This document shows, piece after piece, positions 1 to 64,000 of a stretch of DNA of 64,000 nucleotides. The stretch is taken from contig CM120644.1 in the NCBI GenBank assembly GCA_051362555.1, forward strand, positions 9,804,954 through 9,868,953. The letters run 5' to 3'. The translations under genes and the position numbers were made by a program. The first letter of the stretch is position 1. The number at the start of each line of letters is the position of its first letter. The notes beneath the pieces are model-generated. The model made no database searches. It was given only the letters and a program-made list of their open reading frames with translations, and was not told the origin of the DNA. Origin of the DNA: Lingula anatina (taxonomy: Eukaryota > Animalia > Brachiopoda).

Positions 1-200
1 TCCGTCGTGCGACTTTTGGAGGACGCAAACAGCACGTAGAAACTTTTCACCAATTACTTTATTTCTTTCCATCGATCTAGCTACGTCCTAGCCAGACGCA
101 AGGAACCTAAAAACCGTGCATCCAAAACGTAGTTGGGACCTAGGCATTAACCGGACACGAAAAATTAAACCTAACAATAAAATGCAGTTGGCCAACTCAC

Positions 201-273
201 CGTCCGATTCAGCGAACAAATCTATAACTAGCATAGTCACCAAGAGCAAAGCGACTAAGGTTTTCTTCTCCAT
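201..273 (-). CDS. Secreted Arg-rich peptide precursor, paralog 1, exon 1 (signal peptide); remaining exons lie left of the window
   Basis: ATG at 273 reads MEKKTLVALLLVTMLVIDLFAESD+G, then a phase-1 donor GTGAGT at 200. Near-identical to exon 1 of the complete copy at 6886-6958. Confidence 0.8.
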
Positions 274-343
274 GTTGCTATAACGTGTCTCTCTCGGCAG
301 TCGTCTGAACAGGTATGTGAAGTTTCATCGATGCGACGGCTCG

Positions 344-381
344 TTATATAAGCACAGCAAAACCCCACCCAGCTTATGTAA
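344..381 (-). promoter_or_regulatory. TATA box (TATATAA, 344-350) and TTATGTAA bZIP-type site (374-381) of peptide paralog 1
   Basis: About 70 bp upstream of the ATG; conserved in paralog 2 (7032-7038, 7062-7069). Confidence 0.5.
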
Positions 382-2395
382 CTTACACTGTACTACGCGT
401 GACAGAACACACTCTCACCTGATATGAGCAAGAGGCCCACGAGCGTCAGCGAGAGGTGTTCATGGCATATATTGGTGCAGGGTGACAGTGTATTACTTGC
501 CCATACATACCAAAGAAGATGGGGTCTTATCTACCCGTAAAACACCCCTAAAACCAAATGAGAAATTCCAGATCGAGAGGTGTTTCATAGAATATACTCG
601 TCTTTGTAGCTGGTCAGCTGTCGCAAAATTCATATTGCCCATGATTTGCTGAGAACTTGTTTTGAAAGGTCAGCGTGCTTGAACAATATTCAGTCCTTTT
701 ATTTTGTCAGTCTGACTCGGTTGTGCTGCACTCTCACAGTTGGAGCCTGGGACAAATTCGTTAGGTGATTGTTTAAAGCCAAAACAGAAAAGAATAATTT
801 TAAGAGTATTTCTGATGAAGAAACAGTTTTGAAATTTGATTCTAATTACAGTTTAAAATTAATATTAATAAGGATTTATATTACTCCTTTTTAAATATGT
901 ATCATATAATGGATGCCTATATAAAATATATATTAAGAATCGTTCACTTAAAATAAACATTGAAATATATACTGAATAAAAATAACCAGTAACGTGTTTG
1001 TAACTCTTTTTAATTTCCTAAGTTCATGAATGCGCACATTTCATCGAAACATATATAAAAGGATGGAATAAAAGTGTTATTATATCTTTTTTTCCGATAT
1101 CAAGATAAAACATAAGCACCTTTCCATTGACATGTGCTTTTGTTAATAGGTAGGTGTTCCAATCTTTGGGTACATGTATGTATTCCCATGAAACATTAAT
1201 ACAGATGTTATAGTGCGTCCAATCCCATGGCGGGCAATACAGTGATGGTGTGTGCTTCATTGTTTGTGAGTTCAGGTAATATTATGCGAAAAGCTATATT
1301 GTGGATGTGTTCTTTAGATTTTTAAATTGTTCCGCGGCAAGTCCAGGTTGTCATAGCCAGCAAGTATACTCCAGTGTAGATCTGAAGAGGGTTTTGCAAA
1401 TTTCTATCAGATTATTTTTCTTCACTCCGACATGTCAGACCATGCACCAGATACACAGTCTTGGTCGCTCTTTGGAAGAAAATATTCTATATGTACACTT
1501 TTTAAGATTAAACTGATATTGACTCCAAGAACTTTCGCATGAGTCACTTTTTCAATAGTGAAATTTTCAGTCTCAATTGTTTTTTTTTTTTCTAAAATAA
1601 TAATCGGTGCTACATTTTTCTTTAGGATTGATCAGCATATTTTTCTTTTTTGTCTATTCATATAGGTACATGTATGAGACTGCTATAGGGAATTTATCTT
1701 CTATAAGAGGGATAGGTTCTTTTGCGTGGCCAAAATAGCAAATAGCTTATCATTTCTGCTCTATAAGCTGCTTATCTAGACATAAGTACAATAAGATTTA
1801 ACACTTGAAGAAAAATACGCCATCTTACCAGAATGCTAAAATGAATAACACACATCCATACCGATAGAATACGGGAAAGCTGGTGATTACACGAGTACGT
1901 TTTGAATAAGAAGAGGCATTAAATTAATTACAAAACTCGTGAACTTGATCTAAGCTTTATTAATCAACAAGAAGAAAAATTATTAAAAGAAGTACAATAA
2001 AGCTGAACACTCAATGTATACATTGTTTGGGATTTAATTGTATATTACTTAGGATAAGATATGGATATATGTGCTTGCGTATCTGGCATTATATTAGAAT
2101 ATTCTTATTATTATCTCGCATTACGTAATAACAAGTTTTTAACAATTTGAGATTTTTCAATGAAATTATTACAGTGATTGAAAGCTTCAAACAAAGTGAA
2201 ATACCTATGTGATCAATTTTGGTCGGTAATACTTTCATTGTTCTTCTTTAATTAATTTTTAATCAGCTATGTTTTAATATCACTTTGAGCAAAAATCATA
2301 AAATACACGCTTGGGACACAGCAGGAAATAGACATAGATTTTAGGCATTTTACTGTCCATATAGTAATCAATCTAACAGGTCAGAACACTTAATC

Positions 2396-2920
2396 AAGCC
2401 CTTAAGAATTATCGACTTGGAGGCCAATTTCGAAAAAGTTTCTGGCAACTTCAAGGAAGATGCGTTGGAGAGGGGCCTCAATGAAAAAATTGCCTTTAAA
2501 CGTTTTCCTTTGCTTAGATGTTTCAAGATTTTTCATAGTATACAATATGTACGTTCAGCATTGAAAAATAAATTAAGGTATTTCTTTCAATTAGTCGTGC
2601 GTTAGAGCGTATTCTTCGCTCGGTTTACTAGCCGACGTATGGTGTGCAATCCCCAAGGTCGTAGATTCCCTTTTTGCATGCTGACACGCTTCTCAATATC
2701 TCAGCCGGTCTGAAAATTGGGTCATATCCTTGGATGGTCCTTCTCAACTTGCCCTGAAATATTTAACTTCCTCGTTAATATATTCGATTTATTACTAAGG
2801 AGTGAAAGAGATATCCCAATAGTACTAGTATTATATATTAGATGTAACAGTCTTTTAGATGTGGCAAGGTGTTAGGTAAGATAGGCATAGCACTGTCTAA
2901 AATATAACAGGGTGTTAGGT
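2396..2920. repeat. Dispersed repeat, copy 1 (aagcccttaagaat... to gtgttaggt-rich end)
   Basis: Highly similar, same orientation, to about 15215-15745. Confidence 0.85.
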
Positions 2921-3024
2921 ATAGGTGCTAGATGTGATAGTGCTTAATTTGGAATCTTGGAGGTTCAGATTTGACACATGGACAATTCATTTTTACCGTT
3001 TAGTAAATTTTCTAATTGCTTTAG

Positions 3025-3304
3025 GTGTGGGTTTCCCAACAAGACCCGAAGTCTTTGGACTCGACGTTCAAATACCATAGCTTTGTAACAGGATTTGGAA
3101 AATTGTACACAACACCCAAGAAGGTAAGGAATCGGATTTTGATTTTTTAATTGATGTATGATTTAAATCAAATTGATTCTTTTGTTAATATTTTTCTCTC
3201 TTTTATCTCAGCTCACCGACCTAGATGAAGAATCATCTTTACGTCTCTTAGAACAGTTAGAACAACTGAATGAAACTATTCAAAGAAAGCTGAAATCACA
3301 GTAA
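3025..3304 (+). CDS. Two orphan terminal coding exons of an unidentified gene or captured gene fragment
   Basis: Exon 3025-3123 (ttag|...AAG|gtaagg) reads VWVSQQDPKSLDSTFKYHSFVTGFGKLYTTPKK. An 88-nt intron with a strong pyrimidine tract follows. Exon 3212-3304 reads LTDLDEESSLRLLEQLEQLNETIQRKLKSQ*. Both are phase 0 and open. Confidence 0.5.
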
Positions 3305-4900
3305 TTGATGCCGCCAGCGTTCATCAGGGTTGCAAACGTCACTGTTCAAGGTTTACTTTATTGTCCAACGCACAGTATCCTTTTGACTGCGGGTTTTGTG
3401 GATAAATAGATGACATGCAAATGACTAGGTGAATACATGAATAGAATGTCAGGAATAAAGTGCGAAAGAAAATCATGGAAATCGAAAAGACATATGGATA
3501 AAGTTTGTGCTAGCACTAAGGCTGTCCGCCTATTGTACGGCAATGGAGTGCATCGTTAAATGCGAAGCGGAGACTCTGTAAAAAGTGGGGCAAGGCAGCA
3601 ATGTCGCAGCACGAGGGACAGGATTCTGGAAATGAAAAAAATATTAAAGAATCATTGTTATTTCTTTCAGGAACATTCCGGGCCTTCAAAGGCATTATGG
3701 TGAAAGAAAAGATAATACATATATGTATGAATTTAAGTCGATTATGCACAAAATATCCATTCATTTATTCATTGTAAAACTTGTAAAAATGCTAATGCTT
3801 CATAACAACTCTTCGTATGATTTTCATATTTCTCAATTAATTCGTTGTAATAACTCATCAAAAAAATATTAAGCACTAAAATGGCAGTTATCGCAATTGT
3901 TCTGGAATCGGTACTTGTTATCGGATCATGTGACCTCTATAGATGGCCATCATCTGTTATAATCCGTTATGAGATTCAAACGAAAAACCAAACTTATTAA
4001 AAAACCGGGAATAACTTCGAATGTCCAAACGAAATCCATAACTATTGGGAAGTATGGGAAAAGGTTTTTCGTCCCAGGAAAATCTAATTTTTGGCCAAAA
4101 TTAACAGTTGTTTTCCCTAATTATGATTCACCGTTCTTGAAAAAGTTCAATTAAAATTTTCTATGGAAAAAATTTAGAATTTACATTTAAATTGTTGTTC
4201 TTTGTGTAACATAACTGTAAAACTCACTAATTTACAAGTGCAATTTTCACCGTTTTGTATGCAAAACTGACAAAATAAAGAAACTGCACTTCACAAGTAA
4301 CCCAACAATATCGATCGGCGTGGGTTTTATCCGACTGTGCTCAAAACATTAATGATCTATGTGGAATGAATAAAAAACCTATTTGGCATCGAATGATATT
4401 TAATGGATGACATTAAATGTTTTTCATTTTGATCTAGTTTTTTTTTTCAAAAAGACAAAAGAGTAAGGCTATTATACAATAAAAGATCGCATGATTTATT
4501 AGCTCAGTTTTTTAGGTTTGCCCCACCTCAATTCTTTTATGTTTAGAATTATTTTATTTCACGAAAACAAAATTACTTGGAAATATATTGTTTGTTAAGT
4601 TACATAAAGGATTGGCTGAATTCATTAATACCCTTCAATCTTTTTTCCTCTTATAAATCGTTTAAATTTCACGCTCTCACGGTTAAAGACCTAAAGCTTC
4701 AAAACCTGTTAACTTATCTCACGGTATTGTATGGATGGTTCCCAGTGATAATGGTGTTATTGCTGACAATCAAAAGCTTTGATTTGATTAAATGCATGTT
4801 TATTAAATTAATAAACGAAAAACATCCAACAAAAGTAAACTTTAATCGGTTCTTGATTTTTTTTTTTCAAGAAGGCCCTACACCTTCATTGTAGCTCAAT

Positions 4901-4906
4901 TTTATT
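4901..4906 (-). terminator. Probable polyadenylation signal (AATAAA) of peptide paralog 2
   Basis: tttatt on the + strand, about 200 nt downstream of the stop at 5100. Confidence 0.4.
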
Positions 4907-5099
4907 GTCCGTCTTTATAACAGTCATGCATACCAAGTTTATGCCATGATTAAGAACCGTTTGCGTATATCAGGGAACTGAATAATAGGCAACTGGAAGT
5001 CAAATGACCACAGACGAGACAGCAGATGCTAAACGTTTGGTTCTCGTCTGGAGGGCCACGTCTGATTCTCGTGTGATCTTCAGAGTCCAGTTTTGCTTG

Positions 5100-6958
5100 T
5101 TACTCGTGTCCCTCCTCATCGTCAGCATCTTCAACATCATCGTTTGCCAATTGCTCCACCAAGCGGGCCAGCACATATGCCTAAATAAGATACAGAATAT
5201 TAGTTCTTATCTCTCTACCTCTGTAGAAATTAGAAAAAAAACAGAACGACGGAAAATCGTTTAAAAACAACTTGAGAAAAGCTTTGTAATTGAATGGAAA
5301 TTTCACGTTATTCAACATCCTCTTTCACGTCATGGACTCAACTTAATGGCTTATCCAGCGTTATGCGGCACCCTTTGGTTGCCTCCTTCCTGTACCTGCA
5401 CAAAGTTTTGAGCGTTCTGTGGAAGCATTTACCCTGAACTGCTTCTGACAGATGTAAAGAGATCGTGCTATTTTAAATGTTTGTTTATACTGAAGACAGA
5501 GTCTTCAGTAACGTGACAGAGTCCCCCATGATAGAGAGTCCGCTTCCCACTCACTTGTACAGGTAAGCCTCGCCCTCGAGTTAGACCAACTTAGGTCAGG
5601 CTAACCCTAACCATTATAACTAAATAGCCGATTTTCTGTTTACACTGACCCTTAGTTTCGTTACACCGGCACAAAACCTTTTTGGATTCCTTAAAGATAT
5701 TGCTGGTATCGAGAAAATAGTTAATATGATAAAGTCATGTTAACGGGTCTTAGGGTTCAGAATGATACTGACAAAATGGAACTTACTTCCTCACTGGACT
5801 GATCAGCCTCATTTATCAGACTGTTTTCACCTGGAGCTGCTGATGGATCTCTGACAGCTGCACGACGACGACGACGACGACGACTCCAAAATGCTATAAA
5901 ATGATAAAGAGAAAATGTTAAATGTAAGGAAATTTTAAGTAAAGATGCGTGTATAGTTTTCTCCGTGTCCGTGTGTGTATGTGTGTGTGTGGGGGGGGGG
6001 GGGGGTGAGAGAGAGAGAGAGGTGTCAAAGGGTTCATGAATATAGGAAGGACACTTAAGATATAAGATGCAAAAGAATAATGTACTACTATTATATAAAG
6101 AAAACTGCTCCATGTGTCAAGACAACTTACAACTTGCTTTTGAAGTCTGATATAATAATTTGCTAACTCTTAAAACGAGGGTTTAATGGAGTGACATCAA
6201 AAAAGAAGCTGAATAAAAATTTTAAAAAACAATTTACAGTAACCTTAAAAAGCCATTTCTTCAAGCGTTTTTTCGGTAGATCAACACTACGAAGTTTCAT
6301 ATTGCAATTGCCAGTAGAATGCAAATGGTTGTCCAAATTTAATTTACACCAAATTGGTTATTGGCACTTTAAAAGATGTAAAAATACCGCTAGCAAATAA
6401 AGCAGTCAACAACCACAAAAAGAATCCGCGTCTCTTACTTTAACTTTCAAACATTATAATTCAAGAACAAGTAATTTGAAGGAACCTCTCTATTTAGCAT
6501 TAAAAGATACACTGGGCTCACCTGCAGTAGCCAGTATAGTGTTTTGATTGTGATAAAACCGTAAACTATTCGCACAGTTGTTCCTTTTTTAAGCCTAGGT
6601 TCCAACCGAACGTACGGGCTGTTACGTGTGGTCTACTGCCAAACAAAAATGGGGAAAACGTGGGAGTTCGTGCGTGAAGAGCACGTCCGTCGTGCGACTT
6701 TTAGAGGATGCAAACAGAACGTAGAAACTTTTCATCAATAACTTTATTTCTTTCCAGCGATCTAGCCAAGTCCTAGCCAGACGCAAGGAACCTAAAAACC
6801 ATGCGTCCAAAACGTAGTTGGGACCTAGGCATTAACCGGACACGAAAAATAAAACCTAACAATAAAATGCAGTTGGCCAACTCACCGTCCGATTCAGCGA
6901 ACAAATCTAGAACTAGCATAGTCACCAAGAGCAAAGCGACTAAGGTTTTCTTCTCCAT
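5100..6958 (-). CDS. Secreted Arg-rich cationic peptide precursor with acidic C-terminal region (candidate antimicrobial peptide), paralog 2, complete, 86 aa
   Basis: Exons 6958-6886, 5893-5787 and 5180-5100 (73+107+81 = 261 nt), all GT-AG with consistent phases 1 and 0. Protein: MEKKTLVALLLVTMLVLDLFAESDA-FWSRRRRRRRAAVR-DPSAAPGENSLINEADQSSEEAYVLARLVEQLANDDVEDADDEEGHE*. Confidence 0.85.
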
Positions 6959-7031
6959 GTTGCTATAACGTAGTGTCTCTCTCGGCAGTCGTCTGAACAG
7001 GTATGTGAAGTTTCATCGATGCGACGGCTCG

Positions 7032-7069
7032 TTATATAAGCACAGCAAAACCCCACCCAGCTTATGTAA
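7032..7069 (-). promoter_or_regulatory. TATA box and TTATGTAA site of peptide paralog 2
   Basis: TATATAA about 75 bp upstream of the ATG at 6958; conserved between paralogs. Confidence 0.5.
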
Positions 7070-7590
7070 CTTACACTGTACTACGCGTGACAGAACTCAC
7101 TCTCACCTGATATGAGCGAGAGGCCCACTAGCGTCAGTGAGAGGTGTTCATGGCACATATTGGTGCAGGCTGGCAGTGTATTACTTGCCCATACATACCA
7201 AAGAAGATGGGGTCTTATCTACCCGTAAAACACCCCTAAAACCAAATGAGAAATTCCAGATCGAGAGGTGTTTCATAGAATATACTCGTCTTTAAAGCTA
7301 GTCAGCTGTCGCAAAATTCATATTGCCCATGATTTGCTGAGAACAGTCCATTTATTTTGTCAGTCCGACTCGGTTGTGCTGCACTCTCACAGTTGGAGCC
7401 TTGAACAAATTCGTAAGGTGCTTGTTTCAAGCCAAAACAGAAAAAAATAATTTTTAGAGTATTTCTGATGAAGAAACAGTTTTGAAATTTGATTCTAATT
7501 ACAGTTTAAAATTAACATTCATAAGGATTTATATTATCCTTTTTTAACATGTATTATATAATGGATTCCTTTATAAAATGTATATTAAGA

Positions 7591-8081
7591 GCGCATTCTC
7601 AACAAATTAAGCCAGGCTTTACAAAGCCGGTGACCTAAAAATGGCGGACGTACATGAAAGAAAAACCGCCTAATCTTTTAATAGTCTCTCCGCCTCTCAC
7701 GAACATTAATATTTCCGTGAATATCTCTGGTAATATTATCTCCGTAGGTAGTCGATTCATTGCTGCTCTACAGGCCAAATCATTCCTTTTTTCGTCTCTG
7801 TTTTCAAAGATAATAGAACAGAAGAGCTTTTTTCCTTCGATCGCCTTCAGCCGCCATGCTTTCTTCACCACGAGTTTAACTGATGAGCATGCGCACTTAA
7901 TATTTCTCAGGTAGCTTCCGCATGGCGAACGGAGACGCGATTTAATTACTGTACCCCGCAGGGACGACGTGTGGGGAGGCGGAGAGACTATTAAAAGATT
8001 AAGCGGTTTTTCTTTCATGTACGTCCGCCATTTTTAGGTCACCGGCTTTGTAAAGCCTGGCTTAATTCGTTGAGAATGCGC
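7591..8081. mobile_element. Fold-back/MITE element with about 106-bp TIRs (GCGCATTCTCAAC...), flanked by an identical 40-bp direct repeat
   Basis: 7591-7696 is the near-perfect reverse complement of 7976-8081. 7551-7590 equals 8082-8121. The paralogous empty site (899-938) has one copy of the 40-mer and no element. Confidence 0.92.
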
Positions 8082-8756
8082 GTATTATATAATGGATTCC
8101 TTTATAAAATGTATATTAAGAATCGTTCACTTAAAATAAACATTGAAATATATACTGAATAAAAATAGCCAGTAACGTGTTTGTAACTCTTTTTAATTTC
8201 CTAAGATCATGAATGTGCACATTTCATCGAAACATATATAAAAGGATGGAATAAAAGTGTTATTATATCTTTTTTCCGATATCAAGATAAAACATAAGCA
8301 CCTTTCCATTGACATGTGCTTTTGTTAATAGGTGCATGGGTGTTCCAATCTATGGGTACATAATGTATTCCCATGAAACATTTATACAGAAGTTAGTGCG
8401 TCCAATCCCATGGCGGGCAATACAGTGATGGTCTGTGCTTCATTGTTTGTGAGTTCAGGTAATATTATGCGAAAAGCTATATTGTGGATGTGTTCTTTGG
8501 ATTTTTAAATTGTTCCGCGGCTAGTCCAGGTTGTCATAGCCAGCAAGTATACTCCAGCGTAGATCTGAAGAGGGTTTTGCAAATTTCTATAAGATTATTT
8601 TTCTTCACTCCGACATGTCAGACCATGCACCAGATACACAGTCATGGTCGCGCTTTGGAAAGAAATATTCTGTATGTACACTTTTTAAGATTAAACTGAT
8701 ATGGACTCCAAGAACTTTGGCATGAGTCACTTTTTCAATAGTGAAATTTTCAGTCC

Positions 8757-8788
<32 letters not shown>

Positions 8789-10323
8789 GTCTAAAATAAT
8801 AATCGGTGCTACATTTTTCTTTAGGAATGATCAGCATATTTTTCTGTTTTGTCTATTCTTATAGGTACATGCATAGGGAATTTATCTTCTTTAAGAGGGA
8901 TAGGTTCTTTTACGTGGCCAAAATAGCAAATAGCTTATCATTTCTGTTATATTAGCTGCTTATCTAGATATAAGTACAATAAGATTTAACACTTGAAGCA
9001 AAAAATGCCATCTTACCAGAATGCTAAAATAAATAACACACATCCGCCTGGCGTTAAGTACCGGTAGAATACGGGAAAACTGGTAATTACACGAGTACGT
9101 TTAAAATAAGAAAAGGCATTAAATTAATGACAAAACTCGTGAGGTTGATCTAAGCTTTATTAATCAACAAGAAGAAAAATTATTAAAAGAAGTACAATAA
9201 AGCTGAACACTCAATGTATAGATTGTTTGGGATTTAATTGTATATTACTTAGGATAAGATATGGATATACGTGCTTGCGTATCTGGCATTATATTACAAT
9301 ATTCTTATGATCATCACGCATTACATAATGACAAGTTTTTAAACAGTTTGAGATTTTTCAATCAAATTATTACAGTGATTGAATGCTTCATACAAAGTGA
9401 AATACCTATGTGATCAATTTTGGTCGGTAATGCTCTCATTGTTCTTCTTTAATTAATTTTTAATCAGCTATGTTTTAATATCACTTTGAGCAAAAATCAT
9501 AAAATGAACGCTTGGGACACAGCAGGCAATAGACATAGATTTCAGAGATTTTTACTGTCCATACTGTAATCAGTCCAATAGTTGAGAACACTTACAGTAG
9601 TAATAAAAATTAGGTTTCCGTTGTACGACGTTTTAAAAACGTCAGAAAGGTTTTAATCCCTATACTATGAATAGAAGGGGGCGGACAAACAATGGAGAGC
9701 CGTCTAATCCCTTCAAAATTCGAACGCCAAAACACAATAGCTTAGACGTAATAACACACAATACCTTAGGCGAGTGAACCCCATGACGCCTGTTTCTGTG
9801 GTCCAGCGCGAGCACGACAATCCGCTGTGACTAGGTGTAATTAACAGCAGGATACATCAGTCAGTAAGTGCCCATTGTTTGTTGCGGCGATAGGATTATA
9901 CTCCAGTGGCCACCTATCCTTTTGTTCACTAGCTTGGCACACGCAGCTGATCATGTTTTAAGTGTTGCAAGAAAACTGCTAGTTTAATTTAGTATCAGTT
10001 TTTTAATTCAACATGAAGTGTTCTGTGGTCAAAAATTGAATTTGATAGACATGCATCAGCATCGTACATCAGCATGATCAACAAATCATCCCGTCTCAAA
10101 AAGTTTAAAGATGCTCCGTACACAAATTTCCATCATCGCTACCTGTGTAAAAATACATTACTGTTTAGAGATAACAAAGAAAGAAACATTATTAAAACAA
10201 TTTATTCACATTACAAGCTGGCGTGTTGCCTCAATTACTACATTAAGTTACATTTTATATAAAATAATAGAGCGAATCCGTAAAAGGATAATAATAGAAA
10301 GTCTTAATAAATAAATATATAAA

Positions 10324-10490
10324 CAGGCCCGCAGCCAGGGGGAGTTCGGGAGGTTCGAAAAACACCCCTTTTGCTTAAAAAAGGCCTACTCTGGGTAAAA
10401 TTTGACATAAATACATGGGGATTTTTCGGTAAAAGGTCCACTTTTTCAGAAAAAGACACTCCCTCTTTAAAACTGCTGGCTACGGGATTG
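10324..10490. mobile_element. Short MITE, CAGGCCCGYAGCC family, copy 1
   Basis: Termini CAGGCCCGCAGCCAG / CTGGCTACGGGATTG; internal aaaaggtccac...cagaaaaaga shared with 29179-29359; ataaa on both flanks. Confidence 0.7.
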
Positions 10491-11158
10491 ATAAATAAAT
10501 AAATAAAAATATTATTTAAAGAATGAAGTAAATAATTAGGTTACATTAAGAATCAAATAAAAAATAGATAAAAATTAGATGATTTAAATCATTAAATTAA
10601 ATTAATAAATAATAAATAAATTATGATTTAATAATTGAATGAATAAATCGCTGTGAAGAAATAATCATTGTCGCAGCTAACGCGGTGAGTGTCAACCCAC
10701 ATAACTTATAACTCCTTGATTCAACGTACTTTCATAAACATGTAGTGTGACCACACTGTCAGCCACCCCCCTTGTTGCACGTTGCAAGCGATTTGTCTCA
10801 TAACTATGACAAGGCGTTCTTTTTTCTTGTTGTTGTTTAAAAACGGACCACTTTGTCAAGGCTAATTGCTTAGCTCCCTGCGCGTCATATGTACTTAGCT
10901 CTTTGCGCGACCTAGGTAAACGCTAAGATATGAATGTTAGACCGGGTAGTTGATTGTTTTGCCCGGGCGCCGCACTTATGCTTTCTTACTAGAGCGATCT
11001 AGAACAAGTCGCTAGTTTGCCCTGTTTGTAACTAAAGCAAAATATGTTCGACATGCCGTTTCTGCACGACAGCCGGAGACACAGTAATTGTATAAGGCAT
11101 GGTTTAAGCTTGTTCGAGAGATGATAACAGTCGCGTTTAACAAAAGATAGTAAGACCC

Positions 11159-12854
11159 TACCCTCTACCAGGGCGACTGACCTGAAGGCTTTATTCTCGC
11201 TCTGCTTGAGCTTCGCTTCGCGACGATGTGCTAACTGCACGTTACGCAACCTGTCTAGGCTCTGCTGTCTGCAAAAACCAGTCACGTGGTTGGAAGGGGT
11301 TTTCCGAAGTGAGCCGTATCCCACAATTCCGTACTGCAGCTTTAAAAAAATGTCGGCTATCACGCCCGTTGTTTCCTCACATACCTTGAAGTATTAAATA
11401 AACGTACCGGTCGGTACGTCAATTAATTTTTCAAATTTCTTCCCATTGGTACGCTCCATTTCCACCCAGTACGCTTATTAATTTTTCAAAAATCTACCAC
11501 CCGGTATGTTTATTAAATACCTATCGTTGGGAAAATATACAAGTACAAGTCAAGTTTTTTATTTTCCTAAATTTAAGTATAATGAGAAGAAATATCGGTG
11601 CAGCTACTGTTCGACATTCGCACTGGAAAGTAGGTCAAGCTGAAGTCGCTCTCTGAACACTACGATACATGCGTCATCTGATTTCAGTTCCTATAAATAG
11701 ACGTACTTTCTCCTCAACAGTGACAACTGCTCATGTATATCGATCGAATGATGTAATGTCGCAAGGTGATAGGATCATATTTATAGCTAAGAAGGTCATT
11801 TCAAGTGCAGCAAAGAAGTTGTGTCTGTTTTCAAACGTCAATTATTTCATGCCGATTTATGATATAAACGATGTTAAATCACATTTCTATGTAAGTTTAA
11901 CCCTTAGGAGTTTACAGGTATGCAAAACACTCCTTATATCTGAGAATAAATATACTTTGAATATTATAACGTCTCCGTATGACTATCGGAGGCGGCTTAG
12001 GTGCGATATATCTGGGTCTTCGGACCCTGGCGATTATTAAATTTAACTCACGGCAAATTTTTTTATTTTTTGAAAATAAATTAGATATCTTGTTTTTAAG
12101 ATAAATAAATTATAATACTGAGTGAATTTTACCTGGTGAAAATTTTTTTAACACTGATAAATAGCTAGTTTTTTTTCTTTCTCTTCTTTATTTTTATTTA
12201 TTTATTTCATTTTTTTTTTGGGGGGGGGGCGGGGGGAGGAGTGGTGTGAAGGTTTTTTCCGGGAAGTACTTTTATTCCATCCAGTACTTTTATTAAATTT
12301 CGAGATTTTTTTCCACCCAGTACTTTTATTCCATCAGTACTTTTATTAAACTTTGAGATTTTTTCCACCCAGTACATTTTATTCCAACATACACGTTCTT
12401 CCCACTGACTGCAGCACTCACCGCTTCAAATTAATATTCTGTCAGCCCTTCGAAATTCCAAAATTTGCTTACTATCCGATCTGCTTCTTCACGCTCCATA
12501 CCGTAACAATGCTTTCAGGCTGCTACTGCACCAGTATTTATACCTCTGCAACTACTTCAGGGGATTCCACAGTTAGCTGAAGTAATAAACTATTCACTGG
12601 GGGCTATTTTTATCTGTGTCAGAAGAGCAAGTGATTAAGGTCAGAGCAATTAACTGTCTTGATTGCTGTCACGCAGACTTGGACTGGACCTGCCAAGTGG
12701 CAGTGCCTGAGCAGTTATGCAAACAATTACCAGCCATGTAATCAACCTTGAGATTTCTGTACAGGGTGACTTAGAGTTAAAATGACAATCTATCTAGCTA
12801 GAGACATATCTGTGAATATCCGTAAAAATCTATCAGTCGCCCTGGTAGAGGGTA
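11159..12854. mobile_element. Non-autonomous DNA transposon with 22-bp TIR TACCCTCTACCAGGGCGACTGA and 9-bp TSD (MULE/Mutator-like by TSD length)
   Basis: Perfect TIRs 11159-11180 and 12833-12854; GTAAGACCC at 11150-11158 and 12855-12863. The right ~300 bp is homologous (inverted) to 45805-46110. Confidence 0.88.
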
Positions 12855-13236
12855 GTAAGACCCCCTCCTCTTTAACTGATGTCTTACACTGTTAATATTG
12901 ACCGCACTTTCATATATTATGTAATACACTGTCAGACTTTCCCCTGTTGCACGTTGGCGTTGGATTGTACTTGTGCCTCTGTCAATGCACCTCATTTAGT
13001 TTAAATATTTTTACCGCATAAACCTTTGTGGTTAAGAGTTATTAGTTTAGTAGTAGAAATAGGATGCTTGGACAAAAAGCTTCTAGTCAACTCGCTAAGA
13101 CCTAGGGTGTGATGCTGCTATCATTCGAGGAAACACCTACACTGAATCCTTTACCTGAAGTCCCCCTAGCTGAAACAAAAAATGCCCCTTGAACCGGTCC
13201 ATTTTTAAAGCGTCGAATCATTTTTGATATCATTGA

Positions 13237-13448
13237 AGCCTCCTTTACACTGGACGGCGTCCTTTCTGCGTCCAGCAGTACGACTCCATTTGAAAGTTAA
13301 AAAATTATAATACTTTACGTGCCGACAACTGGCCGGTCGATAAGGATTCATTCTGATACAAAATCAATGCCCGTGCCTCCTTATTAAGACCACAACGATT
13401 CCAAATTTCATGGTCGCAGAAAGGACGCCGCCCAGTGTAAAGGGGGTA
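13237..13448. mobile_element. PIF/Harbinger-like MITE
   Basis: TIR ...CCTTTACACTGGACGGCGTCCTTTCTGCG / CGCAGAAAGGACGCCGCCCAGTGTAAAGG...; TGA on both flanks (3-bp TNA TSD). Confidence 0.75.
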
Positions 13449-15214
13449 TGAGCGTTAAAGCGTAGGTTTATTCATCATGATCTATTTTGTAAACAATACT
13501 TGCCTAGATTTTACTTGGATTGATCATTGTCACTGTTTGGCTACTCGCCTATAATGCGTGCTGAATGACAGACAACTTATAAATATTATCTGTGTTACTG
13601 TGTTTATGACCACGTTAAGTTAAAATAGAACGGTATCGGTGATTTAATCCATCCAACATATTTATATTTCTTCTTTTAAGTCCAGTGTTAGGTTAACATC
13701 AAGTTAAAGCAAGCCTTGCAGATTGATTTTGTTTAAATTTTCGTAAATTAAGTAAAGCTAAGTAAAGCCTGTTTCTACATGTAGTTCATCCACACTATAA
13801 AACTGCATGAAGGATAACAAGTCTCTGAAGCCAATTAACTTTCACAATGCCCTGTGTTTTAGAGTCCCATGTTATACTGTACAATAAAATGAGTATGGCC
13901 TGAGAGAAATATAAATATGAAGCCGTGTATGAAGATGTTTCAAATAATAAAAATCAAGAATTTATACATGTTAGGTACATGCACATCACTTGATAAGTCA
14001 TTTCACAAAAATGGCATCTAATTTTTCAGATAAACCCCCACTTTTATCGATCTCAACGCCTTGTCTGATGTTTACATGTAGGCGTATACTCCAATATTTA
14101 TTGCGAACAATATCAATAGCGACTCGAGATCGTTGCCTGTTTTTCACACTTTTACACAAACTCATGAAGGGTTAATAAAAGGATTCGCGTTGCGACATCT
14201 ATCTCTTTCTTTCGAACAAGAAAATTAAGGGCTGACCCGAAGTAAGCTTTCATAACTAATTTCTCTTTGACTGTACAGGGGTATATTGTAATTACTCCAC
14301 TTGGTCGCCTCCATTGTCTTGTAACATTGACAAAGAATGTGTTTTCACACGCTAGTTTACATAACTCCTTTGCCTTGTGTCTTTATCAAGGTTATAATCA
14401 GTTTGAATAGGTTGTCTTGCCTCACTTAAAAAGGGAGTTGTTCTTCACACTGGTTGTTGCCTACATTTGTGTAACTTATGCTAACCTACTTTGTATAAAT
14501 ATGGTTTTAATAAGTCGCCAAAACTATGACACTAGTGAACATTGTGTATCAAACATTTTGATACGATTAAATAAATGTGCAAGAAGGATTACGGAATGAG
14601 TTACTATTTACCTCTCCCCACGCGCCCTTCAAAAAATGCTTTTTTGATTTCGAAATGAATTTGTTTTTAACGCAAAGAAGTCCAATACCCCTTTCACGAC
14701 TCAGTCATTGTACAGCATGTTATATTACTCTTTACCCTTTTTATATGACACTGTCTCTGTTTCTCTCCCCTTTTACTTTCTCTTGTTAGAAAGAGGGCAA
14801 ATAATTAAGCATTCAAAATATGCATCACCAATCTTCAGAAAAGAATGAGTGAATGAACCATTGGGCTGGCCCACAACGTCCGACACAGCAGAATAAATTA
14901 AATAACAGCTTTCACAGATTTAACTGCAGTTAGCTGTACAGCGTCACTATATACATAATCTGCTGCACGCGCGAAGCTGTTGAACAAAAGGGTAGTTCTC
15001 TAGGGAAGACCTTTTGTTTACATAAGTACTCTAAGGGGGCGTGACTAACCAGGCGACAAGAGGATTAGGCTAGTCACTATATTCCGTCAAATTCGTTTAG
15101 CGACCCTATCATTATCACACTCCCTCTATTGTATTTTCTGACGTTATAATTGTATCTAATCTTCTTATGGTAGATGGAAAAAATGCACACATATATAATC
15201 TTATGACTGTAATT

Positions 15215-15850
15215 AAGCCCTTAAGAATAATCCACTTGGCGGCCAATTTCGAAAAAGTTTCTAACAACTCCATGGATGATGCGTTGAAAATTGAAAAAAA
15301 ATTACCTTTAAACGTTTTTCATTGCTAACATGTTTCAAGACTTTTCATAGGATAAAATTTGGATGTTCAGCATTGAAAAATGAATTAAGGTATTTTTTTC
15401 AATTAGTCGTGCGTTAGAGCATATTCTTCGCTCGGTTTACTAGCCGATGTATGGTGCGCAATCCCCGAGATCGTAGATCCCCTTTTCGCATGCTGACACG
15501 CTTCTCAATATCTCAGCCGGTCTGAAAACTGGGTCAAATCCTTGGATGATCCTTCTCAACTTGCCCTGAAATATTTAACTTCCTCGTTAATATATTCGAT
15601 TTATTACTAAGGAGTGAAAGAGACTTCGGTTTATTACTAAGGAGTGAAAGAGATATCCCAATAGTACTAGCATTATATATTAGATGTAACAGTCTTTTAG
15701 ATGTGGCAAGGTGTTAGGTAAGATAGGCATAGCATTGTCTAAAATATAACAGTGTGTTAGGTGTGACGGTGTGTTTGGTGTAATATTGTATAAGGTGTCA
15801 CGCTGTGTTAGGTGTGAGAGTGTGTTAGGTATAACATTGTGTTCGATGTG
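15215..15850. repeat. Dispersed repeat, copy 2, ending in a degenerate gtgtgttaggtgtga minisatellite
   Basis: Matches 2396-2920; carries an internal ~29-bp tandem duplication (tttattactaaggagtgaaagaga x2, 15600-15655). Confidence 0.85.
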
Positions 15851-15859
15851 AAATGGTAT

Positions 15860-18800
15860 TTATAACTTCACCTGCATACAGGGATGCTTCATGACTGGTT
15901 CAACAATTTCATGACATTTTCGTGAGCAGTGTCTCCCATTCCTTACGTCACAGACCTTCTCAAACTCCGCATTCTTCTTTACTTTGTCAAGCACACCATA
16001 GTACTTAGCCAGTCGACAGTCTCCGTATTCTAAATGTAAATTAGTTTACTTCTTAGCTACGACTGTCAATCGCAAAATACCCTTTATATTATAAACATTG
16101 AAACGAAATAGAAATGAAACGAAAAATAAACTTCTCAATGCAAAAACTCAGACTAAATTGTCGAATGAAAAAAAATGGAATAGAACATCCAACCCCAGGC
16201 TAGATAAATTAGCTACGCCAAAAGCTTAAAAAGAAATCAATCACCCTATGACCCGGGGTGGATTCATTGATAAAGTTGTAAATATGGCAAATGTGGTGAC
16301 ATTATAAATACGACTCTTCTAAACAAATGTAAAGAACCAATGACTTCAAAGTTTTTGCTATCTGTTTTAACAGATTTTAATCTTTTTCATAAGTTAAAAA
16401 AAGCGCATCACTGTGGAAACATGGAGGTAATAGTAAAGGATAATGAAAAACATTTACCTTGACCCCCACAACTGTCATAATTGTCTAACTGAATGCAGTC
16501 TGGGTTAAAAGGCTGACGTGGATAGTAGGTAAAGATAGCAAAACACATTTCATCCTGAAATGTACAGCAACCAGATGTTTAATAATACGTAAAACCGACT
16601 GAAAATGTTCTAATATTGTCTTAAAAGATGCCACTTTCACGGCATAAAATGCGCGTTAAGTATTTATGTGGCGGGATGGACATCCCTGCTTGGGCCTCAG
16701 TCAATGAATTTCTGGATGCATTTGCTTTGAGATATTAGCGTGGCGTAGCATGCCCTTCAGCTGGCAGTTAGGTGACTGAGGCCCAAGCAGGGATGTCCAT
16801 CCCGCCACTGCCGCCATTGTAATGAGAGTGGCAGATTTCGACCCGTTTTCCCTACCTGCGTTCCCAGCCCAAAATAGGTTGTGTTGGCATGTCTCTGCTT
16901 TTTACCACGCTTTGAGGTAAATGTACAATATGTGCGGAACTCATCACCTGCAGCAAATGATAATTCGTTTTGTTACTTCTTTCTTTATTTTTTAACTACT
17001 TGCTGCCGTATGGAACAAGGTATGCTATAAGTTTGCATGTTTTTTAAATTGCATGCAATATTTTAATCATTGCTTACTGATCGGAGGACCGTCGCAGTTA
17101 AAAAAAAGATACCTACAAGGCAAAACCGTTTTTACCGTACGTAGCTTTTTTTAAATTAAAAAACTCACCTTTTTTAAATACGATGGGAGGGTCAAAGGTG
17201 TGCAGATTCGGCGTCTCGTAGGTATAGTATGGATCATCTGATACAACTCTCAGTAGTTTGCCATCTCTCCATTGCTCTAATTTCCCTGCTATACCTGGAA
17301 AACATTAAAATAGAGCACATCTTTGGTATATGCCTGTCTCTAAAATTGTTATTAAAATGCAGTTTCAAATTTTGGATTTTGTCTCTTTTTGGCATGAAAG
17401 ATTATATTTCACTTCAACTCTTTTCAGCAATGCCTTTTATTGGCAATGTCTCTGAAATTCCAACGAAATTATTTTGTTGGTCGAATGTTTGACTTTATAC
17501 AGTGCTTGTATCTTTATGAATTTGAAATAAAGAGCTAAACCCGTTTACATAGACTGAAAACTTCTGTAATCTAGCAAGTTCAGTGCAAAAGAAACAGTCA
17601 TGACTTGGAAGACAATTACACAACACCCATGAAGTCCGTCACTGCAAACATTGGAAAGTTGGATCATTTTTTCTATGTTCACTGGAATGTGCTTTTTTGT
17701 TAAAACTTATAATGAGAACGTAATTTCCTGTAAGTGTCTGTACATATGCAGCTTTGCTGTCTACTTAGTTCTGCGCATTCCAATAAATCACAGTGTTGTT
17801 TTAGCTCCACTGTACCTTGATAATGCATGTGCATAAGAACTGAGGTCACATTGATGTCCTGATTAAACTTCTCCTCGGTACACTTGGACTGGCACACCCC
17901 GGACATGGTCAAACTGTCCACTCCTGGGGGAATCTCCAGGGCAAACTGACCAAATGTGCCCGTCCCCTCGGAGAATGGACGCAGGCGGTCAGTGTAGAAC
18001 ATGCGTATTCCGGAGTTGTCTGGAAATTTGGTTGAATTTTCAATATCTATATTATGCAGGATTCGACCTTGATGCTGTGATACATATGCATTTGTAAAAG
18101 TCTAAAATTTCTATGTTTAAGCCCGACAAGGATTTTTGGTTCAGAATAAAAAAATCCTGTCGACTTCACTTGGTGAGTCAGAAAATTTCATTTAAAAAAT
18201 CTGTGTTCGTTCCTTTTGGCCGATCATTGACAGTGTGTCATAATAATAATAATAATGATAATAATAATAATAATTATTATTATTATTATTATTATTATTA
18301 TTTGTATAAATGTGATATTTCTGGGAATACAACCTACCTGTATAATCTGCTCTCAGCTCTGGGTTGTTCCAGTGTATTTCCACAGCCAGATATTCATACG
18401 AGCCTTTTCCGAATGGAACCCCTGTATTCTTTGAAAGACAATATCCCTCCATCCCAGTGGACCAAACTGTTATTGTTTGACGGCACTCGGGTAACATGTT
18501 ACATAGATGGGGGCCCTGGTATTTTCAAAACGATACGGTCTTGAATAATAAAATGACTTTACATCTAAAGTAATAAATAAAAAATAGACGTAACCCGGTA
18601 AACACATTTACTGTACGTATTTGTATTTGTCAGCGTAACCCCTATGGCATGCATACACATATTAATTGTGTTTCACAAAATCTTTTTCATAATATTAACA
18701 AAACAAACATAAATATAAAACTAGTCTTCTGGTACTTCCTGTAAAAACATGTTATGATGATAAACACTTGGTGGGTAATACATTTAAGTAAAAGAAAAAT

Positions 18801-20873
18801 CACTGGATAAATTACCTTTCTAAGTGGCGTTCTCGAGCACCCATAAACGACCATGTGGTGAAGAACCATGTTGTTGCCTATGATGGGTTCAAAAGCGACA
18901 GCGTGGTACTCCTTGTCAGTTGGAACCTGCAATGGAACAGCGATATGCTAATGTGTGATCCGAATATGAACATGAGCGTATGGTTTAAATTATTTTTTCA
19001 TTGTGATGGGTGAATCCTGTTTTGGCTGTATGTATCGAGTCAGCTCACTTCGCGTCTTGCATTTTCTAGTATGTGCTCCTTCCTCTCTTCCTCCAAATTT
19101 ATTTTGTTTTCATAGTTTATTGTTTTTCGGACTAAAGCTGTATGATTACCTTGAAAACATTACATATGTAAGTTGTTTCCTCTGCTGGCACCGAGGTTTC
19201 TGGGAACCTGAGGTCAAAGGTCTTCACGTGCGACTCCTTGGTGGCGGTGCAGTTGTATTCTCCCTGGCATTCGTAAGTGAAATTCTGAACACGACGACAA
19301 TGTGCCGAGTCCACCGGTTCACAAATACCTGAAGAGACAAGTTAGCTTATAAAGCCATATTGGATAAAATTTTGAACATTAAAGTATTAGTATTCATTAT
19401 TCATTCATAATTCCGATTTGTTGCAAATAAACATTTTTTACCTGGATGTGTAATATTTTCGGTCCTTAGAACGGCCGAAACCGAGTTTTCTTGCCAGGCA
19501 CAGTTAGGGTCTCCAAGTTCTTCACCGTTTGTCTTCCCGTCCTGATCAGAGTCCTTCCTACACAGTTCAGAGGTCCACTGGTAATTAGCGGCCTTAAAGT
19601 CCTGAAGAAGAGCACCAATTCTACTAATCAACTATAAAGAAGTATATTATTCGGATTGAAACCATTCCGGAAGGCAGTGCGAGAAATGACCTTGAAGAGA
19701 CCGGGAAAAGAACATCGTTTAAGTGAACGACTTACTAATTTCTCAAGACTATTTCATTTATGGTGACTGTCAGAAAAGTAGGATCATTGGCTGCTTAGAA
19801 GGAGAAATGTAATGTTTAGATCTACTGCTTGGAAATGCCTTAAGAATGAGTCAGTCAAGGGAAAATCTTACATTGGGCACATTTTAAGCTCTGTCGCGCG
19901 ACCACCTTGACCTATTCGCTTTCAAGTTCTGAGGTGACTGGTTCACGTTAATATTAAAATGTATTACATCTCATTAATAGCATAGGATATAGAAACAAGT
20001 ATAACTGTACATATAAAAAACAGTATGTAAAACAGAAAGGCGTTATTTAGCAGATCAGTGTGTTGGTTGAATTGTTCAATGGAGATGTCTTTGGCTCAGT
20101 AATTTGACAGACTACCAGATAAACATGTACCAGACTCTAAGATAAGTAGGAAGTTAGATATATGGGCAATTAATAAATGATAAAATGAATAAAAAATATG
20201 AAAAGAGTTGGCCCTACAAGTATAACTAGTAACCATGGTGCAAGGGGATAAACATGTATATGGAAACGGTAGATTGGCCGACGATGTTTTCAAACAGGCG
20301 TCTGTGACAAGATTTGTTATTAAGGTCTAAGATAAGATAAATTTTGGTAAACAATGAAGACCCAAAAGTCGTATTTGCTACCATGTAATACAGATAAATA
20401 ACTGAATAAATAATAAATACATTAATGAATTAATAGAAAAAAATTGATACCATAGCGCCAAAATAAAATACATAAACGAGTAAATCCATAAAACAAACCT
20501 TTAGAAACAAACAGATGGATATTTAGAAAAAAATTATTGAAGAGATTGATCTATGAACAAAAGAATGTATTAATCAAAATTCACAGACGGATGTCACTGA
20601 CTGTGCCGTGAACCTTAAATGTAGCCGGCCAACCAACACTTCTTTGGTGAAATTAAGCAAATACAAACCCAGCCAACCTACCAGTCCAAACTGGTTATTG
20701 GGCTGTCCGCCTGCCAGCTTGACGTGTCCCAATGCCAGCCATTTGGTGTTCTCCTTGCATGGGTGGGGGACGTTCTGGCCGTTAGGAAGCCTATTACCAA
20801 AGTATGGGTAAGCACTAGAAACGGTTATGATCGCTGCGAAAACACAAACCAAAAGTGCCACGCGATTCGACAT
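15860..20873 (-). CDS. Secreted temptin-domain / DBH-like (MOXD1/tyramine beta-hydroxylase-like) copper type II ascorbate-dependent monooxygenase
   Basis: Exons 20873-20682, 19601-19442, 19328-19150, 18926-18816, 18515-18338, 18019-17816, 17294-17169, 16947-16856, 16554-16458 and 16029-15872 (or read-through to TAA at 15860), all GT-AG with matching phases. Signal peptide; temptin motifs (LPNGQNVPHPC, LGH, NQFGLDF, LCRKDSDQDGKTNGEELGDPNCAW, THPGICEP); copper ligands in LHHMVVYGC, EIHWNNP, MHMHYQG and DEMC. The 3' end is uncertain. Confidence 0.92.
16668..16808. mobile_element. Small intronic palindromic element with perfect 36-bp inverted repeats
   Basis: GTGGCGGGATGGACATCCCTGCTTGGGCCTCAGTCA (16668-16703) and its reverse complement (16773-16808); no clear TSD. 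Confidence 0.7.
18241..18302. repeat. (TAA)n followed by (TTA)n microsatellite (self-complementary)
   Basis: Directly visible; intronic. Confidence 0.9.
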
Positions 20874-21721
20874 TTTGGTGACTGCTCTGGCCCGGTAGTT
20901 GAAGCGTTGATAAACGGCAGGAAGATATGGCAGATGCTGCTGCGATGAGACCAGCCGTCCTCAAATTCTGCAAATATATGAAATAAAGTGAATAGTCAGG
21001 TTAAGCCACTCAGATGGAGCAAGGCTTTACCACTTCTTGTGAACTGATGCCCTGTTCGCGCTTCTTCCCGGGTTGTCAGTCCTTTAATCCTAACGGACGC
21101 GCCAACCCTTTTTAACCCCGTCTGCTATCACATGGTTAAACACACGTTTCCTGACTAAGATTTATTTTAAGTCCTGGTATCAAAACAGGTGATCAAATCT
21201 TGGTGATCGTCACTCTTATCGACTTCCAACAGCAGATCTTGCAGTGACTCAATCCCTTCTACACCAAGTGACCTGCCGGAGTTGACATGCTGAAGGCACG
21301 TGTACTTCACCATGTCAGAAACGGTGTCGTTATTTGATTTTCTGGTGGATTGATTTGGATTTGTTTCAGTAACGGGGCACGTTACTTTTTGGTCTCTTTG
21401 CAGTTGTATACCTTTGGCGTTGTGAAACCTGGATGACTCTCAGTTGAATCAGGTAAATGTACTGAGTAAATTTCTGAAGAAACATACTGATGACATTTGT
21501 TAAATACAAAATGGCCACCAACAACCAAAGAAATAACAATTTCCTCTTAAATGGCTTAAAAGGTTGAGTTATTTCACTTTCCAACATAGTTATGCATGTA
21601 ACCGTGACATGTCATTACCTATAATGCCATGGGGCTTAACTTTGGGTGCTGTACATGTCAACACTGAAGTTTTATGCAGCAGTTGAAACTAAAGACGGTT
21701 TCACAATATGTTCGCCAAGTC

Positions 21722-21723
<2 letters not shown>

Positions 21724-21779
<56 letters not shown>
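21724..21779. repeat. (TA)n microsatellite
   Basis: Directly visible. Confidence 0.9.
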
Positions 21780-21781
<2 letters not shown>

Positions 21782-24700
21782 CAGCCATATAAACATCTTT
21801 TTTAACCTCTTCTTGATCAAAAGTTTTAACTAGATACATATTGCAGGAATTTTAATGGTTTGGGTCCCCGTGAATAAACTTGATACCATATGTTAGGTAA
21901 TCATATGTTAGTTGTTAGCAAGATTGCCTCCATTGCCTACTCATACTCGTTCTTGACACAAAATCAGCTTATTTATGTACGAGATACATTTTTTTTTTTT
22001 TGGGAGGGGGAGCACTAATTGGATTTGCCTTATACTACAAAATGACTGTTAGCAGCCAGAGAAATAATGTTTTTTACAATGAATTGATTTAAATATTCAA
22101 TAACATGGTACATCATGCTTATTCTGCATTCTTTGGACCAAGCGTTTCTAATGCATTTTTGACCATTAAACATAAAGCACACCTTCTTTGATGTCAACAC
22201 TAGCAATTTAAGGCATTTTTAAATATGTTTAGGGAATCCGTGACGAAATGCTTTCCCTACAAGCCCGTTATTTCGTAACTGCGTCAAGGGTAAAGAAATC
22301 AGTGATAAAGTTGGGGTTACGGACGCACTAAGACAAGAGTGCTAAAAATAAATCTGACGCACTGAACACATGAAAGATTTATTTTTTTATAATAAGTGTT
22401 TTTAAAATATGTGACGCTAGATTGTGGTGAAGGTTCATGCATGTGGCGATGAATTGTGATGGTATTAATGAAACAGCTATTTTATTTATAAGCTGCTATG
22501 TCGTTTCTATAGATGAGGTAGAACATTGTTCACCATTTGAAATATTTTCATATTTGAGGATATAAACAGACGTACGAGTTTCACCGTGCTTGGTCTTTAA
22601 ACAAAATTTGAAGACCAAATCTGCCACAGTTCGAGGTAAATTTTGAAGTTGGCCCTTGTAAGATATTAGGATCAAATATTAAAAACTAAAGTTCTAAAGA
22701 CAAATGACACTCAAGGTGATCCCTCTATTTAGCGTATATTATACTACTCTACTATTATCATTATTATTCTTATTTTTATTTTTATTATTGTATGGCTGTT
22801 GTTATCGTAGGGTGAGGGTATGACGCTTTGGCGATTTACCACCTTTTACTATATGCTATATTTTGTTCCAATATTTTTTGAGAATTAAGATGTTTTGAGG
22901 ATTAAGATTTGCTCGTACTCTGGCTGTCTGCTGCTGTAGGGAAATGAAGTCCCTCAAATGCGTCAGAGGAGACACATATGTCACAATCAGGGCCATAAGG
23001 TACTGTCACAGCACGAGGGATCGTGTCAAAACTGATTTTCTGTAATTGAAAAAAGGTATTAGGGAGTTTTGCTAAATTGCATATTTCTTCAGGAGCAATC
23101 CAGCAATATTTACAATATTATGTTTAAAAAAGTCAGCGTACAGGTATAATAGCTAATTACACATGGTTTTTACAATCATCCTAGTTAAAATGCTGAGGCT
23201 ATGCTTTGTTCCTTTCTTTTTTTATTTTACATTCAATTATCTTTTCATGAAAAAACATGTAATTTTTGTAATTTTCTTTGTGTAAAGATGATTTATCATA
23301 TGTTTTCAAGTCAGCCTCCTGTGAGTAATACGTTTCTAATCTGCCTTACCTTTCAAGTCCAAAATTCCGTTTTGTATGCAAAACCGAATTAATTCAGAAA
23401 TTATGCGCAGCACATGCTGGCAAGCCATTGCCTCGTGTTTACCCGACCATAGAGTTTTGCGTGGCTCTCATCCGACTTTGTGTCCAAAACGTTTAAAATT
23501 AACGGGAAATAAATTAGAAAAGCGTGCTTTAATAGACATTTCAGTTATATGAATACATTCAGAGTAATTTTATTTATTTGTATTTTTCCACGAAAAAAAA
23601 AACGAATAAAGTTATAATACAATAAGGAACGCATGGCTGGTAGCCTAAAATATTGGATGACGTCAGTGTTTTCTTATGTGCGCAGAATAATTTTCCATGG
23701 AAACCTAAAAAATACGTAGAAACGTATTAATTGTTTATAACTTTTCCCCATTGACGTCTACGCTGTTCCTGTTTTGTTTGGTTTATTTCTTTGTCTTTTA
23801 TTCATTTTTTGGTTTAATTTTCTTGTGGGCGATTTAACGTTGTTTTTCATCTTTGTGTAATTTTTTTAACCTTTAAAAATTTCCTATAGGACTCTGTGTG
23901 ACTATGTAAAAATCCCACAAGACTACAGGAATTTTACCGGACGCTTCATGAGATTCCTATCCAAGACATGTTCTATTACCCTAGGTTCTAGATTTCAGTA
24001 TTGCCAGCTCGATCTTAATTTCATAAATTATAACCCATATCAGCAATACTGACTATAAAGCTGCCACATGAAAGGTACAGTGAGCAAGCTAGCTTTATTG
24101 TGCCCTGACACTCAGGGCATGTTCTATATGAACCTATAGGATTTGGGGCCATTTTCTATTCCCGTGGAACTCTTTTAGCAATTTTCGTAAAGGTATGGAA
24201 ACCATAAACATCTGGATGTGCTCATAATTCCATTGTTAATATTGTAACTAATGAATATCTTATGACAGTGCCAGGAGCGAATCTAGAGATAATTTCTGAG
24301 TCTTCCAAATTATATTTGATGATCCACCATCCATTTTCGACCATCTGCCGACAAAAAAAAAAGATGCCTGTCAATGTAAACTTGAAAAATCCTGACTGTC
24401 TTCCGGAAGACCCAGAAGACGGTCCCCAGCCGCCCCTGCGGTGCAGTGCATGAAGTATCCTGCCTTGGTAGAAATTATATTGAATAGAATAAGTCAAACC
24501 TTGTTGCTCAGGTTTTCCCTTTTCTTTCTGCATATTAGGCATCTAGGTATACTCTGAAACTAGAGTTGTGTTGAATTCAGGCAATTATCCAGGCTATAAT
24601 CAGAAGTTTCTTCAGCAAATTCCGTCACTTTCCTTTAAGACATCGCCTACCATACAAACCACACTTAGTTGACGTGGTGTACGTTTTCAGCACCATTTGT

Positions 24701-24946
24701 TAATAATGCCAGTCATTTCATGCCTAGGCATCATCGTTACTGAAAACTCACATCCATTTAAATGTAAATGGTATGCTGATAATAAAGGCAACCTCCCAGT
24801 ATCTCTGAAATTCGAGGAAGCATGCCCCATCGTCAGTCCAGCTTTAATTCAGTTAGTAATGATGTATAATAAATTGAACACAAACGAGATGCGTAGCCTA
24901 CCACTGATTCTGTCCGCACTCTCTCCGTCAACGGAGCAGGTTATTT

Positions 24947-24991
<45 letters not shown>

Positions 24992-25407
24992 TTTTTTATT
25001 CATTGCTTTGTTGGTTTCTTAGTGGTCAGTATATATTTTAAAGCATTTCATAAATTTTTTGACAGTTTTAGGATAGACAGTTTTTCGGTACAAAAACAAG
25101 TAATTGCAATTTCAACAGAACCCGGTTCCCCTAAAATTTTCCAAAGATTAATTATTTTTATTTACCTTAGCTTTGACGGAGCTCTGCCCTTTCGTTTCTC
25201 TACCTTTTTGCTTATTCATCTTTTTATTACATTACAAACAAAACGCACAAAAGTAAACATGCTTGTACTACGCGAGGTAATTATTCTAAACGGCTCATTC
25301 CCGCACCTGTAATTTCACTTAGTTACGTCTGCAGGTAAATTACATGTAGAAGAAGTACATTTTAGAATACAGATGTGAATTAACGTCAACATTGACATTT
25401 AATAAAG

Positions 25408-25727
25408 GACGTCAGAGTCACGTGGGATGAAGGATTTTCGGGGTTGTCGAAGCAGTACTGCGGGGATTCCCGGGTGTGAGAGGGGTACATATATAAAAGG
25501 TGGTGTAGGCAGGGTAGGATCAGAACATTGAATACGAATAAATAAGAGACAACATTTACTTTGCAGCCTGTAGCTAGGATCAGAACATCTAATACGCATA
25601 AATAAGAAACAGCGTTTTCTACAAAGTGCGCAGTGCGCAGAGGAGGAAAGTTGTGTCCAGTCGACATCTGATTTAGGAACTCAAACTTACACACCAGTAC
25701 TAGTGCAGGGAGTAGTATTCTATAAAG
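25408..25727 (+). promoter_or_regulatory. Putative kB/TATA promoter followed by a non-coding first exon
   Basis: GACGTCA, CACGTG (25419-25424), GGGGATTCCC (25462-25471), TATAAAA (25492-25498), then donor AAG|GTAAGC at 25727/25728. Confidence 0.5.
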
Positions 25728-28700
25728 GTAAGCTGCCGTTTTTTATATCGGTGCTGTGACGGCTGAGGAGTTTGGTTGAAAGTCGTATTCGAGACAAGTT
25801 GAGTCGATATATGTCTGAACAGCCAATTTCAGTGGGCTGTCACATTACGACGAGTTTACTACAGGAAACCCATCTAATACCTCCGTTGTCCCGTCCATCG
25901 CATCAATAATATTGTGATTAGTCGTATACAGTTAGATTGCAATTTAATCTCTTCTTCTATGAAAACGGGGCGAGAGTCCGCTGCAAATTACGTAGCAGTA
26001 CAGCGAGTACGCGCAAAATGTGGACAGCGGGCTACAAAGTTATTTCTTGTGGTTCGCGAGGTAAAGTGACACGGCTCGAGTGTTCCGCTATTCGTGACTC
26101 AAAACCGCACAGTCAGCGACTGGAAATGAGACTCATATACTGTCTGTAACTATAGGCCTATATAACGACGTTATCGGCTCAATCTTAACGCATCGGTAAA
26201 TCAAAGCCACGTATTTCGGAAATGACATACCTGACTAAAATCTTATTGAAAATGAGTTGTTAAAATGTCAAGTAGGCTACTTAATGATGCAATTGTCGTC
26301 TCGCGCGGAACAAATTGAATGTCTTTGCCATACGACCATCCCTTTATTGCTGACATGAATTGAGTTACTTGTACTTCGCTTTGGCCTATACAATTTTGAA
26401 GCACTTGCTTCGCCTTGTGGAGCGAAAATTTCTCCTGGGTGCGCTGGTCAAAGGAAAAGTCTTAGACCCTCTTGTCTCTCGCCTTTTAAGCACTAAATTC
26501 AAGGGTCTTCAGGTTTGCTTATATACGGACTCATCTTATGGTTATGTGGTTATTTGACCTTTGAACTACAACTTGACCTCGTTTTTTTACCATCCTGGTT
26601 TGCAGCAGTCATGGTCTGCGGTTTAGCCCTTTCCCTGAAAATAATAGAGTATAATTGTGATGATATGTTTCTCTTGCTTATATTTCTATCATCACAGGTG
26701 TTTGAGAAAAAATGACAAAATAACGGATAAATTATATGCACCGGATGTGTCTAGCCTAAACTGGTGAAACTAGTGTAACGATATTTTCATTTTGAGAACA
26801 AAGACTTCTTAGTAGTCAATAAATGTTCAGTTTTGGTAATGTTGTTAATATGCTTATGCTGAGGTTCCGTACCTGGAACTTCTTTGAACGGCACTATGTC
26901 CTGCAATCTTGGAAGGTGTGATAGTCATTCTTATCGGCCAGTGGTTAAGGTTAAGATGCTTAGAAACCGCACTTGTTGCATTAATTATATTTTGGTCCCT
27001 TCACATGTACTCTTGAATAAGTATCTCTGTAATCTGAAGATGACAGGGACTACTACATGTAATACGCAGCGCATCATGGCAAGAATATTTCCAGTGACTT
27101 TGGTCTTGGTATTAAAAAATATATATATATATATATATTAATCATTTGACGAATTGCTAAGATGCAATGCGGTTTTTTTTTTTTTATAAAGAAAAAGTAA
27201 AGTTTGGATCCGCTCGTCACTCATCTACATTAAAGACCAGTCAACCAACACTTGTTAGAACAGCTTTTAGTGCTGAAAATGACCATATTCTTACTTTTAA
27301 CAATTTTATCTTGACCGGCCAGTCCTTTAGAACTAACTCGCTTCATTTAAAATGTCTTTAATAATCGAAACCAAGTGCAGAGATGAGGAAAATTCGACTT
27401 GTCACGAAAATCACGGATAGGATATCTTAAATTTAACTTGTTCGCGTTAGAGCAGAGGAACTTGTTCGTGTATGTAAAGTGAGGTGATGAAGGGTGTGCA
27501 TATTGACTTGCAAAGTTAATTAAATTCGGAACTTTTGGTTTCTCATCTGACATGCAATTCGTCGCAGAGAATTTAGTTACGAGTGCAGTCGTGTCATGCC
27601 CCCCCCCCCCCCTCCATCGTCGGAATGGCTACTCTCCTTCGTGACATGGACACTACCACACCTGCTACACCAAGTCATAATTGAATAAACTGTTTACTAA
27701 ACAAGTGCAGATATATCGGAGAGATAAAGGAGGGAGATAAAACCAAAGAATAGTAAATAAGTCTTGGTTGACGTCAGTGTGTGTAGCATTTACTAGGGCG
27801 TAAAGTCATTTATTACTGAGCAACCATAATGTGCATATAAAAGTCGTTTGCTTATCCAGTTCAGAGGGGCTACGTTAACTTACATCTAAAAGCGCATTTA
27901 ACATCTACTGAATGTTTATTTTCCTTTTTATGCTCTGACAAATTTTAAAACTTCAAAGGAGGCATCATCTCTAAGCTAGATTCCTAAATGCGAACATTAG
28001 GTGCAAACGTGCACTCGATGTGATGAACGCACATAAATGATTTATATACCCCATTATTAGCTTCATCAAAACGTTTGTAGTGTCCACAGCGACAAGTTGC
28101 CCAATAATCCTGAATACTATTATTTTGGTGAAAATGACTGTAGCCAAGACATGAGCCGACCACTCCCAGTTTTTCTCTTGAATAAATAAACTGGCCCAAT
28201 CTTGGTTTTCCGCGGCCACACACATGCACACGCACCGAGCAGACATGCACGCATACATGTTCACTGGATACGTGCGCCCGCACACACGCACAAACGTATC
28301 AACACATGGTCACGCATGCACACACAGGCACACACATACATGTACTTGTACACGTAGCAAAGCTTTTAATGAGGCAGTCGCATCAAAGACTGCCCAGTGT
28401 GTACCATCCGCCTTCCGATAGATTTGTACGAGTCAGCGTGACATTACTGGGTCAAAATCTAACACGAAGCTTTCCTGTAAAAAAAATCAAAGGGAACCGG
28501 ACCCTATATCACAATTGAGTCTGTCGTTTATGACAATGGTAAACTGTATACATGATGACCAAGTACCCCTTAACTGATATGACGACTCGTTTGTGAGTTC
28601 GACATAGATGACCTACGTGCCCATATATGGAGATGTCCAGCCCAGGTGATAAAATGACCAAATAACCTTACTGGACATAGCGAGCACGCACTTTCTTAAT

Positions 28701-29178
28701 AATCGAGTACATCATCTTATCGGGGGTGGGTTTAGGCGTGGACATAAATACACCTTGATAAGTTTTATTAGGCTTAATTCATAAGGAATTTGATTAAGAA
28801 GAATTCCTTTTGAAACAGTAACAGTTCGAATAACTGGTGATACTTTTTACCTATTTTACGAAAACCTAATGATAGAAATACAAAGCCCTACATCCATTTC
28901 TTGGCGTGAAGTGTTTGCATAAATCAGAGCGATATCATCTCACTCCTGCAGATGCCTCGCACAAAAACACGCCTCTTTTTAAAATGTCACCGTGAAAACG
29001 ATAAACTACATACAGGGCGCCTCGGAAGCCGCGTGAAGACCTCCAGTCTTCCTCATCTGTGGTATAAAGCTACTGACCGCCAACACGGGGATGGCACCAG
29101 TGACCAAAGGTCCTGGGAAATATGATGACACACCACAATGTCCGAGTACTTTAATCGGCATTGATCTGATAGACATGT

Positions 29179-29359
29179 CAGGCCCGTAGCCGGGTGAGGG
29201 GGGGGGATGGGGTTGGGGGGTTTGAAAGAACACCCCCTTTTTGCCGGGAACAGGTCCCCTTTGGTTAAAGTTTTATCTAGGTACACGAAGGTTTCATGGT
29301 AAAAGGTCCACCGTTTCAGAAAAAGAACCACTCTTTTGAAATTGCTGAACACGGGCCTG
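29179..29359. mobile_element. Short MITE, CAGGCCCGYAGCC family, copy 2
   Basis: Termini CAGGCCCGT / ACGGGCCTG; flanks catgt / tatgt; internal similarity to 10324-10490. Confidence 0.7.
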
Positions 29360-30352
29360 TATGTTAGCATGTTTATGCAGCGGAGGGGGGGGGGGGGGGG
29401 GGGGCGCAGAGATCCACTTAACTTCGAAGGTTAATATGTACCCATTTCTCCCTCCTCAAATAATTAGTTACGACATCCTGCCCAACGATGTCTATTGATT
29501 AAGAATATCGTGACTGACTTTCAATAATACGAGGTAAAAACAAATCTTCCGTTTATCTGGTTGTACTTGGATAATAACTCTAATTCTTGGACAGGATTCT
29601 GAAGTGTCGCTTCCCCTGCGGGACCCGATCCTAGGCTGGTTAGCGTCACGATACACGAATATACTGATACCTGGCAACTGTGACAGAGGCTCTTGAGCTC
29701 ACGTCCTTCAGGCAAAGACCGCCTATTTCTTGTAATATTCCAATTGTGTTTTACTTTCTACATTATTGGAAGGAATTTTTCCATCATAGTAAGGCATCTT
29801 CCCTGATGTATTCTTTTTTTTATTTGCGTATTTTGCAATCTCGACCACGTCAAATTTCGAGTGCTTAAAACTTCTTTAAAATTTTTTTTTTCATTATTGC
29901 ATTCATTTCAATCACGTTGCACCTTTGTTAGTTCTTGGAAGCATGCAAGAAAAATATCCCCGTTTAAAAGACACCACACCGCACCACGCGTCATAGTGTC
30001 GTCGCCTACAGGGAAACACACCCCTTGAATCCAATACACTTGTCAAAGGCAATAACAAAGAAAATAAAAAATCTAAATATCGTATTTTGCTGAGTAAGAG
30101 TGGAGGAAGTAAGCATTGTTACAGACACTTGACTAAGGATAAAAAATTACTGTCTTCTCGACTGAGTAAGTGTGGTGACACTAAAACCATAAGCAGCCAC
30201 TATCATATCCAGTATTGGTGACTAGGTAAACGTGGCTGAAGAAGGAAGTTGTAGTTTTCGTTATGGTCGGTGAGCAAGCTAGCGTGCCCCGCAGTGCACA
30301 CCGAGATCAGCAATTATAGTGTTTTATAATGTCTGACTCACCCGGGATCTGC

Positions 30353-30463
30353 GAGATAAGTTTTGCTATAAAAGTAAACACATCCACTGATTCTACACTT
30401 ACAAATTTAATCCAACTGCAGTGTGATATAGAGGACTTGACAATAGCACTTTAATAATATTTG
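30353..30463 (+). promoter_or_regulatory. GATA site, TATA box (30367-30373) and non-coding exon 1 of the CAP gene
   Basis: GAGATAAG, TATAAAA, donor TTG|GTAAGC at 30464; acceptor tttcag at 30668 precedes the ATG at 30687. Confidence 0.55.
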
Positions 30464-30686
30464 GTAAGCGCTGTTTGTTGTATGAAAGACGGGATACTTG
30501 GGATTTCATTCTCGTATTAAAATATACAGTTGCTGATTAATTAAGAATGATGTGATCATTACATTTATTTATTTATTTATTACTTGTTAACTCATTGATA
30601 CATTGAACTTGTTTTCCCTTAATTAGTCTGTTGATTACGTTTTTAACCACAGTTTTTCATCCTTTCAGATAAGACAGTATTCCAAG

Positions 30687-30792
30687 ATGAAAACTCTCCT
30701 GGTAGTTTTATTTTCCATTGTATGTCTAGCCAGCAATGGTAAGTACATGTTTCTTTATTCTCTGTCTCTTTCTTTGCGTTTTAAACTATTTC

Positions 30793-30866
<74 letters not shown>

Positions 30867-33800
30867 TCATCAATCAATCCCTCCTCTATACGATGTTTAT
30901 TGCTAATCAAACGGTCACTGAACGAAGTGAATATATTTTTTTACCGTTTTTTTAAATGGTTCTTAAAAAGGTAGCATTTTAGCTTGTGTTAAATCTTTGA
31001 CAGTTTTATGGCTTTTATTGTAGATAACAAGTTAACTTGTTTCTTACGTTTTACACGGTAGAAGGACAAACTTTGAATTGACCTTTCTCACGACAGAAAA
31101 CCTCGACCTTGAAATAATAATACAGTTTGTGCACCTTTCCCTTATTTCGGCTATGACACCTTGCAAAACACCATTTAGCATGTAAATAAAGAAGACGTGT
31201 GCCATTGCTGATTTTTATGTAGCATTAAAAGTTTTTAATAAGGCGTTTGTTGACCTTGAGGTCATTAGTTTTACCTCCTCAAGAGACTTGATGTCCAATA
31301 ACGTGCGTTAGCCAGACGTCTGTAAAAGATAAAGGGGTATTGACGTCGGGGCACTGCTATTATCTCTGCAGCAGTTTGCATTTTAGGAGTTTAATCTAAT
31401 AATATCCACCGCACGTGCATGTGTTGACTCTCCAAGTCAATATTGACTGATGAAGTATGATAATTTTTCAGCGCTGTCAACGCCATGGACATTTATAAGA
31501 AACGAACAATGAATAAGCTAGGGTAAAAGAGTACATTATCCTTCCATTTAGGACCATAATGGCTTACATCATTCATTCATTCATTCATTCATTCATCTAT
31601 TTGCCATCTTAAAACAGTTCTGGAGACAATTACATTTAATAATTTGTATGTATTTTAGTGCAGGGACGAAGAATAAAGCGAGAGATTCCAAAATACTCAC
31701 TGGCTGACAAAAAAGCTATTGTAGACGCACATAATAACAAAAGAAGAAGTGTCGTGCCCCCCGCCACAAACATGAAATCTATGGTGAGTAAAACGGATCT
31801 CAACATCTTTCAAACAAAAAGAGAATTCTGTAGTGCGTATGTCAATGAACATAACATTTATATTAACCATGGTGCGTATAATTCAATTCTATTGCCTTAA
31901 AACTTAGGACAACCAAAAGCACTTTACAACTTTTTTTCTTAACAGAAATGCTTGGAGGGACATTAGTGTGTTAGTTGTGACGATGACGATTGCGATTGCT
32001 TAATTTCCAGGTGTGGGACGACGAACTAGAGAGCGTGGCTCAGAACTGGGCCGACCAGTGCGATTACAAACACGGCCACAACATCCCACAGAACTCCGAG
32101 TTCCAAAGAACGAAGCCCGGGCAGAATCTGTTCGCGACAACCCGACGACCAGTCGATCCTACGAGGTCGCTTTACTATTGGGTGGACGAGGAGATCCCGT
32201 TTTATACCTACGCCAATAATAGCTGTGTACCCGGAGAGAAATGTGGGCATTATACACAGGTAATTGTCACAACACAATGGAAAACTTTTTCTCAACTACC
32301 GCATTTGGAAAGCTTTAATTTATATAAGCAGTAATAAGTTGCAGGTGCATTGAGGGTTGTCACATTTTGCAAGACGCCCCGTATTGCATTTCCAAATTAA
32401 CAACTAAAACCAGACGTCATAATGGCGTTTATTATATATTGCTTTGTCTCTGTCGATAATTTACCAGCAGGAATACAACACTTAAAACATTTAAAGGTTA
32501 AAATCTTTAAAATATTTAAATTCGTATAATTGATTTTTTTGTTTGTTCTTATTATAGGCCGTCTGGGCAGATAGTCACCGCGTGGGTTGCGCAGTCGCAG
32601 AGTGTGCCGTAAAATCTCCATTCCTTGGCTACCGCGGCGTATGGTACTACGTCGTCTGCAACTATTACCCACCGTAAGTCGAATTGTTGAGTGAAAGAAA
32701 AAATGAATTTTAAAAGCAAGTGCACAAAAAAGTAAACAATAAATAATAATTAGAAAGATGTTCAAATGATAAATCAATTACAGGTGGATGAATACAAAAA
32801 AGACAAATGCACGGATAGACACATGAACGATTGGCTTAATAATGAAGGTTTAGCAAACAATTAAATAGTGTGGCATATAAATGTCTTTTACACAGGGTCT
32901 TAGTACCAAGTTATCATAGAACTATTTAATGGCATTTAGAAGAAGAGTCTAATCTTCTACTTTCGTGTCTGATTCACTTAACAATTTTGGCGTCTGACGC
33001 ACTTATTAAGTACACGGCAATAATCACTTCCTTTCGTGTATCTTTGAAGACTTCATCGATTTCTCACTTCATCTACCTTAAGTTTGTCGACATTCGCATC
33101 AGTGATATTGGATTTACCATTAGATGCCATTTGAATCCGTTCCTAAAATCCACCAACATTGAATAATTCAACAGTATGCTGACGTACGTTTGTGAATACG
33201 CTGTAAATGTAAAAAATAATGGCATTGCTGTTAGGCTTCAATTCTACAGTTTGCAACTAGAGTCTTATCGCATCATTGAGAGTCGAAGATGTTTTCTTGC
33301 AGAGGGAGTTTTCTCAAGGTTTTACATCCCCCAATTTTTGCCCGTTTTGCTAAAAGTACTCCTTGAAAACGTCTGAGTCCCATCTTCGTTTCAACGCTTC
33401 ACATGTAATTGTCAATGTAAAGTTCTGTCCGAGTGAGACATGGAGATTAGGCCCCCTACTGAATTAAAAAAATATTGCATATTTCAATATGGTATATTTT
33501 ACATTACAGAGGCAACTACATTGGTCAGAAGCCATACAGAGCGGGAGCCACCTGCTCGGAGTGTGCTACAGACGACTCACAGAACACTGGAGAGTGCGCA
33601 GCTGGACTGTGCCGTAAGTCACGTGATACCCAGCATTCACACTATTGTTTGTTTGAAGTGCACGTGTTGTGTTGAGCCATCGCTTTTTTAACATTCATTT
33701 CCATTTGCTACGAGTTACTTTATGTTCATTAAACGTTATAATTGCACTACATACACTTACTTCCATAATGCACTCCAATTGTACTTTTTATTTATTCCAA

Positions 33801-35258
33801 TTTTGATTGTTCTCTTACAGCAACAGAATACGAGTGTTCAAGATTCCCAGAAAACTGCGGTAAGCAATCGTGGTGAAATCTAAATTGTCTTTTTGAATTA
33901 TTTTTAAAGTAACAGTTACACTTTGCAATCTTGGACGACGCACTTGTTGCACTGTGTCATATTGCTTCAAAATTAATAACATGAATCAAACCATTATATT
34001 ACATAATACATGTAAATGGTTTTAGTTTTACTTTAAAACACTTTGTGAAATACCCCGTTTAAAATTTTGGAAAAACAATGTACCGAGCGTACCGAATAGG
34101 AAAGATAGTGACAGTTTGACTATATTTTGTTCATTAGGTCGTGAGAATAAATGCGGATCAACCGTCCTCGCTTGTCAAAATGGCGGCACTCCAGACTACG
34201 ATAACTGCAGGTGTCAGTGCCTACCTCAGTGGACCGGGGCCAGCTGCCAATCACGTGAGTGAATTGCATATGAGCACCCCAATATCTGGATACCAACTTA
34301 GTTTGACACTTGATGGACAAATCATTTATTCTCCTCCCCTTCAACTATAGCTCTTTGAATCTGTACATCAGTAGTTTGTTCGCTACCAGGAACACATATA
34401 TGTGTATACATGTAATTAACGCTTCACGTAATAACCTTGTCCCATTTGTATCGTAGTAATAAATTTGATAAAACTTGATGAAAATGAAGCCTTGACACAC
34501 AGTGCATTCGTCCGCCCACCTAACACATCCAACACATTTGTCTTCTCCAGCCAAGTGTCCAGTTGTTCAACAATGTGAGCAGGGAAAACCATTTGACTAC
34601 TCAACATGTTCCTGTCAATGTGGAAAATACTTTAGTGGGGCTAGATGTGAAATACGTAAGTAGACTTTAATTTTTATATCTTGTACTTTCATTCGACATG
34701 CCAATAATCATCAAAAGAATAACGTTTGCATTTTAATGTCTGACAAGGCCACGGTATGAATAAAAAACGTAAGGTAGATAATAGTATAAATTTAATTCAG
34801 AAAGGTAGGCATTGGCAAGGAGATTCCAAAACTATCTTGCATCTTAAAACAAGCACCCTTAAACGCATTACAAATTGAAATAATGCCCCAAAAGCTAGAA
34901 TGTCACATACTACATGTGTCTAGCGGTCTTCAGAAAAAAATGACAACTACACGGAACATCCACCAACACATACAAGCCAGTGGCCTAATCTCTCACGCTA
35001 CCGCAATGTCTCAAGCATTGATTGTCTCAACTAACGCATTTTCTTGATGTCTTTTCCAGCTAACTGTAGAGCTATGGGCGCCAACAGCTTGGACAGGTAC
35101 TCTGCATGGTGTTCAGATCCCAACAACACGCCAAAATATTGTGACTACAGACTCTCGGGGACAACTGATCTGATCAAATACGCAGCATGTCCAGTATCAT
35201 GCGGGGTGTTAGAAGGTAAGTTATGGCACCTTCTGTCTTTCTTTCTGTCACTTCCCAT

Positions 35259-35289
<31 letters not shown>

Positions 35290-35674
35290 TATTGATTGAA
35301 CGTGTGCTAAAATGTGTGCGCGTATGTTTGTGCATGCATGTTTGCGCAAGTGTGTTTGAACATTTTTGCCTCTCTACTTTGCCTCTCTCCAGTTTTATTT
35401 GACATAATAGACTAAATAGTATTCTTGCTTTATTGCAGATTTTTGCCCAGGCAAGACCTGCTTGAATGGCGGCCAGTTAGAGTGCGGCAGCTGCAAGTGC
35501 ACGTGTCCTAGATACTTCACTGGACAGAGATGTGAATCACGTAAGTATTATTGAATTATTGCATGCTAAAGATACTTGAGATGCATGTCTGTAGGTTTAT
35601 TCGGATGAGCTTGAACTTAAGACTAAGACCCGTGTTAACTTGAGTTAGTCGGTAGAAGTAGATCTTGGTGACTG

Positions 35675-35736
<62 letters not shown>

Positions 35737-36803
35737 GCAGTACATTTGCAACCCACTTGTTTGGGAAAAAAAGCGGCATGCATGCTGTTTGTCTAAACCG
35801 CCAACAATTATTTTGATGTTGCATGTGGTTATTAATTCGTACATGTAGTCTGTAGTGGGTTGTTTCGTCTTATATATTTGTTTTCTGGTAGGCTACATAT
35901 ATATCATAGTTTATGTGGTGGTTTTTAGATGGTGTGGTGCACTAACGGTTGAATTCAGAATACTGGGAAATTTCGTACTTCAGGTTAAGCCAAGTACGGA
36001 ATTGCCCGACCTCGGCCAAATGCAAAAGTTAGTACACCTCGATAAGGAGAACAAATATCTTTTCTTTATTTAACCGCATGTAGTTGAATTTAGACATTTC
36101 TTTACAGGTGTATAGCCTAGGAAGGCGGGTAGATTTTGGGGAGTAGTTGGAGGTATGGTACCTATATATATGTATAGCCTTTACTTTTTAATTGTTTGAC
36201 AAGGTCACGTTTTGTAAATCTCACTAGAAAGTCTTTGTGACAAACACAAATCCTATGCCATTACTATGTCACCGCAAATGGTCTGTATATTGACGTAAAC
36301 CATGGCACTGAACTAAACATTGCGTGTTTGAATGAAAAAGTTTAATTTTCCGTACAGCAATTTTATACCTCTTAAGTACGTGTCAACAAAATTGATTTTA
36401 TTACGATCCCCGACAATAAAAAAAATAAAGAAACAGTGACACGTAATGGAAATGTGTTCTATACTAAATGCCCTATTGTGACTTTCAATTCTCTTAGATT
36501 ATGCAGTTCTTGTCTCTATCGTACCATAATGACGCTTAAATCTATGGTCTACACATTAGATGAAATAGACTTTACAAGTGCTTTTTTGGTTGAACATTGT
36601 TTTCTGTAATGTAATTATTATACGTGTTTTTCCCCTACGTATTATCAGCCAACATCAGCGAATTAGGCAAGAACGGAGCAGATGAGTGGTTTTGCAGCAC
36701 ATCTTGGTTTGCGCCATGGAAGTGCTCCCAGAGATTCTTCCAGGACGCACCAGAAGAGCTGATCCAGTACAAGTACTGTCCAAATGCCTGCAACATCATT
36801 TAA
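30687..36803 (+). CDS. CAP/SCP superfamily cysteine-rich secretory protein with two EGF + ShK-like modules
   Basis: Exons 30687-30738, 31659-31783, 32011-32259, 32558-32673, 33510-33613, 33821-33859, 34138-34254, 35060-35215, 35439-35540 and 36649-36803. Signal peptide; RIKR; CAP motifs HNNKRR, WDDELE, GQNL, CGHYTQAVWA, VGCA, VCNYYPPGNY; EGF units CQNGG..CRCQCLPQWTGASC and CLNGG..CKCTCPRYFTGQRC; CPVSC and CPNAC ends. Confidence 0.93.
30798..30862. repeat. (TA)n microsatellite
   Basis: Directly visible; intron of the CAP gene. Confidence 0.9.
35676..35733. repeat. (TA)n microsatellite
   Basis: Directly visible. Confidence 0.9.
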
Positions 36804-37181
36804 ATAGGAATTCAGACCATGATGGAAAACAATTGGCTGCATCTAAATCCCGGATCATTGGGTTGGACCTTAAAGAGGAAACCACGTGTCACCGGAACCG
36901 CGTCCGTTTTGCCAGTAGACAAATACCTTATTTATTCAATCAACGTTTAAATATTTATTGAATTCAAACCATTCCAGAACTTTCCTAAACTAGATATGAC
37001 GGAGTTCATGATGCGTTGTGAAAAGTGACATTCCAGTGGAACTGAGAGTGCAATAAGACAAACAAATCGTTCGTCTTCATTTCGTGTTAATTTTTTTTTT
37101 TTTGTAATTATTTTTGTATAATGCCACAAGTGCCAAGGCATTGACCTGAATAATACTCAGGGTCCATGTATATATTATGTC

Positions 37182-37187
37182 AATAAA
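37182..37187 (+). terminator. Probable polyadenylation signal of the CAP gene
   Basis: AATAAA about 380 nt after the stop, followed by T-rich sequence. Confidence 0.5.
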
Positions 37188-38163
37188 TATGGTATTTTTA
37201 TATTTAAACTCAATCTTGTTATTATTATAATATCACACAAAAGGTGTAAAATCACCTGCGCTACCGTCAATGAAACTAAACACAAGCAGTGCTTCGATCA
37301 GAATGATTTTATTGACGACCAATTTTCTGTCAAATGAAATAGATTACAGCTAGAAGAAAAAGAAAAGGAGGAGGAAAATAACTGCTCAATGCACCTTAAT
37401 CTTAAGGTGTTACAACAACATACAAATTAAAAGTTGGTATGCCAAAACAATGATTGACAACTGCTCAAAGTGTACTGAATATCATACATGAACTGTAGTT
37501 GAAAACATAACCATTTTACCTAATTAACTTAAACTTAACTAAACCCTTCCCTTTGAGCAAATACAACAACAACAAAGCTCTACTGTGGACTTTTTACCTG
37601 AGCTTCAGACTAAACTTGGCATCCTTCTGCTGTTTCCACTTTCTAACTTAAAATATGCTGATAACAGTACTTCGTTCCCAGTTAACCCCGACACTTGGGG
37701 AGAATACTGGAGTGTAACTAAAAAGAAAATATTGAAAGAACTTCTTTGTGATATATGAAGTCTTATATGAGCCTGTTAATTCCCATAAATAAATTATATC
37801 TGGAAATGGTAATATTGCACCTTAACTCCAATGTACATTACTTGGAGTGTGAGAAAAGAAATTAATAAGAAAAAGTTGTTTCAGATGTCTTTCATTCTTC
37901 AAACACCTGTAACCTAACACACACAAATAAACTGAGTCTCATAAATAAATAAACTATGATTACAGAATCAAACATAATACCTTAAATAGGTTAATTGGGG
38001 GAATGACAAAATTTCGGTGTGAAACAAACAAAAGGTACAAAACATGAAAGAAATTCCATGTGAGAAATGACGGCAGTTCTGTTTATAGCTCTGTGCTAAA
38101 ACTTATTACTTTCCATCAGACTTTTGTGATAGTTTTTACTGGGTAGACTTGTGTAACACAGGT

Positions 38164-41100
38164 TTAACCAGAGTTGAGAGGAGTGCCTGTCTTCTGCTTC
38201 TGTTCTGTCAAAGCTCTGGATGCATGGACCAGCACAGCAAATGTGACGCCCTGTTGAAATAAATGTGTACCAATATTAAATTACACACAACATATAATGG
38301 TATTGTATCTATCCAATTTTGTTTGAAAAACCAAAACAAAAACAAATGCTGAAGGTGCTCAGCTCTACTAGTATAATGTGGGATTTGCGGTGCATAAATA
38401 CAAAACCCAAATATTCAGATTTCTAGATAATTCCAGGACTTTCATCTCTACAACAAATAAGATCAGAGTAAACCACACATGTACCACCTGTTACCTGAAG
38501 TAGGGAATACATAAAGGAGTTTTGTTACAACTTGAGTATAAGGCTTCGTTCACATGAAAAATCTATTTTCTAAACATCTATTTTCTATTCGTGGTATCTT
38601 GTAATCACGGTCTGTGCCCTGAATACCCCACTGGGTAATTACTGGCAGCGCAAGCCAGTTACTTCCAAAGCTGTAATTAATTCTCAGCTGCGCTTGGAGT
38701 GATCACAAGATACCACGAATAGAAAATAGATTTTTAGAAAATAGATTTTTCATGTGAACGGAGTCTAACTGACCTGGTTATCAGCTGCTCTGATAAAACC
38801 CATGTTAGCAGATAACGTCAGCGCACGCAGTGTCTCCCCAGAACCAAATATCACCTGAAAAACAGAATGAGGAGGATATTTTATTTAAAAGATTCACAAG
38901 ATTCCTTTCATAACCAGAGAAAAATGACAGCTGTCTTGGTACAGTTTTGACCAATGCTGAGAGGTCTTGATCACACTGGATGACCTTGCATGTGTAAGGT
39001 CAGATGAGTACGGAGTTGTTATGAATCCACAACTGAATGGGAGCTACATGTGGCTGTTGTTCATTTCACTAAATCACATTATTTAGGATTATTCAAGATA
39101 AATCATCTGTCTATTCAATATTCAACAACATCCCCTCCTCTCCCCTTCCCCATCCATCACCTCCTTAAATTCTGAATCAACCGATAATATGCCATATATC
39201 AATAATATGGCTTTCTTTAATATTGCCTATATTTAAATGAGGCACAACCTTTCCCCTCTCTCTCTCCTTATTTTATCTAGAGATATGGCATACTCCAGGA
39301 AAATCCTATTTTTGGCCAAAACGAAGAGTTATTATGACTTTTTAAAATATTTAAATGAGACACAACATGTCTTTCCCTTTCCCCCTCCTATATATCTAGA
39401 GATATGTCTATTACCTTAGCCCTTTCTTTAATACTGCCCGTACACTTCATTAACACAACATGAGATGGAGGACAGTCGGGGACAACATGGATGTGACCCA
39501 ACAGCTGCTCTGCTCTCCTGGTCTCCGCGGGGCCTCCAAGCAAACTGACTATGCTCTGGAAATCCTTCACTGCTGACTGACAAGCATATAGGGATTTGCC
39601 TGAAAACACAAGTAAAAAAAAGGTTTTAAGCAAGGTGGTACATTATTGATAAACTGGTTCCAAATACAGTGAGGAGAAAATTTGTTCATAGTAGCTGTAC
39701 CTTTGATAAAATTTTGTCTGTTGGTGGAAAAAACATTTTATGCTCAACCTGTGTGTAACATAAGAAGTCATGCAATATTTATGAGTGTGTGAAACTTAAG
39801 CATGATTTTTACTACAGGTAAACAGCTCAATTTTTCACCTAATCACTGTTGCATTATCTATAAATTATCCCCCCACCCATTTTCTTTTTTTTTAATGTCC
39901 AAGTAAACTACCAGCTTCTGCAGCATTTGGCTAATATATCGGCTAGGCTCATACACATCTGCAGTAGTTCCATATCTAACATAAACAGAAAATGTGTAAC
40001 ACTTGCCAACCTTGCACCCCTTGGATAATTTTGAAAATGCATGCCACCTACCAAATATAAACTGATAAATCTGAGGTAAAGCTGGTGCTTGCCTCTCCTC
40101 TTCAGCCTGGGCAGTCAGTACAGCTTCCTTGAAGACCCACCCGCTGCCACCATGGGTCAGAGCTGATATCAGGGCAATCATAGCCGTCACATCCAGGTTG
40201 ACTCTCCTGATGGTGTCGGTGGATTGAGATGACCAATGCTTTAGTTGTGACACAATATCTGATTGCGTTAGGTGAGACACTGAATTGTGTTCATATTCCC
40301 TTGTAGACTGGCTGGTATCACAGTCTGTTTTAACACAATGTGTTGGCTGTGATTGCGATAGGTGGGATTCTGCATTGTGAGCACAATCATGACCAGTGGA
40401 TAATGATGCTTTATCTACTTGTGAAGAGAAAACCAATTGTTTCTCAAAGAAATCTTTGCACACTATACAGGTACAGTCAAACAGAGGACTGTTCACAAAT
40501 CCCTTGCAATTCTGGCAAGCTAAGCATCCTTCTATACATGGCATTACACTGGTAGAAGAACTGGATGTGTTAGTTGTGCCCAGTGTGCATTCTGATTGCA
40601 GTAATGTTTCAGGTGTGACAGGGAGCATACACCATAGATCTTCCTCTACAGTAATATGAACTCTTTCATACTGATTACTTTCACTTCCACTATCCAAAAT
40701 TTTATCTTCAAAGTGGCTTTGCATTAGGTGGCCATCAATTGTGGTTTTGGCACTGTGCTTGCTGAGACAAGAGGACATTCCTATGGTACCCACATCCCTT
40801 TGGGTGTGACACAAGACCATTGCATCAGTTGAGACATTGTGCTGGGAGTGACTGAGGGCCCCTATAGCCTCATCCTCTGATTCCTCTATATCCCCATACT
40901 GATCAGCTGGCACCACCTCTCCCTGTACCTCCACTCCAAGTACTGAGATCAACTCGTGTGCTATTCTGTCAGTCACTCCACCATGGAACACAAACAGAAC
41001 CCTGGGTGGTGTATAGTTCACTGGGTTTTGTTCTGCATAGTATATATAGTCCGCTGCTTGGTCCACAATGTTCCTGTCTCCAAACTGACCATCTCCTGGA

Positions 41101-41818
41101 ATACAACCAATTACATGATAATATTCCAAATATTTAATGTGAAAAGTGAAAGATAATGTGTTAGTTGAGACTACCTCATTGTAAAAGCAAATAGAACATC
41201 ATTTACTATTAATCATGATTAGAGTGCTGTACATTGATCATTACGAACACACATATTATAGATTTTCATAATTATCATCTATTCAAATAAGATTGATCTT
41301 TTGCCACTGCGTATCCATGATAAGCTGCATCAATTATATCCCTAGACTCGAAACTGCATCTGTACACTTCATTCAAAAATCATTACTAGCTACCAAGTAC
41401 AAACAAGCATACAAAATATGATCTTCCTACCTGTCCAAGTCAGGTGTAGAGCCTGTGCTTTTCTTGCTATGACCTTCACCCACTTGTTACCATGCTCACA
41501 AACTACATCAACAAGCAAACTAGTCTTGACCTTCTGCATGGCCATGTCTTTGTGGTTGTCTTTGACCTTTATATAGGCATTTCCCTCTGCCATGTCTTCA
41601 CTATCTAATCTGCCTTTCTTATCTGAATAACCCATGACCTGTGGACTGCCCTTGGGTTCTGAATCGTCCTTGACCTTTCCAATGTCCTTGACCTTGAGGT
41701 GAAAAGGCTGAAGGACATGTGTGACTGCTGGTAAAGTCTCAGCTGCAGTAAGTACTCCCTGGAGATGTGACAGGTTGCTGCACTTCAGCTGATTGGCCTT
41801 TATGGGGCTTCCTCTTAT
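38164..41818 (-). CDS. C7orf25: UPF0415 / C7orf25 homolog (DUF1308 family), 5'-incomplete
   Basis: Exons 41818-41431, 41095-40052, 39599-39415, 38854-38774 and 38250-38164. Family motifs [113 protein letters not shown]. The first coding exon was not located in the window. Confidence 0.9.
38542..38765. mobile_element. PIF/Harbinger-type MITE with TAA TSD
   Basis: TAA|GGCTTCGTTCACATGAAAAATCTATTTTCTAAA ... TTTAGAAAATAGATTTTTCATGTGAACGGAGTC|TAA; inverted repeats of about 65 bp. Confidence 0.88.
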
Positions 41819-44800
41819 CTGAATAATAGAAGTGACGGGTCTTTGAAATCAGTTACACTTTTATTGATTCCTATCTTCTTAATGTTGTTTGCCTTGAATT
41901 TTATTCACGTTGGCGGGGATTTCAATTTGGCTGACGTACTCCAGCTGTTTACCTGAAACAAATCTACACCTACGAGAAGAAATAAATCAAGAGGACATGA
42001 TGATTCTCCTTGGTAGCCTCGATCAATAGCAATAAACGATGGTGAGAATACACATGGCTTTTTTTTTTTTTTTTTTGCTGGTGTTGACCTCAATTCCAAT
42101 CGACTGCCAGCCAGTGGGATTGTGTAGCAATGGTTTGATTTCCATTTTTGCCATTCTGGCTATTAAAGTAATGGGTGCAGATTCATGGAATTTGATTCCA
42201 ATTTTCCCTCCCACATGAAAATTACCACAGCAGCTGCTGTATTTTACAGTAGAGGAGTTATTATTGGTACATGTACAATATCTGTATGTGTAAGATTTTT
42301 ACACATTATATAATTGGTTTTAAATAAGTAGTCCCTGCCAGAGCCACATATCCCCATGGAGTATAGTATTTAAGTCCCAGTAACAACTTAATTAGCTTCC
42401 ATCTATCCTAATGGCCATCACATAAACTATGGTACTCAGTGAAAAAGACTAGACTGGGCTAAAACAATTAATGGTTCTAATTATATACTGCAATATACAA
42501 ATATTATTACCCTGTTCTGAGACCTTCTTTTAATTCAACACACATATCTTTGGTCAAAGAAGTGCCTTTTTGTACTTTTTGGTTTTCCCACCAAAGGTCA
42601 CTTAAAATTGCATAAAACGGGATATTTTTTATAATCATCAGATTATGAGTCACAAGGTCATGGGGGGGGGGGGGGGGGCAAAAATGTTTTTCTTTTGCTG
42701 ATCTCAAGGAGAGCAACTGAAAAAGGGTTAATTAACTTTTTAATCATGGCAAGCTTTTTTCTCAATAAAAATTCTTACCAAGCAGAGAATACCACATATT
42801 AATATGTCAATATTTCACCACTGAATGCCTCACTTTATCATTACACAAAATGCTGCTATCATGTAACATTCCAGGGATAAGCTCATTTCACCGTTCACTG
42901 ATTCATAATCATCCCATAATCGACTAGAATAGAATATTTTATTTGGTCGGCATATAATGCGTGTTTTTCTCTTAGAGGGCCTCAACTCCATTCCTGGATT
43001 GCATGGCCTTGTTGTTCACATTCACAGACTTTGTGGTAATGGCGGCACACCGCAACATCTGTAAAACACATTGTTCTGAAATTGGCTATCGAGAGAATGC
43101 ACAATTCTCACAGTCAGGTAAGGAAACAGTATATGATGCTACTGTGCATAATTGGGAGTGATTTTTTTCCAGGCGAAAAATACATGGAGAAAACATCTGG
43201 GAATTTACTTATCACAATATTCATTTAATCTATATACTCAAACTGTATCAGCTCAACCGTTAATTTAGTTTTATGTAAAATGTACCAAATACCTTACTGT
43301 TACAGTGCATAATTTAAATCCTAAACAATACAGTATGGCATCAATGCGTGTAAATTTAAGGTTAGTAACCCGCAATTCTTGGATCTAAATCCTGAAGGTA
43401 AAATGATCCAGAGTAATTAGAAAACAACAAGCTTCACTGTAAATTAATCAGCTTTACAAAAGAACTTCCCACTCTAAATGCTAGATGGGCTTGCCTATAC
43501 TTAGGTGTGTGGATCAAGCTCAATAATTTACTGTTAAAATTATCAGTCGTTCTTAGCAATTAGCTATGAGTAGTTCAGTTAGACAGGCCCTACTACTTGT
43601 ACACATACTAGTTCACACATATATACCTTAGTGGAATATTAGATTTGATTTTTGAAAGACTAAAAGGTGTGTGCAAGGGTTGGTTATCTTCCTGCATTTT
43701 CAAAGATAATTGAATGAATGTTAAAGTACAATCCACCAAATTTACATCTGACTTTTGAAGGACTTGACTGTTTTTAAAAAGACATGCCACGGGTGTCAAC
43801 CAATCTGTCAATCGATACTGTTGATTTCTAAGTTGGTTTTTGAAATTGTATCACTATATTAATTTAAGTTTTTAAGTAAATTTGGTAGAAAATCAATGTG
43901 TTTAACTATAAATATTAAGTATTTTCATTTGAAAGTGTTCCATAACTTTGTCTAATTTTCTGTGTAAATTAATTTCCTCCAAATAAGCTTCACAAGAGAA
44001 GTTTAATACAAGGCACAAACAACAGAATGTGCTACATAAAAGAGACCACCTCAAATTTAAAGCATAAAAATAATTTTGTTGGAAATTTCACCTCTTTTCT
44101 TTTTAAATACCCACAGTGCACCATGCCCACTTGCTAAATTACTATATATTACAAACTCATTTTAAAGTTATACTACATTTCTAAATTTTCAGTAACTTAA
44201 GAAATGAAGATGGTGAATTTCAGTTGTAGTTGTTAAAAGAGAACTAAATTTAGAACTTTAAAACAAGGTCAGATTATAGAAGACCATTCTTTTCTTTGAA
44301 TTATAGACTGAAATTGCCTTGATAGTAAATAAGGGAAATTGTTTTCATTTCCAGGAAATAATCTTTATTTTTTAGTCACTGATGTAATGAAGATGGGAAA
44401 ATTACACTTGCAGAAAAAATTTAGAACTTGCAATCAAGTTTATACATGTAAGATCTCAATTTACTGAACAGTTTTGGATTGAAATTACAAGTACCTAAAA
44501 AGTGATTCAGTGAAAATTGTAGAAATTTCCAGGAAATAATTTTTGGCCAGTTTAGTCAGGTCTGGCATGCATTGTATGCTTTTTAAATAGAACTGCAGGC
44601 AGTATTCCTGTGACCCTGGATATACATCTTTATTATTACAACACAAATCTTCTGTAGTAGATTGGGCTGAAAATGATATCAACTTTCATCAGAAAAGAAA
44701 TGACATAACCATTGTGGAAATAGGTTGGTGGTGACGTCTTCATGTAAATATATATGTCCTTGATGAGCAACATAATGAAGAACTAGATTAAAAAGGATCA

Positions 44801-45328
44801 GAAATAACAGCTTCTGTTCATAATTAGAAGAGCCAGGGCTAAGGTGATTAGTGGAGTACGATTTCATGTCTGAAATAAAGCTCAGGCACATGCACAAACA
44901 AGATGCATGGCTGTATTCTTACATTAGACAGGGGTGGACAGAAGCTGCCTTCTGGGTCCTACATGTACAGAAGACGGTCAGAATTTTTCAAGTTTACATA
45001 ATTTTTTCTGTTGGAAGACAGTCAAAAAAAGAGGATGAATCAACAAAGATAATTTGAAAGTATATCAGAAAATACTTCTACATCTGCCTCTGTTCAAACT
45101 CAAACAACTGTCCATGCAAGTGGTAGAAATTATTTTAGATAATAAAGGGAGACTGGGATTCACTTGAAATTGCAACCCCTAATTCCTTCCTTCCCTCCTG
45201 GGTAACTGTGGATCTCTAACATTTCATTGAAAGTGATGGAGAGATATATTAGATACAATGGCCACTAACATACCAACACCAATGAAAGCATAGCCAATAT
45301 TTGGCTGAGGTAAAGAACAGTGTCTAGA

Positions 45329-45777
45329 GCACCTCCGCCAAGGAGGTTATGTTTTCACCCCTGTTTGTCTGTTTGTCATCAACATAACCCAAAAAGTTAC
45401 GGACCAATTTTGATGAAATTATAGGAACTGTCAGAAGTGCGCCAAGGAAGAGATGGTGATCTGGACCAATAATCAATCAATAATCAATAATCAAAAATCA
45501 ATCATCAACATAACTCAAGAAGTTATGGACCGATTTTGATGAAATTTTCAGGGTAGGTCAGAAATGGGTAAATGTAGAAGTGATTAGTTTTTGGTGGTGA
45601 TCTGGATCAATAATCAAACAATAATAAATAATCAAAAATAAATTGATGAAATTTTCAGGAACTGTCAGAAGTGGGCCAAAATACAGATGATTTGGTGGTG
45701 ATCCGGATCAATAATCCATCAATAATGATTAAAAATTGCTGCCTTGGTGGAGGCGCTCTGGGAGTGCTTTTCTAGTT
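45329..45777. mobile_element. Pearl/HINE (Helentron-associated)-like non-autonomous element with internal ~120-bp repeats
   Basis: Subterminal IR CCTCCGCCAAGG / CCTTGGTGGAGG, tgtttgtctg microsatellite, repeated gatgaaatt...tcagaa...ggtgatctgga units, ends ctagtt. Confidence 0.7.
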
Positions 45778-45804
45778 ATGATATAATATAATATGCCTAA
45801 ACAC

Positions 45805-46237
45805 TACCTTCTACCAGGGCCATAGATTGATTTTTCACAAGATATCCACAGATATTTCTTAAGATAAATGGTCATTTGGTTCTCTGTTAGCAAGTAAGGA
45901 AATCTCAAGGATGACAACATGGCTGGTAATTTTTTTGCATGACTGTTCATGCAATGCCACTTAACAGGCCCAAGTCAAGTCCCTTGACAGCAATCAAGAC
46001 AGTTAATTGCTCTGATATTAATCACATACTCTTTTGTGACAGATAAAGATAGCCCCTTCTGAATAGCTTGTTACTTCAGATTGGAGTTAACTGAGGAATC
46101 TCCTGTAGTAGATCCCCACAGAACAGGTACAATACCATCTGCGCATTTGCAGATTTAATTGCTTCCAACTGGCCAAAAGTTACAGGGTGCAAATATGGAA
46201 AATGTGCCTATAATATCAGCCACCCTGGTAGAGGGTA
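45805..46237. mobile_element. Short member of the TACCCTCTACCAGGG-TIR family with 9-bp TSD
   Basis: CCTAAACAC|TACCTTCTACCAGGG ... CCCTGGTAGAGGGTA|CCTGAACAC; body homologous in reverse orientation to about 12550-12854. Confidence 0.82.
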
Positions 46238-46861
46238 CCTGAACACTGCCTTAAACACAAAAAAGTAGTAAAAGTATAAATATGATACACTCCATTGAAA
46301 AGCCTTAAGTTTCTTCCAATGGTCATGGGTAAAAGATTTATCAGGCAGTTAACTAAGATAGGATTGCAGCAGCTCTCTCAGCAGCAGCTGCAGGAATGAC
46401 TTTTCTATTTTACCAACTATTATTAACGAATTAGTCATTTGTGATCTCAAACCTTGGTTTTGTTATTGCCAATGCCAAATTAAGGACTCGAACTGCAATT
46501 TTATGGCGCAAACCATTGATCCAATTACTTAACTGTTAGGTACATTCTATATGTGTTGGAAATTGTCAAAGGTACACTACTGCTATTTTGAAAATAGTTT
46601 AATTATGAGGCCTGTATAATTTTATTGCTTTATTTGCGTATGACACCAATAATTCTGAAGGGTGAATTTTAATTTGCTGTTGCTAAAACCAGAACATTTA
46701 TAATAGGAAGCAACTTTCTAGAGACTTTATTTCAGAGCCAGAAGCTGTTCCTGCAGAGCAGAGCTCATAATCAGCACGAACAATGCCTGTTAAACTAGCA
46801 GTTAAAGCTTCAGTTTAGCAATTAATTGCAGATTTCATACAGGGAAAAGGCACTAGAAAAA

Positions 46862-47068
46862 GGCCACATTCACAATAATTTAATCTGCGGACTAACAGAT
46901 TAGTAGATCAAATATGGCCAACCCAATATTGAAAGCTCGCTGCAAATCCCCTAATAAACACTGAATAGATTCCCCACAGGAATTAGACAGCAAGCTTTCA
47001 AGTGGGTTGGCCATATTTGATCCATGGGTCTGTTAATCTGCGGATCACCTTTGGTTGTGAATGTAGCC
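46862..47068. mobile_element. Degenerate Harbinger-like MITE
   Basis: GGCCACATTCACAA / TTGTGAATGTAGCC termini plus internal IR GATCAAATATGGCCAACCCA / TGGGTTGGCCATATTTGATC; AAA flanks. Confidence 0.7.
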
Positions 47069-47961
47069 AAAGATAGAGTAGTATTAGCAAAGGCTAATGA
47101 GGTAATATGTCTGTGAATGTGGCATGATCAATGAATCTGGTAGAACAAAATGTTTTGTGACTGCCATAAATTTTGAATCCAGGGTCCACATCGCAATTAT
47201 CACTATGGTCACCTGTTAGCACCTGGAGTGCTTAGCCAATTAATGACACCTTCACTTAACACAATGTCTTTTACTATTATAGTTCATTTTTTTCTAATTT
47301 TCAAGGCACCATTACAGGTAACTATGTAAATCATATTCAGGACTACATGTAGCTGTATCCATCAATCCCAAAGGGCGGGGGGAGGGGGGTCTTTTAATCT
47401 CCACCTCCCCCCCCCCCTTTTTTTTTTTTTTTTTTTGAAAAAGTGGACTTTTTCAGCCCCTTAGTTGAGCTGTAACTCCAGAAAATTAAGGCACTGAACC
47501 TTAATGAAATTTTCAGTGGACATATTTTTACCCTTTCATGTCACTAAAAATTTGAAATATTTGCTTTTTAAGATGGCATCTCCAGTTTCATCCTTGTCAC
47601 TCAACAGACAAGAATTTATGAATTCATGTTAGAACCCTTTCACAAGAATCCTTGTACATTTTCTTGTGATGCAGGACTGACAGCCTTGTATTAGGATGGC
47701 TTTCTTTTGTAATTAAGTCCATATAATTTGTGAAAATGTGAACTTAAGGTCCTTGTACTGTAACGGTAATCTATACCACACATTAGCTGTCAATAATGAA
47801 AATGAATAGACCTCTTTGTCACTGGTCTTCTTTTTTGTTGAAACAAATGGATAAAGAGATTTTGTAGGATATATAAGAAGATGATGATGCCAAAGTCTGT
47901 AAGCAGAAGTGTCAGTTTGATCATCTTACTGTCATAATGGCAGTTTACCCTTTATCTGTTA

Positions 47962-48083
<122 letters not shown>

Positions 48084-49579
48084 GGAAGACTTAAGTAATC
48101 ACCAGCATCATAAAAAAACTACTTGTAATTTTAAAAATATATATATAAATAAAAACAAACAATTTAATGCCCCTGGCAGTCCTTAGTTCTGACCGAGTTT
48201 ACCAGTGGCCTCTGTGGCAATAATATGCATGCTGTCACCACATCATGGCTGAAAGCTCTCCACAGGGAAATTACGGCACACAGTCATGGATACCATGTGG
48301 GGAAGTTCATTTCCTTTCCTTGCACAACCAATGATTAAAGATGCATTTAAACCAGGAGTTTCATATACTTGTAGGTATTTAGAGAATATAGAAATTATGT
48401 TTGAAATAGTGTGTCTTTAATATTTATCGTCATACTGATAAGATGTTTTAATCAAAGTGTGATTTTAGCCTATATTTTTTTTTTTTTTTTGTCTTTTTTC
48501 TTTTTCTTTTCATGGCCAGGTCATCAGTACAGCTTTTGTTCAGTCAATTTATTAATACCTTTTACATTAATGCCTTTCACCAATTCATTAATACCTACAT
48601 GTGCTGTAACTAGGACAGAGAGAGACAGAGCAAACTTCATTTGAAAAAATTTACAGAGCAAATCAGCAAAATAAAAATGAGCATCTTACTTAGATGTACC
48701 GGTAGTTAAATTCCCCCATAATCACAAGAATGCAAAAATTACTAGTACTTTATCAAAACATGGGTTAGTACGGAGTAGCCTTCTGATTCATTAGAGCATA
48801 GCCATCTCCTCCCATGAAGTCGCATTTATCTCTGTTCTCAGTTCTTTCTACAGGTTAATTGCCTCATTAATTTATATCATGCCTCGTGCAAGTTTGGGGA
48901 TGTACTCAAATTTTTCCTCTTGAAATATATTTACTTGTCAAGTTGGCATTTCAATAGGGGTGGTTCTCATGGACCTTGTAGATATTTTTCCTTTAAATTT
49001 GGTGATGTGAGGGTGGACAGACTCTTTATATGGAGTCCATAGTTACACTTCTGATATATATATATAAGTAATAAGTAATAAGTATAAGTAATCTTCAAGT
49101 AAAGTGAGTAAAATGACCATTGTTATGCTTAAAAAATTAACTTAACAAAACTTTTATTACCATATCTAACATCCTTGAAAATGAGAAAATTCAATATCTT
49201 ATTAACAACATTTTCTATTTTTCTCAGCCAAAAAGTGACAGAACTATTTAAGTTGGCAGCCATGCCTACTGGCATATGACACTGGATCTTAAACTTGACT
49301 TGCAAAACAAAAATATTCAAATATTCCAGGAAAAGCTTTCTGTGGTAACACGCATGCTGTCGATACCTCATGGAGGAAAAGCATCCTTTGGGAAATTATA
49401 AGTTAAAACCCTATCAAATTGAGTGCAAATAAAAGACAAGGCCAGCATGTAGGATGTACGTGTGATGCAAGTTAATACCCCCCTCTCCTCCCCCCCCCCC
49501 CCCGCCCCCCCAAGGTGTGTGTCTGTATAGTTAGGAATGATGATAACACAACCTCTTACCACATAAAATGTAATATGAA

Positions 49580-49582
49580 AAA

Positions 49583-49629
<47 letters not shown>
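49580..49629. repeat. (AAAT)n microsatellite
   Basis: Directly visible. Confidence 0.9.
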
Positions 49630-50343
49630 AACTTAGGGAATAAAATCAAACAATAAATAATACAAAAATTTGATTCTAGATCTTAGTTCATCAATGTCCT
49701 CTTTCACTTTCTCTCTCCATTTTTTTTCTGTCTCTCTATTCCATCATTCCCATCTCCATTCTTTCTTATTCTTCTCTCTCTCTCTCTCTTTTCCCTCTCT
49801 CTCTTTAAGCTTCCTTGTTTTTCTAATTGCTACAATGTCATATAAACTACATGGTTTATAGTAAAGATATGCACTGATTCTAAAAACCAGAAAAAAGAAC
49901 ATAAAAACTCTGACATGATCTTATACAGTATAGGTAGTGACACAAATCAAAACAAATTAACCAATGTGTTACGAATGCTTGTCAAAACCCGTCTCGTACT
50001 CCTGTATCTATCATAATCCCCTTTAACACCTTTGAACAATTAACAAAAAAAAGAGAAAATATATACATCACTTCTACCCTGCAAGTGTACATAACTCAAG
50101 GAGAACATGCATAATAACTTAAAGGCATTAAAGGTAGGATATGTTTGATGAAGCAGTGAGAGTTTGACTGGGCAAATACAGCTGCTTACTGCTGGTAATG
50201 TTAATTTGATTTTTTTTTTTTTTTTTTTTTTACGCTGCCAACCTCAGGTCTACATAAGTTTGTATCATTTCTCGTTCTCGAGCTACGCGGACAATGCCTC
50301 TAGAGTCTTATATTGGATGAGTTACTAGATGGCACAACTATCA

Positions 50344-50633
50344 GTTGCCATGGCAACATTCTCAGACAATTGGGAGAGTGAGACTGCTTTGACAGGAGAA
50401 GTATTTCATTTCTGATGATAGCGAGTTGGACAATAAGAAGCACAAAGTATGTGCGTCATGCACGCATGTGCGCATGTTTGTATGAGTGAGCGTTTGAATG
50501 TATTATGTAATTATGACAGAGACAGAGATAAACTAGATTAAACATAATCCAGCATTAATACAACAGATGACGTGAAGTGTTTGAGCTTAATTGCATATCA
50601 TCCAGGCTTTGTTGACATGGTTGTCATGGCAAC
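50344..50633. promoter_or_regulatory. Pair of RFX X-box motifs
   Basis: GTTGCCATGGCAAC (50344-50357) and GTTGTCATGGCAAC (50620-50633). Confidence 0.35.
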
Positions 50634-51774
50634 ATGAAATAAATGTGAAGAATAATGAGTCTAAATGATCGCAGCTTGTTCTGTGAAATATACATTTCCA
50701 CTGTAGCTGCATTCCCAGAAATTTCAAAGAAGATTAGAAAGAACAAGACAAATCAGATGACAGATACATTTGTATACTGGGCAATTGTTCCTATTCTAAA
50801 TCAAAAGGTAAAGTACACACAGAGATGTAAATTTATAACTGGCAAGATTTTGTTGACTTGAACATGAAGTGTTTAGATTGAAACTGGATTGCTTATATTG
50901 AAAATAATATTAAAATACCAGCCCAAAACAGAAAACAGGGGCAGGTAAGTGCAGGTAAGTACCTGTTATGCTGAACAAATTGACTTTTTTGACAATCTTA
51001 AAATCTTGTTTGCTTGAAGTGTTTTGAATGGGTTAAAAATGAAAAGTTGAGATAGTCTTGGAATTATAAAGAATTTCTGTAGTAGTTTTAGTAAAGTAAA
51101 AGTAAGGTCTAGTTCTTAATATGCATGTATGTATACTGAACTACCGGTACATCTCAATGCAGCATACAATAATACCTGGCATTTTTTAAAGATTTCATTT
51201 ATGTGTGTGTGTGTGTGTGTGTGTGTGAGTGTGTGTGTGTGTGTGTATGCGCGCGCCAGGAAATGGAAAATGCTGGATGTAGAAATTCTCACCTCCCCAG
51301 CATAGGAATGATGCAGCCCAGCTAGCTGCCATATGAGACGATAATATAGCAGCAATATCTCACACACCCATATCAGTTCTTCCCCTGCTTTAAACCCAAA
51401 TTACTGAGTGTCGCGCCAGGAGACAGCAGCTAGGTATCCCCATTTATGAAGGCCATCCTACTGAATTGGCATCAATTCAGACATTGAGTGAAAAACAGAT
51501 TCAAATGTCAACAGATTCATATCCGGCCCTGTGTCCACTCTTTGGTCAGTTATCAGGATAAATGGTCAATTAGTCAGCTTAATTCTCAACAAAGATAACG
51601 ACAAAATCACTTTGTGTGTTTCATTATTTCCCACCACTAGATGCTACTCTCTCAATCATGATGAACTCTAAAGGCCTTTTTCATCTTCCCCTGGGGAAAT
51701 TGAACAGTGGGAAAGTGAGTCCTTGCTGTGTTGAAATATTTGTAGCGATACTAAGAACTGTGCCAGGGTTTATG

Positions 51775-52330
51775 TGCTGTGTGTAAGTCCCACTGCTATA
51801 AAAAAGCAATATCGACACTCTGAATTTTATAAGTTCCTAACAGACCTGTTAGAATGAAAAATATGCGTAGACAACATCGGTAGAGCTGGAAAGAAAGGGA
51901 AGCTAGGAAGATTTGGGCCAAAAACAGGGCACTGGGTTTGCAAAGAACCTTTCGTAGGCAGAAAGAAAACCTAAATCACTAGCAGACTAAGGATATTTAA
52001 ATTAAAACCAAAAAAAGGTCAGTTAATGGGGGAAGGGGGGGGCTTTGGCAAAACAGCCTTTGCATGTTAGTGAAAATGAAATGTCTAAAAATGCAAAAGG
52101 AGATGTCAGAAGTCGACCATTCCTACTGTATGCAGTATTCAGACCCTCATGAATTGCTAAAATCTGTGAATGAAAAAACCAGGGCTGTTCAGTTTTGTAC
52201 AGGGTTTACTATTTACCAGGAATTCAAGAACTTTCATGACTACTCGTAACCAGGTATTACCCACATGTACTATTGGGGTTCAAATTACAAAGACAGCAAC
52301 ACACGAAGAGGAAAATACACCCAGCTCAGA
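51775..52330 (+). pseudogene. Possible decayed THAP/Harbinger-type transposase fragment
   Basis: Fragments LNFYKF, VDHSYC and VQFCTGFTIYQEFKNFHDY resemble motifs of THAP-Harbinger proteins; interrupted by stops and frameshifts. Confidence 0.35.
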
Positions 52331-53565
52331 AATCATGTTGAGTGGGTTATCGGTAAAATAAAAAAAATCATTTTATGAATAAAGTATTTCTAAATTGTAC
52401 AAGATGTGGGTCATATGTTTTTTGATGAATGCACAAAAGCCTTTTTGTCTGATTAGGTGTTAAAAATTATCGCATGTAGACTGAAAGTTGTCAGTGTGCT
52501 GTCCAGAGAGAGGCAGTGACTGAGTAACCTAGGATATCTGAAGCTCAAATAACAAAAATAAATGTTAATATTTTATTAAATTTATTGTTACAATTAAACT
52601 GTTCCATCACAGGTGCCTTCAATTACAGTACCCATGCAAAACATATTTGTTAGGAAAGATTTCATGGAATGTTTTAACTTACAAAGCACTATTACAATTT
52701 CTAGCATATACTTTTTATGATACGACACCAAGTTACTACAAAACGCACTTCACTGTTGTGTAAATTACGTGTATGTATGGTATGTATGTATGCATAATAA
52801 TAACCCAATCAAATATATGACAAATACATGTAGTACAGATAAGTTAAGTAACAAAGTATGGAAATGTCTTTTTCTCTCTTAAAAATGTTGCATAGTATGA
52901 AATTCATCTACATGGAAAACACATCTCTGTCTATTTATATTACTGAAAATGATTAAAAAAAACATGAAAACAGTAAAACATCAAATAATTTGCAGTATTT
53001 CTACAGTTTTGTTTTGGTTTGATGGATTTTGTTTTTAAAGTTTGACAGAATTTTCACACTTGTCAGATCAAATGACGTTTTTTACCTGTCTTAAAGTCTG
53101 AATACGTACTTAGTGTAAGACATGGTAAACTGTGTAATTATTATCTAGGAAGGTGATGAAATAACCTGTCTCACCTACTTAACACATAGCATTAGAAGGT
53201 GTTAACTACAGAGGAAAAATCATAGTCATGACTCTTGATAACCTTACCAAACAACTGAAGTAACAATGGTAAGCACCAGAGGGCTACAATGACCCCTGTG
53301 GCGCACTGTTCTTGTCATGCGCACTTTTCATTTCCGTGAAAGAAGAAAAAGGCCTTAACTTTCATGATGACAAATTATATATGCATCAGTATGAATTTCT
53401 GTTTCTTTTTTTTCCATAAGATGAAACTTCATTTTTAGGGTATTATACAGGGTCATATACATGCAGCCAAGCTGTCGGTATTAATTAACAAAAAGAACTG
53501 AAATGTATTATGACTTTTTGGTCTTCCTAAATTCCCGATAAATTTGCCCAATAGCCCACTAATAC

Positions 53566-55350
53566 AACTAGAGGATCAGAGAGGCGATACCGCCTCTGGA
53601 TATTGTACCACCAGCTGGAGTAAGCGCATTCGTATGGACCCCCCCCCCCCAAAAAAAAAAAAAAAAAAAAAAAAATGGACACCACCACCAGTCTTGTGCT
53701 TGACAAGCTCTATAAAATGCAATAAACAAGAGTTCTCAAAATATGAAAAAAAAAAATCAAAAAAACATAACAGTTAAAATGGTCCAATCAAGGAGATGTC
53801 CTAATTAACCTGTATTTTCCTAACACTGATCACTCCTGTGATTTTCTAGACAAAAGGCCTATTGGTTTTCCTTGAAATGCATTATCAGTAATGCATATAC
53901 CGGAATGCTGACAAAAGAGAAAACCTAGGGACAACACTAGGCAGATCTCTGCTAGTTTTGAAGATATGAAGGGCAAGAAAATATGCAGAGTTCAGTTTGA
54001 GGTAAAAAGTAGGTCATAGGTCAATTTCAAGGTCACAGTATATGACTTCCTATAAAAGTTTAATAGTAGCTATGGGCATTTCTTTGCCAATGTTGGAGAT
54101 ATGAAGGCCAGGAAACATGCAAAGTGCAGTTCATCATAAATAATAGGTCAAAGGTCAATTTCAAGGTCACAGTAAGATTGCCAGTATATGACTTCCTATT
54201 CAAGTTCAATAGTAACTTTGGACCTATCTCTGCCAGTTTTCGAGATATAAGGGATAGAAAATTTGCAAAGTTCAGTTCATGTTGAAAAGTAGGTCAAAGG
54301 TCAATTTCAAGGTCACAATAAGAATGCCAGTATATGACTTCCTATTCAAGTTCAACAGTAACTATGGGTGTATCTCTGCCAGTTTTGGAGATATAAGGGC
54401 TAGAAAATTTGCAAAGTTCAGTTCATGGTGAAAAGTAGGTCAAAGGTCAATTTAAAGGTCACAGTTAGATTACTTGTATATAACTTCCTATTCAAGTTCA
54501 ATAGTAACTATGGGCGTATCTCTGCCAGTTTTGGAATGTTTAACATTTTCCCCACTGAATATTGTGATGTTGTAATTTCTGATATAGCGCAATGCCTAAA
54601 CCATATCGAAAACAAAAAAATGGACACCACCTCCAGTATTGCACTTGACAAGTTCTACAAAGTGTGATGAACAAAAGGTCTCTGGCATTTACCATTCCAG
54701 AATTAAGGCAAGTTTTCAGTTTCGGTATCTAATGGCTGCTTCTCCCGTGGAAATGCACCGATTGACCCCAAACTCCCAAAGATGAAAGGAGTCCCCAATT
54801 GTAACCCCTCACTGTAACAGGAGAGCTTAGATCTGTGTAGTTTCCAAAAAATAGCACAAACAAATATTTTTTTGCAGAAAATTCCCATTTTTAGAAAATT
54901 TTGGCTTGTTTGACCTTGAAAAAAAGGTCAAAAGTCATATCAAAGGGCATATTTGGAATCTCCACATATGACTTTCGGTCAGACTTCTGTAGTAATTTTT
55001 CCCATAATTCCTTTGGTTTGGGAGATATTTAGCCTTGAATTTTCAAAAATTTTGACAAGGGTGCGTTTCAACAAGTGTCACGCCCAGGCCAATGCACCGA
55101 CAGAGACAAAAAAACCAGGGTGTTCAAGTTGAGATTATATGTGACCTAAATCCAAGAGATGGGGACACAGGTCCTGGCGGTCTAGGAGGAGAAGCGGTAA
55201 CGGTGACTTGTTTCCGGCGCCCGACTGCGGAGCCGCAGGAGCCGGCGGAGCCGCAGGAGCCGGCGGAGCCGCAGGAGCCGGCGGAGCTGTACGAGACGGG
55301 TCGGGACTAAAACCATGAGTACCGCCAGCGTATACGCTGGTGGTACTAAT
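53566..55350 (+). mobile_element. Pearl/HINE-like element carrying a 146-bp satellite, an 18-bp minisatellite and a 3' hairpin
   Basis: Starts aactagagg with hairpin agaggcgataccgcctct; 146-bp tandem units; (GGAGCCGCAGGAGCCGGC)n at about 55229-55287; terminal palindrome AGTACCGCCAGCG-TATA-CGCTGGTGGTACT at 55318-55347. Confidence 0.75.
53945..54535. repeat. Tandem array of about four 146-bp units
   Basis: atctctgccagtttt recurs at about 53945, 54080, 54226, 54372 and 54518; units contain aggtcaaaggtca. Confidence 0.9.
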
Positions 55351-58300
55351 AACAGATAAAAATGCTAGTTTATCATTTTTTTCCTTGTTTTAAAACAAAT
55401 TCAGTACCAGTTCAATATATTACTGTAAAATATTTCATCAAAATGGATTTTGACAATTTTCTTCCAACACTCATAAATTATTGACATCTATCATATGCCA
55501 ACAATGCCTTTTCTGAGATTAATAAAATGTAACGTTGTACCTTAAAGCTTTTAAATATTTTACCAATGTTTAGTACGCATTATATTCAGTGCCTTTGTGC
55601 ATTCCAACAAGCCTTTTATGCCAAGACAGGCGGTTCCATGCATGCACTAGATTTTACATTACAAAGTTGCTATTTTTCCATTAAAAATTGGTGTAGTTAC
55701 TTTGAAGACCACTCACACAAAGGACAGCTATTTCTATTGATTTTTTTTCATACTTAAATCAGGAATGTATTATACATCCTTGCTTACATGTATACTTATT
55801 ACAGGCCTATTATATAGAATTATCACCTCACCACTAACAATAACAACAGTACACGCAAAACATTCACATCATTCCAAGCACAGGATGCTGTAACTCGAGC
55901 CTACATTTCCACAAATAGTTTTTCTATAATAACAACCTCTCTCTCTCCTGGTGTCACAACAGGTGTACTGCACCTGCGGGATTAATCACGAAAATTGTGA
56001 TCAATCAAAAACCTCATTAATATAGGCACCCACTGTCACATCTTCCATGCGGAGGTTTGTACTTTTGTAAAGCACAAAATGCTAGACATTTCTTGTTCAC
56101 CCAAGGGGTACAAAAAAGTGTAATTTGTAAAACCAATAGTAATAAATTTAAAGGAAAAAAAAAACAGATTCTTAAGATAAAAACAATTGTTTAATAACAG
56201 ATGTATTATTTAGCTCTATATAAAATTATAATTAAGGTCCTTGGGCTTGCATCAAATCAATCCAGATCTGCAACTGCACGATTTTGATTTTTTTTTTTTT
56301 TTTTTTTGTCTATTTTGACGATTCCAAAGTCATTTTAAAACCCAGTAAACATCATCATCATCATCATTATTATTATTATTAAATAAGCAATATATGGACC
56401 TTTTACATGGAGAATTAATAACCAGACAGCCTACTATGATCAGTTTCCCAATATAACCCATCACAGAGTGCCATCTGATTCTGTTTAAGCTAAGCTCTTA
56501 GCGTTGGCAGCAAATCTCCCCCCCCCCCCTTTCACCCTGATACTGGGGTTATTAAGGTGAGCCAATAATTTGGGCTGCTTGACTGGTTTCCCTGTAGTGA
56601 GCTAATCACAATCGCGCAGCTTGCTGAGGCAGATTATATCAGTATTATGTGTACACAGTGAACCATGTACTCAGTACTGTAAGTGCAACCTATATATCTT
56701 GTACGGAAACACGGTTTCCGGTAGAAGGATTGTTTTTCTTTTCCCAATTAGCCAAAACTTTTTACAAAATCAATTATATGGCTTAAAAATACACCCCCAG
56801 CTTTAAAAAATATCACAACTTAGGAGTAAACAGCTAGACAACACGACAAGCACCTTATACAGTGTGCATGACATATGATTTTTTTACTTTAATTTCTTTT
56901 TGATATTTTTAAAAATCAAACAAAATAAATTGATTTAGTTTCCACAAAACAATGATTTTCGTTAGTTATACTTTAAAATATTGATTCAAAAGTATAAAAG
57001 AATTATTTGGCTTCCTGAGAGAGTACATTTTTAGGAATAGACAGATAAATCTTGAAAAACTGATAATCTTATATAAAGAGGTAAATTAAAATTTTAAGGA
57101 AATACCATCATACTTTATATAATATCATTTTTAAGTCAGACACATATGATAAAAGAATAAAGAGTCTTGGGCTAAAGTAGCTTCAGTTAACAAGTTATTC
57201 TTTAATGCTACGTCAGTCACATCCCTGATACGTTTTTATGACAGAATGTGTATGAACTTATTTAATAATTCTTTTATTATTATTATCTGTAAGTATGGAC
57301 TAAAAAGACAGCATTTTTTTTTTTTTTAGAAAATGGTAAGTTTAAAAGGGCACCAACTTCACATTGTCTCTGGAGTTAATAAACATCACATTTTAGAGCT
57401 TATGACAAGTAATAACGATTTTAAAAGACATACCTTTATTTGAACATCTGAGACTCTTTTTGGCTAGTCTGATAAAAGACAAGGGCATTGACCTTCTGTT
57501 GTAAAGATCAATCATCAACCTACACATTGTTCCAGTTTATTTATAGCTACAATATTATGATCAAAGTAACAACAACCATCTCATTTTCTTTAATAAATAA
57601 TTCACTGTGATACGGTTTATCACTCTAATTGCTACTTTTGTTTGTATTGATGCAAAAGATGTATCCAGTATGTGCAATATGTCCGTGTAACCTGGCCATT
57701 ATTTCTTCAAGCAAGACTTGTGCTAACTAAATGAAATAACCACCTTGTATGTTCAATCTGAGGCAGTTGTATATTCTGAGGGTCTACTATTCCGAAAAGT
57801 TAAGGAGCCTTATTCTGAAATTGACCACTATTCTGAAGGTCTCCTTTTCTGAAAAAGTTTATTGATGCAATAGCTGCATTTAAATGAATTGTATTAGTTG
57901 CATAATTGGAGCACTGGCCTCCTGTGAAAGAAGCACATTTAATTTACTATCTTTGTGCTCTTACTGTATATTTGGCAAAGCGGACACCTAATTGGAATAG
58001 CAGTGTGTTGGAATAGTGGACCTATGGATTATTGAAGTACACCCTGTTCAATCATCCAGTCTCTGAGGACCTATCAAATGACTGATACTTACAGGTCTAA
58101 ATGGTGAGCTCAGCTCAAAGGCAGTGTTCAAATCCACCAATTTTATCCGTGGCAAAACATTGATCTGTCACTCTGTCTCTAAGGTCACGTGACAGTGTCA
58201 TATCTGATATCAGGAATTAATTATAGACAAACAATATTTTTTATTCAATATGGACACGCATATCACCAGCACAGCTGACAGACAAAAATGGAAATATAAC

Positions 58301-61300
58301 GACATTATTATGAACACATGAGCAAAATAATTTAACATTCTTTATCTTTTTGCATTTCTATGGAAAATATAATTATTTATTTATTTATTTTTTCAAAATG
58401 AAAAGCCAAAAAATGTAATAAACGGAATTAATTAACTTGAACTTCTGTTTCAGATTTATTGTTAAAGGATTCACAGTAATTGGGATACTAATTTAATTAA
58501 TTAAGCATCACAGACAGTAAACAAGTTTAATACTGTACAACATTTTGTATATTTAATAATAATGATGATGTTTTAATGGTGATTCCAGGCAACAGAGCAG
58601 GTGTAAGGCAGAATTAGGCAGAATTAATCGGAAAGCAGCAACACTGAGTCAGCACAAATTGCTGTTTCTGTTCTCATCTGCAGACGATCTGTCACTGCCA
58701 TTCATTCAAAAGAGATGACTCAAGCAAGATGATAAAGAAACCATTCTGGGGAGAGAGAATATATTTTCAGATGGCAGCAAACTACTTAGAGGGGAAATAA
58801 ATCACAGACTTCAATCCAGAAAACAGATGGCGAGATGCAAGAAAGATGGAGATATTCTGAAGACTTAGGTGCAATTTCTGGCTTATGAGGAAAAAGGAAA
58901 AACATTCAGTCTGTGAAGATGAAGTATTAATTAAAATTCAGTCTTGGGAAAAGAGATTTATTCAGGTGGTGGTCAACTATTTAGAACAGAAATAAATCAA
59001 TGAATTCAATCCACAAAACAAGATGCAACTGAGATGGCAAAATCATTCTGAAGATTAATATATTATATCTGGTCCACCAAAAAGGGAAACACACTCGATT
59101 TGTGAAGAAAATACACACTGGTTAAAGTGGTATAACTGATGGAGAAGTAACTAGGAGGAAAGAAAAAGGAGAAAGCATCTGGATAATATAGAAATCTGTG
59201 AGCAGACAAGGAACAAAGATTGCATTGGCTCCAATAAAATGAGACACTGGTTTATGTCATATAAAAAACTGTTGTGGTTTGATTGACAATTCAGAGGATT
59301 TTCACAAGGATTAACCACCCAATTCTAAAAATACAGAAATAAATAAAAACTATTCAGCAGATAGATACTACATTCAGATGATGGTGAAACCATCCAGGCA
59401 ACTCATGAAATCAGTCCACAAAATTAGCAGTGAGTTAGTATGGTCAACTTCCCACAGATCAGATAAAGAACCGAACCCCAGGAATGATTTACAGAAGGAA
59501 CTGGGTATATTGACAATCTGTTCAGAGTAATAGAAAACTCTATCGTGCAGAGGACAATAAAATACATTTTCTAGAGATAAAGAGTATTGAGAATCAGCCT
59601 GGAAAGATAAACAATTTCATTTAGATGAAGCAAACATCTAGGGCAGAGAGAGATATTAGGGCAGAGAGAGAAAATTATTTTGACAGATGACACGTACTGT
59701 CTGTCCCTAGGAGTGGACAGAAAACCATTCTGCAGAGACTGTTACATTAATCAGCAAATATTCTAAAACATTCTGTGGAAGTAATATAACAATTTATTTT
59801 TTATCCTGGAGTAAAAGGAGATTGGAATAGAAAACATGCATAATTGATACACAGACCCCAAAAAATGAAATGATGAAGTAAACATCCATAATTTGCAGAA
59901 ACAGGAACAGTTCGCAAAAATACAATTTCAATTTTTTTGTATGACAAAAAATTGAAACCATTCAAGAGACACTTAACCTATTTCTTTCAAGGGAATTCAT
60001 CTGGTGTGTTAATTATAGAGGAGGAAACAAACATGCCATATGATACAGAAATGAAGGAGATGTAAACATCCACATTCTGAAGGGGGAAAAACATCAGGGA
60101 TTGTAGTTACAGACTGTGATTGATGGCTTGCCACTCCTAAATGGAATCAAAGAGAGAAAAAACCTCAAAACAGACACAGTCCTGTAAATGCTCACAACTG
60201 ACTTAGTGGCGCAGAAAAGATGAAATTGATAAATGCCTGCACTTCTCAGTATGATCATTCAACAAGTTATATCATACAATAATTTTAAGAGCTCTGAAGT
60301 AATCAGCTATATAGAAATAGTGGGAGGAGACTAAGTGCTGCAATTAGTCAGAGCTGAGAGGGCACGCCCTGGAGGATACATATATATATATATGTACGAA
60401 ACCTCAATAAGACCGACATCGTGAACACTTGGCACAACTGCTGTTGTAGTAACGCAGCATATGTGGATGGTTAGGGGTCAAGAACTGCACTTGATTTATG
60501 AAACAAGGAGTCCCTGAGGGTAGGTTTTAATCATGATGCTATGAATATTGAAATAAGGCAGAAATAATACAGATTGGACTGTCAGCCAGAGCTGTAGTAA
60601 CCTTGAGGCAATACGTACTCCACTTGTAGAAAAACTCTAATAACCACATATTTCATCGAGGTTGAAATAACAAAGGTTTGGCATGACTGGAATTGCAGTG
60701 CATGGTGTTTCAGATTAAAACTGGGAGGATACAGAGGATAAGAATTTATTGTAAGTCATCACAACATAAATCTTGCAGCTGAAATACTGTCTGATACAGT
60801 TAACCGTTCATGTGTTTTTTAGTGGAAATAAAAACCCCTACAGTGCATGACACATGACTCAATACCAAAGATTCTGGATACAAGCAAAAAGGCAGCTTTG
60901 AGAGACAACACAGTGTGGTGATTGATCAGGCTGTTAGCCATCTCGGCTGGCGAGAATATTCATACCACAATATCAATATTGGGGAAATACTACAGATATG
61001 CAGGATCTCTTGCAGGAACTAGGTTCAGAGTATCAACAGGGAAATTGTCACATATGCCATAAGAAAGTTGAAGTTGAGAAAGATAACACAGTTGTAATTG
61101 AGATAGTGTGACAACAACTGCTGGACCTCATAATACTTGAATCGTTGCACTTTTATTGGATTCCAGACTCTGACTCTGCCACTGTGCCTTTCTTTATGAC
61201 AAAGTTACGTCTTTATTAGCAGTAACGCTGACCTCCAAGCTGATTACAGTGGATTGATTGCATTTTTAATTCTCGGGGAGATTCTGACATCAGCACAATA

Positions 61301-62286
61301 AATTCATTTCTGGGAGGATTATTTGCAACACTGACTTGACATTTCAGCACTGGATTGATTACAGAGCGGCACTGTGTATGATATTCAGCATTGGTTCTGC
61401 TAGAGCACAGCTAGCTTAGCACAGATATATAATCATTATATAGCCACAGCATAAGCTTAATGCTCAAAGGTAAGCTGTCCCCACCAACTTAGGACTGTGA
61501 GCATCACAGGCAGCCTTTTGTATTTGACTTAAGAACGGATTACACGTGCATCCATGCAGTGAGTGCCCGAAGTCAATCAGGGATTAAAAGTTTAAATGCG
61601 GATATATCTCTGTCACAGGTTGTTTATTTCCACATCATATATATGTTTGTGTATTTACAGTACCCTCCACATGTAACTCTGACTTGGTAAATAAACCACA
61701 GCAAGGACTGTAAACAAGAGCAACTACGTCTCGTCTCGGAATATTGTCTGCTCATCGCAAAACAATACTCTGAGAGTGCTTGTGCTGTGGAGAGCATGAG
61801 GCAGACACAAAGGACTATTTTTACAGACAATTGATTGCTTTCATTAACTGCACGACCTTAAAAATGGTCCGTAAAGGGATATGTTGACAATGTTTTGCAA
61901 AAACGGCTGGTGTTCTCTGGTAAGCTAATGGGTTTTATTTCCTCACAGAAGACGTCATATGCAAATTGTGAATTATAGGACTTCAGAACCAGTTGGCCTT
62001 CATACCAAACAGGGAATTGAGAAAGCTTACAGCATTAAATTTTTACCTTGAGGACTTTTGATGTAATAGTTGATGCATATAACAAGACTTGGAACAGTGA
62101 AACCAGGGACAGCAGCAACACCAGGACTATCAGGTGGTAGTAACAATACCAGTGGTAATAACAGTATCAGTGTTGCCATTTACATTATGGTTTCTCAACT
62201 TTAAAGTTATCATTCAATTAAATTTGGGGAAAAAACATTGAATAACATTACACCAAACAGTAACAACAACAGGAGAAAGACTGACA

Positions 62287-63681
62287 ATGTCACAAATACT
62301 CTCAGATGTCAGAGTAGTGGCAAGCGCCAGCTCATCGTTGGACATAAAATGGACTGTGAACACTCTGAACTCCGTCACAGGCTTCGTTGTCCGTCACCAG
62401 CATGAGGGTAGTCAACGAATCATCAAGAGTACTCTACTGGAGCCCAGTATCTCCAGTTACGTTATTGATGACCTAGATGCGAACACACAGTATCGAGTGT
62501 GTGTGGACGTGTACAGTAAGAACTTTACGAGTCCCAGTGCCGTGTGCATAGATGCCTTAACCTCCAGTTGGCATGTGCCCGTTTCTATTGGTAGCAGCAT
62601 AGGGGCCCTATTAGCTCTCGTAATTATTGTAATTATTGTCATGGTGGCAAGATTCAAAGGGAGCAAACGTACACGGAAGTTCAAAGCAAATGGAGAAGTT
62701 GGGAAGTCCTTCTTCAGTAGCACTGAGACAGAAGCTAGTAGGAATTTTGAAATGAGTGAGATATCTATTCATGCCGATGACGAATGCTCGTTCTATTCAG
62801 AAAACTATGAGGATGACCTTAACCTTGGTGACCCCCGCCTCGATGCGGGTGAGAATGCAAAGCTGAATACATACTACATGCAAGTAAATTCAACGACAGG
62901 AAATGGCGAAGGGGAGACGAGCATTACACCAGTCCGTAACCCAAGGCAAGTCCACTGGAGTTTCAGTGACAGGAAATATTCACAGGAACCAGACTCACAT
63001 TCTGATATAGGTCAAGGTCAAGGTCAGAATTCTTTTGATACAAAAGGATTTTGCATGTCAACAGATGCCGACCTTGGAGTTGAAAAAAAGTCAACTCCAA
63101 ATGGTAAAAGACTGGACCTGCAGAGAGGATGCCCTCTGGTAGCAAATTCACTTAGCTGTGCAGATCAAGGTGAAGGTAAATGTCAAGGTCATCATACATG
63201 TGAACTGTCCCCAGAAGTAAAATGTTGCACGTTAGGCTGTTCACATTCAAATTATACATGCTTAGGCAGTCCAAACAGGAACATGCCTTACAATACTGAA
63301 GTGTGTCGCAGCTCCAACATGTTGAAAGAGCCCAACATACAGAACTCGCCATGTATGTGTTCTCTCACTACGGCAGATGTACACGTGCACAGACCAGGCA
63401 AGGGTGTCACCCTCACACCTAGTCCAATTTTAAAGAAAAATAATAACAATGTTGACTGTGAGATACAAGTCCCAAAACGCTGGACAAAAAGAGAAGCTGT
63501 TAAAGAACACGATCCTTCCGAGGCAAACATGGCTGCTCGTGACTTTGTTGAGCTACCTGAAGGGTGGCCTAATGTTGCCATGGAAACACAATGTAAGGAT
63601 CTTTTTCGGAATATATCTGCACCGGGATGTGTAGAGGCAGCCAGCATTCAGCCTATTTGTACAGTGGAAGATGAAATATGA
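62287..63681 (+). CDS. Single-exon fibronectin type III domain, single-pass membrane protein (464 aa)
   Basis: N-terminal FN3 (SLDIKW...GFVV...SYVIDDLDANTQYRVCV), TM helix SIGALLALVIIVIIVMVA followed by RFKGSKRTRKFK, long low-complexity tail with a Cys-rich segment. In-frame stop upstream at 62239. Confidence 0.88.
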   Translation: MSQILSDVRVVASASSSLDIKWTVNTLNSVTGFVVRHQHEGSQRIIKSTLLEPSISSYVIDDLDANTQYRVCVDVYSKNFTSPSAVCIDALTSSWHVPVSIGSSIGALLALVIIVIIVMVARFKGSKRTRKFKANGEVGKSFFSSTETEASRNFEMSEISIHADDECSFYSENYEDDLNLGDPRLDAGENAKLNTYYMQVNSTTGNGEGETSITPVRNPRQVHWSFSDRKYSQEPDSHSDIGQGQGQNSFDTKGFCMSTDADLGVEKKSTPNGKRLDLQRGCPLVANSLSCADQGEGKCQGHHTCELSPEVKCCTLGCSHSNYTCLGSPNRNMPYNTEVCRSSNMLKEPNIQNSPCMCSLTTADVHVHRPGKGVTLTPSPILKKNNNNVDCEIQVPKRWTKREAVKEHDPSEANMAARDFVELPEGWPNVAMETQCKDLFRNISAPGCVEAASIQPICTVEDEI

Positions 63682-64000
63682 TTTTTAGACAATATTCAAC
63701 ATGGTGTGACTACTGAAATATTCATGTATAATCTGCTGTGACTGCAAGGATTGCTGCTAACCACCAATTATGAATATTGCAAATGCACTTAAGTGATGCT
63801 ACAGCATTATTCTTTGCCAAAAACTAAAGAAAATGAGGACATATTCTGATTATAGATAATTAAACATCTACATATGTACTATCAGCATAGCAAAATTGTG
63901 AACATCAAATTATCGGATGTTTAAAGTTTAAAAGGGAACTTTTCAAAACGGAAAATGGTGGCTTATTCGAAAGCACCAAGAGACCTACAAGAGATATATA

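Follow-up and report, generated by a model that had tools for sequence, protein, structure and literature searches.

Two described groups of short cationic defence peptides come closest to the gene analysed here. According to the report on the ascidian Ciona robusta, linear cationic AMP (LCAMP) precursors of 50-100 aa consist of a signal peptide, a Cys-free cationic head and an anionic C-terminal region, and the border between head and tail lacks a dibasic site; the criteria used for these peptides take windows of 18 residues with a hydrophobicity of 0-0.6, a moment of 0.1-1.0 and a charge of 3-10 (PMC7387483). In KH.C1.640, KH.C7.94, KH.C5.577 and the Ci-MAM family, one or more aromatic residues precede Ser-Arg-Arg-Arg. 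The same source gives KH.C1.640 and KH.C7.94, which have a Trp/Phe-x-Ser-Arg-Arg-Arg-like start, as both active, the latter with a slightly negative hydrophobicity of -0.033, and the three tested segments that most resemble arginine runs as inactive or weakly active against E. coli (PMC7387483). Among lophotrochozoans, the myticalins and modiocalins of mussels combine a signal, an Arg-rich cationic region and an anionic extension on three exons; exon 1 of the myticalins holds only 5' UTR, exon 2 holds both the signal and the mature peptide, and the gene content is duplicated and variable (PMC5577615).

The window, a 64,000-nt stretch of Lingula anatina DNA whose neighbouring genes are 97-99% identical to Lingula anatina proteins, carries a peptide gene of which at least exon 1 is present twice. 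The gene, whose predicted precursor shares its layout with cationic defence peptides of ascidians and mussels, is more interesting than its duplication, which is of an ordinary kind and has its practical value in a junction pinned to ~25 bp.

The peptide gene and its precursor

The right copy (copy B) has a three-exon reading frame on the minus strand for a predicted 86-residue precursor without Cys, laid out as a signal peptide, a Phe-Trp-Ser-Arg7 head and an acidic tail. The coding part of exon 1 (6886..6958), which is accompanied by a TATA-like box at 7031-7038, encodes the signal peptide with Leu17, judged by composition (mean KD of the hydrophobic core 3.2), and intron 1 is in phase 1. 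Exon 2 (5787..5893), with a GTAAGT donor, encodes the head, a linker and an acidic end, and the codon list shows that the seven arginines are coded by a (CGT)7 microsatellite at 5862..5882. Exon 3 (5100..5180) adds 26 residues and the stop, and AATAAA signals follow at 4901-4906 and 4799-4804. The charge runs from +7 to +8 in the head to -6 and then -9 in exon 3, and the head has a mean hydrophobicity of -0.11 to -0.31. Seven frame-keeping candidates for exon 2 lie between exons 1 and 3, and the chosen one has the best pyrimidine tract; the other six, four of them with the same donor, have weaker acceptors. An earlier exon-2 donor, GTGAAA, was also rejected, being a weaker site after which exon 3 would no longer be read in its acidic frame. 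No match to an NF-kB-like pattern was found upstream of either copy.

The Lingula precursor shares with those of Ciona its length, its overall layout, the aromatic residues before Ser-Arg-Arg-Arg and the border without a dibasic site. In contrast to the Ciona precursors, it has a pure Arg7 run, a head of only 10-14 residues and a mean hydrophobicity below 0, it belongs to a different phylum, and homology was undetected. Its first 18 residues have a hydrophobicity of -0.112, which lies below the Ciona range, with a moment of 0.257 and a charge of +7. To the myticalins and modiocalins it is similar in its lophotrochozoan origin, its order of regions and its three exons, and their duplicated, variable gene content can be likened to the Lingula gene. 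Unlike the myticalins, however, the Lingula gene places the signal in exon 1 and the head in exon 2 rather than both on one exon, and the precursor has neither a Lys-Arg site before the anionic tail nor a Pro-rich mature region, while its head is shorter than their 23-42 residues (PMC5577615).

Homologue searches were run exon by exon, without the whole spliced precursor. A word-based search of proteins of 75-2000 aa, queried with exon 2 and 6 further residues coded by the intron, left none of its 16 candidates at E <= 10, phmmer with exon 2 against 1.84 billion representatives gave none at E <= 0.001, Pfam had no family for any of the three exons, and the ESM Atlas returned no usable match. 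Since a 35-residue low-complexity query is weak, these null results do not show novelty. This brachiopod precursor is apparently unannotated. No brachiopod peptide of such kind was found in the literature searched, the coverage of which stopped short of Gerdol et al. 2018, reportedly the main paper on Lingula immunity. The main text of the Botryllin paper has no Arg-run text, and Botryllin offers a general parallel only.

The duplicated block and its junction

The original prediction that exon 1, part of intron 1 and about 2.1 kb of upstream DNA occur twice is borne out by the alignment. Positions 1-2392 (copy A) are homologous to 6686-9594 (copy B), and over 200 bp of intron and 2.1 kb of upstream DNA 117 of 2342 columns are mismatched (5.0%), with 12 indel runs (blastn bit scores for the repeat blocks 1368 and 2192, E = 0.0). 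The exon 1 coding parts, at 201-273 and 6886-6958 and both on the minus strand, are 6,685 bp apart, in agreement with the proposed ~6.7-kb spacing, and the single difference in 73 nt, a C/A difference at nt 49 of the exon, yields Ile in copy A and Leu in copy B at residue 17, the only signal peptide difference, as had been claimed. In copy A the GTGAGT donor of exon 1 is intact, the first 200 bp of intron 1 (1..200, minus strand) run off the window with 11 of 200 columns different from copy B, and the 5' leader with its TATA-like box (274..350, minus strand; box at 343-350) differs in 0 of 77 columns and by one 3-bp indel. The high non-coding identity that had been noted amounts to ~95% overall and approaches perfection only across the promoter and exon 1: positions 201-400 differ in 1 of 200 columns, the remainder in 116 of 2142 (Fisher p = 0.0005 for a segment picked post hoc).

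The duplicated region had been placed at 1..9590, where a repeat is indeed present, but it extends further. The upstream DNA of copy A at 351..2392 aligns to 7039-9594, and past a 5,615-bp insertion in copy B the homology resumes, with distal upstream DNA at 2391..2920 matching 15210-15762 (41 of 523 columns different), so that the full block differs at 163 of 2887 columns (5.65%) with 16 indel runs. We rejected the idea that 2391-2920 is an unrelated dispersed repeat: this sequence directly adjoins the proximal block at a TA, which copy B has twice, and the window contains no third copy of it. The distal upstream DNA of copy B (15210..15860), which includes a 17-bp minisatellite at 15749-15851, forms the right end of the block. 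The copies are direct, collinear and adjacent, with the same strand and order and one junction. The duplication can be called young, as before, only if its 5-6% divergence, its 16 indel runs and the two insertions that came later are taken into account, and because the evidence is for two copies only, the terms array and copy-number expansion go beyond it. Nor does anything point to a change in the mature peptide.

The homology ends at ~2925-2945 on the copy A side and at 15860 on the copy B side, which places the inferred junction at 2921..2945, inside a short GTGTTAGGT minisatellite free of N, where homology to 15750-15860 fades. None of the 64,000 bases is N, so there is no gap between the copies, although a filled gap would be invisible. 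About 85 bp to the right of the homology end lie the last two exons of HSD17B7 (3-keto-steroid reductase; 3025-3304, plus strand), the sole HSD17B7 exons between the copies. The penultimate exon (3025..3123), with intact AG/GT, matches residues 269-301 of the protein P0001 at 32 of 33 positions, and the last coding exon (3212..3304) matches residues 302-331 at 29 of 30; splice sites, frame and stop are kept in both, and 61 of 63 residues are identical. Upstream HSD17B7 exons were not found in the window by tblastn (other hits E > 2), and a PDB search with the HSD17B7 exon gave 0 matches. An intact HSD17B7 is probably close by, as a single 430,084-bp contig is given as the location of both P0001 and the C7orf25 protein P0002. 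The two changes among the 63 residues are as compatible with an orphan as with a working copy (Poisson 0.127 vs 0.130), and we rejected them as proof of a second copy (Fisher p = 0.21 vs C7orf25).

Copy B carries two private insertions, of 531 bp and 5,615 bp, for which copy A has empty sites near 894 and at the TA at 2389-2390. The 531-bp insertion (7551..8121) contains 116-nt inverted arms (7581-7696 and 7976-8091, 95% identity) flanked by two identical 40-bp direct repeats (7551-7590 and 8082-8121). The 5,615-bp segment (9595..15209), located between TA dinucleotides and ending in CAGT...ACTG, includes inverted-repeat-bounded pieces at 9914-14995, 11158-12855 (with a 7-bp direct repeat) and 13239-13446, and is likely a decayed nested transposon insertion. 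Four ORFs tested from it had no Pfam match, and an Rfam search of 1-17000 gave 0 matches. When its ends were compared over 12, 20, 30, 60, 100 and 150 nt, the score was reached by 7, 4, 1, 163, 7 and 57 of 2000 random pairs, respectively, and a terminal inverted repeat is thus suggestive only. Alternatively, the 5,615-bp difference may be a deletion in copy A at 2-bp microhomology.

Origin of the two copies

A tandem duplication with its breakpoint in an HSD17B7 intron is the best reading of the sequence, and we consider it fairly probable. A breakpoint is supplied by the 3' exons of HSD17B7 next to the junction, and from them one would expect the left copy to have once included exons 2-3. As tblastn with each exon found exon 1 alone of the left copy in the window, duplication of the whole gene, part of the original prediction, is something we infer rather than see; in copy A, exons 2-3 would lie beyond the window, as would the left breakpoint. 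Most likely, a unit of ~6.7 kb would have been duplicated in tandem, from within the HSD17B7 intron across the final two exons of that gene and the peptide gene, which meets it tail to tail, up to ~2.7 kb upstream of the peptide start. This unit would begin ~3.7 kb to the left of position 1. For the neighbouring window the model predicts exact places: copy A exon 2 at -898..-792, exon 3 at -1585..-1505 and a second HSD17B7 exon pair, joined to the rest of HSD17B7, at -3660..-3381. After the duplication, copy B would have gained the 531-bp and 5.6-kb insertions, and the promoters and first exons would have stayed near-identical. The collinear homology across a TA site that is empty in copy A and filled in copy B is a point for the tandem model. 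For the combined account, in which the tandem unit encodes a secreted arginine-rich peptide of antimicrobial defence, we see a slight balance in favour.

It is unlikely, in our estimate, that the two blocks are alleles of one locus set end to end by the assembler, with a single gene and with the 531-bp and 5.6-kb insertions as heterozygous structural variants. Lingula is heterozygous (1.6% and 1.99%, genome-wide k-mer estimates from other animals), with greater diversity in non-coding DNA than such genome-wide figures. C7orf25 of the window differs from P0002 at 6-7 of ~520 residues, so haplotypes differ appreciably; differences that spare exon 1 and the promoter are equally expected between alleles, and large one-sided insertions keep assemblers from collapsing them. 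In a study of long-read assemblies, moreover, 61-92% of false duplications are on the same scaffold, and heterotype false duplications appear, as here, as adjacent near-identical blocks with gene fragments at the join in a heterozygous species (PMC9516828). The present blocks, however, have no gap at or near the junction, where the minisatellite that could prompt a misjoin is just a few tens of bases long, and their divergence of 5.0-5.65% is 2.5-3.5x the published heterozygosity (k-mer baselines, other animals), which on these baselines would exceed the 1.5-1.8-fold reported there for false duplications (PMC9516828). Another scenario has a copy of the peptide gene, perhaps its 5' part only, inserted in the intron before the HSD17B7 penultimate exon, which would leave 3025-3304 as the functional 3' end of HSD17B7, with copy A nested in the gene and possibly truncated. 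The intact splice sites, frame and stop of both exons agree with such an insertion, and the likelihood of the two HSD17B7 changes is the same under constraint and neutrality. Yet it calls for a local copy that did not arise in tandem, measures at least 2.9 kb and landed in the same orientation 2 kb from its source, whereas tandem duplication would explain the same order by one event; we regard the insertion as improbable.

Possible roles of the product

The original prediction of an AMP-type locus agrees with the precursor layout, from which that reading is drawn, and antimicrobial defence, taken alone, is a proposal to which we give slightly less than even chances. Because the head is less hydrophobic than the Ciona criteria, its function is a matter of interpretation. 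The signal peptide would be cleaved after residue 25, the acidic tail, with its net charge of -15, would mask the head until cut off, and the freed Trp/Arg head would bind anionic microbial surfaces and enter cells without an amphipathic pore. The Trp/Arg7 head resembles designed cell-penetrating peptides. That brachiopods have a genuine but as yet undescribed family of short Trp/Arg defence peptides whose copy number varies is conceivable but doubtful, and for the venom role there is no evidence either way. If active, the peptide would extend this design to another phylum, and it is cheap to test.

We find it quite unlikely that the duplication is real and its product is not antimicrobial but a signalling peptide or a matrix peptide that binds the apatite shell. 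The signalling variant draws on Aurelia CL390, a secreted arginine-repeat protein, of which a short Trp-Ser-Arg-Arg-Arg peptide, proposed as a signal, induces strobilation in one strain according to two reports (PMC5744923, PMC4334923). The Lingula peptide is likewise predicted to be secreted, with arginine repeats and this motif, but the likeness is five residues only: it has a single motif, no second Trp and an acidic tail, homology is undetected, and the motif is missing from another Aurelia strain.

In the shell variant, an acidic, likely phosphorylated tail would bind the apatite shell. The exons of vertebrate SCPPs, which are calcium-binding phosphoproteins, have Ser-x-Glu sites at the exon end and phase-0 introns throughout. 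The strongly acidic tail and the Ser-Ser-Glu-Glu that closes exon 2 before a phase-0 intron point in the same direction, but intron 1 is in phase 1. Lingula has lineage-specific low-complexity shell proteins (PMC13425148), but Luo et al. report neither SCPP orthologues in Lingula nor secreted acidic proteins in its shell (PMC4595640). The peptide motifs are absent from one supplement file for each of two shell-proteome papers. The most specific form of this idea, a duplicated lineage-specific shell peptide, overlooked by proteomics on account of its small size and missing annotation, with a phosphorylated Ser-Ser-Glu-Glu tail and a polyarginine head tuned by CGT slippage, convergent with vertebrate SCPP tooth and bone peptides, strikes us as highly improbable.

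Two homologous blocks and the insertions in one of them

In a self-comparison of the window, we found strong direct matches between 1-938 and 6686-7590 and between 899-2392 and 8082-9594, and a third between 2391-2920 and 15210-15762. The original prediction that exon 1 and the upstream DNA of a peptide gene occur twice, about 6.7 kb apart, described this correctly: the start codons of the left copy (copy A) and the right copy (copy B) are 6,685 bp apart, and the exon 1 coding sequences differ at one of 73 nt, giving Ile/Leu at residue 17. The block is larger than had been claimed, since homology resumes at 15210-15762, and the evidence favours a duplication with two copies without extending to an array, a diverged mature peptide or venom. 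A global alignment of copy A 1-2392 with copy B 6686-9594 contains 117 mismatches in 2342 columns (5.0%; 62 transitions, 55 transversions, K2P 0.052) and 12 indel runs. Over the whole block without insertions there are 163 mismatches in 2887 columns (5.65%) and 16 gap runs, and divergence climbs to 8-12% at 2101-2700. Homology ends at ~2925-2945 in copy A and 15860 in copy B, within a short minisatellite. The duplication looks real, two-copy and modestly diverged, and by itself it is ordinary.

Copy B carries a 531-bp insertion (7551-8121) in which two identical direct repeats of 40 bp flank a pair of inverted arms, each 116 nt long; the insertion site is present once in copy A. The perfect 40-bp repeat around this palindromic insertion far exceeds the usual transposon target-site duplications in length. 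A 5,615-bp segment (9595-15209) also lies in copy B, with TA on both sides, ends CAGT...ACTG and homology resuming beyond it, where copy A has one TA (2389-2390). Complementarity between its ends is weak (random pairs reached the score in 1 of 2000 cases at 30 nt but in 163 of 2000 at 60 nt, among six lengths tried), and inside are three pieces bounded by inverted repeats. The segment is likely a nested, decayed transposon of a type that targets TA; a deletion in copy A is a possible alternative. Dispersed repeats link the segment to distant parts of the window (12552-12856 with 45803-46111, 78%; 10348-10486 with 29215-29355, 72%), consistent with mobile DNA.

Tandem duplication, unmerged alleles or an inserted copy

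Two plus-strand exons (3025-3123 and 3212-3304) begin ~85 bp right of the homology end and match P0001, the L. anatina 3-keto-steroid reductase (HSD17B7) and the one candidate protein, at 61 of 63 residues; Ser288 and Val324 of P0001 are replaced here by Phe and Ile. No other exon of this 331-residue protein was found within the 64-kb window. Because these 3' exons stand isolated beside the homology end, we consider a tandem duplication that broke inside an HSD17B7 intron the probable origin; the duplicated unit would reach 3,745 bp beyond the left edge of the window and include copy A's exons 2-3. The intact exons at 3025-3304 would also agree with a copy that landed in an intron of a still working HSD17B7, a quite improbable reading; the two residue changes fit both cases equally. 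HSD17B7 could have two alternative 3' ends, if both exon pairs exist.

Uncollapsed haplotypes are a less likely source of the two copies than tandem duplication, but a more serious rival than insertion. Alleles of marine invertebrates often differ by one-sided insertions, loci left unmerged are selected for high divergence, and under a simple coalescent a single locus without recombination lies above 3.1 times the mean in ~4% of cases. Against this, the A/B difference is 2.5-3.5 times the heterozygosity published for Lingula, given as 1.6% (PMC4595640) and 1.99% (PMC13425148), although both values are k-mer averages for other animals. In vertebrate assemblies, false duplications are reported at 1.5-1.8 times normal heterozygosity and as mostly gap-separated, sometimes by wrongly filled sequence (PMC9516828), whereas a gap between the copies is absent here and the window contains zero N. 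Between the copies, exon 1 and the promoter (201-350) show one difference in 150 columns (P = 0.003 when set against the background rate and 0.09 when set against half that rate). This conservation suggests that copy A is functional or was so recently, and it is equally expected of alleles.

The predicted peptide and its possible function

The predicted minus-strand gene of copy B comprises exon 1 (6886-6958), encoding a signal-like stretch, exon 2 (5787-5893), which starts with Phe-Trp-Ser and seven arginines, and exon 3 (5100-5180), separated by GT-AG introns of 992 and 606 bp, with 261 coding nt for 86 residues. A TATA-like box lies 73 bp before the start, AATAAA occurs 194 and 296 bp past the stop, and the exon 2 acceptor is the best among seven frame-keeping candidates. 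Since all seven arginine codons are CGT, the run is a microsatellite, whose length should vary by slippage. Four exon-by-exon searches returned no homologues; the empty result of one of them, among annotated proteins of at least 75 aa in a collection that includes Lingula proteins, suggests that the precursor is missing from them. The gene is likely genuine and apparently unannotated. We found no description of this gene, or of a brachiopod peptide with such a layout, in the literature searched; the study of Lingula immunity by Gerdol et al. (2018) could describe it. In a marine invertebrate antimicrobial peptide (AMP) review, the words "brachiopod" and "Lingula" are absent (PMC10608444).

Beyond the arginine head, the precursor is acidic (net -15) and Cys is absent. 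The precursor would be stored with its head neutralised by this tail until cleavage, and the freed head would enter cells as Trp/Arg cell-penetrating peptides do, rather than form pores. The same signal, cationic and anionic order is described for linear cationic AMP precursors of Ciona, where the tail is anionic in 17 of 22; two Ciona peptides with Ser-Arg-Arg-Arg heads kill E. coli, S. aureus and yeast, and one of them is still active at 500 mM NaCl and LPS-inducible (PMC7387483). Mussel myticalins have this order in common with the Lingula precursor but are described with a different exon plan and cleavage site (PMC5577615). The Lingula head is short, with hydrophobicity below that required by the Ciona screen, and the arginine-run segments rejected by that screen are reported as weak or inactive (PMC7387483); because of this, cell entry seems more plausible than pore formation, and a defence function is proposed only tentatively. 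The precursor might instead give rise to a signalling peptide like Aurelia CL390, or bind apatite through its Ser-Ser-Glu-Glu tail, although Luo et al. found no secreted acidic shell proteins.

Other genes and repeats

The next gene to the right of the duplicated block is a minus-strand Temptin-domain copper monooxygenase (17200-20960) with Temptin_C, Cu2_monooxygen and Cu2_monoox_C Pfam domains. It is followed on the plus strand by a gene for a CAP-domain secreted protein (30670-36810; PF00188), whose later exons resemble EGF and ShK domains on visual inspection. A minus-strand C7orf25/UPF0415 homologue (38167-41635) differs from P0002, the L. anatina C7orf25 protein (isoform X2), at 6-7 of ~520 residues, including one where two exons meet; its long exon holds 13 in-frame residues missing from P0002, a gap that reflects the isoform. 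With its close matches to P0001 and P0002, the window comes from Lingula, either L. anatina or something very near it. P0001 and P0002 are assigned to a single 430,084-bp contig, which suggests that HSD17B7 and C7orf25 are neighbours in the reference too. A 146-bp satellite occupies 53940-54535 in ~4 copies, and a plus-strand open frame of 479 codons (62242-63681), which contains a hydrophobic stretch as well as a fibronectin type III domain, probably represents the final exon of a membrane protein.

Follow-up and report, generated by a model that had tools for sequence, protein, structure and literature searches.

In the ascidian Ciona, linear antimicrobial peptides (AMPs) are made from precursors in which a signal is followed by a cationic part and then by an anionic helix (PMC7387483). 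Two active ones, KH.C1.640 and KH.C7.94, both start with aromatic-Ser-Arg-Arg-Arg, and 6.25 µM or less of either suffices against E. coli and S. aureus: the former has an MIC of <3.125 µM on both, is LPS-induced and is active at 500 mM NaCl, and the latter has an MIC of 6.25 µM and a hydrophobicity of −0.033. In the styelins and clavanins of Styela clava an anionic C-terminal propiece is cut off N-terminal to D or DD without a basic site (PMC7387483); their peptides, 23–32-residue His/Phe-rich or cecropin-like helices with no poly-Arg run, have C-terminal amidation (PMC10608444). Closer in phylogeny to the animal considered here, as fellow lophotrochozoans, mussels have the myticalins and modiocalins, which are Cys-free, have a signal, a variable cationic part and an anionic tail, and belong to multigene, strongly tissue-restricted families (PMC5577615, PMC12294457). 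Myticalins are Pro/Arg-rich, 23–42 residues long and followed by a Lys-Arg site before the tail, and their signal, mature part and cleavage site share one exon, with a phase-1 intron within the tail (PMC5577615). What can a run of arginines contribute? In natural AMPs poly-Arg motifs are usually 3–5 long and act with a helix, and a helix that is inert by itself becomes an AMP once Arg5 is appended to it (PMC12371492). In tilapia piscidin 4 such a tail is the membrane-binding element, though a 20-residue amphipathic helix is needed before it, and in the statistics of that study Arg clusters in the first third had no advantage over Lys (PMC12371492).

The gene considered here is on the minus strand of a stretch of 64,000 nucleotides from the brachiopod Lingula anatina, which was analysed whole and is called the window below. 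It belongs to a Lingula family that is real, strongly and selectively expressed, and whose precursors are small, predicted to be secreted, and carry 7–10 Arg behind an aromatic cap that varies. Its three exons, 261 nt in frame, give 86 codons and a stop. Following the direction of transcription, a TATA-like box, TATATAA (7032..7038), lies 41–47 nt before the position at which 5′ read ends are most frequent, and in the three expressing RNA runs, X1, X2 and X3, many 5′ molecule ends are at 6991. The 5′ untranslated part of exon 1 (6959..6991) is read-covered and the first ATG is at 6958. The coding part of exon 1 (6886..6958; 73 nt, 24 codons plus 1 nt), which ends at a donor used by reads, specifies the predicted signal peptide. 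Intron 1 (5894..6885; 992 nt, GT..AG, phase 1) begins GTGAGT and ends TTTATAG. Exon 2 (5787..5893; 107 nt), covered by stranded reads in X1–X3, encodes a Phe-Trp-Ser aromatic cap, the Arg run, a short Ala/Val linker and the first half of the acidic tail; within it a perfect (CGT)7 microsatellite (5862..5882) specifies seven Arg. After intron 2 (5181..5786; 606 nt, GT..AG, phase 0, GTAAGT to TATTTAG), which is spanned by junction reads, the coding part of exon 3 (5100..5180; 81 nt) supplies a predicted amphipathic anionic helix, an Asp/Glu-rich end and the stop codon. The 3′ untranslated region (4875..5099) has AATAAA at 4906–4901 and its main 3′ end at 4875–4877, 24–26 nt beyond. Both introns also contain repeats (~6528–6871 and ~5496–5667) covered by reads from other transcripts, even in runs without expression of the poly-Arg gene.

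The preliminary description, which had been made from the letters alone, joined these three exons, never joined by the open reading frame track, into a precursor of 86 amino acids. That joining stands, as splicing is GT..AG and in frame, and reads connect 5787 to 5180 exactly, with 587, 503 and 629 (+10) first-mate-plus junction reads in X1, X2 and X3. The other junction it proposed, 6886 to 5893, fared less simply: reads leave exon 1 precisely at the 6886 donor and continue at either of two other exon-2 starts, and none of the junctions listed is identical to that of the window copy. Is the structure more than an accident of a long stretch of DNA? A scan of both strands of the whole window for an ATG, a hydrophobic stretch and a phase-1 donor gave five matches, namely this gene, its copy, a temptin-monooxygenase gene, a CAP gene and one further exon. 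The (CGT)7 run is one of only three perfect trinucleotide runs of at least six units in the 64 kb and the only one containing CpG. The fewness of these matches, the rarity of the CGT run and the exactness of the read junctions together make it more than chance. That the run is a chance intronic microsatellite was rejected, as spliced reads cross it and do so in the frame that gives Arg.

The product of exon 1 has a basic N-end, a hydrophobic core and small residues at −3/−1, and from hydropathy and the −3/−1 rule it is predicted to be a signal peptide. Judged by that rule the signal could be cut after Ala25, with a cut after Ser23 as the alternative. Residues 26–39 contain 8 Arg, seven of them consecutive and one at 39, there is no Cys in the precursor, and the last 47 residues, 55% of the whole, contain 16 Asp/Glu and have a net charge of −15, with an amphipathic stretch at about residues 58–74. 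The counts given in the preliminary description (8 Arg in 14 residues, no Cys, 16 Asp/Glu in 47) were thus reproduced, and its signal-like first segment and its order of signal, cationic and anionic parts were borne out by the precursor sequence. The border between cationic part and tail reads Ala-Ala-Val/Leu-Arg/Gly and then Asp.

Charge is arranged in clean blocks, +7/+8 and then −15, with no dibasic site to separate them, and this would suit a chain left uncut after signal removal, a two-block polyampholyte in mucus, adhesive or shell matrix whose Arg binds phosphate or sulfated polysaccharide and whose acidic residues bind calcium. The two-block cement proteins of tube worms provide an analogy, and the high and restricted expression set out below fits a gland product. 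However, such a chain would have only 61 residues, no Cys and no Tyr-rich or Ser-rich repeats, its variable cap would go unexplained, and it is outside the shell protein types described in the available text of the Lingula genome report, with its motif absent from the one supplement file concerned (PMC4595640). We consider it quite unlikely.

The reading preferred here, an antimicrobial prepropeptide, draws on the Ciona precursors (Ci-MAM, Ci-PAP, KH.C1.640, KH.C7.94 and KH.C5.577; PMC7387483). In common with these, the Lingula precursor is Cys-free, within 50–100 residues, has the order signal, cationic, anionic and lacks a basic processing site where the cationic part meets the tail; several of the Ciona ones also start with aromatic-Ser and an Arg run. 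It differs in being from another phylum and having no sequence match in the searches run, in an Arg run of 7–10 rather than 3–5, and in a cationic part of just 13–17 residues with no amphipathic helix and with a hydrophobicity below the Ciona window. The Ciona criteria are, for an 18-residue cationic window, a hydrophobicity (H) of 0 to 0.6, a moment of 0.1–1.0 and a charge of +3 to +10, and for the anionic helix an H of −0.7 to 0.4, a moment of 0–0.5 and a charge of −10 to −3 (PMC7387483). With 86 residues, no Cys and a signal by hydropathy and the −3/−1 rule, the Lingula precursor is of the Ciona size class. With window values recomputed on the Fauchère–Pliska scale, its first cationic window has H −0.112, moment 0.257 and charge +7, and no window with a charge of at least +3 reaches H 0. 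A standard amphipathic-helix AMP by these criteria was therefore rejected, hydrophobicity being too low, and the range of −0.10 to −0.31 for the cationic part, under that of Ciona, counts against a defence role, as does the single aromatic residue in one of the two expressed forms. The anionic side is otherwise: of the 32 windows that begin between residues 38 and 69, 31 are within the Ciona limits, the exception being at 56 with a charge of −2.

The likeness to mussel myticalins that had been put forward did not survive comparison. The tail, 47 residues with a net charge of −15, is indeed an anionic C-terminal extension within the 35–75 residues of myticalins. However, the Lingula border has no Lys-Arg site, the 13–17 residues before the tail have no Pro, and the introns are placed otherwise, one of phase 1 splitting signal from mature part and one of phase 0 in the tail; myticalin identity was rejected on these grounds (PMC5577615, PMC12294457). 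With the styelins and clavanins there is in common an anionic C-terminal propiece, there cut before Asp (PMC7387483), and their amidation parallels the form with Gly39 considered below (PMC10608444). Consecutive Arg, as in tilapia piscidin 4 (PMC12371492), would be the shared membrane-binding element. The architecture is of a known kind, and what is new is the nearly pure oligo-arginine cargo. That the Lingula precursor works like the Arg-rich ascidian ones, by convergence, would be the simpler reading.

Nine RNA runs carry the species label and of these X1–X5, X7 and X8 were examined, X6 and X9 being left out; mapping took in 6–26% of each of the seven. In X1–X3, which come as three samples from a single study, reads are on the three exons and on one strand only, consistent with minus-strand RNA, and a rough estimate gives 165–194 exonic reads per million, or ~320–370 RPKM. 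In X4, X7 and X8, mapped at 95% likeness only, depth on the exons is zero, and in X5, mapped at 80% likeness, it does not exceed a trace (0.58 in one bin). The pattern is strongly on/off, with three of the seven runs on and four with essentially none. It could be sex- or stage-linked, as might be expected were this the precursor of a neuropeptide, a pheromone or a gamete-associated product unrelated to defence, for which the smallness of the secreted precursor, its basic residues and the possible amide-donor Gly in one form also speak. The layout does fit non-immune secreted peptides too. Nevertheless there are no repeated peptide units between dibasic sites, and neither a fast-changing mature N-terminus nor tandem duplication is usual for neuropeptides, so that a role of this sort seems very improbable. 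As to regulation, kB-like sites are not enriched, with 76 in the window and 69 ± 11 in shuffles; two one-mismatch kB-like sites in the 300 bp upstream of the gene (P ~0.04) were given no evidential weight.

Which genes are being transcribed? Practically all reads differ from the window at several coding sites, such as position 5150 (786/786, 706/706 and 860/860 in X1, X2 and X3), at 5844 (486/486, 396/397 and 386/386) and at 6910 (365/365, 315/317 and 333/333), and so the transcripts are sibling forms and not exactly the window copy. One form has Phe-Thr-Thr and 10 Arg (180, 170 and 178 junction reads in the same order) and another Phe-Gly-Trp-Ser and 7 Arg (120, 98 and 88), run lengths which assume no hidden deletion further in; a 9-Arg form is represented by four reads in X3 only. 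The two main forms keep the signal exon, the frame and the acidic tail. The window copy is intact, and may be silent or an allele that these animals lack. Intermediate allele shares, of 8–55%, suggest more than two transcript forms. Among the coding differences listed for X1 there are 13, eight replacement and five silent, with no stop; the replacements listed include Leu17Ile, Glu22Asp, Val38Leu, Arg39Gly, Gly46Ser, Asp74Gly and His85Asp/Glu. Coding length changes, among those listed, are +3, +6 or +9 nt and only at the mature N-terminus, and those listed for the untranslated regions are −1, −3, −4, +7 and one longer insertion. Variation lies mainly in the cap and in how many CGT repeats there are, and the acidic part keeps its length and charge across read variants. 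Exon 1 does not differ significantly from intron 1 in divergence between the genomic copies (p = 0.19), and with this and the 8:5 ratio of replacement to silent changes, the keeping of frame is the only demonstrated sign of selection on the protein.

It had been supposed that the peptide would end at the Arg of Ala-Ala-Val-Arg, but this end does not hold generally, as codon 39 reads Gly in 104 of 188 X1 reads. Codon 40 (Asp) has no change among the X1 differences listed while residue 39 is Arg or Gly, and for this reason a cut before Asp40, rather than at Arg39 as a general rule, is favoured; Gly39 could then be an amide donor. Nevertheless, R-X-R-R is the cleavage site by the furin rule, and a run of 7–10 Arg amounts to several furin-type sites, with R-X-R-R occurring several times within it. 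Furin-type enzymes could cut the run, which could then be trimmed away in the secretory pathway. The Arg run would on that account, which the preliminary description had itself raised as the alternative, be a multibasic convertase site, and the product the acidic part of ~50 residues with its amphipathic helix, serving for instance in ion-binding mucus, shell or signalling; that part is more than half of the precursor, is constant in length and charge in the read variants, and is from an animal whose shell is calcium phosphate (PMC4595640). However, a cleavage site needs 2–4 basic residues and not 7–10, and a throw-away spacer would have no need of Phe, with which all three variable caps begin. 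In addition, the shell proteome, in the available part of the report, is without secreted acidic proteins, which mildly disfavours the shell versions, though that proteome could have missed a small, unannotated, Arg-rich peptide (PMC4595640). The idea of an acidic product is the strongest of the competing ones, though an unlikely one in our judgement, but if true it would mean a new acidic secreted peptide in a calcium-phosphate-shelled animal from which such proteins were reported absent.

The family status suggested in the preliminary description is upheld by a second copy in the window and by transcripts of two or more forms that vary at the N-terminus. Exon 1 of the tandem second copy (201..273, minus strand) is identical in 72 of 73 nt, with Leu17 changed to Ile, and its TATATAA box is identical; it is 6.7 kb from the poly-Arg gene, and its exons 2 and 3 would fall beyond the left edge of the window. 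The duplicated block (1..2392), comprising promoter, exon 1, the start of intron 1 and upstream DNA, matches 6686–9594 at ~92%. This left copy carries the letter of the reads at 6910 and a 5′ untranslated region shorter by 3 nt, and on that account one transcript form more probably comes from it, or from an allele of it, as judged from unphased reads. It could be an uncollapsed haplotype, though the ~8% divergence of the blocks is well above the species heterozygosity of 1.6% (PMC4595640). For the family as such, assembly artefact alone was rejected, as all three samples contain two transcript forms. Upstream of the right copy only is a MITE-like element (7581–8091; 116-nt arms, 95% complementary), and here the duplicated blocks change their offset from ~6685 to ~7183. 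Elsewhere another stretch is duplicated (2391–2920 and 15210–15762; 86% over 560 nt), with a 17-bp minisatellite (15749–15851) at its end, and inverted repeats at 16668–16808 and 13239–13446 have 36-nt arms which are 100% and 92% complementary.

Other genes of the window offer no evident partner for the poly-Arg gene. Exons at 17700–20960 (minus strand) specify a temptin domain, carrying a signal peptide, and a copper type II monooxygenase, as in a DBH-like secreted enzyme (Pfam PF24784, PF01082 and PF03712). A secreted CAP-family gene (PF00188) with its own signal exon is at 30687–32334 (plus strand), and a gene for a fibronectin-III membrane protein is also present. An exon of a C7orf25 homologue (39960–41198, minus strand) specifies 332 of 350 residues identical to a Lingula anatina protein with one 13-residue gap, which places the window in this species or one very near to it; these 13 residues are absent from RefSeq isoform X1, reflecting a small intron or an allele difference. 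At 55227–55287 (minus strand) a GC-rich 9/18-bp tandem repeat has frames reading as Pro/Ala or Gly/Ser/Cys repeats, and at 56461 on the same strand begins a signal-like exon that has a phase-1 donor; together they are possibly another small unannotated secreted gene. An Arg/Ser-looking frame of that repeat was rejected as a family member, being tandem repeat with no signal in that frame.

Relatives were sought exon by exon and not with the whole spliced protein. In a collection of 5.8 billion proteins none of 74 candidates of 65–209 residues matched the exon-2 region at E ≤ 10, and none of 85 of 78–2000 residues matched exon 1 read into the intron. Exon 2 had no match at E ≤ 0.001 among 1.84 billion representatives. 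Pfam and NCBIfam gave no family for any of the three exons, queried separately and hence with low power; the best E for the poly-Arg exons among PDB sequences was 1.7, the ESM Atlas gave no usable match, and JGI metagenomes gave none either by protein or by a 30-nt exon-1 pattern. When copies were altered at random, the exon-2 query recovered all 40 of 40 in the representative search at 20% change and 24 of 40 at 30%, and the exon-1 query only 17 of 40 at 20%, so that relatives within ~20–30% of exon 2 are excluded and distant ones are mostly beyond the power of the search. The earlier statement that the sequence is of no named family thus agrees with all searches run. As the large collection includes the NCBI and EukProt Lingula proteins, the family is likely to be unannotated in both sets. 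In the full-text literature searched there was neither an occurrence of the motif W-S-R5 nor a description of a poly-arginine precursor, and of Arg-run strings in the invertebrate literature the only relevant match was the Ciona paper (PMC7387483). Titles and the starts of abstracts on Lingula or brachiopod antimicrobials name no such peptide, the parts available of Lingula genome papers and supplement files (including PMC4595640) do not mention the family, and brachiopods go unmentioned in the accessible portions of reviews within that literature. The family is apparently undescribed, as judged from a literature that did not extend to the one survey devoted to immunity in Lingula (Gerdol et al. 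2018, PMID 29278680).

What, then, might the precursor do? The window gene is one member of a small Lingula family with tandem duplicates, and its predicted secreted precursor would probably yield a very short, aromatic-capped oligo-arginine defence peptide. In our opinion it is somewhat more likely than not that this is an antimicrobial prepropeptide which acts in the way of the Arg-rich Ciona peptides and is cut before the first Asp. This reading is favoured by traits of AMP genes, namely a tandem copy, a near-identical signal exon, length changes at the mature N-terminus and on/off expression, as well as by a layout and an anionic tail like those of Ciona linear AMP precursors. Minus-strand transcription, splicing and polyadenylation were seen with the sibling forms. 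Export would be by the signal peptide, with Phe26 the predicted new N-terminus. By analogy, the Arg run, net +7 to +10, would be held in check inside the secretory cell by pairing with the tail and its net −15. A cut before Asp40 would then release a peptide of 13–17 residues, amidated where residue 39 is Gly. Finally, from the Arg-rich Ciona peptides and the poly-Arg tail experiments we infer that the Arg run may bind anionic microbial surfaces and that the aromatic cap may act as an anchor or aid entry.

Brachiopod effector peptides are close to unstudied. A more far-reaching and distinctly tentative proposal is that brachiopods have natural oligo-arginine effectors, with an aromatic cap and 7–10 Arg, shielded by a tail, escaping convertases and tuned in length by CGT slippage. 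Peptides of 13–17 residues are cheap to make, and the three natural forms, varying in cap and run length, are a ready comparison. The synthetic R8 and R9 carriers are not gene products, and, if the proposal is true, the Lingula peptides would be a gene-encoded counterpart of these cell-penetrating peptides and the first linear defence-peptide family of the phylum. It would also mean that animals use oligo-arginine itself as an effector, with a means of keeping it from convertases.
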